NCBI GenBank assembly: GCA_963830115.1
Contig: CAWHLB010000027.1
Location: 409,246 to 473,245 of the forward strand
Direction: 5' to 3'
DNA from: an uncultured delta proteobacterium
Lineage (GTDB): Bacteria > Myxococcota_A > Polyangia > Polyangiales > CAWHLB01
Length of the DNA: 64,000 nucleotides
Below the pieces are notes generated by a model. The model did not search any database, had not been told where the DNA came from, and saw only the letters and a program-made list of their open reading frames with translations. Each line of letters opens with the position of its first letter. Within the stretch, counting starts at the first letter, position 1. The translations under genes and the position numbers were made by a program. Of this stretch, positions 1-64,000 are shown piece by piece.

Positions 1-778
1 GTCAGCACGTCGCAGGCGTCGGCTCCTGGAAGAGGTCACGACGTTGTCGTTGCCGACGTAGATCAGGCCGAGCAGCCGGCCGCGGGCGAGCAGGGGCACG
101 CAGATCACGCTCGAGAGCTTGAGGTTCATGATGCTCTTGGAGCCGCGGAACATCGTCGTCGTTCAGTGCGTCGCTCACGATGAGAGGCTTTCGCGTCTCG
201 GTGACCTTCTTGATGATGCTGTCCGACAGGTGCCGGATGCCGCCGGTGATGTTCTGCTGATCGACGTTGCGTGCCGCGGCCACCTCGGTCTCTCCGTCGC
301 GCAGGAGGAGCACGAAGCCCTTCCCGGCGTGGGTGACCTCGATCACGGCGTCGAGCAGGGCCTCCATCTGCTCGTGCACCGAGCGGATCTCCATGAGGCG
401 CCGGTTGAACTCGCTGAGCTTGAGCATGCCCGCGAGTTCGGAGCCGCCCCTGTCGCCCTCGTCGGCTCCGCCGGACATCACGGCGCCCTCGTCATAGAGC
501 GAGAAGAGTAGCTCCACCTCGCCGAACCCGAGGCGGTCTCCGTGGAAGATCTTGCCGCGGCGCTTCTTCTTGCCGTTGATCTGGATGTCGGCCTGCCGGT
601 CCACCTCGTTCAGGTTGAAGTCGCGACCGTCGAAGACGACCTGTGCGTGGTAGTCGGCCACGGAGGTGTGGTCGACGCAGACGTCGTTGCCGCCCGCTCG
701 GCCGATCGTCGTGATCTTCTTGTAGACCGGGAAGACGCGCGGCCGTCCTTCGGCCGCCATCCACTTGAGGCTCGGCAT
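1..778 (-). pseudogene. FHA + GAF domain protein, N-terminal part of a probable sigma-54 enhancer-binding protein. It runs off the left edge and the GAF part is frameshifted as assembled.
   Basis: ORF 2..778 has an N-terminal FHA-like segment (TIGRAGGNDVCVDH..HAQVVFDG..INGKK) followed by a GAF-like segment. Near position 150 the conserved sequence continues in another frame (RFRGSKSIMNLKLSSVICVPLLARGRLLGLIYVGNDNVV), and there is at least one more shift before position 40. The TGA at 2-4 is a by-product of these shifts. Confidence 0.7.
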
Positions 779-848
779 CGGGCGCCAAGCATAACAGACC
801 TGCTCCCGTCGCGCCGGGGGCGCACGGCTCCGACGCCCGTCGCCTCGG

Positions 849-1349
849 TCAGTCGCCGAGGGGCTTGAGGGGTCGAGTCACGGGCTCGCCGCGCTCCTTC
901 GGCTCAGCCATCTTGACGACGAGGGCGAGGGCGTGGCCGGAGGGATCACAGGTCAGGTAGACGAGAGCGCCGTCCGGTTGAGCGATGGGGGACGAAGCGG
1001 TCGGGCTCCGTGCCCGGTCCCGCTCCCAGACGGCCTCCATGCAGGCGAGGTCCACGCGCACTTCGATGGCCGCGGCCTCGCGAGCCGGCGGAAGGCGGTA
1101 TCCGCCGGGAGGGCCGCGCCGGAGCTCCAGGTTGGGACCGCCCCCTGGGCGCTCGAGCACGACGCGCTCGGGGCGCGTGCTGGTGCAGCGATAGCCGAGC
1201 ACCTCAATCCAATAGGAAGCGGCCGATCGGGGATCGGGCGCCGTCAGCACGACCACGCCTACGCTCGACACGGGCCGAGCATACGGCAAAACGTGGCGGC
1301 CGTGGTGTAGCTTTCCGCTCTTACGAGGGAGCGCGTGGCGAGAAGCCAT
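849..1349 (-). CDS. VOC / glyoxalase-bleomycin resistance family protein
   Basis: ORF 849..1400. The segment VGVVVLTAPDPRSAASYWIEVLGY..GALVYLTCDPSGHALALV resembles a VOC fold. ATG at 1349 was chosen as the start, which is uncertain. Confidence 0.55.
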   Translation of the reverse strand: MASRHALPRKSGKLHHGRHVLPYARPVSSVGVVVLTAPDPRSAASYWIEVLGYRCTSTRPERVVLERPGGGPNLELRRGPPGGYRLPPAREAAAIEVRVDLACMEAVWERDRARSPTASSPIAQPDGALVYLTCDPSGHALALVVKMAEPKERGEPVTRPLKPLGD

Positions 1350-1503
1350 CGCAGCGGACGACGGGCAGGGGCGGGTACTTGGCGCGCTGGGGGTCGTCAC
1401 ACCGGAAGAAGGCTGACCCCTTGGCGCTCACCACGCGCCGCGCCTGGGCGCAACCCAAGCACAGCCCGACCCGCCTTTCCTCATCGTCCGCTGCGTCCAC
1501 CCG

Positions 1504-4500
1504 TCAGCTGCAGCCCATCGAGCTGCCGCAGTTCAGGCACTTGTAACACGCGCCGTTGCGGACGGTGATGTGGCCGCAGTTGTCGCACATGGGCGCGTCG
1601 CCCATCATCTTGCCGAGCTGGCGGTCGAGCGCGTTGCCGCCCCCAGATGCTGGCGGGCGCGTCGTGTCGAAGCCGAAGGTGACCTGCTCGGCCGGCGTGA
1701 TGTCCGCCGCCGATCCTGTGGCGGGGCTGGCCTCGGCCCGGCGCGCCGCCGCGTGGTCGGTCGGGTTCTCGAGCTCGACCTTCTCCTCGGCGGGGGGCAC
1801 CTGGGCGAAGTCGTATCGCTTCAGGTACTCGATGCCGAGGACGCGGAAGAGGTAGTCGATCATCGACGTCGCGAACTTCACGTTCGGGTGGCCTTCGACG
1901 ATGCCCTGGGGCTCGAACCGCGTGAAGGTGAACTGCTCGACGTAGCTGTCGAGGGGCACACCGTGCTGCAGCCCCATTGATACGCTGATGGCGAAACAGT
2001 TCATCAGCGAGCGGAAGGCCGCCCCCTCCTTGTGCATGTCGACGAAGATCTCGCCGAGGGAGCCGTCCTCGTACTCGCCCGTACGCAGGAAGATCTTGTG
2101 CCCTCCGACCCGCGCTTCCTGCGTGAAACCGGCGCGCTTCTTCGGGAGCCGGTGGCGCAGGGTGGCCGGCGGGCGTAGGCCCTCGCGGACGGGCATCGAC
2201 AGGCGGGCCTGCTCCGCCAGAGTCTTCCCGTCCATCTCGCTCGCCGTTGTCTCCTCCGCCGAGTCGTCCTTGGTCGACAGGGGCTGGGAGGCCTTCGAGC
2301 CGTCGCGGTAGAGCGCCACGGCCTTGAGCCCATGCTTCCAGCCCTGGAAGTAGATGTCCTTCACGTCGTCGACCGTGGCTTCCGCCGGCAGGTTGACCGT
2401 CTTCGAGATGGCGCCGCTCAGGAAGGGCTGGGCCGCGGCCATCATCATCACGTGCGCCATCGGCTCGAGGAAGCGCTGGCCGCTCTTGCCGCAGCGGTTG
2501 GCGCAGTCGAAGATCGGCAGATGCTCGTCACGCAGGTGAGGAGCCCCCTCCACCGTCATGCGGCCGACCACCACGTCGTTGAGCTCGTCGATCTGCCCGT
2601 CGCTCAGCCCGAAGTGGCGGAGCAGGTTGAAACCGGGCTTTTCGAGCTGGGCTTTGCCGATGCCGAGGCGGCCGTAGGTCTCCGCCCCCAATACCCACGG
2701 CGCCAGGGCGTGGCCCACGTCGAAGACGCCCCGGAGCGCGTCCTCCGCCTTCGCGATGTCCCGCTCGGTCAGGCCCTTGTCGAGCAGCGCCTTGCGCGAC
2801 AGATGGGGCGCGCCCGTGAAGGTGTTCGTCCCGGAGACGAAGGCGACGATGTCGGCGATCTGCGCCTCGCCGTAGCCGAGCCGCTTGAGCGCCTTGGGCA
2901 CGCTCTGGTTGACGATCTTGAAGTAGCCGCCGCCGGCCAGCTTCTTGAACTTCACCAGGGCGAAGTCAGGCTCGATGCCTGTCGTGTCGCAGTCCATCAG
3001 AAGCCCGATCGTGCCGGTCGGCGCCAGCACCGTGGCCTGGGCGTTGCGGTAGCCGAACTTCTCGCCGAGCTCGACCGCCAGGTCCCAGTCCTCACGCGCC
3101 GCGCGGACCAGGTAGTCCGGGCAGCCCGCCGGCCGCCCCTCCACCATGCCGTGGCCGCTGGACTCGTCGATCCGGTAGGCGGCGGCGCGATGCTTGCCCA
3201 TCACGCGCAGCATCGGCTCGCGGTTCGGGGCAAAACCCGGGAAGGGGTCCTTCGAGGCGGCGATCTCCGCGGAGGCGGCGTAGGCGTGGCCGCAGAGGAT
3301 CGCCGTCAGGGAGCTGGCAATCGCGCGGCCGCGGTCGCTGTCGTAGGGGATGCCGAGCTGCATCAGCAACGTGCCCAGGTTCGCGTAGCCGAGGCCGAGG
3401 GGACGGTAGTCGTGGCTGTTCTTCGCAATGGTCTCGGTCGGGTAGGACGCGAAGTCGATCAGGATTTCCATCGCCAGCATCAACAGGCGGATGGCGTGGC
3501 GGTAGCCCTCGACATCGAAGCTGCCGTCCTCGGCGAGGAACTTGGTCAGGTTGATCGACGCCAGGTTACAGGCCGAGTCGTCGAGGAACATGTACTCGGA
3601 GCACGGGTTCGACGCGTTGATGCGGTCGGTGCCCGAGCACGTGTGCCAGTCGTTGACGGTCGTGTCGTACTGCACGCCCGGGTCGGCGCAGGCCCAAGCG
3701 GCCTCCGCGATCGTGTCCCACAGGGCGCGGGCCTCCAGCGTCTCGCAGACCTGGCCGTTGGTTCGGAACCGGGTCTGCCAGGTCCCCCCGTTCTCCACGG
3801 CCTTCATGAACTCGTCGGTGACGCGGATCGAGTTGTTGGAGTTCTGACCGCTGATGGTGTGGTAGGCCTCGCCGTTGAAGTCCGCCTCGTAGCCGGCGTC
3901 GATGAGGGCCTGGGCCTTCTTCTCTTCGCGCTGCTTCCACTTGATGAAGTCGACGATCTCGGGGTGGTCCATGTCGAGGCAGACCATCTTCGCGGCGCGC
4001 CGCGTCGTTCCGCCCGACTTGGTGGCGCCAGCCGCCCGGTCGAGCACCTCGAGGAAGCTCATCAGGCCGCTCGAGGTGCCGCCCCCCGAGAGCATCTCCT
4101 GCTTGCCGCGGATCTGGAGAAGTTGGTCCCGGTCCCGGAGCCGTACTTGAAGAGGCGCGCCTCGTTCTTCACGAGCTCGTAGATCGCCATCAGATCGTCA
4201 TCGACGGCCTGGATGAAGCACGCCGAGCACTGGGGCCGCTCGTAGGCGTTGTCGGTCTCGGTGATGGCATCCGTGTGGGGGTCCCAGGCCCAGTTGCCCC
4301 CCGTTCCCTCGATGCCGTAGCGATGGTAGAGGCCGCAGTTGAACCAGACGGGGCTGTTGAATGCGGCCTTCTGGTGGACGAGCAGGTGGGTCAGCTCGGC
4401 CTCGAAATTGTCCGCCTCGTCGGTGGAGGCGAAGTAGCCGCCGAAGTGCTCCCCCGCCTCGCGGATCGAGTGGGCCACCCGGTAGACCAGCTCGCGCACA

Positions 4501-4826
4501 CTGCGCTCGCCACGGTGCGGGTCGCCGTGGATCCCCGCCTTCCGGAAGTACTTGGAGATCGCGATGTCGGTCGCCAGCTGGGACCACCCCTCCGGCACCT
4601 CCGCGCCTCTGAGCTCGAAGACCACGGACCCGTCCGGGTTGGTGATGACGCTGTCGCGGTACTGATAGCGCACCGTCTCGAGGGGCGGCTCTCCGGGGCG
4701 GGTGAACCGCCGCCCGATATGCAGCCCTCCCGATGTCCGTGCTTGCTCCGCCCGCTTGGCGTTGCCCACGCCACCTGCCCAACTCGTCACGGCCTCATGT
4801 CCCCGTCCCTGCATTCCTAGTGCCAT
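1504..4826 (-). pseudogene. nrdJ: Adenosylcobalamin-dependent (class II) ribonucleotide reductase NrdJ, split by one frameshift as assembled
   Basis: ORFs 4062..5183 and 1504..4095 join into one NrdJ. The N-terminal part reads [42 protein letters not shown], and the C-terminal part reads [23 protein letters not shown]..CxxC zinc ribbon. At 4114-4116 the minus strand reads ttc tcc ag atc cgc, so one base is missing between NFS and [15 protein letters not shown] at 4826 is preceded by GGGAGG. Confidence 0.9.
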
Positions 4827-5363
4827 GGCCGACCTCCCGCTAGCTGACTCGTCGCCTCCGGAGGAGGGCGACGCATAAGACGTTTCCCACCCTCGAGAAC
4901 AGTCCCCACGCTGTCCCCAGGATCTCCCCCGGATGTACCCAAAGGATCCACAAGGGATGGGCATTGCGCTTGCGTGGCAACCCCTACCCGTTGTGGCAGA
5001 CTGCCCTTCGTGCCTCTGCCACTTCGACCTGTCAAGAAGAAACTCGGACAGCCTCGCCCCGTTTCCGATATGTGAGTGATATCGCTGGTTTGTGCGTGTG
5101 CGAACGCCTCCATTCCGAGGCGCCTTCCGGTGCGTGTCACGAACGCAACGCACCCACATGAATGGCCACGTATTGTCACGCAATGGACACTACAATCTGT
5201 TGTGGTGTAGGGCCAAAAAACTGACGAATGTCCGCCTCAGCCAGGGCTCCGGTGTGCGGTTGATCCGAGCATGCCCAGGGCCCCGGAACCCCGTTCAGGG
5301 GTGTCTCATCCGCGCGCCATCGCCCGGCCGAATTCGGGGCGATCTAGGTGGGGGGGCGCAAGA

Positions 5364-6035
5364 TTACTTGCTTTTCTTGCCGGCCTTGGCGTTCGAATCG
5401 TCGTCTTCACCCGTAACGGTCGCCGGAGGGGCCGCCACACCGTGCATCAGGAGGTCAGCGAGGGCTGGGGCGAGACTGTTGGCGTCCGGCATCATCCCAA
5501 TCGCTGCCGGAAAGTGCTCGCCCACCAGCCGGCGCAGGAGCTGGGGGACCATGGCGCCGAGCCCAACCAGCATGGTGACGACGGGCAAGGGCACGCGATC
5601 GCTCAGCTCTCCCCTCTGAACGCCCTCGGCGACGGTCCGCAAGAGGAGCCCGATGTGGCCGACCGAGAACCGCTCGAGCACCCGCCGGCGGCGTTCGCTC
5701 GACACCAGGGCCTCCCGCACGACGATGCGCAGCACGCTCAGCTCCTCCTCACTCACCCGTCCGAGGCGCGCCGAGACCCGAGCGAGCCGCTCCTCGAAGG
5801 GCGCGTCGAGGGCGAGGGCCGCCGCCACGTCGTCGAGCAGGGCGGGGTAGACATCCTCGAGGACACTGAGGAAGAGGTCGTCCTTCGTCGGGAAGTAGTA
5901 GTAGATCATCCCGATGCTCGTCTTGGCGTCCTGGGCGATGCGACGCAGGGACGCGCCGTCGACTCCGTCGGTCAGGAAGCGTTCGCGGGCGGCGCGGACG
6001 ATGCGGGGTGCGATGTCGCTGCGGGGACGGGGCAT
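5364..6035 (-). CDS. TetR/AcrR family transcriptional regulator
   Basis: N-terminal HTH signature (RERFLTDGVDGASLRRIAQDAKTSIGMIYYYFPTKDDLF). It is the last gene of the HlyD-ABC operon, with a 4-nt gap to the permease. Confidence 0.9.
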   Translation of the reverse strand: MPRPRSDIAPRIVRAARERFLTDGVDGASLRRIAQDAKTSIGMIYYYFPTKDDLFLSVLEDVYPALLDDVAAALALDAPFEERLARVSARLGRVSEEELSVLRIVVREALVSSERRRRVLERFSVGHIGLLLRTVAEGVQRGELSDRVPLPVVTMLVGLGAMVPQLLRRLVGEHFPAAIGMMPDANSLAPALADLLMHGVAAPPATVTGEDDDSNAKAGKKSK

Positions 6036-6039
6036 GGGA

Positions 6040-7161
6040 TCAGACCAGCTTCTTTCGGAAACGAAGGGAAGCGACGGCCACCAAAGCCACCAGGATCACG
6101 CTGAGCCACACCACCTCGCCCGTGAGGTCCTCGAAGTGGCTCCCCTTGAGCGTGATCCCGCGGACGATCCGCAAGAAGTGGGTGAGGGGCAACAGCTGGG
6201 AGAGCCACTGGGCCGGCCGGGGCATGCCCTCCCACGGGAACATGAAGCCGCTGAGCAGGATGTTCGGCAGGAGGAAGAAGAACGACATCTGCATCGCCTG
6301 CTGCTGGGTCCGGGCGAGGGTCGAGAAGAACAGGCCGAGGGCCAGATTCGCCGCGATGAACAGGAAGGCCAGCAGGTAGAGAAGCGTCAGGGACCCGACC
6401 ATCGGCACGTCGAAGACGACCTGGCCCACGGCGAGGATCAGGGTGATCTGGACGTAGCCGATGACCACGTAGGGCACGATCTTGCCCAGGATGAGCTCGA
6501 GGCGCCGGACGGGGCTGACGATGAGCGCTTCGAGTGTGCCCCGCTCGCGCTCTCGGGCCAGGGCCATCGCCGTGAGCATCACCATGGTCATGGTGAGGAT
6601 GACTCCGATCAGGCCTGGCACGATGAAGATCGCGGTCCGCAGGTCGGGGTTGTACCAGGTGGTCGGCTCGATCGCGATGGGCTCGACCGCGGGTGCCCCG
6701 CTCGCCGCGAGGCGGCCGAGCATGAGCTGTCCCGCCCGCGCGTTGATCAGGGAGGCGGCGGTGTTGGTGGCGCTCGCCACGGTCTGGGGATCGGAGCCAT
6801 CGACGACGAGCTGGACCGTCGCCGTGATGCCGTGGGACAGGTCCGCCCCGAAGCGCGGCGGGATCACGAGGGCGACATGGGCTTGTCTCCCCCGCAGGGC
6901 CTTGGAGATCTCGTCGTAGCTGCGCACGTGGCCGACCATGTCGTAGAAACCGGTGACCTCGAGGCTCCGGGCCAGGTCGCGCGAACGGGGGCTCCCGTCC
7001 TGGTCGAAGACCACCGTCGGGATGTGGCGGATGTCGGTGTTGATCGCGTAGCCGAACAGGAGCAGCTGGACGACAGGCAGGGCGACCATCATGGCCAGGG
7101 TCAGCCGGTCGCGACGGAGCTGGATCAGCTCCTTCCAGGCGATGGCCAGGAAACGGTTCAT
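6040..7161 (-). CDS. ABC-2 type transporter permease (YbhS/YbhR-like)
   Basis: 373 aa with an N-terminal KELIQLRRDRLTL motif, a large loop, then multiple TM segments. ATGA overlap with the upstream ATPase gene at 7158-7161. Confidence 0.9.
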   Translation of the reverse strand: MNRFLAIAWKELIQLRRDRLTLAMMVALPVVQLLLFGYAINTDIRHIPTVVFDQDGSPRSRDLARSLEVTGFYDMVGHVRSYDEISKALRGRQAHVALVIPPRFGADLSHGITATVQLVVDGSDPQTVASATNTAASLINARAGQLMLGRLAASGAPAVEPIAIEPTTWYNPDLRTAIFIVPGLIGVILTMTMVMLTAMALARERERGTLEALIVSPVRRLELILGKIVPYVVIGYVQITLILAVGQVVFDVPMVGSLTLLYLLAFLFIAANLALGLFFSTLARTQQQAMQMSFFFLLPNILLSGFMFPWEGMPRPAQWLSQLLPLTHFLRIVRGITLKGSHFEDLTGEVVWLSVILVALVAVASLRFRKKLV

Positions 7162-8138
7162 GCCGCTTCCCCCGCGGCCTTCCCCTGGCCGTCCTGTTGC
7201 ACCATCGATACGAAGGCGTCCTCTACCGTGGGGCGCAGCTCCTGCCCACGCTCGAGGGTGATTCCGGCAGCCGACAGCACCTCCCGGGCGAGGGCGACCG
7301 GATCGGCCTGGTTCCGGGTGACCAGGCGCAGGGTCGCGCCATAGGGCGCCAGCTCTTCGACGTCCGGATGCGCACGCAGCACCTCGGCCGCCTGATCCGC
7401 GTCGGAGACCTCGAGCTGCGCGGCCCGCAGCGCTCGTCGCGCCACCACCTCCCCGGGCTTGCCCACGTCGAGGACCTCGCCCCGGAAGATGAAGGCGAGC
7501 CGGTGACAGCGCTCGGCTTCGTCCATGTAGTGGGTAGTGACCACGATGGTGGTCCCCGCGGCCGCGATGTGGTGGATCTGGGTCCAGAAGTCGCGGCGGC
7601 TCACCGGGTCGACGCCGGCGGTGGGCTCGTCGAGGAAGAGCAGGGGGGGCTCGTGGATGGTGGTGCAGGCCAGGGCCAGGCGCTGCTTCCAGCCACCCGA
7701 CAGGTTCCCGGCGAGCTGATTGCGCCGCTCGCCGAGGCCGGTGCGCTCCAGCACTTCGCGGATGCGCGCGCGCTTGCGCTTGCCCGTCACGCCGTAGATG
7801 CCGGCGTAGAAGCGCAGGTTCTCGAGTACGGTCAGGTCCTCGTAGAGGCTGAAGCGCTGGGTCATGTAGCCGATGCGCTCCTTCACCCGCTCGGGGTCCT
7901 CCGTGACCTCGTAGCCCGCCACCATCGCGTGGCCGCCGCTCGGGTCCAGGATGCCGCAGAGCATGCGGATCGTCGTGGATTTGCCCGCGCCGTTCGGTCC
8001 GAGGACCCCGAAGATCTCACCCTTGTGAACCTCGAGTGATACGTCCCGCACCGCCACCAGGTCGCCGAAGCGGCGGGAGAGGTGCTCTGCCTCGATCACG
8101 TTCGCCACGGAGGCGGCGGCCCGGCCGGGCTCGCTCAC
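7158..8138 (-). CDS. ABC transporter ATP-binding protein
   Basis: Walker A (GPNGAGKST), signature (LSGGWKQR) and Walker B (LLFLDEPT). GTG start at 8138. Confidence 0.9.
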   Translation of the reverse strand: MSEPGRAAASVANVIEAEHLSRRFGDLVAVRDVSLEVHKGEIFGVLGPNGAGKSTTIRMLCGILDPSGGHAMVAGYEVTEDPERVKERIGYMTQRFSLYEDLTVLENLRFYAGIYGVTGKRKRARIREVLERTGLGERRNQLAGNLSGGWKQRLALACTTIHEPPLLFLDEPTAGVDPVSRRDFWTQIHHIAAAGTTIVVTTHYMDEAERCHRLAFIFRGEVLDVGKPGEVVARRALRAAQLEVSDADQAAEVLRAHPDVEELAPYGATLRLVTRNQADPVALAREVLSAAGITLERGQELRPTVEDAFVSMVQQDGQGKAAGEAA

Positions 8139-9117
8139 TTGCTGCCCCCCGGGCCAGGGTCACGAAGGCCGGGATGCCCGCGTGGAGCTTCTGGTGCGGG
8201 TCGTCGACGCGGATCCGCACGCGGATGACCAGGTTGGGGCGCTCCCGCTCGCTGAAGAGGAAGCGGGGTGTGAACTCGGTCCGCTCGGCGATGTGCTCGA
8301 CGTGACCGCCGAGGCGCACCCGGAGCGAGTCGACCCGCACGCGCGCACGCTCCCCGACGTGGATCCCACCGACCCCCTGCTGGGGCACGAAGACGTCGAT
8401 GTAGGGGTGGCTGACGTCGGCGAGGGTGACGACCGTGGCCCCCGCCCCGACCACCTCGCCCGACTCCGGCGGCACGTCGAGGACCGTTCCATTCATCGGG
8501 GCGGTCAAGACGTAGCGCTCGAGCTTCGCCTCCTCGAGGGCAACCGCGCTCTGGGCGGCGTCGACCCGGGCCTGGGCGGCGTCGACCTCCTGGGGGCGGG
8601 CTCCGTGCTTCAAGCTCCGGAGCTGCTCGGCGAGGGCGCGTTGATCGGCCTGGGCGCCCTCGAGCTGGGACGAGAGATCGTCGGTCTGGGCTTGTGGCGC
8701 CGCTCCCTGGGAGGCCAGCCGTTGCTGCCGCTCGAGGTTCTGGTGGAGCAGTTGCTGCCGGGCTCGAGCCGCCGCGACCCGGGCGCGCGCGGCCTGGACA
8801 TCCTCATGGCGGGCGCCCGCCTCGAGGAGGGCAAGCTGGGCTTGGGCAGCCGCGAGGTCCGCCCGGCGCGCCTCCCGCATGAGTCGCTCGAGGTCGTCGT
8901 CGAGCCGCGCCAGTACCTGACCGTGGGTGACCTGGTCGCCCTCGTCCACCGTGATGGACTCGATGCGCCCGCCCACCTCGAAGCCCGCGTGGACGTCCTC
9001 GTACTCCACGATGCCCTGGAGCGGCTCCGGCGGGTCGGCTCGCGCACCGCTGCACCCCGCCGAGGCCATCAGGACCGTCGCCAGCAGAGTCACGAGAAGC
9101 GAGGCGTTCTTTATCAT
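8135..9117 (-). CDS. HlyD-family membrane fusion lipoprotein. The C-terminus is probably distorted by a one-base error in a poly-C run.
   Basis: ATG at 9117. Lipobox LMASAGC, coiled-coil region, then a beta-barrel part (YVLTAPMNGTVL..GIPAFVTL). As assembled, the frame runs on to 8017, 121 nt into the ATPase gene. With one more C in the run 8145-8150 it would end ..LARGGSK-TGA at 8135, overlapping the GTG start (GTGA). Confidence 0.85.
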
Positions 9118-9124
9118 ACGACCA

Positions 9125-9153
9125 GTAATGTGCCCCCGCCCAGTTCCTGTCAA
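9125..9153 (-). promoter_or_regulatory. Candidate sigma-70-type promoter of the hlyD operon (leaderless-type spacing)
   Basis: The minus strand reads TTGACA (9153..9148), a 17-nt spacer, then CATTAC (9130..9125), with 7 nt to the ATG at 9117. The -10 element is weak. Confidence 0.25.
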
Positions 9154-9183
9154 GCGTCCAGAAGCATCCAGACGACTTTTTTT

Positions 9184-9209
9184 CGGCTGCCCTGGCACCA
9201 GGGGAGCCG
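9184..9209. repeat. Inverted repeat upstream of the hlyD operon promoter, a possible operator
   Basis: cggctgccctgg-ca-ccaggggagccg forms a 12-bp stem with one mismatch. It is preceded by T7 on the plus strand, so it is not a canonical terminator on either strand. Confidence 0.5.
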
Positions 9210-9428
9210 AACCTTCTCCAACACGCCCACAGTGGCGTGGCAGGGGGACCTCCGCGTAGGGGCGGCACATCCGGCACCTGCTGCACGTCCGGTGGCAACG
9301 GGGCTGCGGCCGAGCACGGCCTCGGCCTCGATCGCGAGACCCTCTACCGGCCGCTCTCGCTACACCGCATCGGACACCCTCACGGCGGCTCCACGCGGTG
9401 GAGCAGGCGAGCCGCCGTGCGCCCTTGG

Positions 9429-9962
9429 TCAGTGCAAGAGCTGGAGCAGCACCATCAGTGTGAGCAGCAGCACCGTCAGGCCCCACCAACTGCGCGGCGT
9501 GCGCGTGCGACGCAGGAAGACCCCCGAGTACTTGGCCTGCAGGTAGTAGGGCTCCGGCTCGTCGGCGGAGGGGCGGCTCGGTGCCAGGATGTGGCTCGTG
9601 AGCCGGCTTCGCGCCTCGTCGATCTCCAGGATGGCCTCGAGCGCTCGGACCCTGTCCACGTCGCGGCCGCCCAACAGCGCGCCGAAGAACCCCGGCAGCG
9701 GGCGTGGTGCGTCGGGCACCCGGATGGGAGGCGCGCCGAGGCGCGGCAGCGCACGCCGTTGCAGGGCCTCGGCGCGGGTGAGGGCGCGCGACGCTTCTTC
9801 GAAGCACGCCGTGTTGTGGGATGGGTCGACGTCCCTCCGGGCGGTCACGCGCGCGAGGGCTTCCGCAGCGCCGGTGAGGGCACTGCACGCCTCACCGAGG
9901 GCACGTCGTGCGGCGTGACGGTCGGAGCTCGGTCCAACGGAGATCGATCGCAGTTGGGACAT
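9429..9962 (-). CDS. Hypothetical protein with a C-terminal transmembrane anchor
   Basis: ATG at 9962, 177 aa, high third-position GC, C-terminal WWGLTVLLLTLMVLLQLLH. No family recognised. Confidence 0.5.
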   Translation of the reverse strand: MSQLRSISVGPSSDRHAARRALGEACSALTGAAEALARVTARRDVDPSHNTACFEEASRALTRAEALQRRALPRLGAPPIRVPDAPRPLPGFFGALLGGRDVDRVRALEAILEIDEARSRLTSHILAPSRPSADEPEPYYLQAKYSGVFLRRTRTPRSWWGLTVLLLTLMVLLQLLH

Positions 9963-10193
9963 TCTTCGCGCCGGAGGTGCACCGCGCGTGCCACCAGCAC
10001 AAGCGCAGGGTTTCCGGAGGGTCGCCCGTCCAGGGCGCGAGGCATGCTCGCCACAATGTCTCGTCTCGCCACACGGCGTGGTTGGATCCGTCCAACCGGA
10101 CGCGACTGACCGCCGCTCCCCCGTCGCTCCACGCGGCGGCACCAGGCACGGTCCTGTTGAAATCGACCAGCATTGGTGGCATCCCGCCGACTC

Positions 10194-12492
10194 CCCATGC
10201 CAATCCGGAAAGCCGCTCTCTGTGCCGCCTTGACCGTGTCGTGGTGCGCGGCGGGAGCGGGTCGAGCCCGCGCCCAGGAGCTGCACACGGTGGGCCGCCT
10301 CTTCGTGACCTCGGGTGTGGGCGGGCATCTGGCCGAGCCCGAGTGCGACGGGGCGCACGACCTCCTGCCCACGTCCTTCGCGCACTACGCGCCGTGGCTC
10401 GTCGCCGCCTCGCACGATCGGGACCATCCCCTGGTCGTCGACACGGGCGGCCTGCTCGCCCCCGGGGGCGTCGCGATGTTCGCCGCGCGCGAGGACCCGA
10501 CCGCGCTCGCCGCCCTCGTGCAACAGCTCGGCTATCGTGCCCTCGCGTTCGGCATCGACGACCTGAGCGCACCGCGCGCCCCGATGATCGCCGTGATGGC
10601 AGAGCTGCGCGCGCGGGGCATTCCCATGCTGGCCGACAACCTGTGGTGCGATCCGTCGGCGCATCGCCTGTGCGACGTGCTGGTGGACGGCTCGGACGGC
10701 ACGCCCATGTTCGAGGTCGGCGAGGAGCGGACCGCCCTGCTGGCCGTGGTCGCCGCCGATGCGCTGCACCGGGTCGCGCCGGATCGGGCGAGGGGCCTAC
10801 AGGTGCAGGCCCCGAAGGACTACTTGCCCGGGGCGATGCGGCGGGCGCGGACCCGCGGCGCCACCCTCGTCGTCGTCAGCTTCGATGGAGGCGGCGCACC
10901 GAGCGCCGCGGCGCGCGCCCTCACCCTCGTGGCGGCCCTGCCCCCCGACGCCAAGCCCGACATCCTGCTCATCGCGGACGCCGGCCAGGAGCTGCTCTTC
11001 GCCCGCCCGGTCGGCTTCCGGCCTGCCATGGTGTCGGCGCCTCCCGGCGCGGGGGCCCGGCTCCAAATCCGTCGCAACATGCAGACCCACGGGTTCGACG
11101 TAATGGCGCGGCCGTTGCCCGAGGTCGACGCGCCGCCCGCCGCCGTCCAGGGCTTCATCGAGAACATGGGCCCACGTTACTGCGGCGCGTGGGGGAGCGT
11201 CCTGCCGGGCGGTCGACTGCACGGGCCCATCGACGGGCCGGGGATGCTCGCCCTGAGCGCGGGGGCCATGCGTCATGCAGCCGACGCCGAGATCGCGATC
11301 CTGAACCACGGTGCCCTCGACCCCGCGTGGCATCCAGCGCGCCCGGGCGCCCTCACCGCAAGCGACGTCCACGTCGCCCTGCCCTACGACGACCCGTTGG
11401 TCGTCGCACGGGTGCCGGCGAGCTGGCTGAAGAAGGTGGCCAAGAGCGCTTCGGCCGCGGATCTGCTCGCCCTCGGGCTGACGAGCGACGGCACCACGAT
11501 CAAGGTGAACGGGCGCCCCCTGCTCGACGATGGGCGCTACCGCGTCGTCACCATCCGCTTCCTCGCGTCGGGAGGCGACGGGGCGCTGCCGGCGGGGCCG
11601 CGGTGGGAGCCGGTGCACGACGCCAGCCTGCGCTCCGCCGTCCTCCACTACCTCGGTCGCACGCGGCGCCGTGACCCGCGCGAGGCGTTCTCGGGCCCGG
11701 ACCGCGAGCCCGAGTGGGTCTTCCGCAGCGACGCCAACCTGACCTTCGCTGGCTCGGCCACCGACAACCCAGCGAGCGCGACCGGTGAGGGACAGGCCTA
11801 TACGGCCACCCAGCTCACGAGCGCCGACACCCTGAGCTTCGGCTTCCAGCTGGACCTGCACCTCTCGGCGACGGCGCCCTTCTGGGGATGGGACAACGAG
11901 ATGCTGGCGAGCTACCGCACGACGCGCACCGGGACCAATCCCTACGCCGAAGGAGACGACCAGCTCTTCTACCGGACCACGCTCCGGTGGCGCGGCATCC
12001 GGCAGAGCCTGAACCGACCCTGGGTGCCGGACCCCTACTTCGAGGGCTACCTCGAAAGCGAGATCACGCGGCCCCCCGAGCGCAGCTACCACCACCTGCT
12101 CCTGCGACCGACCGTGGGCTTCGGCTTCCCGCTCACGGGCAAGCTCACGCTCAAACTCGCGGCCGGCGTCGAGCGCGAGCTCCTCGAATCCCACGGACCA
12201 GGTCCGACCCGGGCTCGGCGCGCAGCTCACCCTCGACGAGTGGACGGTGCTCGAGGAGGCGGGCCGCCGGCTCACCCTCGCCTTCTCCTTCGACTACTTC
12301 GCGAGCACCCTGTCGGGCTGGTCCCAGACGCTGCGCTCGAGCGTCACCACGAAGGTCACCCTGGCGGGGCCCCTCACCTTCGGCTTCACCGTGGACCTCT
12401 ACGCGCAGCACGACAGCGGGCGACAGCTCGGTGTGGCAACCGACGCCACCGCCCTCATCGGTGTCGACTGGATGGCGCGGGAGGTGCCGTGA
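10194..12492 (+). pseudogene. Secreted 5'-nucleotidase/metallophosphatase-like protein with a C-terminal beta-rich (possible outer-membrane) domain. One frameshift as assembled.
   Basis: Signal peptide MPIRKAALCAALTVSWCAAGAG. The phosphoesterase motifs are degenerate (GIDDL where GNHEF is expected). A 5'-nucleotidase C-terminal-like part is present (AILNHGAL..LTASDVHVALPYDD). The tail continues in ORF 12247..12492 (LTLAFSFDYF..FGFTVDLYAQHD). The frame break lies at the CCC run 12190-12192. Confidence 0.6.
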
Positions 12493-13361
12493 GCGACGGC
12501 GTGACCGTGCACCTGGTCGACGGGACCTACGAGCTGTTCCGCGCCTATTTCGCCGTGCCGTCCATGCAGGCTCCCGACGGGCGCGAGGTCGGCGCGGCCC
12601 GCGGCATGCTGCGGTCCCTCGCGGCGTGGCTGCGGCAGGGCGCGGTCGACCACGTGGGCTGTGCCTTCAATCACGTGATCGAGTCGTTCCGCAACGGGCT
12701 GTTCGGTGGCTACAAGACCGGTGAGGGTGTCGACCCGGCGCTCCTGTCCCAGTTCTCCCTCGCCGAGCAGGTCACGCGCGCCCTCGGGATCGTGACCTGG
12801 CCCATGGTGCAGCTCGAGGCGGACGACGCCCTCGCCTCGGCCGCCGCCCAGCTCGAGAGGGACCCGCGCGTGGCCCGCGTCGTCATCGTGTCGCCGGACA
12901 AGGACCTGTGTCAGTGCGTGCGCGGCGAGCGCATCGTGACGTGGGACCGTTTTCGCGATCGCGTCTGGGACGAGGCGGGCGTGCGGGAGAGGCTCGGGGT
13001 GGCGCCGGCGTCGGTCCCCGACTACCTCGGCCTGGTCGGGGATTCGGCCGACGGCATTCCCGGGCTCGCCGGGTGGGGCCCCAAGTCGGCGGCGACGGTG
13101 CTCGGGCGCTACGGCCATATCGACGCGATCCCGGACGATGCGGCGGGGTGGGACGTGAAGGTGCGCGGCGCGGCGCGGCTCGGCGAGACCCTGCGCGCCC
13201 ATCGGGAGCAAGCCGCGCTCTACCGCCGGCTCGCCACGCTCGAATCCGACGCGCCCATCGACGCGTCGGTGGAGGCGCTCGCCTGGGGCGGACCCGACCG
13301 TCCCGCGCTCGAGGCCCTGTGCGCCGACATCGGGGAGCGCTCGGTCCTCGACCGCATTTGA
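12489..13361 (+). CDS. Stand-alone 5'-3' exonuclease / flap endonuclease (Pol I N-terminal domain family)
   Basis: GTG at 12489 overlaps the upstream TGA (GTGA). Motifs present: LVDGTYELFRAYF, QLEADD, SPDKDL and GDSADGIPG (H3TH). The position equivalent to the AFD metal-binding Asp reads AFN. Confidence 0.85.
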   Translation: MSDGVTVHLVDGTYELFRAYFAVPSMQAPDGREVGAARGMLRSLAAWLRQGAVDHVGCAFNHVIESFRNGLFGGYKTGEGVDPALLSQFSLAEQVTRALGIVTWPMVQLEADDALASAAAQLERDPRVARVVIVSPDKDLCQCVRGERIVTWDRFRDRVWDEAGVRERLGVAPASVPDYLGLVGDSADGIPGLAGWGPKSAATVLGRYGHIDAIPDDAAGWDVKVRGAARLGETLRAHREQAALYRRLATLESDAPIDASVEALAWGGPDRPALEALCADIGERSVLDRI

Positions 13362-13453
13362 CCGCGGACGGGCGCGGCTGCGGGCGACGGGCGTCGGCGT
13401 GATCCACGGGAGGGCTCGACGCTCGGCGTCTTCCGCGCGACAACTGCCGGGCC

Positions 13454-14242
13454 ATGGCCAATCGTCGCAAGAGCCCGCGCCGCCCGCCGCGTCCCCGGGC
13501 GGTGAGCAAGCCGCCGCTCGTCCCTCAGGTCACGACCCTGTGGGACTACCCGTCGCAGCACTACGGCGACACGGCCCAGGGGAGCCAGGCCTATCGCGGT
13601 GCGACGCCATCGCATGTCGTGTGGAACGTGGTGCACCGCTTCTCGCGCGAAGGGGAGCTGGTGCTCGACCCCTTTTGCGGGAGCGGCACGACCCTCGACG
13701 TGTGCGCCGATCTCGGACGGCGCGCGGTAGGGTTCGACGTGGCGCCGTTCCGCGCCGACATCCGGCAGGCCGACGCGCGGAGCCTCCCGCTCAAGCAGCG
13801 GTCGGTGGACCTGATCTTCATGGACCCGCCCTACGCCGACAACCTGAGCTATTCGGACGACCCGCGATGCATCGGCAAGCTCAAGGCGGACGGGCGATGG
13901 CAGCGGGCGATGCGCCTGTCGCTCGGCGAGTGCGCCCGCGTGCTCCGGGACGAGCGGGTGCTCGCGATCTACGTGTGCGATGTGTTCCAGAAGGATCGCG
14001 GCTTCTTCCCGCTCGGCTTCGATCTGTTCGAGATGGCGCGCGAGGACTTCGTGCCCATCGACGTCGTGGCGGTCGTGCGCCACAACCGAACGCTCGACAT
14101 GGGCAACTACCGCAAGGCCGCCGACGAGCAGGGGTTCTTCCTGCGCGGGTTCAACTACCTCTTGCTCTTCCGCAAGAAGCCCGGCGCGGAACGGCCGACC
14201 TCTGCGCGGGCGTCCGACGTCAGCCGACGTAGACGCACTTGA
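13454..14242 (+). CDS. SAM-dependent N6-adenine/N4-cytosine-type DNA methyltransferase, orphan, with motif order I then IV
   Basis: VLDPFCGSGTT (motif I) comes about 50 aa before IFMDPPY (motif IV). The segment preceding motif I resembles the C-terminal half of beta-class N4/N6 methylases. No nuclease gene is adjacent. Confidence 0.75.
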   Translation: MANRRKSPRRPPRPRAVSKPPLVPQVTTLWDYPSQHYGDTAQGSQAYRGATPSHVVWNVVHRFSREGELVLDPFCGSGTTLDVCADLGRRAVGFDVAPFRADIRQADARSLPLKQRSVDLIFMDPPYADNLSYSDDPRCIGKLKADGRWQRAMRLSLGECARVLRDERVLAIYVCDVFQKDRGFFPLGFDLFEMAREDFVPIDVVAVVRHNRTLDMGNYRKAADEQGFFLRGFNYLLLFRKKPGAERPTSARASDVSRRRRT

Positions 14243-15581
14243 TGTTCACGAACTCGTGGATGCCGACCTCGGAGAGCTCGCGCCCGTAGCCGCTCTCCTT
14301 CACGCCGCCGAAGGGAAGGCGGGGATCGGAGCGCACGAAGGCGTTGACGAAGCACGCCCCGGCCTCGAGCCTTCGTGTCGCGATGCGCTCGCCCTTGACC
14401 TGGTCCCGGGTGAAGACCGCGGCTCCGAGGCCGAAGCGTGAGTCGTTCGCGATCCGTACGGCGTCGTCCTCGCTCTTGGCGGGGATGATGGCGGCGACCG
14501 GCCCGAAGAGCTCTTCTTCGTAGGCGGGCATGGCCGGTCCGACGTCGGTGAGGACGGTCGGCGGGTAGAAGGCGCCCGGTCCGGCCGGCACCTCGCCCCC
14601 GAGGCGCAGGCGTGCTCCGCGCTCCACGCTCCGCCGCGTCTGGGCGTGCAGCTCGTCGCGCAGGTCGACGCGCGCCATGGGCCCAACGTCCGTGGCCTCG
14701 TCCATCGGGTCGCCGACCCGGGCCTTCTTCATGCGCTCGATGAAGAGCTCCTCGAAGCGCTTGCGCACGGGCTCGACGACGATGAAGCGCTTGGCCGCGA
14801 TGCAGCTCTGGCCGCCGTTGATCAGGCGGCTCGTCACGCAGATCTCGACCGCGGCCTCGAGGTCGGCGTCGGCCAGCACGACGTAGGGATCGCTGCCGCC
14901 GAGCTCGAGCACGGTCTTCTTGAGCATGCTCCCCGCCTTCTTGGCGACCGCGCGCCCGGCAGGCGTGCTGCCGGTGAGGGTCACGGCCACGACGCGCGGG
15001 TCCTCGATGATGCGGTCGACGCGCTTGCTGTCGACGAGCAGCGTCGAGAAGAGGCCCTTCGGGAAGCCGGCGTCGGCGAAGATCGACTGGATGGCGAGGG
15101 CGCATCCCGGCACGTTCGAGGCGTGCTTGAGGACGGCGGCGTTGCCCGCCATCAGCCCGGGCGCGGCGAAGCGGAAGACCTGCCACAGGGGGAAATTCCA
15201 CGGCATCACCGCGAGCACGACGCCGAGCGGCAGGTAGGCGACGAAGCTCTTGCGCGCGTCGGTGTCGATGGGACGGGGCGCGAGGAAACGTTCGGCGTGC
15301 TCCGCGTAGTAGTCGCAGACCCAGGCGCACTTGTCCGCTTCGCTGACGCCCTGCCGGACGGGCTTGCCCATCTCGCGCGCCATCAACGCGGCGAGCGCGC
15401 CCTTGCGCTCTCGGAGCAGCTCGGCGGCCCGGCGCATGCGCTCGGCCCGGGCGCCGAAGCCCGCATCCCGAAAGGCGAGGAACGCCTCGTGGGCTCCCCC
15501 GATACGCGCGTCCACCTCCGCGTCGTCGATCTCGCCGTAGTCGTGGATCGTCTCGCCCGTGGCGGGATTGATCGCCTTCAT
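14220..15581 (-). CDS. NAD(P)-dependent aldehyde dehydrogenase (succinate-semialdehyde dehydrogenase-like)
   Basis: ATG at 15581 after GGGAGGG. Motifs present: MPWNFPLWQV, LELGGSDP and catalytic GGQSCIAAKRF. 453 aa. Confidence 0.9.
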   Translation of the reverse strand: MKAINPATGETIHDYGEIDDAEVDARIGGAHEAFLAFRDAGFGARAERMRRAAELLRERKGALAALMAREMGKPVRQGVSEADKCAWVCDYYAEHAERFLAPRPIDTDARKSFVAYLPLGVVLAVMPWNFPLWQVFRFAAPGLMAGNAAVLKHASNVPGCALAIQSIFADAGFPKGLFSTLLVDSKRVDRIIEDPRVVAVTLTGSTPAGRAVAKKAGSMLKKTVLELGGSDPYVVLADADLEAAVEICVTSRLINGGQSCIAAKRFIVVEPVRKRFEELFIERMKKARVGDPMDEATDVGPMARVDLRDELHAQTRRSVERGARLRLGGEVPAGPGAFYPPTVLTDVGPAMPAYEEELFGPVAAIIPAKSEDDAVRIANDSRFGLGAAVFTRDQVKGERIATRRLEAGACFVNAFVRSDPRLPFGGVKESGYGRELSEVGIHEFVNIKCVYVG

Positions 15582-15604
15582 CCCATTCCCTCCCGCTTGC
15601 TCGC

Positions 15605-16288
15605 TCAGTTCACGAAGAGCACGCGCCCGCGCAGCCTCGAGATGGGCAGCGGCCCGAAGAATCGGCTGTCGTTCGAGCGGTCTCGGTGATCGCCCATCAC
15701 GAAGATATCGCCCGGCGGGACGCGCACGGGCAGCTCGTCGAAGCGCGGGGCGTCCGACGCGGTGCTGGTCACCCAGGAGCGTTGCCCGGTGCTCTCCCGG
15801 AATCGTTCGCAGTCGGATTTGTAATGTCGGAAGCGCTCCGGATCGCACCGGGCGGGCCCGAACCGCTTCAGGGGCACGCCGTTCCTGTAGACGATGTCGT
15901 CCCGGACCGCGATCATGTCGCCCGGTCGGCCGACCACGCGCTTGACCAGGACGATGTTGTCGACCGTGCTCTCCACGATGACCACGTCCCCCACCTTCGG
16001 GGTGGCCCAGCTGAAGAGGGCGTCGCTCATCCCCGGCAGCGTCAGGCCGTAGGCGCACCGCTCCACCAGGAGACGCTGCCCGTCCACCAGGGTGGGCTCC
16101 ATCGAGGGGCCCTCGACCTCGTAGGCCTGGGCGATGCCCACGCGCACGACGATCGCGATGGCGACCGACAGGAGGATCGTCCGGAGGGCTTCGCCCAGAC
16201 GGACGCTTCGGGGGCGTCCAGCGAATGCTGCGCGCCCCTCCGTGGGCGGCGACGGAGGGACATGTTCGGGCGTCGACGACTCACTCAT
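15605..16288 (-). CDS. lepB: Signal peptidase I
   Basis: Motifs present: GPSMEPTL (catalytic Ser), VKRVVGRPGD (Lys box) and GDHRDRSNDSRFFG. Confidence 0.9.
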   Translation of the reverse strand: MSESSTPEHVPPSPPTEGRAAFAGRPRSVRLGEALRTILLSVAIAIVVRVGIAQAYEVEGPSMEPTLVDGQRLLVERCAYGLTLPGMSDALFSWATPKVGDVVIVESTVDNIVLVKRVVGRPGDMIAVRDDIVYRNGVPLKRFGPARCDPERFRHYKSDCERFRESTGQRSWVTSTASDAPRFDELPVRVPPGDIFVMGDHRDRSNDSRFFGPLPISRLRGRVLFVN

Positions 16289-16425
16289 GCTGCCAAAGTT
16301 AACACCGAACGGCCCGGCGTGTTCCGAGGCCGGCTCGGGGCCGGCGGCGTGGCCCTCTCCCTCGGAGAGGCCACCACTGGCCCCGGCAAGGTCGTCGGTG
16401 ACAGTGAGCTCGGGGCTCGGGGCCG

Positions 16426-16758
16426 TTACCGGATCGTGCGGTCGTGGTCGTGTCCGTGACCGTTTCCGTGGTCGTGTCCGTGACCCTGGTCGTGACCCCG
16501 TCCCTGGTCGTGACCCCGTCCCTGGTCGTGACCCCGTCCCTGGTCGTGACCGTGACCCTGATCGTGACCGTGACCCTGATCGTGACCGCGTCCGTGATCC
16601 TCGTCATGGTGCCGGTGCTCCGCGTCGCGGACATGGACCGTCCGTCTGCCGGCGCGCCTGGTGGGCAGGAGACAGCCGCTTGCGCTCGTGAGGAGCAGCG
16701 CCGTGGCGAGCGCCGCTCGGAGCCACGGCAGAAGTCGAAGAATCGGTCGTGCATTCAT
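16426..16758 (-). CDS. Histidine/aspartate-rich repeat lipoprotein, a putative metal-binding protein
   Basis: Signal peptide with lipobox LTSASGC, followed by about ten hexapeptide repeats H-D-Q-G-[HR]-G. Confidence 0.7.
   Translation of the reverse strand: MNARPILRLLPWLRAALATALLLTSASGCLLPTRRAGRRTVHVRDAEHRHHDEDHGRGHDQGHGHDQGHGHDQGRGHDQGRGHDQGRGHDQGHGHDHGNGHGHDHDRTIR
16441..16600. repeat. 18-bp tandem repeats encoding the HDQG[HR]G hexapeptide array
   Basis: ctggtcgtgaccccgtcc occurs about 3 times, then ctgatcgtgaccgtgacc 2 times, with degenerate flanking copies. Confidence 0.8.
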
Positions 16759-16877
16759 GGCGGCATGGAAGCAGACACGGCAGTGACCGTCCAGTCGTCG
16801 ATCGCGCTGCCACGGCGCGACGGCGGGACGGCACGTTGACAGGGACGGGCCGGCTTCTATACTCCGCCGCCGTTTCC

Positions 16878-16951
16878 GGCGATGTAGCTCAGTTGGTTAG
16901 AGCGGGCGTTTCATACGCGCTAGGTCCGTGGTTCGAATCCACGCATCGCCA
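16878..16951 (+). tRNA. tRNA-Met (anticodon CAT), elongator type
   Basis: Cloverleaf folded by hand. The acceptor stem is ggcgatg/catcgcc. The D arm is gctc-agttggtta-gagc. The anticodon loop is ttCATac at 16910-16916. The T arm is cgtgg-ttcgaat-ccacg. Position 1-72 is a G-C pair, so this is not an initiator. The 3' CCA is not fully encoded (CCC). Confidence 0.9.
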
Positions 16952-17073
16952 CCCTCCCGGCGGCCGCCCCTGCGCGCACCGCGACACGGTCCGCCGCCCA
17001 CGCCGCGCACCGCCGCCGCGCACCGCCACCGCTTGGGGCTCCTCTTCCGCCCCGGATCCGGTAGATTCCCTCG

Positions 17074-18837
17074 GTGCTCGTCCTCGTCGCCGCCGCGACC
17101 CCGATCCTCGGAGAGGCCCTGGCCCGTCCTCTCCGGGCCGCGGGCCACGAGGTGGCGCTCGTCCACGACCGGGCCGCCCTCGCCGAGGGCCTCGCTGCCG
17201 AGCCGGGCCCCGAGGCCGCCTTCGTGGCGCGCGGCCTGCCCGGTGGTGATCCACTCGCGGGGGGCTTCGCCGACGCGCACATCCCGATCGTGCTCGTGTC
17301 GCCCGACGCCCTCGACCGGGAGGCCGCCCGGGCCGCCCGCCTCGCCGGATTCCTCGGCGTGCCCTTCGAGCCGCGCCAGGTGCTCGAGGCCCTCGGCGTC
17401 TCGACCCGCGACCAACGCCTCGTCCTGCTCGCAGACGACAGCGACCTGGTCCACCGACACACCACGCCGTTCCTCGAGGAGGCGGGCTATGAGGTCGTCC
17501 ATGCCCACGACGGCGAGCAGGCCCTGGTCCTCATCGGGGAGCGGCGGCCCGACCTCGTGATCACCGACGTGGAGATGCCGGGCCGCGACGGCTATCAGGT
17601 CTGCCACGCCGTCAAGCAGAGCCCCGAGACGTCGCACCTGCCCGTCATCATCTGCTCGTCCCTCGGCGAGACGGCGGATCTCGAGCGCGGCTTCGACGCG
17701 GGCGCCGACGACTACCTCGTCAAGCCCGTCGTCCCCGAGGACCTCCTGACCCGCGTGCGCGACCTGCTCGCCGAGGCGACCCTCGCGGGCCGTGAGCGCA
17801 TCCTGGTCGTCGACGACTCGCCTGCCGTCCGGCACCTCGTGGGCGACTCCCTCGCGCGCCAGGGCTTCGAGGTGACGACAGCCACCGACGGCCTCGACGG
17901 GCTCGAGAAGGCGGCCGTGGCCGACCCGCCCTTCGAGCTGCTCGTCACGGACTACGACATGCCGCGCATGACGGGCTTCGAGCTGGTGCACGCCCTGCGT
18001 CACGAGGCGGGCATCAAGGACCTGCCGATCCTCATGCTCACCGCGCGCGACACGCGCCGCGACCGCGCCCAGATGCGGGCCGCGGGCCTGACGGCCTATC
18101 TGGTCAAGCCCTTCAGCGTCGACAAGCTCGTGGCGTTGGTCGAGCGCATGCTCGCCGAGCGACGTTTGCGCGCTTACAAAGATGCCTCGCGTCTCTACAT
18201 CAGCGACGCGGCGGTGCGCGCCGCCGAGGCCCAGGCCGTGAGCGGCCAGCTCTTCGCCCAGCGGGCCACCGAGGTCGAGATGACCGTGCTCTTCAGCGAC
18301 ATCAGCGGCTTCACGCGCATGTCGAGCCGCCTGCCGCCGGGCCGCGTCGTCGAGCTGCTCAACGGCTACTTCGACGCCCTGTGTCCCGTCATCAAGGCGC
18401 GCGGCGGCGACATCGACAAGTTCATCGGCGACGCGATCATGGCGATCTTCGAGGACCGGCCCGAGCACGACGAGCCCCACGCCCTCCGGGCCGCGCGCGC
18501 CGCCTGGGAGATGCAGCGCGCCCTCGAGGTCTGGAACGCCACGGTCGCGCGCGACGAGCCCTTGCGCATGCGCATCGGCCTCAACACGGGCATCGCCGTC
18601 CGGGGCGACATCGGCAGCCGTTTCGTGCGCCGCGACTACACGGCCATCGGCGACACGGTCAACCGCGCCCAGCGCCACGAGTCCAAGGCGCCCGTCGGCG
18701 GCGTGCTCATGAGCGCGGACACCTACGCGCAGGTTCGGGAGAGGGTGCGGGCCGAGCCGATGGAGGCCATCGCGCTCAAGGGGATCGACACGCCCGTCAC
18801 CGCCTACGTGCTGACCGGCTTCGTGGAGGAGCCCTGA
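17074..18837 (+). CDS. Response regulator with one degenerate and two canonical receiver domains fused to a class III adenylate/guanylate cyclase domain
   Basis: REC motifs DLVITDVEMPGRDG..LVKP and LLVTDYDMPRMTG..LVKP. Cyclase motifs VLFSDISGFT, KFIGDAIMAIF and GLNTG..DYTAIGDTVN. GTG start at 17074. Confidence 0.85.
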   Translation: MLVLVAAATPILGEALARPLRAAGHEVALVHDRAALAEGLAAEPGPEAAFVARGLPGGDPLAGGFADAHIPIVLVSPDALDREAARAARLAGFLGVPFEPRQVLEALGVSTRDQRLVLLADDSDLVHRHTTPFLEEAGYEVVHAHDGEQALVLIGERRPDLVITDVEMPGRDGYQVCHAVKQSPETSHLPVIICSSLGETADLERGFDAGADDYLVKPVVPEDLLTRVRDLLAEATLAGRERILVVDDSPAVRHLVGDSLARQGFEVTTATDGLDGLEKAAVADPPFELLVTDYDMPRMTGFELVHALRHEAGIKDLPILMLTARDTRRDRAQMRAAGLTAYLVKPFSVDKLVALVERMLAERRLRAYKDASRLYISDAAVRAAEAQAVSGQLFAQRATEVEMTVLFSDISGFTRMSSRLPPGRVVELLNGYFDALCPVIKARGGDIDKFIGDAIMAIFEDRPEHDEPHALRAARAAWEMQRALEVWNATVARDEPLRMRIGLNTGIAVRGDIGSRFVRRDYTAIGDTVNRAQRHESKAPVGGVLMSADTYAQVRERVRAEPMEAIALKGIDTPVTAYVLTGFVEEP

Positions 18838-19958
18838 TGGCGGACCGCATCCGGGTGCTGGTCGTGGACGACAGCGCATTCATGCGCACGGCGGTGACGC
18901 GGACCCTCGGTACCGATCCGCGCATCGAGGTGGTCGGTCAGGCGCGCGACGGAGCCCACGCGGTCGAGCAGGCGCGCGCCCTCGCGCCCGACGTCATCAC
19001 GATGGACTACAACATGCCGCGGATGAACGGCGCCGAGGCCATCCGCGCCATCCTGCTCGAGCGGCCGGTGCCGGTGGTGATGCTCTCGGCCCACACGCTC
19101 GAGGGCGCGGTCGAGACCATCGACGCCCTGTCGGCGGGTGCCGTGGACTTCATGCCGAAGCCCGCCGGCGAGGTCTCCGTCAATCTGAGCGGGGTCCGCG
19201 ACACGCTGGTCCAGAAGATCGTCGCGGCCGTGGGCACCCGGCCCCAGCCGCCCGGTCGACCGGAGCCGCCCGTCTCGGCGACCACGAATCCGGGCATTGC
19301 CCCTCCCGGTCTCTCCGGACCCGGTGGCGCGCCTCGCGCCGAACGGACGAGCCGCGAACGGATCTCCTTCGCGTCCTTCGCCCTCGATCCGGTGGTCGTC
19401 ATCGCCATCTCCACCGGCGGACCGGCCGCGCTCGAGCATGTGCTGCCGCGCCTACCGGAGGCCCTCGGGGCCGCGGTCCTGGTCGTGCAGCACATGCCCG
19501 CCCATTTCACCCGAGCCCTCGCCGAACGCTTCGACCGGCTGTGTGCTCTCGGGGTCGCCGAAGTTGCCGAGGGGGAGCGCCTCCTTGCCGGCAGCATACG
19601 CATCGCGCCCGGCGATCGGCACGTCGTCATCGAGCGCAACGGGGCGCTCAAGCTGCTCGACACGCCCCCCGTCAATGGTTGCCGTCCGAGCGCCGACGTC
19701 ACGATCCAGTCCGCGGCGTCGGTCTACGGCCCGCGCCTCACCGCGGTGGTGATGACCGGCATGGGGCGGGACGGTGCCCTGGGGGCCGCGGCCGCCCGCG
19801 CCGCGGGGGGGCGCGTTTTTGCGCAGGACAAGGCGACATCGGTCGTCTGGGGCATGCCGAAGGCGGTCGTCGAGATGGGCCTGGCCGAGCAGGTGTTGCC
19901 CCTCGACGGCATCGCGGCTGCGATCGCGAAGGCCGCCCGCGCCGCGCGCCGGGCCTGA
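18837..19958 (+). CDS. cheB: Protein-glutamate methylesterase/deamidase CheB (REC + CheB_methylest)
   Basis: ATG overlaps the cyclase stop (TGATG). REC motif VLVVDDSAFMR..ITMDYNMPRMNG. Catalytic residue contexts are intact (ISTGGP, VVQHMP, GMGRDG). Confidence 0.9.
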   Translation: MADRIRVLVVDDSAFMRTAVTRTLGTDPRIEVVGQARDGAHAVEQARALAPDVITMDYNMPRMNGAEAIRAILLERPVPVVMLSAHTLEGAVETIDALSAGAVDFMPKPAGEVSVNLSGVRDTLVQKIVAAVGTRPQPPGRPEPPVSATTNPGIAPPGLSGPGGAPRAERTSRERISFASFALDPVVVIAISTGGPAALEHVLPRLPEALGAAVLVVQHMPAHFTRALAERFDRLCALGVAEVAEGERLLAGSIRIAPGDRHVVIERNGALKLLDTPPVNGCRPSADVTIQSAASVYGPRLTAVVMTGMGRDGALGAAAARAAGGRVFAQDKATSVVWGMPKAVVEMGLAEQVLPLDGIAAAIAKAARAARRA

Positions 19959-20031
19959 AGTGGGGGGCCTCGCAACCAAGGAGGGCGTTCGGGTGGACGC
20001 GGCCTCGGCGCGGATCAAAGATGGCGGCCCC

Positions 20032-21966
20032 ATGTCGGCAAGCAGCGGCAGTAGCAGCAGTGGTGTCGAGCACATCGAGGAGGGCCAGCTCCGCGAGCTG
20101 GCCGAGGCCTTCATCGAAGCGGCCAACATCGCCGACCTGGGCCTCCTGATCACCATCGCCCTCGAAGAGGCGCCGCGGGTCCTCTTCGCCAGCGAGGCGC
20201 TCGCGCGCATGCTGGGCACGACCACCCACGATCTCGAGTCGACACCCTCGATCATCGACACCTTCGCCGCTTCCGAGCACCGGGCCGCCCTCTACGAGCT
20301 CCGGCAGCGCCGGCTTCGTCAGGAGCCCGTGCAGCACTTCCTCGAGATCGATGTCTGCCGTACCGACGGGGTCCTCGTGCCGGTGGAGATGGCCCTCAGC
20401 TTCGTCGATTTCCAAGGGGCACCCGCGAGCGTCGTGTTCGTGCGCGACATCAGCGAGCGCAAGCACGCGCTCGAGGCGTTGCGCAGCTCCGAGCAGCGCT
20501 TCCGCGAGCTCGTCGAGGCCGCTCCCGAAGCGGTGGTGGTCGTGGCGGGCAACAAGCTGCTCTACGTCAACCGCGCCCTGGTGCGGATCCTGGGATACGA
20601 CGGCCCCGAGGAGGTCGTGGCGACGCCCCTGCGCGATTTGCTCTTGCCTCGCGACTTCGCCGACTACCTCGAGCGGGCCGCCCGGGGCCCCGCTTCCAAC
20701 CAGCGCCTCGGGCCCCGCGCGTATCACTTCATCCATCGCGACGGGACCGTCGTCACGCTCGAGGTGAGCTCGATCCCGATCGAGTTCGACGGCGCCGCCG
20801 CCCTCCTCGGTTTCGGCCGCGACGTGACCGACCGCGCGCGGTTGCAGGCCAAGCTCGTGCAGGCCGACCGGATGGCCACCGTGGGCACGCTCGCGGCGGG
20901 CGTCGCTCACGAGGTGAACAACCCCCTCGCCTACGTGCTGCTCAACCTGGGCTCCCTGGCCAAGGAGCTGCCGGCGCTCCTGCCGGAAGGAGAGGCGCGC
21001 GACCGCGTGATGCAGATGCTGACCGCCGCTCAGGACGGGACCGAGCGTGTGGCGACGATCGTGCGCGACCTACGGGCGGTGTCGCGGTGGGACGGCGAGG
21101 GTTCCCGGTTGGTCGACCTCCGGCGCGTGCTCGAAGCGACGACCAACATCGCGGGCAGCGAGCTCCGGGAGCGGGCCCGTCTCGTGCTCGAGCTCGACGA
21201 GACGCCGCCCGTGCTGGCCAACGAGGGACGCCTCGGACAGGTCTTCCTGAACCTCTTGCTCAATGCGGCCCAGGCCATTCCGAAGGGCCGGCCGGACGAC
21301 AACGAGGTCCGGGTCACGCTCGCCTTCGAGGGCGAACGCGACGTGGTGGTGGCCATCTCGGACACGGGGGCGGGCATCCCTCAGGAGCAGCTCGAGCGGG
21401 TGTTCGAGCCCTTCTTCACGACCCGCCCTTTCGGCTCCGGCACCGGTCTCGGCCTGTCAATCTGCCAGGGCATCGTCACGGCCAGTGACGGCACGCTCAC
21501 GGTGGAGAGCGAGGTCGGGCGGGGCACGACCTTTCGCGTGAAGCTCCCGGCGTCCCTGTCGCCCGCCGCGATGAACGCGGGTGCGGGCTCGGGAAAGCGC
21601 CGGCTCCGCGTGATGGTCATCGACCACAATCCGGTGTCCGCCGCGGCCCTCGAGCGCACCCTCGAGAGAGAGCACGAGGTGGTCCTGTCGACGCGCGCCA
21701 CCGACGCCCTGCCGCGCCTGATCGCAGAGCCCTGGGACCTGGTGCTCTGTGACCTGGTGATGCCCGAGACGACGGGGCTCGACCTCTACCGCGAGCTGTC
21801 GGTGCGGGCGCCCGGCAGGGAGCGGCGGCTCGTCTTCATGACGGGTGCCGACGCGGCCCCGTGGATGGTGGAGTTCCTGGCGAAGGTGGAGAACCCGCGC
21901 CTCCACAAGCCCTTCGACATCGAGGCGGTCGAGGGCCTGGTCCGCGCCCTCCTCGACCGGATGTAG
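20032..21966 (+). CDS. PAS-domain hybrid sensor histidine kinase (PAS-PAS-HisKA-HATPase-REC)
   Basis: H-box AAGVAHEVNNPL. N/G boxes LLLNAAQA, DTGAGIP and GSGTGLGLS. C-terminal REC (VMVIDHN..LVLCDLVMPETTG..HKPF). Confidence 0.85.
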   Translation: MSASSGSSSSGVEHIEEGQLRELAEAFIEAANIADLGLLITIALEEAPRVLFASEALARMLGTTTHDLESTPSIIDTFAASEHRAALYELRQRRLRQEPVQHFLEIDVCRTDGVLVPVEMALSFVDFQGAPASVVFVRDISERKHALEALRSSEQRFRELVEAAPEAVVVVAGNKLLYVNRALVRILGYDGPEEVVATPLRDLLLPRDFADYLERAARGPASNQRLGPRAYHFIHRDGTVVTLEVSSIPIEFDGAAALLGFGRDVTDRARLQAKLVQADRMATVGTLAAGVAHEVNNPLAYVLLNLGSLAKELPALLPEGEARDRVMQMLTAAQDGTERVATIVRDLRAVSRWDGEGSRLVDLRRVLEATTNIAGSELRERARLVLELDETPPVLANEGRLGQVFLNLLLNAAQAIPKGRPDDNEVRVTLAFEGERDVVVAISDTGAGIPQEQLERVFEPFFTTRPFGSGTGLGLSICQGIVTASDGTLTVESEVGRGTTFRVKLPASLSPAAMNAGAGSGKRRLRVMVIDHNPVSAAALERTLEREHEVVLSTRATDALPRLIAEPWDLVLCDLVMPETTGLDLYRELSVRAPGRERRLVFMTGADAAPWMVEFLAKVENPRLHKPFDIEAVEGLVRALLDRM

Positions 21967-21976
21967 GCGGCGCTGA

Positions 21977-21994
21977 CCGGCTCGTCGGAGCCGG
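21977..21994. terminator. Candidate bidirectional terminator hairpin between the convergent HK and tolB genes
   Basis: ccggctc-gtcg-gagccgg forms a 7-bp stem. There is no clear U tract. Confidence 0.25.
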
Positions 21995-22008
21995 ATGCCG
22001 TTCGGCGC

Positions 22009-23352
22009 TCAGTGCGCCCCCCAGCGCAGGGTCTCGGCGGCGCCGGGGATGATGCGGTGCTGGTTGAGCCCCTCGGGGTTCGAGACGTAGATGCCGCCGC
22101 GCGACGACCAGAAGGCGACCATCCGGCAGTCGGGCGAGAAGGCCGGGTCCTTGTTCACGCCCTGCCCCTGGGTGAGGCGCGTGTACTCGCCGGTCGCGAG
22201 GTTGAGGGTGAAGACGTCCATGCCGCCGTCGCGCCCCGTGAAGGCGATCAGTTGCTGGTGCGGATCGGGGCACCAGGCGGGGGTCTGGTTGTACTCGCCC
22301 CGGAAGGTGACGCGGTGCACGTTGCCGCCGCTGCCGTCCATCACGAAGATCTGTGGTCCACCTTGCCGGTTCGAGACGAAGGCAATCTGCCCGCCCGGCC
22401 CGCACGCCGGGCTCACGTCGATGGCCGGGTCGTGGGTGATGCGCCGCACGTCGCTTCCGTCGGCGCGCGCGCTGTAGATCTCGCTGTTGCCGTCGCGCGT
22501 CGAGGTGAAGTAGATGCGGCCGTTGCAGAACGAGGGGCCCATGTTGAGGCCGTTGCCGTGGATGATGGGGTGCTCGTTCATGCCGGTGCGCGTGATGAAC
22601 ATGCCCATGGGCGTGAGCTTCGAGTACCAGATGCCGCCCGGGCCGAAGGCCGGCAGCATGTTGACGCCGTGGCCGCTCGAGACGCGCCCCACGTCGTGAC
22701 CGTCGAAGTCCGCGACGTAGACGTCCTTGCGTCCGGGGCCGTGCCGCCGCGCGAAGGTGATGCGCGTCCCGAAGGAGCTCGCCGTCCCGGTGAGCACACG
22801 CACGACCTCGTTGGCGAACTCGTGCATGAACCCGCGCACCTGGCCGGGCCCGCCGTGGTAGCTCCGAACGAGGGTCGGCGCGCCGCCCTGGGCGAGCTGA
22901 TAGAGCCGCATCTCGACCGTTAGCGAGCTCCCCGAGCCGCGGATCTCGCCCTTGATGACGCCCTGGGCGCCGACGCTCGTCCAGGCGTTCGGCACGATGG
23001 ACAACCCCTCCTGATCCAGATTCGCGATGAACGAGCGCGCGTCGAGCACCTGGAAGAGCGAGACCAGCGTGAAGTCGTTGCGGAGCACCTCGGCCGCGCT
23101 CGCGCCCATGGTGCTCGAGCCGCGCAGGTTCGGAACGGCGATCTTGTAGAGCGCGCGCTCCGGCGAGTCGATGTCGATGACGACGCCCCGATCGGGCAGG
23201 GCCTGGTCGCCCGGGGGGGCACCGGGGCTCGTGGCTTGCCCTGCGGTGCCGCTCGAAGCGCCGCCTTGCTGCCCGAGCACGGGGAGGGCGACGACGAGCA
23301 GGGCGACGAAGGCCAGGAGGGAGGCGAGGCGGCTCGGTAGACGTCGGGTCAT
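22009..23352 (-). CDS. tolB: TolB-like periplasmic beta-propeller protein
   Basis: ATG at 23352 after GAAGGAA. Signal peptide, TolB N-domain-like region, then repeated PD40-type blades (..FSPDCRMVAFWSSRGG). Confidence 0.85.
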   Translation of the reverse strand: MTRRLPSRLASLLAFVALLVVALPVLGQQGGASSGTAGQATSPGAPPGDQALPDRGVVIDIDSPERALYKIAVPNLRGSSTMGASAAEVLRNDFTLVSLFQVLDARSFIANLDQEGLSIVPNAWTSVGAQGVIKGEIRGSGSSLTVEMRLYQLAQGGAPTLVRSYHGGPGQVRGFMHEFANEVVRVLTGTASSFGTRITFARRHGPGRKDVYVADFDGHDVGRVSSGHGVNMLPAFGPGGIWYSKLTPMGMFITRTGMNEHPIIHGNGLNMGPSFCNGRIYFTSTRDGNSEIYSARADGSDVRRITHDPAIDVSPACGPGGQIAFVSNRQGGPQIFVMDGSGGNVHRVTFRGEYNQTPAWCPDPHQQLIAFTGRDGGMDVFTLNLATGEYTRLTQGQGVNKDPAFSPDCRMVAFWSSRGGIYVSNPEGLNQHRIIPGAAETLRWGAH

Positions 23353-23418
23353 CGGTTCCTTCGACGGGCGCGGGAGCACATCGTTCGAGGCTTCACCCTA
23401 CCTCACATCCCCCCGTCG

Positions 23419-24222
23419 TCACGGAGCGCTCGTGGCGTCCCGGCCGCGGAAGCGAAGCCCGATGGTGCGCCCCACGTACTGATCGGCCACCTCCGGCGGC
23501 GGCGTGGGCAGGGCCGTGTGGCCGTCCTCAATCTGCTGGAGGCGGTCGAGGACGGACTGGTCGAAGAGGGCGTTGCCGCTCGAGTGACGCACGCGCGAGC
23601 CCGTGATGTGCAGATCGGCGCCCACGTCGATGTCGACCTCGGTCGTGAGGTGCGAGCGCTCCTCGTCGCTCAGCACCGTCGGCACGGTCCAGCCGCGCCG
23701 GAAGAAGGCGTAGAGCTTGCCCGCGTACACATCGCCGGCATGGGCCTCGGCCGTGCCCTCCTCGATGCCGTCGGGGCTGCCCTCGCGCTCGCGCTGCTGG
23801 GCGATCTCGGCGAAGGTCTGGGCCCGGTCGCCGAGGCGCGTGAGCAGGTCCTCGGTCGGGTTCTCGGGGCGCACCCCGGCGTCGGCGCGGTCGACGTGGT
23901 GGGGATGGCGCGAGACCGCGACGCGATCGGGCGGCGCCGTCTGCAGGTGATGCACGTGGCGGTTCGGCAGCCGGTGCGGATCGAGCTGCTTGCCGAGCTG
24001 GACGAAGCGCGCCTCCATCACCTCGTGCTCCGGGACGGGCGGCGGGGCGTCGTGGTGGAAGAGGCCAATCATCGAGCCGATGAAGACCACCGCGCTGAGC
24101 AAGAGGGGGACCAGGACGTGGGCGCCGAAGGTCGTGACCGCGCCGGCCACCAGGTCGACGCGGCTCGGCGGTCGCCGCGACAGCAGCGACGGCGGCCGGA
24201 GGTCGCGCGCCTCGACGCGCAT
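23419..24222 (-). CDS. TonB/TolA-like energy-transducer protein
   Basis: N-terminal TM segment, then a TonB_C-like C-terminus (SSGNALFDQSVLDRL..LPTPPPE). ATGA overlap with the upstream exbD/tolR. Confidence 0.7.
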   Translation of the reverse strand: MRVEARDLRPPSLLSRRPPSRVDLVAGAVTTFGAHVLVPLLLSAVVFIGSMIGLFHHDAPPPVPEHEVMEARFVQLGKQLDPHRLPNRHVHHLQTAPPDRVAVSRHPHHVDRADAGVRPENPTEDLLTRLGDRAQTFAEIAQQREREGSPDGIEEGTAEAHAGDVYAGKLYAFFRRGWTVPTVLSDEERSHLTTEVDIDVGADLHITGSRVRHSSGNALFDQSVLDRLQQIEDGHTALPTPPPEVADQYVGRTIGLRFRGRDATSAP

Positions 24223-24662
24223 CACCTGCCCTTGCTCCCTCCGCCCGTGTCGAGAGGCTCGGTCACGAGCCCCACCTTCTCGACGCCCGCCTTCCGCACG
24301 GCCGCGAAGACGCGCACGACGAAGCCGTAGGGTACGTGCTCGTCCGCCGACACGTAGAGCTCCTTGTCCTTGCGCAGGCGGGCGTTCGTGCGGAGCGCCT
24401 CGTCGAGGCAATCGAAGGGCACCAGCGTCTCACCCAGGTACACCTTGCGGTGGGCGTCGATGGTGAGCAGGAGCTTCTGCTCCTGCATGTCCGAGGCAGG
24501 GGCCTCGGCGTTGGGCAGGTCGACGGGCAGGCTCGTCTGGGTGAGCAGCGGTGCCGCGACGATGAAGATGATGAGCAGGACGAGCATGACGTCCACGAGG
24601 GGCGTCACGTTGATCTCGCTCAGCGGTGTGCGGCCGCTGCCTCCGCCGCTCGTGAACGCCAT
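24222..24662 (-). CDS. tolR: ExbD/TolR biopolymer transport protein
   Basis: INVTPLVDVMLVLLIIF motif. 146 aa. Confidence 0.85.
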   Translation of the reverse strand: MAFTSGGGSGRTPLSEINVTPLVDVMLVLLIIFIVAAPLLTQTSLPVDLPNAEAPASDMQEQKLLLTIDAHRKVYLGETLVPFDCLDEALRTNARLRKDKELYVSADEHVPYGFVVRVFAAVRKAGVEKVGLVTEPLDTGGGSKGR

Positions 24663-24674
24663 CCCGGAAGCTCC

Positions 24675-25451
<777 letters not shown>

Positions 25452-25501
25452 GGCGGCTCGGGCTTTCCTTTCGGCAGTCGAGGGCGTAGCAGCCCTTCTC
25501 G

Positions 25502-26047
25502 TCAACCGCTACCGTGACGCCTTGCCTCGGCGATGGCGTCGGCGAGGGCGTCCGGGTCTGCCGCGCCGACGAAGGTGCGGACGACCTTGCCACGGCCGTC
25601 GATCACGTAGGTCGTGGGCAGGTTCGTCACGTGGTAGGCCCGCATTTGCGCCGGCGTGCCGAGCGCGATGGGGTAGGGCATGTGGAGCTGCCGCGCCGCC
25701 CTGACGACCGCGGGGAGGGGCGCCTGGTCGACCGAGACGCCGACCATCACGCCGTCCTTGCCGAGCTTGCGGTAGGCAGCGGCGAGCACCGGCGCTTCGG
25801 CGCGGCAGGGTGGGCACCAGGTGGCCCAGAAGTTGAGGACGACCACGCGGCCGCGGGCGTCGGCGAGGCGGAAGGGCCGGCCGTCGTCGAGGGTCGTCGA
25901 GAGGGCGGGCGCGGTGCTGCCCGAGCGGACGAGGCTCGTCTGCACGAGCTTCCCGAGGACCATCCACAGGAAGAGCGCCACCAGCATCCAGGGCAGGACG
26001 CGGCGGATCCATCGGCGGACGATTTGCTCGCGAGCGGGATCACGCAT
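25502..26047 (-). CDS. TlpA/ResA-like membrane-anchored thiol:disulfide oxidoreductase
   Basis: N-terminal TM anchor. Contains NFWATWCPPCRAEAP (CxxC). Confidence 0.85.
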   Translation of the reverse strand: MRDPAREQIVRRWIRRVLPWMLVALFLWMVLGKLVQTSLVRSGSTAPALSTTLDDGRPFRLADARGRVVVLNFWATWCPPCRAEAPVLAAAYRKLGKDGVMVGVSVDQAPLPAVVRAARQLHMPYPIALGTPAQMRAYHVTNLPTTYVIDGRGKVVRTFVGAADPDALADAIAEARRHGSG

Positions 26048-26178
26048 GGGGCACCTGCATATCCGCCTCTGTGGTCGACCCCCGGCTCGGCGCGGATGCT
26101 CCGGCGCATGGGAGAGGCAGTCCCATGGCCGACGGTGTAGCATGCCCGAGGCGGGGCCGCGGCCCCGCGGGAGGCTGG

Positions 26179-27936
26179 ATGACCAGAAGGGCTCGACTCT
26201 GGACGGCGGGGGTGCTCCTGGTCTTCGCCCAGACAGGTGTGGTTGCGGCGCAGGGCGGCGGACACGGCCACGACGGCACCATCGAGCAGGCGCGGATGCA
26301 CATGGACCGCGGCCAGGACCTGTACGTGCGCGGGCAATTCGCCGGGGCGGCGCACGAGTTCGAGGAGGCCTACGCCGCGCTGCCCACGGCGGCGTTCCTC
26401 TACAACGCGGGCCTGGCCTACGAGCACGCGGGGGAGCCGGGGAAGGCGGCGGACTTTTTCGCGCGCTACCTCGAGCGCGACCCGAATGCGAGCGACGCGG
26501 CGAGCGTTCGGGCGCGGGTCGAGGCGCTCAGGACCCAGGCCGTGTCCCAGGCGGCCGAGGCGGCCCAGGCTGCGGGCACGGCGAACGGCGGCACCAACAC
26601 GGCGAACGGTGGCACCGACACGGCGAACGGTGGCACCGGCGCGTCGGCGAACGGCAGCACGGGCACGGCGACGAACGGTGGCACGGGCGCGTCGGTGAAC
26701 GGCACGGGCACGGCGACGAACGGTGGCACCGGCGCGTCGGCGAACGGCACGGGCACGGCGACGAACGGTGGCACGGGCGCGTCGGTGAACGGCACGGGCA
26801 CGGCGACGAACGGGGGCACGGGTACGACGACGAACGGCGGCACGGCCAGCACCTCCGGGACGGGCGGCGTGGGGGCGACGGCGAGCACGGGCGTCGCGGG
26901 CACGAGCTTGCCGACCGGGTCACCCACGGATGCCATGAAGTCGCTGCTCGCGGTGCGCACCAATCCCGAGGGCGCCCACGTCACCGTCACGCAGCACGGT
27001 CAGGCGGTCGCCTCGGGCCTGTCGCCCCTGGCCGTGACCCTCGACGAGGGCGCCTACCACCTCGACATCGAGCACACGCGCTACCACCGCGTGCAGGACG
27101 ACCTGCGCGTGGCCCACGGCAAGGTTTTCATCGTCATCGTCGCCATGAGCCAGGGGCAGTTCCTCGGCTACCTCCACGTCGTCAGCCAGCCCCCTGGCGC
27201 GCGCGTGTTCCTCGACAACCAGGGCCAGGGCGCCGTGGGTCAGACGCCCTTCCTCCATCCGGTGCCGACCGGCGTGCACCACCTGTGGATCGAGCAGCCG
27301 GGCTACACGACCGAGCAGCGCAGCATCCACGTCCCCATCGGCACCCAGGCCGACGTGCACGTCAATCTCCACCGCGTGGCCTGGGGCAAGCTCCACATCG
27401 TCGCCAACGTGCGACCGGCCCATGTCTACGTCGACGACCGGGACGTTGGTACGGTGCCTTACGATGGCCAGCTGCCCGGGGGGACCCACGCGCTGCGCGT
27501 CGAGGCCGACGGCATGAAGACCCTCGAGGGACGGGTCGAGGTGGCCCGCGGGCAGCTCACTGAGGAGCGCGTGCACCTCCGGCCGGCCGAGGGTCGGGGC
27601 GAGGCGTGGGTGTCGGCGATCCTCGGCGCCGCGCTCGTGGGCGGCGGCGCGGCCCTCGGCGTCGTCTCCAACAACCTGCACGACGACCTCGCGGCCCAGC
27701 GTGACATGGGCCGGCTCGCCGGCGACGACTCACGTCTGCTCGAAGGCAAGCTCCTCGCGGCGGGAGCCGACCTGGCCTTCGGGATCGGCGCGCTCTTCGG
27801 CGTGCTGGCGGTCTACCAGTTCCTTCGCGACCCCTTGCCCGACTCGAGCGCCCACGCGATGCCGCCGACCGACTTCGGGGTCGACGCGGCGGTCGGGCCG
27901 GACGCCGTGAACGCCACGGTGCGGGGGGCCTTCTGA
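26179..27936 (+). CDS. Secreted TPR + PEGA-domain protein with a Thr/Gly/Asn-rich tandem-repeat linker and a C-terminal TM segment
   Basis: ATG at 26179 after GGGAGG. Signal peptide and TPR-like helices. PEGA-like segments (VRTNPEGAHVTV, VVSQPPGARVFLD, RPAHVYVD). Confidence 0.75.
   Translation: MTRRARLWTAGVLLVFAQTGVVAAQGGGHGHDGTIEQARMHMDRGQDLYVRGQFAGAAHEFEEAYAALPTAAFLYNAGLAYEHAGEPGKAADFFARYLERDPNASDAASVRARVEALRTQAVSQAAEAAQAAGTANGGTNTANGGTDTANGGTGASANGSTGTATNGGTGASVNGTGTATNGGTGASANGTGTATNGGTGASVNGTGTATNGGTGTTTNGGTASTSGTGGVGATASTGVAGTSLPTGSPTDAMKSLLAVRTNPEGAHVTVTQHGQAVASGLSPLAVTLDEGAYHLDIEHTRYHRVQDDLRVAHGKVFIVIVAMSQGQFLGYLHVVSQPPGARVFLDNQGQGAVGQTPFLHPVPTGVHHLWIEQPGYTTEQRSIHVPIGTQADVHVNLHRVAWGKLHIVANVRPAHVYVDDRDVGTVPYDGQLPGGTHALRVEADGMKTLEGRVEVARGQLTEERVHLRPAEGRGEAWVSAILGAALVGGGAALGVVSNNLHDDLAAQRDMGRLAGDDSRLLEGKLLAAGADLAFGIGALFGVLAVYQFLRDPLPDSSAHAMPPTDFGVDAAVGPDAVNATVRGAF
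26580..26830. repeat. 45-bp (15-aa) tandem repeats GTGTATNGGTGAS[VA]N plus shorter ANGGT[ND]T units, within the coding sequence
   Basis: Repeats are directly visible in both the DNA and the translation of 26179..27936. Confidence 0.75.
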
Positions 27937-27937
27937 G

Positions 27938-29359
27938 ATGGACGCCACGAAGCACGTCTCGACGAAGCGCGTCTCGGCCCGACGCCGCGCGACGCTCGCC
28001 GCGCTCGCCCTGGTGCTCGTCGCAACGGGCTGCAACCCCTTCGCCTTCGACGACCTCTCGAACCAGGCCTCGACGGTCGTCCTGTCGCCGCCCGACAGCT
28101 ACCCGCGACCCGAGCTCGGCGCGGCGCTCGCGAGCTACGTGGGTGACGAGCACGGCGCTCCGGTTTCGCGCATCGTCACGTCGGCGGGCGCCGACTCGCC
28201 GATCCTCGTCTACGGCGGTTGGGGCGCGAGCGGGCTCGACCTCGGCAACCCGCCCGTCGTCTCGTTCTGCGCCGAGGGCGGGGCCTGCGATGCCGGTGCG
28301 GCCCAGGCCCTCGCCGTCCTACCCGTGTGGAAGGCGGGCGCTCCGGACGAACAACACGACTGCGTGCTGTCGATCGCGCCGTCGAGCGGCCAGGTCCTCG
28401 TGCACTGCGAGAGCCGCCAAAATGTCTTCGACCGCTTCGCGGGTCCTGCCGGCCTCGGTTTCGGTACCTCGGCGGTCGGGCTCGGACCGGGCAACCCGGT
28501 TGGCGTGGCGCTCGTGGGCGCGCCCGGTGACCTGGGTGGGCAGGGCCGCATCTACCGCATCCCGGACGGCGAAGCCCCGGTGGCCCTCGACTTCGGCGCC
28601 GCAGGGCTCCACGCGGCGGACCAGCTCGGCACGGTGCTCGCCGCGGACACCCTGCCCGACGGCAGTACGCTCGTCGCCGCCTCGGCCCCGGGCGCGCAAC
28701 GCGTGGTAGTGGGGGTCGTTACATCCGACGGAATGGGCGGCGCGAGCGTGTCGGTGCGCGCGTGCCTGAATGGCGGGCGGCCCGGCTTTGGGAGCTCCCT
28801 CGCCGTCGGTGACCTGGACGGTGACGGCATCCCGGACGTGGTGGTCGGCAGCGGCGCGGACGGCAACGGCGCCGAGCCCGTGGACGTCTACCCGGGCAGC
28901 GGCCTGCCCGACGGGAGCGCGGGCTGTGTGGACTGGAGCGCTCGCCACAGCATCGACTGTGTCGACGGCTTGCGCGGTGTGACCTGCGACGGGGCGTCCT
29001 TCGGCGCGTCCGTCGCGATCGGCGACGTGAACGGCGACGGCATCGGCGACCTGCTCGTCGGCGCACCCGGGGCGGCGGTCGGTGGGACGCCTGGCGCGGG
29101 CGCGGTCTTCGTCTACCCGGGAAGCGGCTCGGGCTTGCTCATCGACACGCCGGTGGCGCTCGTCCACTCGAGCCCGTCGCGGGACGACCGCCTCGGCGCC
29201 ACGGTCGCGGCCATGGGCACCGAGCTCGGGGGCACGCGCACGCCGCGCGACGAGCCGGTGGCGGGCGCGCCGGGCAAGGGCGCGGTCCTCGTCTTCCTGT
29301 GCACGGGCCTCGACGGCGACAGCACGGCCCTCGGCCCCCGCTGCATCGTTTCACCCTGA
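27938..29359 (+). CDS. FG-GAP / integrin-alpha-repeat lipoprotein
   Basis: Lipobox LVATGC. Contains GDLDGDGIPDVVVG and GDVNGDGIGDLLVGAPG repeats. Confidence 0.75.
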   Translation: MDATKHVSTKRVSARRRATLAALALVLVATGCNPFAFDDLSNQASTVVLSPPDSYPRPELGAALASYVGDEHGAPVSRIVTSAGADSPILVYGGWGASGLDLGNPPVVSFCAEGGACDAGAAQALAVLPVWKAGAPDEQHDCVLSIAPSSGQVLVHCESRQNVFDRFAGPAGLGFGTSAVGLGPGNPVGVALVGAPGDLGGQGRIYRIPDGEAPVALDFGAAGLHAADQLGTVLAADTLPDGSTLVAASAPGAQRVVVGVVTSDGMGGASVSVRACLNGGRPGFGSSLAVGDLDGDGIPDVVVGSGADGNGAEPVDVYPGSGLPDGSAGCVDWSARHSIDCVDGLRGVTCDGASFGASVAIGDVNGDGIGDLLVGAPGAAVGGTPGAGAVFVYPGSGSGLLIDTPVALVHSSPSRDDRLGATVAAMGTELGGTRTPRDEPVAGAPGKGAVLVFLCTGLDGDSTALGPRCIVSP

Positions 29360-29394
29360 GGCTCGGTCGGGTCCTTCGCGTCGGCGCCCGTGCC

Positions 29395-29422
29395 TTGACG
29401 GGCGTGGAGCCGTCGGTAGGAT
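29395..29422 (+). promoter_or_regulatory. Candidate promoter of vapBC (leaderless-type)
   Basis: TTGACG (29395-29400), a 16-nt spacer, then TAGGAT (29417-29422), with 7 nt to the ATG at 29430. Confidence 0.3.
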
Positions 29423-29429
29423 TGATGGT

Positions 29430-29687
29430 ATGACCATGGCGAAGATCGCCGTGACGCTGCCGCCGGCGCTCGTTGCACGTGCGCGGCGCGCCGTGCGCGA
29501 AGGGGTTGCCGAGAGCGTCAGCTCCTACGTGGCCTCGGCGCTCGAGGAGAAGGTCAAGCTCGACGACCTCGCCGGGATGCTGGAGGCGATGCTGGCCGAG
29601 ACGGGTGGCCCGCTCACCGAGCGCGAGCGTCGCGCTGCCGACGCCGCGCTGGGCGTCCGCCCGCGTCGAAAGCGCAAGCGCGCATGA
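29430..29687 (+). CDS. vapB: Ribbon-helix-helix (CopG/VapB-like) antitoxin
   Basis: 85 aa with an N-terminal MAKIAVTLPPALVARARRAV beta-strand/helix pattern. Its stop overlaps the PIN gene start (ATGA). Confidence 0.75.
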   Translation: MTMAKIAVTLPPALVARARRAVREGVAESVSSYVASALEEKVKLDDLAGMLEAMLAETGGPLTERERRAADAALGVRPRRKRKRA

Positions 29688-30082
29688 AGGGTAAGGGGAG
29701 CACGCCCGTCGGGCTCATCCTCGACGCCGGGGCCCTGATCGCGTTCGAGCGCAACGACCGGCACGTAGTGGCCATCGTGGCGCGAGCGCTTTCGCGCGGT
29801 GCGCGCCTTACCGTTCCGGCGGGCGTCGTGGGCCAGGTCTGGCGCGACGGGAGGCGGCAGGCCCGCCTCACGCGCCTGTTGGGCTCGGACCTCGTCGAGG
29901 TCGAGCCCCTCGACGACGCGCGCGCCCGCGCCGCCGGTGAGCTCTGCGGCGTACGCAGCACGACGGACGTCATCGACGCCTCCGTCGGGCTCTCGGCGCG
30001 CGCCCGCGGCCAAGGCGTGCTCACGTCGGACCCGCACGACCTCCAGCGCCTCGACCCGTCCTTGCGCTGCGTGCGTGCGTGA
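29684..30082 (+). CDS. vapC: PIN-domain ribonuclease toxin VapC
   Basis: 132 aa with acidic residues in PIN positions (LILDAGALIAFE, DVIDASV, TSDPHD). Confidence 0.85.
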   Translation: MKGKGSTPVGLILDAGALIAFERNDRHVVAIVARALSRGARLTVPAGVVGQVWRDGRRQARLTRLLGSDLVEVEPLDDARARAAGELCGVRSTTDVIDASVGLSARARGQGVLTSDPHDLQRLDPSLRCVRA

Positions 30083-30367
30083 CGCTGGCTGAACGCGCCG
30101 GCTCGGCGTGAGATCGAGCAAGGGGAGCCGCCCACGACAATGGTCAAGCGACAGCTTTAGTGTTTCGTGCGTGGGGTAGCGGAATGTCGTGGCCTTTCGC
30201 GGGTCGGAGCGAGCGACACCCTGGCTCGCCGGGGCGATGCCGATCTCGGACCCGGGCGGTGGGGGCATGGCCAATCGCTGGAACGGCCGCACCTTATGCA
30301 CAGGGCGACATCCGTGCTCCGGGCGATCATGTCCGGTGGCAGGGTGGGTGCCCGGTCGGAGGGAGCG

Positions 30368-30943
30368 ATGAAGGGTGCAGCTGTTGGGCTCGCGGTGCTG
30401 GTCGCGACGCTCGTCGCGCGCCCGGCGCACGCCCGGGAGTGCGCCGACGTGCAGATGCCGGACGCCATCACCGTCGACGATACGACCATGTTGCTCAACG
30501 GCGTCGGCGTGCGCCGGGAGACCATATTCAACATCGACGTCTATGTCGTAGCGCTCTACCTGGAGCACCGCACCAACAACGCCTCGATCGCACTCACCTC
30601 CGAGCAGAAGAAGCAGCTGCGGCTCCACTTCCTCCGCGGGGTGAGTCGCGAGACAGTGGTCAAGGCGATTCGCCAGGACATGGAGCACGCCCCCGGCGCG
30701 CCCTACCTCACGAGGGAGATACGGCAGCTCGAAAGCTTGCTGCCGCCCCACTTCCAGGCGGGCCAGGAAATCGCTTTCACGTACAGGCCCGGCGTGGGGG
30801 TCACCGTGTACCGAGGCAACCAGGCCACGGGAACGATCGCGGGGGCCCTGTTCGCGCAGACGTTCCTCGGCATCTGGCTCGGCAACCATCCCCCGAGCCA
30901 GGGAATCAAGTCCGCCCTGCTCAACGGCCCCTGCAACGACTGA
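30368..30943 (+). CDS. Chalcone-isomerase-like family protein (secreted)
   Basis: ATG at 30368 after GGAGGGAG. Signal peptide. Contains LNGVGVRRETIFNIDVYVVALYL, typical of CHI-like proteins. Confidence 0.65.
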   Translation: MKGAAVGLAVLVATLVARPAHARECADVQMPDAITVDDTTMLLNGVGVRRETIFNIDVYVVALYLEHRTNNASIALTSEQKKQLRLHFLRGVSRETVVKAIRQDMEHAPGAPYLTREIRQLESLLPPHFQAGQEIAFTYRPGVGVTVYRGNQATGTIAGALFAQTFLGIWLGNHPPSQGIKSALLNGPCND

Positions 30944-31070
30944 AACCGCGAACCACGCGCGCCGCGCCTGCGCGCGCCTACGTCCGTGATCTGTGGCAGT
31001 TGCGTCCGCGGCGGGGAGTCGGCAGGCTCTAGCCGCCGTGGGGCCCAATGCGCCTGCGGCGGATGCGGGC

Positions 31071-32502
<1,432 letters not shown>

Positions 32503-32531
32503 GGGGACGGGCCCGCCGGGCTCGGGCGGTG

Positions 32532-34520
32532 CTACTCGATCTGCGGGGCGCCGGCGGCGAGGGTCTGGAAGAAGGTGCGGACGCGGGCCTTGGCCGCATC
32601 GTCTTCGAAGATGGCGAAGTGGTCGTCGGCCGGGTACTGGGAGAGGCCGGCCGTCGCCGCGCCGCCTGCCACGTCGCCCGAGACCGGTGCATCGACCGGG
32701 GCGATACCCTCGAGCGCGAGGGCGTCGATGGGCTGGGCGATGGGCTTGACGATCGGGATGTGGGCCGCCGCCGCCAGGGACTCGATGCCGAGGGGCGGCG
32801 CCTCGGTGTCGCGTAGGCCTTCGGTCTGGAGGATGGACTTCGGGGCGAAGCCGGGGCGCGGGCTCGCGAACCAGAGCGAGGCGTAGTTGACCGGGTCGGA
32901 CGCCTCGAGCCAGGTCGCAAAGAGGGTCGTGGCGGGATGCTCGGGGCCGAAGTGCTCGGCTGTGAGCGCACTTACAGAGCCGCCGGGCAGGTTGAGCAAG
33001 AGGGCGACGAAGTCGATGAGCACGTAGGGCTCGGTCTTGTACAGGATCGCCAGGGCGAAGGTGCCCGCCGCGCCGCTCAGCAGGCCGCCCTTCGTCTGAT
33101 CGTCGACCGCGAGGAAGAGGGCGCCGTTGAGGGAGCCCTGGGAGTGGCCGAGGTAGTAGATGCGCGCCGGGTCGAAGTGGATGAGGGAGCCATCGGCCGC
33201 CGGCGGGAGCGTGGCTGCGGGGATCTGCACGCGCTTGGCGAAGCGGGCAAGCTGCACCTCGTCGAGCGCGCTCTGGATCAGGTTGTCGCGCGCCGCGAGC
33301 GGGTTCGCGAAGTTGAAGAGCAGGGCCCCCGAGTCGCCGCCGGTCGGGTTGCGCTCGCCATTGAAGACGGAGTCGATGCTGATGACGGCGAGCCCTACCG
33401 ACGAAAGCTCCTGTGCCTCGCCGTTGTTCACGAAGGACTCGTAGTCGCCATAGGTGCCGTCGGAGTAGAGGACGAGCGGCCAGCCCGCGGCGGGCATGTC
33501 TCCGTCCGGAATGGTCAGAGCGAAGCGCAGGTCGATCTCGTCCTGCACGACCGGCGCTCCGCCCTCGAAGTCGATGCCGCCGCTGCCGGGTGTGTTGTAA
33601 GGCGACGTGCCTTTCTGGAAGATCGGGGACGGGCCGTAGCGGCCGGTCATGAGCGAGTAGCCGCCCCGGTGGCTCGCGAAGCGCCAAGCCGAGCTCATGG
33701 CGTCGGGCGCCGTGTAGTGATCCATGACCCAGTCGCGCGCCGTCTTCATGTCGGCCGTCGGGTCCTGGGTCGTGAAGGGGGCGATGGCCAGCACGTCGTC
33801 GCGCGACACGCCGGCTGTCGCGAGGGCGTCGAGGGCCGCGCCGTAGGTGTCGCGCGCCGCCCGCACCGTGGCGTCGCCGCCCATGCCGTCGGCCAGGGCC
33901 GCGAAGTCGTCGTCGCGCGCGAAGGTGCCGCCCGCCGCCGGGAGCACACCCTTCGTGACGACCGCGACGTAGTGACGCGCGGGCGCGAGTGGGATGCCGA
34001 ACACGGGGCGGATGGCGACCGTGTGGGCGGCCCAGTACGAGGTCGCCTCGTCCTCGTAGCGGACGACGCAGGGATGGCGCGTGCCGAGGTCGGGGCTGTC
34101 CGGGTCGATGTCCATCAGGAAGACGCTCGCGCCGTCGGCGATGGTCGCGGTCGGCGTGTCCGGGAGGCTCGACGGATCGACCGAGGTGGAGAAGCGGAAA
34201 TAGGCGGCGCCGTTCAGGCCCCACCCCGTGAGGTGGGTCGAGATGGCGTCGATGTAGTCGCTCACGGTGACCGCGTGGCGCGGGTTCGGGAAGTCGCGCA
34301 CGTCGATGTCCCCGTCGGCGGTCTTCCGGAGATTCGTCGGCCAGGGCAGATCGAAGAACGCCCCCTCGGCGCCGTCACGCGGCAGCACGAAGACGGCATG
34401 GGGCGGAGCCGAGGGCGCCATCGTCGTCCCCGATCCCGACCCCGACGAGCACCCCGTGACGAGCACGAAGACGAAGGCCAGGCCGACCGATGAACGCGCC
34501 CGAAGCACGACAGCCAGCAT
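32532..34520 (-). CDS. Lipoprotein with a probable alpha/beta-hydrolase (serine hydrolase) domain
   Basis: Lipobox LVTGCSS. Nucleophile-elbow-like YYLGHSQGS. 662 aa, no closer family recognised. Confidence 0.55.
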   Translation of the reverse strand: MLAVVLRARSSVGLAFVFVLVTGCSSGSGSGTTMAPSAPPHAVFVLPRDGAEGAFFDLPWPTNLRKTADGDIDVRDFPNPRHAVTVSDYIDAISTHLTGWGLNGAAYFRFSTSVDPSSLPDTPTATIADGASVFLMDIDPDSPDLGTRHPCVVRYEDEATSYWAAHTVAIRPVFGIPLAPARHYVAVVTKGVLPAAGGTFARDDDFAALADGMGGDATVRAARDTYGAALDALATAGVSRDDVLAIAPFTTQDPTADMKTARDWVMDHYTAPDAMSSAWRFASHRGGYSLMTGRYGPSPIFQKGTSPYNTPGSGGIDFEGGAPVVQDEIDLRFALTIPDGDMPAAGWPLVLYSDGTYGDYESFVNNGEAQELSSVGLAVISIDSVFNGERNPTGGDSGALLFNFANPLAARDNLIQSALDEVQLARFAKRVQIPAATLPPAADGSLIHFDPARIYYLGHSQGSLNGALFLAVDDQTKGGLLSGAAGTFALAILYKTEPYVLIDFVALLLNLPGGSVSALTAEHFGPEHPATTLFATWLEASDPVNYASLWFASPRPGFAPKSILQTEGLRDTEAPPLGIESLAAAAHIPIVKPIAQPIDALALEGIAPVDAPVSGDVAGGAATAGLSQYPADDHFAIFEDDAAKARVRTFFQTLAAGAPQIE

Positions 34521-34626
34521 AGCAGCGCGTCGCCGCCCCCGCCGCGGGGATCATTCCCCGTTGTCCCTGATCAACTCCACCCCGCGCATCGAGCGAGGGG
34601 CGCGAGGCGCGAGGCGCAGCCCTGTC

Positions 34627-35654
34627 CTACTCCGCGTCGCCGCCGCTCACCGTCCAGGTGTGCCCCGAGGCCAGAAGCGCGGCCAGATCGCCCGCGCCCC
34701 GCGCCGCGACGGCCTGCTCGAGCTGGGCGTGGACCGCCGCGTCGTAGGCGGGGGCGTCCTCGCAGTACAGAACGCCGAAGACCGTCGGCGTCTCGAGCTG
34801 GGCGAGGAGGAAGGCGAGGGGGCGGTTCGTCTCGTCGTGCACCAGGATGTCTTCATCGCGCACGCCGTTTTCGCCGACCGTCACCACCTCGAGCTCGAGG
34901 CGACCCGGCTTGATGCGCAGGCCCTGTTCGCCCTTCGCGCCGAAGCGTAGGGGCTGGCCGTTCTCGACCCACAGCTGCTCGACGGCGGCGCGCTTGCGGT
35001 CGGTGACCGCCTCGAAGGCACCGTCGTTGTAGACGGGGCAGTTCTGGAGCAGCTCGACGAAGGACGCGCCCCGGTGATCGTGGGCGCGGCGCAGGAGCGC
35101 CGGAAGCCGCTTCTGGGCCGTGTCGTAGGCGCGCGCCACGAAGCGCCCGCCCGCCCCGAGCGCGATCGCCGCCGGCAGGACCGGCGTGTCTACCGAGCCG
35201 AGGGGCGTCGAGGGGGACACCTGGCCGACCCTCGAGGTGGGCGAGTACTGCCCCTTGGTCAGGCCGTAGATTCGGTTGTTGAAGAGCAGGATCTGCAGGT
35301 CCACGTTCCGCCGCAGCACGTGCAGCAAGTGATTGCCGCCGATGCTGCAGCCCGTCGCCGTCGCCGGTGATGACCCACACGTCGAGGTCGGGACGGGCGA
35401 GCTTGAGGCCCGTGGCGATGGCCGGCGCGCGGCCGTGGATGGTGTGGAACCCGTAGGTGTCCATGTAGTACGGGAAGCGGCTCGAGCAGCCGATGCCCGA
35501 GACGAACACCGTCTTCTCGCGGCGGCACGCCGACCTCGGCCAGCGTCTTTTGCACCGCCGCCAGGATGGCGTAGTCGCCGCAGCCGGGGCACCAACGGAC
35601 CTCCTGGTCCGAGGCGTAGTCCTTCTTGCTCAGCTTCTTCGCTTCCATGTCCAT
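34627..35654 (-). pseudogene. korB: 2-oxoglutarate/2-oxoacid:ferredoxin oxidoreductase beta subunit, two frameshifts as assembled
   Basis: Pieces: [11 protein letters not shown] / [39 protein letters not shown] / [33 protein letters not shown]. The start overlaps the korA stop (TGATG at 35652-35656). Confidence 0.8.
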
Positions 35655-37533
35655 CACAGCGCCTCCCGGATCGCGTGCGCTTCGAGGTCGGCGACACTTG
35701 AAGGGCTTGCCCGGTGACGCTTGCTGGTAGCCCTCCGCCGGCATCAGGTACGCGGCGCGCAGCACCTTCACGAGCTGCCGTTGTTGATCTCGGGGACGAG
35801 GACCTTGCCGAAGCGCCCGAGCAGCGTCGCCGAGCTCGCGCGGGAAGCGGGCTCAGGTGGCGCAGGTGCACGTGGGAGACGCGCCGCCCCTCGCGCGCAA
35901 CCGCCCCACCGCCGCGTGGATGGCGCCGTAGGTCGAGCCCCAGCCGACCACCGCCACGTCCCCGTCCTCGTCGCCGAGGTCGACGCAGGCCGGGGCAGGC
36001 GTCGGCGATCCGCGCGATCTTCTCGGCGCGCACCTTCGGTCATGCGCTGGTGGTTGTCCGGGTCGTAGGAGATGTTGCCCGTCTCGTAGCTCTTCTCGAG
36101 GCCGCCGATGCGGTGCTCGAGGCCGGGCGTGCCTGGCACCGCCCAGGCCCGCGCGAGGGTCGTCTCGTCGCGCACGAAGGGCGTGAAGCCCTCCGGGTCC
36201 GTCGCGGAAGCGCGACCGGGAACCGCTCGAAGCGACTCGCACGTCCGGGATGCGCCAGGGCTCGGCGCCGTTGGCGAGGTAGCCGTCGCTCAGGACGATG
36301 ACGGGCGTCATGTGCCGGGTCGCGATGCGCACCGCCTCGATGGCGATGTCGAAGCAGTCGCCGGGCGTTGCCGGCGCGAGGACGGCCACGGGCGCGTCGC
36401 CGTTGCGCCCGAAGAGCGCCTGCAAGAGATCGCTCTGCTCGGTCTTGGTCGGCATGCCGGTGGACGGGCCGGCGCGCTGCACGTCGACGACGACCAGGGG
36501 CAGCTCGGTCGCCACCGCAAGACCGATGGCCTCCGCCTTGAGGGCGAGGCCGGGGCCCGAGGTCGCGGTCACGCCGAGGGCACCGCCGAAGGACGCGCCG
36601 ACCGCCGCGCTCACCGCCGCGATCTCGTCCTCCGCCTGGAAGGTGATCACGCCGAACTGCTTGAGCGCCGCCATCGCGTGCAAGAGCGTCGAGGCGGGCG
36701 TGATCGGATACGACGCGTAGACGAGCGACAGCTCCGCGAGCTTCGTACCCGTCGATGAAGGCCCCAGGCGAGGGCCTGGTTGCCACTGATGTTGCGGTAG
36801 ACGCCAGGCTCGAGCTCGGCCGGCGGCACGCGCCACACCCCGATGCCACTCGGCAGCTCCGCGGTCTCGCCGTAGGCATGGCCCGCCGACAGGGCCGCCA
36901 CGTTCGCCTCCGCGAGATCGGGCCGGGTCGCGAACTTCGTGCGGAGCCAGCGCTTGGTCGGCTCCGGGTCGCGCCCGAAGAGCCAGAACACGAGGCCCAG
37001 GGTCCACATGTTCTTGCAGCGGTGCGGCGTCCTTGGCGCCGAGCCCGAAGGGCTGCACGGCTGCCAGGCTGAGCGGCGGTGATGTCCAGCTCGAGCACGC
37101 GGTAGGCATCGAGCCCGCCGGCCTCGAGGGGGTTGCTCGCGTAGCCCGCCTTCTTGAGGTTCGCGGTGCCGAAGGCGCCCGTGTTGACGATGAGCAGGCC
37201 GCCGCGCTTGAGGTCGCCCAGGTTGGTCTTGAGGGCGGCCGGGTTCATGGCGACGAGCACGTCGGGCTGGTCGCCCGGCGTCGTCACATCGTGGGACGCG
37301 AAATGGATCTGGAAGCCCGACACGCCGTAGAGGCTGCCGGCGGGCGCACGGATCTCGGCCGGGAAGTCGGGGAAGGTGGCCAGGTCATTGCCCATGATCG
37401 CGGTGGTATGGGTGAACTGGCTCCCGGTGAGCTGCATGCCGTCGCCGGAGTCGCCGACGAAGCGGACGACTGCCTGCTCGAGCGTGCGTGGCGTGCGCTC
37501 TTCGGGCGTCGAAGAAAGGGCGGGCGTCTCCAT
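35654..37533 (-). pseudogene. korA: 2-oxoglutarate/2-oxoacid:ferredoxin oxidoreductase alpha subunit, at least eight frameshifts as assembled
   Basis: ATG at 37533 after GAGGA. Pieces: VRFVGDSGDGMQLTG.. / NMWTLGLVFWLF.. / ASYPITPASTLLH..GVTATSGPGLALK..QRAGPSTGMPTKTEQSDL / [13 protein letters not shown].. / VVGWGSTYG.. / PFK..ADLEAHAIREAL-stop. Confidence 0.8.
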
Positions 37534-37711
37534 CGAATCGTCCTCGTGACCACCAGGCGGTGGCGTTTGGACCGCATATATGGAGGGCGTCCGGGGATTG
37601 CGCCACCCCCGGGGGCCGATCGGGCCGCGGCGGACCCGGAGGGAGGAGCCCCGGGTCCGAGACGACACTCCCCTGCGCCGGGGGACGCGCTTGGGGTATC
37701 GTTGTTGCCCG

Positions 37712-38444
37712 ATGCGAATAGACCAGGGTCAGATGGCGCTCCAGCTCGTCCGCGAGAGCCTCGAGGGTGTCGTGGCGCCCGATATCGTGTCGGTCGTGCT
37801 CTTCGAGGCCCTCGACCACTTCGGAGCGGACATCCCCCGGACGCCCCAGGACCTGCTCGCCTTCGTGGACGCGGAGCTGTCCGCCGCCCTCGTGACGCGG
37901 CTCGGTGGTGCCGGCGCCAAGACAGCCCTGGAACGCATCCGACTCGTGCTCGAGCCGATGCTGCGCCTGGGCCCCAGCACAGCCGAGGCCGTGGACCCGG
38001 ACCCGGAGGCGAGCTGGCGCAGCGACCCGGCGGCCACCGTCACGACCCGCCGCCTCGAGCCGAGCCTGGGTCCGGTCCGGATGCTGGTGGTCGCCGACAG
38101 CGACCGCCTCGTCGGCCGCCTGCGGGCCGCCCTCGGTAGCACGCGGCTGATGGCGGCGCGGGTGCCCGGCATCGACCGAGTGATGGAGGTCGCTGCCGGT
38201 CTGCGTCCGAGCATCATCCTGCTCGACGGCGGTGACCTGCCCACCCTCTCGCCCGACGAGGTCGCGAGCTCCCTCGGAGCCATGCCCGCCACGACCCTGG
38301 TGCTCCTGTGGTCGTCGGGGGGACGGGCCGGTCGATGCCGTCGGCGACGCGATGCGCCGGGCGCAGGTCCCCTTCGTCCCGCTGGAGCGTACGGAGGGCG
38401 TCGGCCCACTCCTCGACATGATCCGGTCCCGCGGCAACGCCTAG
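37712..38444 (+). pseudogene. Hypothetical protein with a receiver-like C-terminal domain, one frameshift near 38320
   Basis: ORF 37580..39247 carries the N-terminal part. The tail continues in ORF 38232..38444 (GPVDAVGDAMRRAQVPFVPLERTEG..). The receiver-like segment reads VRMLVVADSDRL..IILLDGGD. Confidence 0.4.
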
Positions 38445-38516
38445 CAGTCCGTCTTCTTCAGCGGCGGCTAGCGGCGGCGACCTGCATCCTTCGAGGGCCG
38501 AGCGGGTACGGGGAGA

Positions 38517-40064
38517 GTGAACCCCATCTTCGAGGGCACGCCGCCCAGGGGGGCGTGCGCGAGGAAAAAGCCTGCATGCACGAGCCGCGTTGCACGACCG
38601 TCCCGAATCCCGATCGGATTGGTAGCCTGTCTCACGTTCGCTTTCCCGCAGCGGGCGGCCGCCCAGGCCACGGACCCCGGCTATCACGCGTCCCCGGAGG
38701 TCGTGGTCACGCCCCTGCTCGTCCAGGCGGAGGCCGACGCGGCCGCGCACCATCCCGCGCTCGCGCGCGCACGGGCCGCCCTGATTTTGCGTTTCGCGCC
38801 GAGCGGCTCGCCCACCGCCGCGCGGGCCACGCGCGTCTACGATGCGGCGGGGACGGCGCTCGCCGCAAACGCCGACGCGCCGCCCCCGCCGGACGTGGCG
38901 GTCGCGCCCTTGCTCGCCCAGGCCGAGGCGGACGAGACGGCGGGCATGCACGGCATCGCCCTGGCGCGCTTGCATATTGTGATGCAGATCGCACCCGCGT
39001 CGACCCCGGCAGCGCTCCGGGCCCAGCAGCTCTACCGCACGGCGTACGCGGGTTTTCAGGGCGAGCAGGGGGGGGCCGGGGCCTCCTCGGCTCCGCCGGG
39101 CGCCGGTGCGATCGCGGCCGCACAGGCACCCACCGCCTACGCGACCGCCCCTGGAGCCGTACCGGCCACGGCCTCCAGCATGCCCGCCGCCCCCAACGGG
39201 GCGACGGCCGCGCCGCCGGTCGACCCGAACCGCCGCCGCGCCCGTGAGATGGTCGAGCTCTACGCCTTCGGCGCCAGCTTCGGGCTCTTCAGCGGCATGT
39301 ACGTCGCCGAGATCTCGGGCGCGAACAGCGCCGACACCTTCAGCCTGGCCGCCTCCCTCGGCGGCATGGCCGGCGCCGTCTCGGTGCTCGCCCTCGACGT
39401 GGGCCTCGGTGGTCTGCGCACCGGTCAGCCCCTCGCGATCTCGGGCGGCCTGACGGTGGGACTCACCGACGGCCTGCTCGCCTGGGGGGCGTTCCCGAAC
39501 GACCTCCCGGGCAACGACTCACTGAACGTGGTGTGGCTCTCCACCCTGGCAGGCGGCGTCCTCGGCGGCCTCGGCGCGGCGCTCGAGCCGACCCGCGGTC
39601 AGGCGCGCTTCGTCCTCAGCGGCGCGATGTGGGGTGGTTGGCTCATGACGATCGCAGCGCTGCTCGCGGCGCCGAGCAACGCCGAGGACGGCTACCGCAT
39701 GGTGCTCGCAGGCTTCAACGTGGGCCTCGTCGCATCGGCCGTGCTCGCGACCCAAATCCCCCTCTCCGAGGGACGCGTCATGGGCCTCGACGGCGGCCTC
39801 CTCATCGGCGCGGCCGGCGGCGCCATGCTGCCAGGCTTCATCGCCCTGGCCCGCAACGACGCGGGCAGTGTGTCAGGGCGCACGGTCGCGGTGTCCATGG
39901 GTGTCGGTTCCATCGCCGGTTTCACGATCGCGCTGCTCATCCAGGAGTCCCATCGACACGCAGCCGCAACGCCAACCGGTGCGCGCGCCGACGCTACGGA
40001 CGTGCGCTTCTTCGCAGCGCCCACGACCGGCGGCGCGACCGCAGGCATGGCCGGCGTGTTCTGA
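38517..40064 (+). CDS. Hypothetical polytopic membrane protein (N-terminal two-repeat helical domain, Gly-rich TM C-terminal half)
   Basis: ORF with high GC3. Signal-like LVACLTFAFPQRAAAQ. There are many predicted TM helices after residue ~250. The start is uncertain. Confidence 0.5.
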   Translation: MNPIFEGTPPRGACARKKPACTSRVARPSRIPIGLVACLTFAFPQRAAAQATDPGYHASPEVVVTPLLVQAEADAAAHHPALARARAALILRFAPSGSPTAARATRVYDAAGTALAANADAPPPPDVAVAPLLAQAEADETAGMHGIALARLHIVMQIAPASTPAALRAQQLYRTAYAGFQGEQGGAGASSAPPGAGAIAAAQAPTAYATAPGAVPATASSMPAAPNGATAAPPVDPNRRRAREMVELYAFGASFGLFSGMYVAEISGANSADTFSLAASLGGMAGAVSVLALDVGLGGLRTGQPLAISGGLTVGLTDGLLAWGAFPNDLPGNDSLNVVWLSTLAGGVLGGLGAALEPTRGQARFVLSGAMWGGWLMTIAALLAAPSNAEDGYRMVLAGFNVGLVASAVLATQIPLSEGRVMGLDGGLLIGAAGGAMLPGFIALARNDAGSVSGRTVAVSMGVGSIAGFTIALLIQESHRHAAATPTGARADATDVRFFAAPTTGGATAGMAGVF

Positions 40065-40113
40065 GCCATCGCGCCGGCGTGACCTGATGGGCGATCCGGG
40101 ATAGCGTGCGGGC

Positions 40114-41509
<1,396 letters not shown>

Positions 41510-41679
41510 GGGCGTAACAGGGCGCCCACGCGCTCCATCGCACGCGTGCCGAGGCGTTTGTCCCCCCATGGTTGCGTCCCCCCTTGCCGTGGGCGGTCCG
41601 CTCCCGTCTGTCTTGTCTTCGGGATCGGTGTGTCATGGGCGCGGGCTGACACGCGCCATGCGGCGGTGCCTCCTGCGCG

Positions 41680-42612
41680 TCATGCCCTCGATTCGCTGCC
41701 GGCGGCGTCGGGGCGTTCCCCCTGCGCCGGGGCGGGCGGGGTCGGCATGTCTCCCTCGAAGCGGCAGAGACGAAACTTCGCGTCGCTGAAGCGCGCTCCG
41801 TCGAGGCGGGCGCCGCGAAAATCCGACGTCTCGAGCTTGGCTCCGTCGAAGACCGTTTCGCGCAGGTCGGCCCCGTCGAAGCGGGTGCCGTGTGCGCAGG
41901 CGAGCTGCACGGCGAAGCGCGAGACGAAAGAATAGCGTCCCTTGCTGCGCAAGGCGCGGCGTCCCACGAGCATGGCGGCGACGGCCACCACCATGGCGGC
42001 GAGCCCACCGTCGAGGTAGCCGCCGATCAGTCCCCCTGCGATCGCGACGAGGGCAAAAGCCCACATGGCGACGGTGCCCGCCACCACGCGCGAGAGGGCG
42101 CCGAGCGCCACCATGGCGGCGGCGATCAGGAGGAAGATCAGCCCGCCCAGGGCACCCCGGCCCGTGCCGACTCCGGCGACGACGGCCAGCACTCCGGCGA
42201 TCACGGCGAACGCGGCCGTGATCGGTAGCACGGTCCGAAGCGCGTGCTCGAGGCCCTTCCAGACAGCGTCGGCGGCAAAGAGGACCAGCACCGCAACGAC
42301 CACCACCGCGAGCATCTGCTGCCGCGCATCCTGGCTCTGCAGGAGGCGCCTCACGACGCGCCCGGCGTAGCCGGCCGCCACGCCGACACCGAGCGACACG
42401 GCGAAGGACACGACCAGCAGCACGACCTGCCAGGGCGTCCGTGCTCCGGTGCGAGCGCGGGTGAAGTCCGCCCCGCGAAGATTCGCGCCGCGAAAATCCA
42501 CACCGCGCAGATCCGCCTCGCGGAAGTCGCGGCCGTGGAGGTCGGCGCCGGCGTAACTCTCTCGGGTCGGAGCACCACCGCGGAGCGTCTCGTCGGTCGA
42601 TGGGTTCGCCAT
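41680..42612 (-). CDS. Pentapeptide-repeat protein with a central multi-TM region
   Basis: ATG at 42612. Repeats ADLHGRDFREADLRGVDFRGANLRGADF at the N-terminus and GADLRETVFDGAKLETSDFRGARLDGARF at the C-terminus flank hydrophobic helices. Confidence 0.7.
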   Translation of the reverse strand: MANPSTDETLRGGAPTRESYAGADLHGRDFREADLRGVDFRGANLRGADFTRARTGARTPWQVVLLVVSFAVSLGVGVAAGYAGRVVRRLLQSQDARQQMLAVVVVAVLVLFAADAVWKGLEHALRTVLPITAAFAVIAGVLAVVAGVGTGRGALGGLIFLLIAAAMVALGALSRVVAGTVAMWAFALVAIAGGLIGGYLDGGLAAMVVAVAAMLVGRRALRSKGRYSFVSRFAVQLACAHGTRFDGADLRETVFDGAKLETSDFRGARLDGARFSDAKFRLCRFEGDMPTPPAPAQGERPDAAGSESRA

Positions 42613-42703
42613 GACCGCCATCGCAGCAAGGCCCACACCAATCGGCCGAGCGCGCGCATCGCGCCCCGAGCCTGGCCCTCGGATTGCAGTCCATGGTTCT
42701 GCG

Positions 42704-43903
42704 ATGCCTCGGTTCGTGCGGCACCGGTTCCGGGAGGTCCACCTCATCGGCATCGCGAGCGGGTACGCGGCGGTGGCGATCTGGCTCGGTTGGTACGGAA
42801 CGAGCCTCGGCGCTCGTCTCTTCGGTACCGTCTGGGCCGCCACGAGCTCCGGGAGCGCCATCGCCATCTTGTCCGCGGTGGCGTCGGGGATGATCGCGTT
42901 CACGGGCGTGGTGTTCTCGATGGCGTTCATCGCGTTGCAGTTCGGAAGCACCGCCTACAGCCCGCGCATCGTGGCGCAGCTCGGTCGTGGCAAGTTCTTG
43001 CCCCACGCCATCGGCGTCTTCACGGGCACGTTCATGTACGCGCTCTTGGCGATCCGCACCGTCGACATGGGCGAAACGACGGGCACCACCACGACGGTGC
43101 TGTTCACCGCGCTGGCCTGGCTCTTGGCCAGCGTCGCCGTCTTGCTGCTCATGCTGCCGGCGCTCGTTCGGATGACGGTGAATCGCGTGCTCGCGCACCT
43201 GGACGAGCAGGCCAGGCAGGCGGTTGCTCGGGTCTACGGGCCCGAGCGCGAGACCTCGGTGAGCGCGCCGGGCCCGCGCGACGAGTCGGCCGTTACGGCG
43301 CAGCCGATCCGGCAGGTCGTGTGGCACACGAAGAGACCCAAGCACCTGGTCGGCTTCGATGTGCGCCGCCTGATCGCCGAGGCGACGAAGGTCGGGGGCG
43401 TCGTGCACATCCCCTATGCCATCGGCGCGATGATCGGCACCGGCGATCGCCTCGTCCTCGTGCGAGGCGCCGAGGCCGAGATCCCGGAGGCCCTCCTCCG
43501 CAGGGCGTTGTGGCTCGAGCTCGACCGCTCGACGGAAAACGACCCCGCCTACGGGATCCAGCTGCTCGTGGACACCGCGATCAGGGCCCTGTCGCCGGCC
43601 ATCAACGATCCCGGCACGGCCGTCGATGTGCTCGACCGAATGCGGCTCGTCCTCCGCGACCTCGGCCTCCGGGACCTGGACATCGGTCACCTGCGCGACG
43701 AGCGCGGTGCGGTGCGGGTCGTCTTCGATGCGCCGACCTGGGACCAGCTCGTCACGGCGGCGCTCGCGGAGATCGATCAGTACGGAAGGGACTCCGTGCC
43801 GGTGCAGCGACGCCTCGCGAGGCTGGTTCAACGCCTCGTCGAGACCCTTCCGCCCGAGCGACACCCGGCCCTGCTCTCCGTCGTCGCGCCGAAGGCGCCG
43901 TGA
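42704..43903 (+). CDS. DUF2254-family membrane protein
   Basis: Four N-terminal TM helices with FSMAFIALQFGSTAYSPRI, then a soluble domain (ENDPAYGIQLLVDTAIRALSPAINDPGTAV). The start is either 42704 (ATG) or 42611. Confidence 0.7.
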   Translation: MPRFVRHRFREVHLIGIASGYAAVAIWLGWYGTSLGARLFGTVWAATSSGSAIAILSAVASGMIAFTGVVFSMAFIALQFGSTAYSPRIVAQLGRGKFLPHAIGVFTGTFMYALLAIRTVDMGETTGTTTTVLFTALAWLLASVAVLLLMLPALVRMTVNRVLAHLDEQARQAVARVYGPERETSVSAPGPRDESAVTAQPIRQVVWHTKRPKHLVGFDVRRLIAEATKVGGVVHIPYAIGAMIGTGDRLVLVRGAEAEIPEALLRRALWLELDRSTENDPAYGIQLLVDTAIRALSPAINDPGTAVDVLDRMRLVLRDLGLRDLDIGHLRDERGAVRVVFDAPTWDQLVTAALAEIDQYGRDSVPVQRRLARLVQRLVETLPPERHPALLSVVAPKAP

Positions 43904-43951
43904 GCCCGGCTGTCCCTCCCGCCCGCGGGGGATGCCGCCGAGGGCCGCGGG

Positions 43952-51989: not shown

Positions 51990-54326
51990 GTGACGCGCTT
52001 GGTCTTCCTGGTTGCTCTGACCGGCGTCGCGGTCGTCGCTGGCGGCTGCGACGGGGGCGCTGGTTCTCCCGACGCGGGGACCGCCGACGGGGCTTCGCCC
52101 GAGGCGGGCGTCGATGCGGGGCCGCCGCCTCCGGCCCACGCGGCGGCTACGCCCCTCACAATGTGGGTGAGCCCGCTCATCGGGACCGGTGGCCTCGGCT
52201 ACGGCGTGGGCAGCGCCTTCCCGGGCGCCCAGCGGCCCTTCGGCATGGCGCGTCCCGGCCCCGACACCACCGACGCGAGCGGCGCGCCCGGCTTCGACCA
52301 CTGCGCGGGCTACTACTACGCCGACCCCATGATCCGCGGCTTCGGTAATACGCACCTGCACGGCACCGGGATCCCCGAGTACGGCACGCCGGGGCTGATG
52401 CCGACGGTCGGCATGTCGGCCGACAAGACGCGTTGGCAGGGCTACGCCTCGGCCTTCTCCCACGACACGGAAGAGGCCTCCCCCGGCTACTACGCGGTCA
52501 CCCTCGCCGATACGCACGTGCGCGTGGAGCTCACCGCCACCGACCACGTCGCCTTTCACCGCTACACGTTCCCGGCGGGCTCGGACGCGGTGGTCCTGCT
52601 CGACGCGGGCTACTTCCTCGCCGACCTGACGCCCGTCGACGCCAGCGTCACGATCGACGCCGCCGCCCGCACGATTCACGGCTTCGGCACGGTGCGGGGC
52701 GGCTACTCCGGCCGCTTCGGCGGTGTGACGGTCTACTTCGCGGCGCGCTTCTCGCAGCCCTTCGCGCGCTTCGGCGCGTGGAAGGCCGGAGCGCTCCACG
52801 ACGGCGAGACGACCGAGAGTGGCACCGACGCCGGCGCGTACGTGCACTTCGATACGAGCACCGACACCTCGGTCGACGTGGCCGTCGGCCTGTCCTTCGT
52901 CGACGAGGCCCACGCCCAGATGAACCTCGACGCCGAGGCGACGGGCGTGGGCTTCGACGCCGCGCGCACCGGAGCGGAGCAGGCCTGGGAGAGCGCCCTG
53001 TCGCGGGTGTCCATCGAGGGCCGAAGCGACGACGGATTCCGCATGTTCTATACGGCCCTCTACCACGCGCTGCTGATGCCCACCCTCGCGAGCGACGTGG
53101 ACCAGAGTTACCGCGGGATGGACAAGGCCGTCCACACGGCCGACGGCTTCCGCTACTACACCGACTTGTCGCTCTGGGACACGTTCCGCACCGAGCACCC
53201 CCTGCTCACCCTGCTCTACCCCGAGTACCAGCGCGACATGCTGCGCTCCCTGACCGCCATGGCGCGCGACGGCGGCTACATGCCCCGCTGGCCCCTGGGC
53301 GACGGCTACACCGACGGCATGGACGGCGAGAGCGCGTGTGTCGTCTTCGCCGACAGCTGGGTGAAGGGGATCACCGACTTCGATCTGCGTACGGCCTACG
53401 ACGCCATGCGGCGCACCGCGATGGCGCCGGTCCCGGGCGGCGCACCCTACGGGGGCCGCGGCGGCGTGAGCGACTACATGGCGAAGGGCTACGTCCCCAT
53501 CGAGGCGAGCGGCGGCAGCGCCTCGGCGACCCTCGAGTACGCCTACGACGACTTCGCCCTCGCCGAGCTCGCGGACGCCCTCGGCGAGTCGGCGGATGCG
53601 ACGATGTTCCGCGCGCGCGCCGGCAGCTGGAAGAACCTGTGGGACGCGGACGCGGGCTTCCTGGTGGGCCGCCACGAAGACGGGACCTTTCCCCCCAATC
53701 CGCCCGCCTTCGAGTGGTCCGACTGGTACACGGAGGGCGACGCTTGGCAGTACCTCTGGTACGTGCCCCAGGACCTCACCGGGCTCGCTCGCACGCTGGG
53801 CGGAACCGACACGATGCTCGGGCGCCTCACGATGTTCTTCCAGCACTCGAAGCAGGAACCCGTCCTGCTCGGGCCGGCCCACTGGTACTGGCACGGCAAC
53901 GAGCCGGACCTGCACGTCCCCTTCATCTTCGCCGCCCTCGACCACCCGGACGAGGGCGCGCCCTTCATCCGATGGGTGCTCTCCTCGCGCTACGGTACCG
54001 GCCCCGACGGTCTGGCGGGCAACGACGACGCGGGCACCCTCAGCGCCTGGTACGTCTTCGCGGCCTCCGGCTTCTATCCGATCGCAGGCGAGGACCGCTA
54101 TCTTGTCGGCACGCCAATCCTCACCCACGTGACGATGCATCTGCCCGGCGGCGACTTCGTGGTCGACGCGCCGAACGCGAGCGACCAGTCGCTCTACGTG
54201 ACGGGTGCGACCCTCGGCGGGATGCCCCTCACCCGCGCCCACTTCCAGCACGCCGACATCACCGGCGGTGCGACCTTGCACCTCGACATGGCGGACGCGC
54301 CAGCAGGCTTTGGCGAAGGCCCCTGA
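51990..54326 (+). CDS. Glycoside hydrolase family 92 (alpha-mannosidase) lipoprotein
   Basis: GTG at 51990. Lipobox VVAGGCDG. GH92-like blocks (GFDHCAGYYYADPMIRGFGNTHLHGTG, SHDTEEASPGYYAV, LWDTFRTEHPLLTLLYPE, GNEPDLHVPFIF, GNDDAGTLSAWYVF). Confidence 0.85.
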   Translation: MTRLVFLVALTGVAVVAGGCDGGAGSPDAGTADGASPEAGVDAGPPPPAHAAATPLTMWVSPLIGTGGLGYGVGSAFPGAQRPFGMARPGPDTTDASGAPGFDHCAGYYYADPMIRGFGNTHLHGTGIPEYGTPGLMPTVGMSADKTRWQGYASAFSHDTEEASPGYYAVTLADTHVRVELTATDHVAFHRYTFPAGSDAVVLLDAGYFLADLTPVDASVTIDAAARTIHGFGTVRGGYSGRFGGVTVYFAARFSQPFARFGAWKAGALHDGETTESGTDAGAYVHFDTSTDTSVDVAVGLSFVDEAHAQMNLDAEATGVGFDAARTGAEQAWESALSRVSIEGRSDDGFRMFYTALYHALLMPTLASDVDQSYRGMDKAVHTADGFRYYTDLSLWDTFRTEHPLLTLLYPEYQRDMLRSLTAMARDGGYMPRWPLGDGYTDGMDGESACVVFADSWVKGITDFDLRTAYDAMRRTAMAPVPGGAPYGGRGGVSDYMAKGYVPIEASGGSASATLEYAYDDFALAELADALGESADATMFRARAGSWKNLWDADAGFLVGRHEDGTFPPNPPAFEWSDWYTEGDAWQYLWYVPQDLTGLARTLGGTDTMLGRLTMFFQHSKQEPVLLGPAHWYWHGNEPDLHVPFIFAALDHPDEGAPFIRWVLSSRYGTGPDGLAGNDDAGTLSAWYVFAASGFYPIAGEDRYLVGTPILTHVTMHLPGGDFVVDAPNASDQSLYVTGATLGGMPLTRAHFQHADITGGATLHLDMADAPAGFGEGP

Positions 54327-54509
54327 CGCGCGGTCGGCCGGCGAGCGACGTGTGGCGTGCGAACGCCGTCACCTCACGGGCAAGGGCACGATGGTGACGT
54401 GTACCACGTCGCTGGCGGGCGGATCGGTCCAGACCAGGCCGCTTCGGCCGGCTCCGGCCTCGCTTCCGCGCGCCGCCTCCTCGGCGTCGCCGATCGCGCG
54501 CGGACGCGT

Positions 54510-55325
54510 TCAACTCTCTTCGTCGCGCAGGGCGCACACGAAGACGGCGTCGTCGAGGACGTAGAGGGGGGCGTGCGTGTCGCCGCGGCAGAGGTAGGGG
54601 GCGCGCGACAGGGCGATCACGTCGAGGCCGTGGCGGGCGAACAGGCGTGCGGCGAGGATGGCCGCGGCCACCTCGAAGGCGCCGCGCGCGTCGGGCAAGG
54701 GCTCGTCCGGATCGACCGTGTGGGGGCCGACGTGCACGTGGGGCGAGAGGGGCAGCGGAACGGCAGCCACGAGGCGCCCGCCGGGAGCGACCAGGGCGGC
54801 GGTGCGCGCGAGCAGGGTGTGCGGCCGGCTCGTGCGGTCGAGGACGTCGAGCAAGGACACGACGTCGAAGGGGCCGGGCTCCGGCAGATCGTCGGTCGCC
54901 AGATCGATGCGATGGCAACGAACGCCTCGCCGTGTGAGCCGCCGTGCCATGGGTCCGGACAGCTCGGTCGTCACGACCTCGTCGAACAGAGGCGCGATCT
55001 CGGCGGTCACCGCTCCGTCCCCCGCGCCCACGTCGAGGAGCCGGCCGCCCGTGCCCGCGCCGAGCAACCGCCGCCATTGCGAGGTGCCGAGCAGACGCAT
55101 CGTATGGGTGCCGAGCCAGCCGTTCGCGTCGTAGTCGCTCACGAGCTGGCCGGCGAGGCCGTGCAGAAACGTCGCCAGGGGACCGTGGGGCCGCCCGAGC
55201 ATCGCGTCGATCCACGTCCGTGTCGCGTCGTCGAGCGACAAGGAGACGAAGCGCTCCGCGAGCGAAGGCGGAAGCCGCGTCAGCTCGCAGCCGTAGCGCA
55301 GCTCCATCCCGCGGTAGACCACCAT
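54510..55325 (-). CDS. Class I SAM-dependent methyltransferase resembling the METTL9/DREV family (eukaryotic protein-histidine N1-methyltransferase)
   Basis: ATG at 55325. Contains [40 protein letters not shown], and a C-terminal [22 protein letters not shown]. These are colinear with my recollection of human METTL9 ([51 protein letters not shown]). Confidence 0.65.
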   Translation of the reverse strand: [271 protein letters not shown]

Positions 55326-55383
55326 CGGCGAAGCCCCTTCGCGCGGCCCGCCCGAGCGGGCCCCCTCAACCGGTGACGCGCGA

Positions 55384-55878
55384 TCAGGCGCCCCCCAGCA
55401 CGCCCTCGATCGCCTCCCGGACCTCGGCCGCCTCGGGCGTCGTCCGGGGCGAGAAGCGCGCCACGATGCGGCCCTCCCGATCGATCAGGAACTTGGCGAA
55501 GTTCCACGCCACGTCTCCCGGGCCATCCGGCGCGGTCGCCTGGGACGTGAGCCAGTCGTACAGGGGCGCGCGACCTTCGCCATTGACGTCGATCTTGGCG
55601 AACATGGGGAACTTCACACCGAAGTTCGTCGTGCAGAATTCCTTGATCGTCGCCTCGTCGCCCGGCTCCTGGGCGCCGAACTGGTTGCACGGGAAGCCGA
55701 GCACCTCGAGGCCCTTTTCCCGGTAGCTCTCGTAGAGCTTCTCGAGGCCCTCGTACTGCGGCGTGAGGCCGCACTTGGAGGCGACGTTGACGAGGAGCAG
55801 GGCCTTGCCGGCGTAGTCGCCGAGCGAACGCTCCTGGCCTTCGATGGTCTTCATCGCGAAGTCGTGTGCAGTGGTCAT
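55384..55878 (-). other. Glutathione peroxidase (Cys-type) module with its own ATG; a fused domain or a separately translated gene
   Basis: MTTAHDF..LLLVNVASKCGLTPQY..GFPCNQFG..WNFAKFLI. The catalytic residue is Cys (TGC), not a TGA Sec codon. Confidence 0.85.
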
Positions 55879-58800
55879 GGCGGGAGCTTCCGACAGGGGC
55901 GGCGGCGTTTCAAGGGCCGCGGGATCGTCCCGCAGCCCTTCGGCGATCGCGCGCCGCCGGTCTTCGAGGAGCGCCTCGACGCGCTCGGCGAGGGCGGCCT
56001 TGCCCAGACGCCGGAGCGACGCCGCCGTCTTCTCCATCACGCGATGCGTGAGGATCTCGTCGTTACTCGCTTGCGCGAACATATCGATGAAGCGCTCGAC
56101 GCGACCGTCGAGTTGCTCGTCTTCGAGCTCGACCGCGACGAACGCGTCGAGGGCGAGCAACGCCGACAGCCACCACTGGCCCCCGCCCGCCTCCACGTCG
56201 CGGATGAAGTGCGGCAAGCGCTCGCTCAGGGACGCGTAGCGGCCCGTGAGGGCGTCACAGTAGAGCTCGGTGAGGGCGAAATCGGCGCTCAAGACGCCTC
56301 GCCGGTTCTCCATGGCCTCGCCAATCAGCGCGCGCGCCGTCTCCATGTCGTTCAGGACGACGTGCATCTCGGCCACGGACAAGAGATGGATCTGGATCGA
56401 CCTGGCGACGTTCCAATGGCGCGCACCCTCGAGCGCCCTCTGCTCCAAGGCCAGCGCCGCGTGGGGGTCGCCGCGCCTCAGTGCGATCTGCGCCAGCAGA
56501 TGCCAGGCCCGGTGGGATTCCTTCGGGCCGCCGAGGACCTCGAGGGCTTCGCACGCTTCGCGCGCAATCCGCTCAGCCGTCCGGAAGCGGTCCGTGTAGA
56601 AGGCGATGGCGGCTTCGCGCAACCGGCATGTCAGACGCTGCCGTTCGTCACCGAGGCGTGCGAAGAGGGCGCCCACCTCGCGCGTCAGAGCGAGGCTCCC
56701 TTCGTAGTCGAGCGCGTTGTAGCTCTGGAGGGCTTCGGCATCGAGCACGCGAGCGTGTCGCATGTCGACCTCCGGCACGCCGTCTTCGTCGAGCCACCTC
56801 TTGGCGTCCGAGAGGTGCGCCGCGCTCCGTACGAGGTCGGCACGGCGAAGGAGCCCACGCACCGCTTCGAGCTTGGGCCCCCAGGCGCGCTCGGGCTCTC
56901 CTGCGTTTCGGAAGAGGTCGGCGGCGCGGGCAGCGGCCTCCGGGACGTCGTCGCCGTAGGTCGAGACGAGAGCCTCGGCTGTCTGATGCAGGACCGTGCG
57001 GCGCGCTGGCTGCTGCGCGAGCCGCGCGAGCAGCGTCTCCTGGAGCAAGCCGTGCTCGAAGCGGTAGGCGGCTCTTCCGTCATGGACGCGCAACAGGCCT
57101 TGCAGCAGCGCGCGATCGAGCACCGCGTCCACGAGGGCCGCGACCTCCGGTGCTTCGGCCACCGCGGCGCGCAGGGCACGCTCTTCGAAGGGGTGGCCGA
57201 GCAGGGCCGCGCGGAAGAGCACGCCTTCCGCGTCCGGAGCCCGGTCGCCGAAGGCACCGAGCAGAAGCTCGATGCGTCGTGTGAGCACCGCCTCCACCGG
57301 ACGGGCCGCGATCAGGTCCCGGGGCGTGGAGCCGTCGCGGGGCACCCATCGCTCGCCCTCCGGTACGAGCAGGCCGCTCTCGATCCAGTCGTGCATGCGC
57401 TGCACCAGGAGGAGCGGCGTCTCGTCGAGCGCGTCGGCGATGGAACGAGCAGTCTCGGACGCGAGCGGTACGATCGAGGAGAGCAGCTCGCAGCGGTCGG
57501 CCGCGTCGAGCCGCCCGAGCTCGCGCACGCTGACCTCCGGACGTGCGGCCAGGGCCTCGAGCCTTTCGCGCATGGCGGGATGGTCCGCCGTGCCCGAGCG
57601 CAGCGTGAGCACGAAGAGCACCGAGGCGTCCTGGGACGCGAGGAGCTTCTCCACCAGATCGAGCGCGCCGTCGGACGACCAACCCACGTCGTCGAGCCAG
57701 ACGTAGACCGGCCGGACGCGGCTCATGGCCCGCAGCGCGGCGGCAGCCAGCTCGATGCCCTGCGCTCGAGACAGGGTCGTCGCGCCGCCGGGCGTCAGCC
57801 AGGCGAGCATCTTCGATGCGGCGAAGGGCAGGGGCTCGCCGTGCCGCAGGAGCCAGCTCCACTCCGCGGGGAAGCCCGCCTCCGCACGGACCCCCGGCAC
57901 GCCGAGCAGCCGGCGCAGCACATGACGCAGCCCCGCTCCCGTCTCCGCGCGGGAGAGATCGTAGCCGGCCGCGGCCCCGTCCATCCTCGCCGCCTCCTCG
58001 ACGTGGCGGAGCCCAAAGCGGGCGAGGCGGCTCTTGCCGACGCCGGCCTCGCCGAGCCACGCCACGACCCGCACGCCCCCGAGGACGCACACCTCGTCCA
58101 CCCGCTCCGCGAGCAGCGCGCGCTCCGTGCTTCGCCCCGCCACCGGCAGCGTGCGAAGGCGGTGCAGAGGCCCGAGGTCCGCCACGTCCCGCGCCTCGAA
58201 GTAGCGCGGGAGCGGGCTGTCGGTGGGCGCGGCGTGAGGCGATTCGCTCGCGAAGAGGGTGGTGTGCTCGGGGCTCGAAGCGAGCCGGGTCGGATCGGTG
58301 GCCTCGTCCTCGAGCGCGTCGGCCGAGGGCATGGTCGCATCGATGGCGAGGGTGTCGGTCAGGATGCGGGGGACGCCGTGGCGGACGATGCGATCGTCGA
58401 CCCGTCCCGAGAGCCGCTCGAGGGCCTCGCGCAGCTCGGAGGCGAAGCGTGGCCTGCGTCTCGGGGCGGGCCCGAGCAGGGAGGCGACGAGCGAGGCGAG
58501 CTCCTCCGGGATGAAGAGGCCCTTGCGCGGCTCGAAGGCGACCGGCGCGCCGCGGTCCTTGGCCCGTCGCAGGGTGTCGAGTGTGTCGAGCTCGAAGGGC
58601 GCCCGTCCGGTGATCAGCTCGAAGAGCATCACGCCGATCGCGTAGAGATCGGTCCAGGGCCCCAGTATACCGTCCACGCGAAACTGCTCGGGCGCCATGT
58701 AGGCGGGCGTGCCGGCGGGTAAGGAGACTTGGCTCGTCTCGCGGAGCGTATCGAGCACCTTGGCGATGCCGAAGTCGGCGATCTTGATGTGCCCTTCAGC

Positions 58801-59211
58801 GTCGCGCAGCAGGTTGGCCGGCTTGAGGTCGCGGTGGACGATCCCCGCGCCGTGGGCCGCCGCGAGCCCTGCGAGCACATCGTCCATCGCGTGGGCGACG
58901 GCGTCCCACCCGGGCCAGGACAGGACCCAGCTCCCCACGTCGCCACCTTCGACGAGCTCCATCACGAGGCCGGGGCGTCCGCTCGCGTCGCGCACCACGT
59001 CCAGCAGCTCCACGATGCGTGGATGCCGCAGGCGCGCTGCCGTGGCGGCCTCATCGAGCAGGAGCCTCCGGATGCGGCCGTCATCGACGAGACGATGGGG
59101 CACCTTGATCGCGACCAGGCGCCCCGAGGGCCGGTGTACGGCGCGCAGCACCCGACCCATTCCACCGGTGCCCAAGACGCCGTCGATCTCGTAGCGCCCG
59201 TGCGCAGCCAC
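55384..59211 (-). CDS. Ser/Thr protein kinase + P-loop NTPase (AAA_16/STAND-like) + TPR-like region, reading in frame into a C-terminal glutathione peroxidase domain
   Basis: Kinase motifs HRDLKPANLL, ADFGIAKV and GTPAYMAPE. Walker A GEAGVGKSRL. About 600 aa of helical repeats. The last 164 aa are a GPx. The start is set to GTG 59211 because it aligns with the ATG and upstream leader of the paralog; the ORF track starts at TTG 59247. Confidence 0.85.
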   Translation of the reverse strand: MAAHGRYEIDGVLGTGGMGRVLRAVHRPSGRLVAIKVPHRLVDDGRIRRLLLDEAATAARLRHPRIVELLDVVRDASGRPGLVMELVEGGDVGSWVLSWPGWDAVAHAMDDVLAGLAAAHGAGIVHRDLKPANLLRDAEGHIKIADFGIAKVLDTLRETSQVSLPAGTPAYMAPEQFRVDGILGPWTDLYAIGVMLFELITGRAPFELDTLDTLRRAKDRGAPVAFEPRKGLFIPEELASLVASLLGPAPRRRPRFASELREALERLSGRVDDRIVRHGVPRILTDTLAIDATMPSADALEDEATDPTRLASSPEHTTLFASESPHAAPTDSPLPRYFEARDVADLGPLHRLRTLPVAGRSTERALLAERVDEVCVLGGVRVVAWLGEAGVGKSRLARFGLRHVEEAARMDGAAAGYDLSRAETGAGLRHVLRRLLGVPGVRAEAGFPAEWSWLLRHGEPLPFAASKMLAWLTPGGATTLSRAQGIELAAAALRAMSRVRPVYVWLDDVGWSSDGALDLVEKLLASQDASVLFVLTLRSGTADHPAMRERLEALAARPEVSVRELGRLDAADRCELLSSIVPLASETARSIADALDETPLLLVQRMHDWIESGLLVPEGERWVPRDGSTPRDLIAARPVEAVLTRRIELLLGAFGDRAPDAEGVLFRAALLGHPFEERALRAAVAEAPEVAALVDAVLDRALLQGLLRVHDGRAAYRFEHGLLQETLLARLAQQPARRTVLHQTAEALVSTYGDDVPEAAARAADLFRNAGEPERAWGPKLEAVRGLLRRADLVRSAAHLSDAKRWLDEDGVPEVDMRHARVLDAEALQSYNALDYEGSLALTREVGALFARLGDERQRLTCRLREAAIAFYTDRFRTAERIAREACEALEVLGGPKESHRAWHLLAQIALRRGDPHAALALEQRALEGARHWNVARSIQIHLLSVAEMHVVLNDMETARALIGEAMENRRGVLSADFALTELYCDALTGRYASLSERLPHFIRDVEAGGGQWWLSALLALDAFVAVELEDEQLDGRVERFIDMFAQASNDEILTHRVMEKTAASLRRLGKAALAERVEALLEDRRRAIAEGLRDDPAALETPPPLSEAPAMTTAHDFAMKTIEGQERSLGDYAGKALLLVNVASKCGLTPQYEGLEKLYESYREKGLEVLGFPCNQFGAQEPGDEATIKEFCTTNFGVKFPMFAKIDVNGEGRAPLYDWLTSQATAPDGPGDVAWNFAKFLIDREGRIVARFSPRTTPEAAEVREAIEGVLGGA

Positions 59212-62200
59212 GCCTGTCACTCTGCCACGGCGCCGCGCGATACCCAATCACTCCCGGCGGCCTCGCTCAGGCGTCTCTTGGGTTCTCCCCCAGGGCCTCG
59301 GCGATCGCGTGCCGGCGTTCGGCGAGCAGCGTTTCGACGCGTGCAGCGAGCGCGTCCCGTCCGAGACCCCGCAGCGACGCCGCCGTCTTCTCCATCACGC
59401 GGTGCGTGAGGGGCTCGTCGTTGGCTACGCGCCCGAAGGCCTCGATGAAGCCTTCGACACGATGGTCGAGGTCTTCGGCCCGGAGCTCGACCGCCACGAA
59501 GGCGTCGAGCGCCTGCAGCGCCGAGAGCCACCACTCGCCCCCGCCCGCCTCCACGTCGCGGATGAAGTGGGGAAGGCGCTCGCTCAAGGCGCCGTAACGC
59601 CCCGTGAGGGCATCGTGGAAGAGCTCCGTGAAGCCGACTTCCAGCGCGAGGGCGCCGCCGTCGCCGAACGCTTCGTCCAGGAATGCACGGGCCCTCTCGA
59701 AGTCGTTCAGGACGAGGTACATCTCCGCCAAGGACACGAGGTCGACCCGGACCGACCAGGCCTGGCCCAATCGGCGCGCCGCCTCGAGCCCCTTCTGCGC
59801 CGGCACGATCGCGGCCTCGGGCCGGCCGCGCATCTGCTCGATCTGGGCGAGCAGGTGCCAGGCCAGGTGGGCTTCGGGGGCACCGATGGCCTCGGCCGCG
59901 TGGGCCACCTCGCGGGCGATCTGCTCGGCCCTCGGGAAGTGATCCGTGTAGAAGGCGATGGCCGCTTCGCGCCACCGGGACACGAGGCGGTGCCGCTCAT
60001 CGCCGAGGCGCGCGAAGAGCGCCGCGGCCTCGCGTGTGAGGTCCAGGGCGCGGTCGTATTCGAGCGCGTGGTAGCGCACGTGGGCCTCGGTATCGAGCAC
60101 GCGGGCGCGTCGTGCGTCCAGCTCCGGCACGTGGTCGGTTTCGAGCCACCGGCGTGCGGTCTCGAGGTGCTCGGCAGCCCGGACCAGCCCCGCCCGACGG
60201 ATGTGTCCCCACACCGCATCGAGCTTGGGCCCCCACGCGCGATCGGGCTCGCCCGCCTCGCGGAACAGGTCGGCGACACGCGCGGCCACCTCGGGGTGCT
60301 CGTCCCCGTAGATCGTGAGGAGGGCCTCGGCCGTCTGATGGAACGCAGCGTGATGGACCGGCTGCCGTCGCAGCCGCTCGAGCAACGCCTCGTGGAGCAG
60401 GCCGTGCTCGAAGCGATAGGCCGCCGCCTCGGCGTCGACGCGCAGGAGGCCCTGGAGCAGGGCGCGATCGAGCACCGCATCGACGAGGGCCGCGACGCTC
60501 GCGTCACCGGCCGCCGCCGCACGCAGGGCGCGCTCTTCGAAGGGCTGGCCGAGCAGTGCCGCGCGAACGAGCACGCCCTCGGCGTCGAGAGCGCGGGTAC
60601 CGAAGGTCCCGACGAGGAGGCTCGATGCGGCGGGAGAGCAGCACGTGCACCGGGCGCGCCGCGATCAAGTCCTGCGCCGTGCTGCCGTCCCGGGGCTCCC
60701 AGCTCTCGCCACGCTGCACGAGCAGGTCGCTCTCGATCCAGTCGTGCATGCGCTGCACCAGCAAGAGAGGGGTCTCGTCGAGCGCGTCGGCGAGCGAGCG
60801 ACCGATGGCGGGCGCGAGGGGCACCACCGACGAGAGCAGCGCGTGACGGTCCGCGGCGTCCAGGCGGGCCAGCTCGCTCACCGTCACCTCCGCCCGCGCC
60901 GCGAGCGCCTCGAGCTTCGTGCGCACGACGGGATGGTCCGCCGTGCCCGAGCGCAGCGTGAGCACGAAGAGCACCGACGCGTCCTGCGCCGCGACGAGCC
61001 GTTCCACCAGATCGAGCGCGCGGTCGGACGACCAGCCCACGTCGTCGAGCCAGACGTAGACCGGGCGGACCCGGCTCGCGGCGCGGAGCGCGGCCGCGGC
61101 GAGGTCGACGGCCTGGTCGGGCGGCGGGATGGCGGAGCTGCCCGGCGCGAGCCACCCGAGCATCTTCGAAGCGGCGAAGGGCAAAGGCTCACCTTCGCGC
61201 AGCAGCCACTCCCACTCGGCGGGGAAGCCAAGCTCGGTCTGCTTCCACGGCACTCCGAGCAAGCAGCGCAACAGGTGACGCAGCCCGCCGGTCTCCGCAC
61301 GTGAGAGGTCGTAGCCGGCTGCGACGCCCTCCATGCGCCCCGCCTCCTCGACATGGGAGAGGCCCCAGCGACAGAGGCGGCTCTTGCCGACGCCCGCTTC
61401 GCCGATCCACGCCACGACCCGCACGCCGCCGCCCGAGCACACCTCGTCGATGCGGCGTACCAAGAGCCGCGCTCCGCGCGTCGCCCCGCCACGGGCAGGG
61501 TGCGGAGCCGATGGAGGGCGCCAGCGTCGGTCGCCTCCTCGGCTTCGAAGTATTCCGGCAGGAGGCTGTCTGGGCCGCTCGCGCTCGGCGATCCGGCCCG
61601 AGCGAGCGTCGTGTCGTCGGTCCCGCGCAGGAGCGTCGGCGCGGTGGCGTCGTCGACATCGCTCGGAGTGAGGTTCGATGGCTCCGTCGCGTCGAGGGTG
61701 ACCGCACCGATTGTGAGAGCGCCAACAGCGGGCTTCGGGTCGATGCGACCGGCGACCCGATCCTCCACGCCCCCGGCGAGCCGCGCGAAGGTCGCCCTGA
61801 GCTCGGACGCGAACCGCGGCCTATTTCTCGGGGTGGGGTCGAGCAGGGAGGTCACGAGAGCACCGAGCCCCCGCGGCACCGACAGCCCCTTGCGCGGCAC
61901 GAGGGGGCCGGGGGTGCCGACGCGCTTGGCCTCTCGAAGGGTGTCGAGGGAGTCGTCGTCGAAGGGCGCGCACCCACAGATCAGCTCGAAGAGGATCACG
62001 CCGAGCGCATAGAGGTCGGTCCAGGGGCCGACCATCCCGGCGATGCGGAACTGCTCGGGAGCCATGTAGGCGGGCGTGCCCGCGAGCAGGGGCGCCTTGC
62101 CCGTGTCGCGCAGGGTGTGAAGCACCTCGGCGATACCGAAGTCGGCGATCTTGACGTGTCCGTCGGCGTGGCAGAGCAGGTTGGCGGGCTTGAGGTCGCG

Positions 62201-62576
62201 GTGGACGATGCCGGCGCCGTGGGCGGCTGCCAGCCCGGCGAGCACATCGTCGACCGCCCGGGCCACGGCGTCCCAGCCGGGCCACGACAAGGTCCAGCTC
62301 CCGATGTCGCTGCCCTCGACGAGCTCCATGACGAGACCCGGGCGCCCGTCCGCGTCGTGCACGACGTCGAGCAGCTCCACGATGCGCGGGTGTCGGAGCT
62401 GGGCCGCCGCCGCAGCCTCGTCGAGCAGGAGCCGCCGCGTGCGTCCGTCGTCGAGCGTCCGGTGGGGCACCTTGATCGCGACGGCGCGGCCCGAGGGGCG
62501 ATGCACCGCCCGCAAAACCCGCCCCATCCCACCGGTGCCCAGGACGCCTGCGAATCTCGTAGCGACCCGCAGCCAT
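55879..62576. repeat. Tandem duplication of a ~3.3-kb kinase-NTPase-TPR gene (two diverged copies)
   Basis: The translations of the two copies are colinear and roughly 70-80% identical by eye. The similarity extends into the 5' leader (GGCAGAGT..AGG-[A/G]TGGCTGCG). Confidence 0.8.
59267..62576 (-). pseudogene. Paralogous Ser/Thr kinase + P-loop NTPase + TPR protein, three frameshifts as assembled
   Basis: ATG at 62576 (MAAGRYEI). The frame breaks near 62550 (before GVLGTGGMG), near 61450 (before VRRIDEVCSGGGVRVVAWIGEAGVGKSRL) and near 60570. The pieces are ORFs 60884..62728, 60504..61463 and 59267..60574. Confidence 0.8.
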
Positions 62577-62660
62577 CCTGGAGACTCTGCCACGGTCGCG
62601 CCCGCTTCCCAATCTCTCCGCAGCGTGCTTATCGTGGACGCCCCGCCCTGGCCATCGACC

Positions 62661-63500
62661 ATGCGCTTGCCCGTCCGGCCCAACCCCGAGATCACCGCCC
62701 GCGTCGCACGGCTCGAGGTGCCCTTCAACGTCCACGGGCTCGACCGCTATGGCGCGGACACGGCGGAGCTCGCCCGCTTCTTCACGCTCCTCGGCGGGTT
62801 CTACCACCACTATTTCCGCGTCCGGGTCCATGGCATCGAGCACGTGCCGCCGCGCGGGCGCGCCATGCTCGTCGGCAACCACTCGGGCGGCATCGCCTTC
62901 GACGGCATGATGGTGATCGCGCTCGGCCTTCTTCGAGATGGACCCGCCGCGCCTCGCCCAGGGCATGGTCGAGAAGTTCCTCAGCCAGTTGCCCTTCTCC
63001 TCCGAGCTCGTCGACCCGTGTCGGTCAGCTCACGGGTCTGCCCGAGCATGCCGAGCGCCTGCTCGAGGACGAACGCCTCCTGATGGTCTTTCCCGAGGGG
63101 GCCCGGGGCACGGCCAAGCTCTTCACCGCAGCGCGACACCCTCGTCGCGCTTCGGCACCGGGTTCCTCCGCCTCGCGCTCGAGTACCGGCACGCCCATCG
63201 TCCCCTTCGCGTTCGTCGGCGGCGGCGAAGCGGTCCCGACGGTCGCGAACCTCTACACGCCTCGGCCGTTTCCTCGGCGTTCCCTACCTGCCCGTGACGC
63301 CCTGGGGGCTGCCCCTGCCCTTGCCGGCCCGCTTCGACATCCTGTACTCGGCGCCCATGCGCTTCGACGGAAACGGCACCGAGACCGACGAGGTCATTCA
63401 AGGCTGGGTGCTCGAGGTGGAGGCCCGCATCGCGTCGCTCATCGGGCGTGGTCGCGCGCTCCGGGAGGGGCGCATCGCCGAGGAGGAGGTCGCGCGATGA
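62661..63500 (+). pseudogene. Lysophospholipid (PlsC-family) acyltransferase, several frameshifts as assembled
   Basis: Pieces: MLVGNHSGGIAFDG (HX4D-type block) / MDPPRLAQGMVEKFLSQLPF / MVFPEGARGTAK / FGTGFLRLALEY / PFAFVGGGEA / [22 protein letters not shown]..-stop at 63500. Confidence 0.65.
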
Positions 63501-64000
63501 AGGTCGTCGTGACGGGGGTGGCCGGCAAGATCGGCGGGCTCGTCGGGAGGCGTCTCGCCGAGGCCGGGCACACGGTCTTCGGCATCGATCGGCGGCCGTG
63601 GCGCGACGCGCCCGACGGGGTCGAGGTGATCGAGGCGGACATCCGCAAGCGGCCCGCCGAGGACGTCTTCCGCGACCCGGCGCCCCGACGCGGTCGTGCA
63701 CATGGCAACCGTCACGCACATCACACACAGCGAGCGAGGAGCGCTACCGCATCAACCTGCAGGGCACGCGCGCGGTCTTCGATCACTGCCACCAGTACGG
63801 GGTCCAGTCGCGCGATCTTCGTCGGCCGCCACACCTATTACGGCGCCGCCCCCGACTCGCCCCTCTACCACACCGAGGACGAGCCCCCGATGGCCGTGCA
63901 CACCTTCCCGGAGCTGAGCGACCTGGTCGCCGCCGACCTCTACGCCGGCTCGGCGCTGTGGCGCTACCCGGAGATCGACACGGCCGTCCTGCGCGTCTGC
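63497..64000 (+). pseudogene. NAD-dependent epimerase/dehydratase family protein, partial at the right edge, with three compensating frameshifts between ~63680 and ~63810
   Basis: ATG at 63497 overlaps the upstream TGA (ATGA). Contains the Rossmann motif [12 protein letters not shown]. The conserved pieces [11 protein letters not shown] / [22 protein letters not shown] / [11 protein letters not shown] lie in different frames. Confidence 0.6.

What the first reader, a model, noticed from the sequence alone, without database searches (positions are those of the whole stretch)
54510..62576. Co-directional cluster: two tandem kinase / P-loop NTPase / TPR paralogs, a glutathione peroxidase module and a METTL9/DREV-like methyltransferase
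Seen in sequence:
- On the minus strand, the order is paralog 2 (62576 to 59267), paralog 1 (59211 to 55384, whose last 164 codons are a GPx), then a methyltransferase (55325 to 54510).
- The gaps are only 55 nt and 58 nt, so a single transcript is plausible.
- Both kinases keep the catalytic motifs (HRDLKPANL, DFG, APE) and a Walker A (GEAGVGKS), followed by about 600 aa of helical repeats.

Established knowledge: proteins built as an N-terminal effector, a STAND-type NTPase and a C-terminal repeat sensor act as ligand-triggered switches (MalT-type regulators, bacterial NLR/Avs-like proteins).

Inference: coupling such switches to a thiol peroxidase and a putative protein-histidine methyltransferase suggests a redox- or stress-sensing signalling module. 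I do not know of a described one with this composition.
Basis: partly seen in the sequence, partly recalled or inferred. Interest (0 to 1): 0.7.

Follow-up and report, generated by a model that had tools for sequence, protein, structure and literature searches.

The report
Tandem STAND kinases beside peroxidase, methyltransferase
Two duplicated sensor kinases of a known type sit next to an ordinary peroxidase gene and a methyltransferase gene; the "kinase-peroxidase fusion" and the broken second kinase are most likely single-base assembly errors, and the kinases are not found next to these genes in any other genome examined.

Summary
The gene order, strand, 55-nt and 58-nt gaps, motifs and domain content are real. 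Pfam finds Pkinase, AAA_16, weak TPR, GSHPx and DREV.

Two things differ from the description.
- **Paralog 2 is not an intact ORF.** Three single-base indels (about 62549, 61468 and 60620) split it over three frames. Once corrected it gives 1102 aa with no internal stop and dN/dS of 0.26-0.37.
- **The GPx "module" is a complete standalone-type peroxidase.** It is 164 aa with its own ATG. A TGA one base out of frame lies exactly where paralog 2 stops, so a 1-nt deletion created the fusion.

Other conserved genes in this window are also frameshifted (an NtrC-like regulator, a 2-oxoacid:ferredoxin oxidoreductase, an acyltransferase, an epimerase). Assembly error is therefore the likeliest cause.

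No other TPR+GPx fusion appeared in the 150 best-scoring of 1.84 billion representative proteins.

The kinases do appear to be STAND switches. The modelled NTPase-TPR part best matches PH0952 (6MFV).

Linkage to GPx and DREV is not conserved:
- 0 of 4 other kinase contexts;
- 0 of 84 DREV loci;
- 0 of 3 GPx contexts.

Only a GPx→DREV pair recurs, in one other lineage, with a stop/start overlap.

Verdict: ordinary members of known families, with low interest.

The parts
59267..62576 (-). Kinase paralog 2 (Hanks kinase, STAND NTPase, TPR). It is broken into three frames by single-base indels at about 62549 (+1), about 61468 (-1) and about 60613-60620 (+1).
   Evidence: The three ORF pieces are listed. 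Pfam finds Pkinase, AAA_16 and TPR_12 on separate pieces. The indels were mapped. The corrected reading is 1102 aa with no internal stop. It is 70% aa identical to paralog 1, with dN/dS 0.26-0.37 in every segment. The GC3 frame model follows the corrected frame. The source's own gene call for the last piece is P0243, 402 aa.
55910..59211 (-). Kinase paralog 1 proper. Kinase domain about 58438-59193, AAA_16 about 57610-58143, arm plus TPR sensor down to about 55900. Its inferred natural stop is the out-of-frame TGA at 55912-55910.
   Evidence: Pfam domains are. The public gene call is P0001. The TGA lies 38 nt after the anchor GCGATCGCC, against 39 nt in paralog 2, and family members end 0-10 residues after the same motif.
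55879..55909 (-). A 31-nt stretch read as the linker 'ETPPPLSEAPA' in the fused ORF. It is most likely the intergenic spacer, with a GGAAG Shine-Dalgarno-like element 9 nt before the GPx ATG.
   Evidence: The sequence is and the frame analysis. The Shine-Dalgarno reading is inference.
55384..55878 (-). Thiol peroxidase of the GPx/BtuE type, 164 aa, with its own ATG at 55878. It has the peroxidatic Cys (VASKCG), Gln (CNQFGAQEPG), Trp-Asn (WNFAKF) and a candidate resolving Cys (EFCTTNFG).
   Evidence: Pfam GSHPx scores 1.7e-40. The 120 closest homologs (65-75% identity) are all standalone proteins of 160-202 aa covering 90-100% of the query. The best hit to the GPx part among representatives is a standalone 164-aa protein.
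54510..55325 (-). DREV/METTL9-family SAM-dependent methyltransferase, 271 aa.
   Evidence: Pfam DREV scores 130.7 bits against a cut-off of 26. It matches PDB METTL9 chain 8gze at E 7.1e-30. The positions equivalent to D213/R214 (D163/R164) are invariant in 27 bacterial homologs. Orthologs at 50-62% identity are common in Myxococcota, including Sandaracinus amylolyticus.
55326..55383 (-). 58-nt gap between GPx and the methyltransferase.
   Evidence: The scan predicts no terminator. The fold is no more stable than shuffles, z -1.13.
59212..59266 (-). 55-nt gap between the paralogs. About 40 nt of it is conserved with the leader of paralog 2 (62577-62620).
   Evidence: The leader alignment is. 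There is no significant fold, z -0.49, and the scan predicts no terminator or promoter.

Best explanation
**What is there.** The region holds four ordinary, separate, co-directional genes of a Sandaracinus-like myxobacterium.
- Two are tandem paralogs of a PknK-like STAND Ser/Thr kinase.
- One is a standalone Cys-type glutathione-peroxidase-family thiol peroxidase.
- One is a bacterial METTL9/DREV-family methyltransferase.

**What is artefact.** The broken state of paralog 2 and the kinase-GPx fusion are products of single-base indels. These are most probably consensus errors of a low-accuracy assembly.

**Mechanism of the kinases (inferred from the family).**
- In the resting ADP-bound form, the arm and the TPR sensor clamp the nucleotide-binding domain.
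- An unknown ligand bound by the TPR sensor releases this autoinhibition.
- ADP is exchanged for ATP and the protein multimerises.
- This brings the N-terminal kinase domains together for trans-autophosphorylation and substrate phosphorylation.

**The other two genes.** The peroxidase reduces peroxides through its Cys and a resolving Cys. The methyltransferase is probably a protein histidine methyltransferase with unknown substrates.

**Linkage.** The four genes may share a transcript. However, the kinases are not functionally tied to the other two in any conserved way. At most, GPx and DREV form a small recurrent pair.
For: **Indels**
- Three 1-nt indels break an otherwise intact 1102-codon frame with no internal stop. 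The other five indels relative to paralog 1 are multiples of 3.
- dN/dS is 0.26-0.37 in every segment, including the out-of-frame one.
- The GC3 periodicity follows the corrected frame.

**Assembly quality**
- The Sigma54_activat domain of an NtrC-like gene is split between frames (profile 7-90 and 83-147).
- The POR domain of an oxidoreductase is split over three frames.
- The acyltransferase and epimerase genes at 62.65-64 kb hop between frames repeatedly.

**Fusion**
- The TGA at 55912-55910 is one base out of frame and sits exactly where paralog 2 stops. Homologs end there too.
- GPx has its own ATG and is full length.
- Among the 120 best kinase homologs, only the self-hit has GSHPx.
- No TPR+GPx protein other than self appears in the 150 best-scoring of 1.84e9 representatives.

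**STAND**
- The family mechanism is described in PMC6468293 and PMC4381067, which name PknK-type kinases as MalT-clade STANDs.

**No conserved linkage**
- Kinase, DREV and GPx contexts are all different elsewhere.
Against: - I could not see reads or a polished version of the assembly, so a biological origin of the indels is not excluded.
- Paralog 1, the DREV gene and the GH92 gene (about 7 kb together) show no frameshift, so the error rate is uneven.
- No close relative of this genome was available. The best kinase homolog is 44% identical and the best DREV 62%. Conservation within the immediate lineage is therefore untested.
- The short gaps and the absence of predicted terminators are compatible with an operon.
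- GPx→DREV adjacency recurs elsewhere.
Confidence: 0.75

Rival explanations
1. The indels are biological. Paralog 2 is a recently inactivated pseudogene after tandem duplication, and paralog 1 has truly captured the downstream peroxidase by losing one base before its stop. The result is a STAND kinase with a C-terminal thiol peroxidase that could act as a peroxide receptor.
For: The sequence as given reads this way, and the public annotation calls a 1275-aa fused protein. Tandem duplicates often lose one copy. Paralog 1 itself is free of frameshifts.
Against: There is no internal stop, and dN/dS is below 0.4 in the out-of-frame segment of paralog 2. Identical single-base frame breaks hit the NtrC-like, oxidoreductase, acyltransferase and epimerase genes in the same window, which is implausible as biology. 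The fusion is seen nowhere else among the listed hits.
Confidence: 0.1
2. Four separate genes form a lineage-specific operon that is functionally coupled. The STAND kinases sense a stress signal and regulate, by phosphorylation or co-expression, the peroxidase and a protein methyltransferase.
For: The genes are co-directional with gaps of 55, about 31 and 58 nt. There is no predicted terminator and no significant hairpin between them. GPx→DREV recurs with an ATGA stop/start overlap in L112 and in L118/L119, and as a divergent pair in L090.
Against: The kinase family never neighbours GPx or DREV in four other contexts. No NTPase-TPR relative occurs in 84 DREV loci. DREV orthologs at 58-60% identity sit between Lactamase_B and glycogen synthase genes instead. 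Both kinases carry their own conserved leader, which suggests independent expression signals.
Confidence: 0.12
3. The cluster is an anti-phage defence system of the NLR/Avs kind, with kinase effectors.
For: The architecture is STAND, and Avs5 and plant NLRs are among the weaker structural matches. PADLOC kinase models (PD-T4-6, mad6) hit the kinase domain.
Against: PADLOC hits cover only the generic kinase domain (residues about 13-320), and none covers the NTPase-TPR part. The best structural match is the MalT-like PH0952, not an Avs. The flanks hold housekeeping genes (GH92, acyltransferase) with no mobile or defence-island context. Family members sit in varied housekeeping contexts.
Confidence: 0.03

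Closest known systems
PknK of Mycobacterium tuberculosis and other MalT-clade STAND Ser/Thr kinases
   Same: Both have an N-terminal Hanks kinase, an AAA_16-type NOD, and an arm plus TPR sensor, with a total length of about 1100 aa. The literature places PknK in the same STAND subfamily as MalT (PMC4381067).
   Different: The ligand and substrates are unknown. This is a tandem pair in a myxobacterium.
PH0952 (PDB 6MFV) and MalT, STAND ATPases with a TPR sensor
   Same: The modelled NTPase-arm-TPR part aligns with 6MFV over 747 columns (E 3.6e-10, TM 0.48/0.55). The double-autoinhibition mechanism of PMC6468293 is the working model.
   Different: The effector is a kinase, not a DNA-binding domain. 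Sequence identity is only 14%.
BtuE / Cys-GPx thiol peroxidases
   Same: The GSHPx domain is complete with Cys, Gln, Trp and Asn, and the size of 164 aa fits.
   Different: The score against the NCBIfam BtuE equivalog (206.9 bits) is below its cut-off of 270. In this assembly the gene is read in frame with the upstream kinase.
Human METTL9 (protein histidine N-pi methyltransferase, DREV family)
   Same: It is a DREV domain match (E 7e-30 to PDB chains). The catalytic Asp-Arg (D213/R214) and the Y295/C297/D300 equivalents are present (PMC10308197).
   Different: The N210 equivalent is Asp, here and in Sandaracinus. The R123, H245, Y247 and E249 substrate-pocket equivalents differ. There is no signal peptide region. 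I found no characterised bacterial member in the papers I read, and the substrates are unknown.

Membership tests
Hanks-type Ser/Thr protein kinase | Pkinase fold with the VAIK Lys, HRD catalytic loop, DFG and APE. | tested here: met
   Pfam Pkinase scores 152 bits against a cut-off of 31.7. K48, H138, D140, K142, N145, D158-F-G and P186-E187 are invariant in the family alignment.
STAND NTPase (MalT/PH0952-like, TPR sensor) | P-loop NOD with Walker A and Walker B. | tested here: met
   AAA_16 scores 41.5 bits against a cut-off of 32.6. G399-x2-G-x-GKS and D519-D520 are invariant.
STAND NTPase (MalT/PH0952-like, TPR sensor) | NBD-HD-WHD-arm-repeat sensor fold. | tested here: met
   The model has pLDDT 89.5. 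The top Foldseek hit is 6MFV at E 3.6e-10 over 747 columns, followed by NB-ARC, Cdc6/ORC and Avs5. A sequence-only PDB search found nothing.
STAND NTPase (MalT/PH0952-like, TPR sensor) | Ligand-triggered ADP/ATP exchange and multimerisation. | not testable with these tools
   This needs biochemistry.
Kinase-GPx fusion protein | One continuous, conserved reading frame joining both parts. | tested here: not met
   The fusion is unique to this assembly among the listed hits. An out-of-frame TGA sits at the paralog's stop position. The window is rich in single-base frame errors.
Glutathione peroxidase family (Cys-GPx) | GSHPx domain with the peroxidatic Cys, Gln, Trp and Asn. | tested here: met
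   Pfam scores 137 bits against a cut-off of 27. The motifs were read directly in the translation. The BtuE equivalog cut-off is not reached.
DREV / METTL9 methyltransferase | DREV domain with a SAM-binding GxGxG and the catalytic Asp-Arg. | tested here: met
   Pfam scores 130.7 bits against a cut-off of 26. The PDB METTL9 match is E 7e-30. D98-x-G-A-G and D163-R164 are invariant.
DREV / METTL9 methyltransferase | HxH-directed histidine N-pi methylation. | not testable with these tools
   Pocket residues differ from human. Neither kinase has an HxH motif, GPx has a single His, and only DREV itself has HVH.
Conserved gene module (kinase + GPx + DREV) | The same neighbours in other genomes. | tested here: not met
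   0 of 4 other kinase contexts. 0 of 84 DREV loci have an NTPase-TPR relative. 0 of 3 GPx contexts.
GPx-DREV gene pair | Recurrent adjacency in independent lineages. | tested here: inconclusive
   The pair is co-directional with an ATGA overlap in L112 and in L118/L119. These are one related lineage, GC 56-59%. It is divergent in L090. That is 4 of the 60 loci with at least 600 nt upstream. It is absent from the closest DREV orthologs.
Known anti-phage defence systems (PADLOC) | A match of the NTPase or sensor to a defence model. | tested here: not met
   Only kinase-domain hits were found.

The most novel reading that the evidence does not exclude
The single-base deletion is real. Paralog 1 would then be a STAND kinase carrying a C-terminal thiol peroxidase that acts as a built-in peroxide receptor, in the manner of the yeast Gpx3/Orp1 relay. 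It would be co-expressed with a bacterial METTL9-type histidine methyltransferase that forms a recurrent pair with this peroxidase.
Probability: 0.08. Interest if true: 0.65.

Novelty: new member of a known kind. Interest (0 to 1): 0.2.

Why it matters
**Main value: a caution.** In this assembly, single-base indels create a spurious multidomain "fusion" and a spurious pseudogene. The public gene calls carry both forward (P0001 at 1275 aa, P0243 at 402 aa).

**Biology.** The kinases add two members to the PknK-like STAND kinase family, which is abundant in Myxococcota.

**One lead worth a small follow-up.** In one other bacterial lineage, a METTL9/DREV-family methyltransferase is translationally coupled to a GPx-type peroxidase. 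I found no characterised bacterial member of this methyltransferase family in the papers I read.

Tried and rejected
- **Genome-contig scan.** The scan with the kinase-family alignment was dominated by the generic kinase pattern GTPxYMAPE. It returned mostly unrelated kinases and did not recover the source genome, so it gave no useful neighbourhood statistics.
- **Source contig look-ups.** Exact look-ups through P0001 and P0121 found nothing on record, so the organism's name and its own annotation could not be read.
- **PDB sequence search.** The sequence-only search with the NTPase-TPR part gave no hit. The profile search with the whole family was swamped by kinase domains.
- **Signals between the genes.** The promoter and terminator scan found nothing. 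RNA folding of the three junctions and the 3' end was no better than shuffles.
- **RNA genes.** Rfam and tRNA scans found nothing in the region.
- **σ54 promoter.** I considered this for the conserved leader (…CGTGGCAGAGT…) and rejected it, because there is no TTGC at the -12 spacing.
- **HxH substrates.** I looked for METTL9-type HxH motifs in the cluster proteins. Neither kinase has one, and GPx contains a single His.


Full report
**Observation**

- The methyltransferase is at 54510-55325.
- A long ORF ends at 55384 and starts at 59211 (public call P0001, 1275 aa) or at 59247 (longest start).
- A second kinase-type gene lies upstream.
- The gaps are 58 nt (55326-55383) and 55 nt (59212-59266).

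Pfam supports the domain content.
- Paralog 1 has Pkinase (2.4e-44), AAA_16 (2.6e-10, above cut-off), a weak TPR_12 (below cut-off) and GSHPx (1.7e-40).
- The last gene has DREV (6.9e-38).

**Paralog 2 is not an intact gene in this sequence**

The stretch 62576-59267 is 3310 nt long. It is read in separate frames as 60884-62728 (kinase), 60504-61463 (AAA_16) and 59267-60574 (TPR), and the start codon at 62576 lies in yet another frame.

A nucleotide alignment with paralog 1 is 75% identical and shows eight indels.
- Five are multiples of three.
- Three are single bases: +1 at about 62549, -1 at about 61468 and +1 at about 60613-60620.

After correcting these three positions:
- The gene reads as 1102 codons with no internal stop.
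- It is 70% identical to paralog 1 at the protein level.
- dN/dS is 0.26 in the kinase, 0.32 in the segment that is out of frame, and 0.37 in the TPR part.
- A GC3-periodicity model of the window follows the corrected frame across all three breaks.

This is the signature of very recent or artefactual indels, not of an old pseudogene.

**The assembly carries many such indels**

- In an NtrC-like gene (30990-32816, +), the Sigma54_activat profile is matched at positions 7-90 in one frame and 83-147 in another.
- In a 2-oxoacid:ferredoxin oxidoreductase (35853-37728, -), the POR domain is split 2-115 / 124-172, and POR_N lies in a third frame.
- Directly upstream of paralog 2, an acyltransferase gene and an NAD-epimerase gene (62650-64000, +) hop between all three frames every few hundred bases. 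Their Pfam matches are cut short at 32/132 and 62/240 profile positions.

Several conserved genes broken in the same way within 64 kb is not plausible biology. It points to consensus errors. The contig is 966 kb, from a public NCBI/ENA assembly. I could not see the reads.

**The kinase-GPx fusion**

The GPx part is a complete gene in its own right.
- It starts with its own ATG at 55878.
- It matches standalone peroxidases of 160-165 aa over 90-100% of its length. All 120 closest homologs (65-75% identity) are standalone proteins of 160-202 aa.

The fusion is seen nowhere else.
- Among the 120 best homologs of paralog 1, only the self-hit has a GSHPx domain. The full-length family members (about 1040-1175 aa) cover about 80-86% of the query, so they lack the GPx part.
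- I searched 1.84 billion representative proteins with the last 487 residues (TPR end plus GPx). The listing shows the 150 best scores.
- A protein matching both parts should have outscored the GPx-only hits. None did, apart from this genome's own gene calls. The long multi-stretch hits I read (P0242, P0244, P0246) are tandem GPx repeats.

At the junction, a TGA at 55912-55910 is one base out of frame.
- It lies 38 nt after the anchor GCGATCGCC. The true stop of paralog 2 lies 39 nt after the same anchor.
- Family members end 0-10 residues after the same motif.
- One missing base in the last ten codons therefore explains the fusion. Paralog 1 would then end '...AIAEGLRDDPAxP'.
- A 31-nt spacer containing GGAAG follows, and then the GPx start.

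Given the local density of single-base errors, I rate an artefact as much more likely than a real fusion.

**What the kinases are**

- Both paralogs keep the catalytic Lys, HRD, DFG and APE motifs, and Walker A and Walker B. These are invariant in 20 family members.
- An AlphaFold model of residues 340-1122 of paralog 1, built with 52 sequences, is confident (pLDDT 89.5, pTM 0.82).
- Its best PDB match is 6MFV, the PH0952 STAND ATPase with a TPR sensor, aligned over 747 columns (E 3.6e-10). NB-ARC domains, SAMD9, Cdc6/ORC and Avs5 follow.
- PH0952 and MalT are autoinhibited by arm-NBD and sensor-NBD contacts that the inducer releases (PMC6468293).
- The same literature places PknK-type Ser/Thr kinases in this STAND subfamily (PMC4381067).

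I did not compare directly with PknK. PADLOC and NCBIfam hit only the generic kinase domain.

**Is it a module?**

Kinase side:
- P0002: NUDIX | kinase | ArsP permease.
- P0003: acyltransferase, divergent | kinase | a gene with no Pfam hit, then molybdopterin oxidoreductase.
- P0012: kinase | arginase, convergent.
- P0006: a gene with no Pfam hit (with a MoxR-like AAA gene further upstream) | kinase | NAGPA.
- None has GPx or DREV.

DREV side:
- Orthologs at 58-60% identity sit between Lactamase_B and glycogen synthase genes.
- In Sandaracinus amylolyticus the ortholog sits after a DUF2752 gene.
- In 84 DREV loci (80 from a metagenome scan), tblastn finds no NTPase-TPR relative.

GPx side:
- Three close relatives have unrelated neighbours.

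One link survives.
- A GPx gene lies directly upstream of DREV, co-directional, with an ATGA stop/start overlap, in L112 and in L118/L119.
- L118 and L119 are the same contig family. L112 and L119 show the same upstream ORF layout, so I count them as one related lineage (GC 56-59%).
- The pair is divergent in L090 (GC 71%).
- That is 4 of the 60 loci with enough upstream sequence.
- This looks like more than random neighbours would give, but it rests on one or two independent events. It is also absent from the closest DREV orthologs. I regard it as a lead only.

**The methyltransferase**

- It matches human METTL9 structures (E 7e-30).
- It keeps the catalytic Asp-Arg and the Tyr/Cys/Asp of the substrate channel.
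- Several pocket residues shown to matter in the human enzyme differ (PMC10308197).
- The N210 equivalent is Asp, here and in Sandaracinus.
- No HxH motif exists in either kinase, and the peroxidase has a single His.

**Transcription**

No promoter-like or terminator-like site is predicted between 54000 and 63500. The junctions do not fold better than shuffled sequence. Co-transcription is possible but untested. Both kinases are preceded by a conserved leader of about 40 nt, which argues that each copy kept its own upstream signals.

**Verdict**

The features are real DNA, and the domain calls are right. The unusual aspects are best explained by assembly errors: a fused peroxidase, a dead paralog and a composite signalling module. 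The kinases' position next to the other two genes is best explained by non-conserved adjacency. These are new members of known families, so interest is low.

Noticed in passing
window 30990-32816 (+): An NtrC-like response regulator is broken by two compensating frameshifts. REC and Sigma54_activat 83-147 lie in one frame, and Sigma54_activat 7-90 lies in another.
   Followed up: partly
window 35853-37728 (-): A 2-oxoacid:ferredoxin oxidoreductase is spread over three frames: POR 2-115, POR 124-172 and POR_N.
   Followed up: partly
window 62650-64000 (+): An acyltransferase gene and an NAD-dependent epimerase gene change frame every 150-300 nt. This is the most error-dense stretch seen, and it lies directly upstream of paralog 2.
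   Followed up: partly
window 46057-47340 (-): The GC3 frame model shows five frame switches in 1.3 kb, with a weak Sulfatase hit. The cause is probably more indels, or low-complexity sequence.
   Followed up: no
window 59212-59255 and 62577-62620 (-): A conserved leader of about 40 nt (GGAGnGATTGGG…CCGTGGCAGAGT) lies immediately upstream of both kinase start codons. It is more conserved than the coding average. Its function is unknown.
   Followed up: partly
L112 2862-4162; L119 2955-4264; L118; L090: A GPx gene and a DREV methyltransferase gene are adjacent in other metagenomic contigs. In L112 and in L118/L119 they are co-directional with an ATGA stop/start overlap. In L090 they are divergent.
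   Followed up: partly
window 54846-54848 (DREV residue D160): The position equivalent to human METTL9 N210 is Asp here and in Sandaracinus amylolyticus, and Asn in 25 of 27 bacterial homologs. The N210D mutation nearly abolishes activity in the human enzyme.
   Followed up: partly
window 54732-54740 (DREV residues 196-198): Bacterial DREV proteins carry a conserved PHVH loop. This is itself an HxH motif, the sequence that human METTL9 methylates.
   Followed up: no
window 51990-54326 (+): An intact GH92 alpha-mannosidase-family gene is convergent with the methyltransferase.
   Followed up: no
window 16878-16953 (+): tRNA-Met (CAT), the only RNA family match in the window.
   Followed up: no
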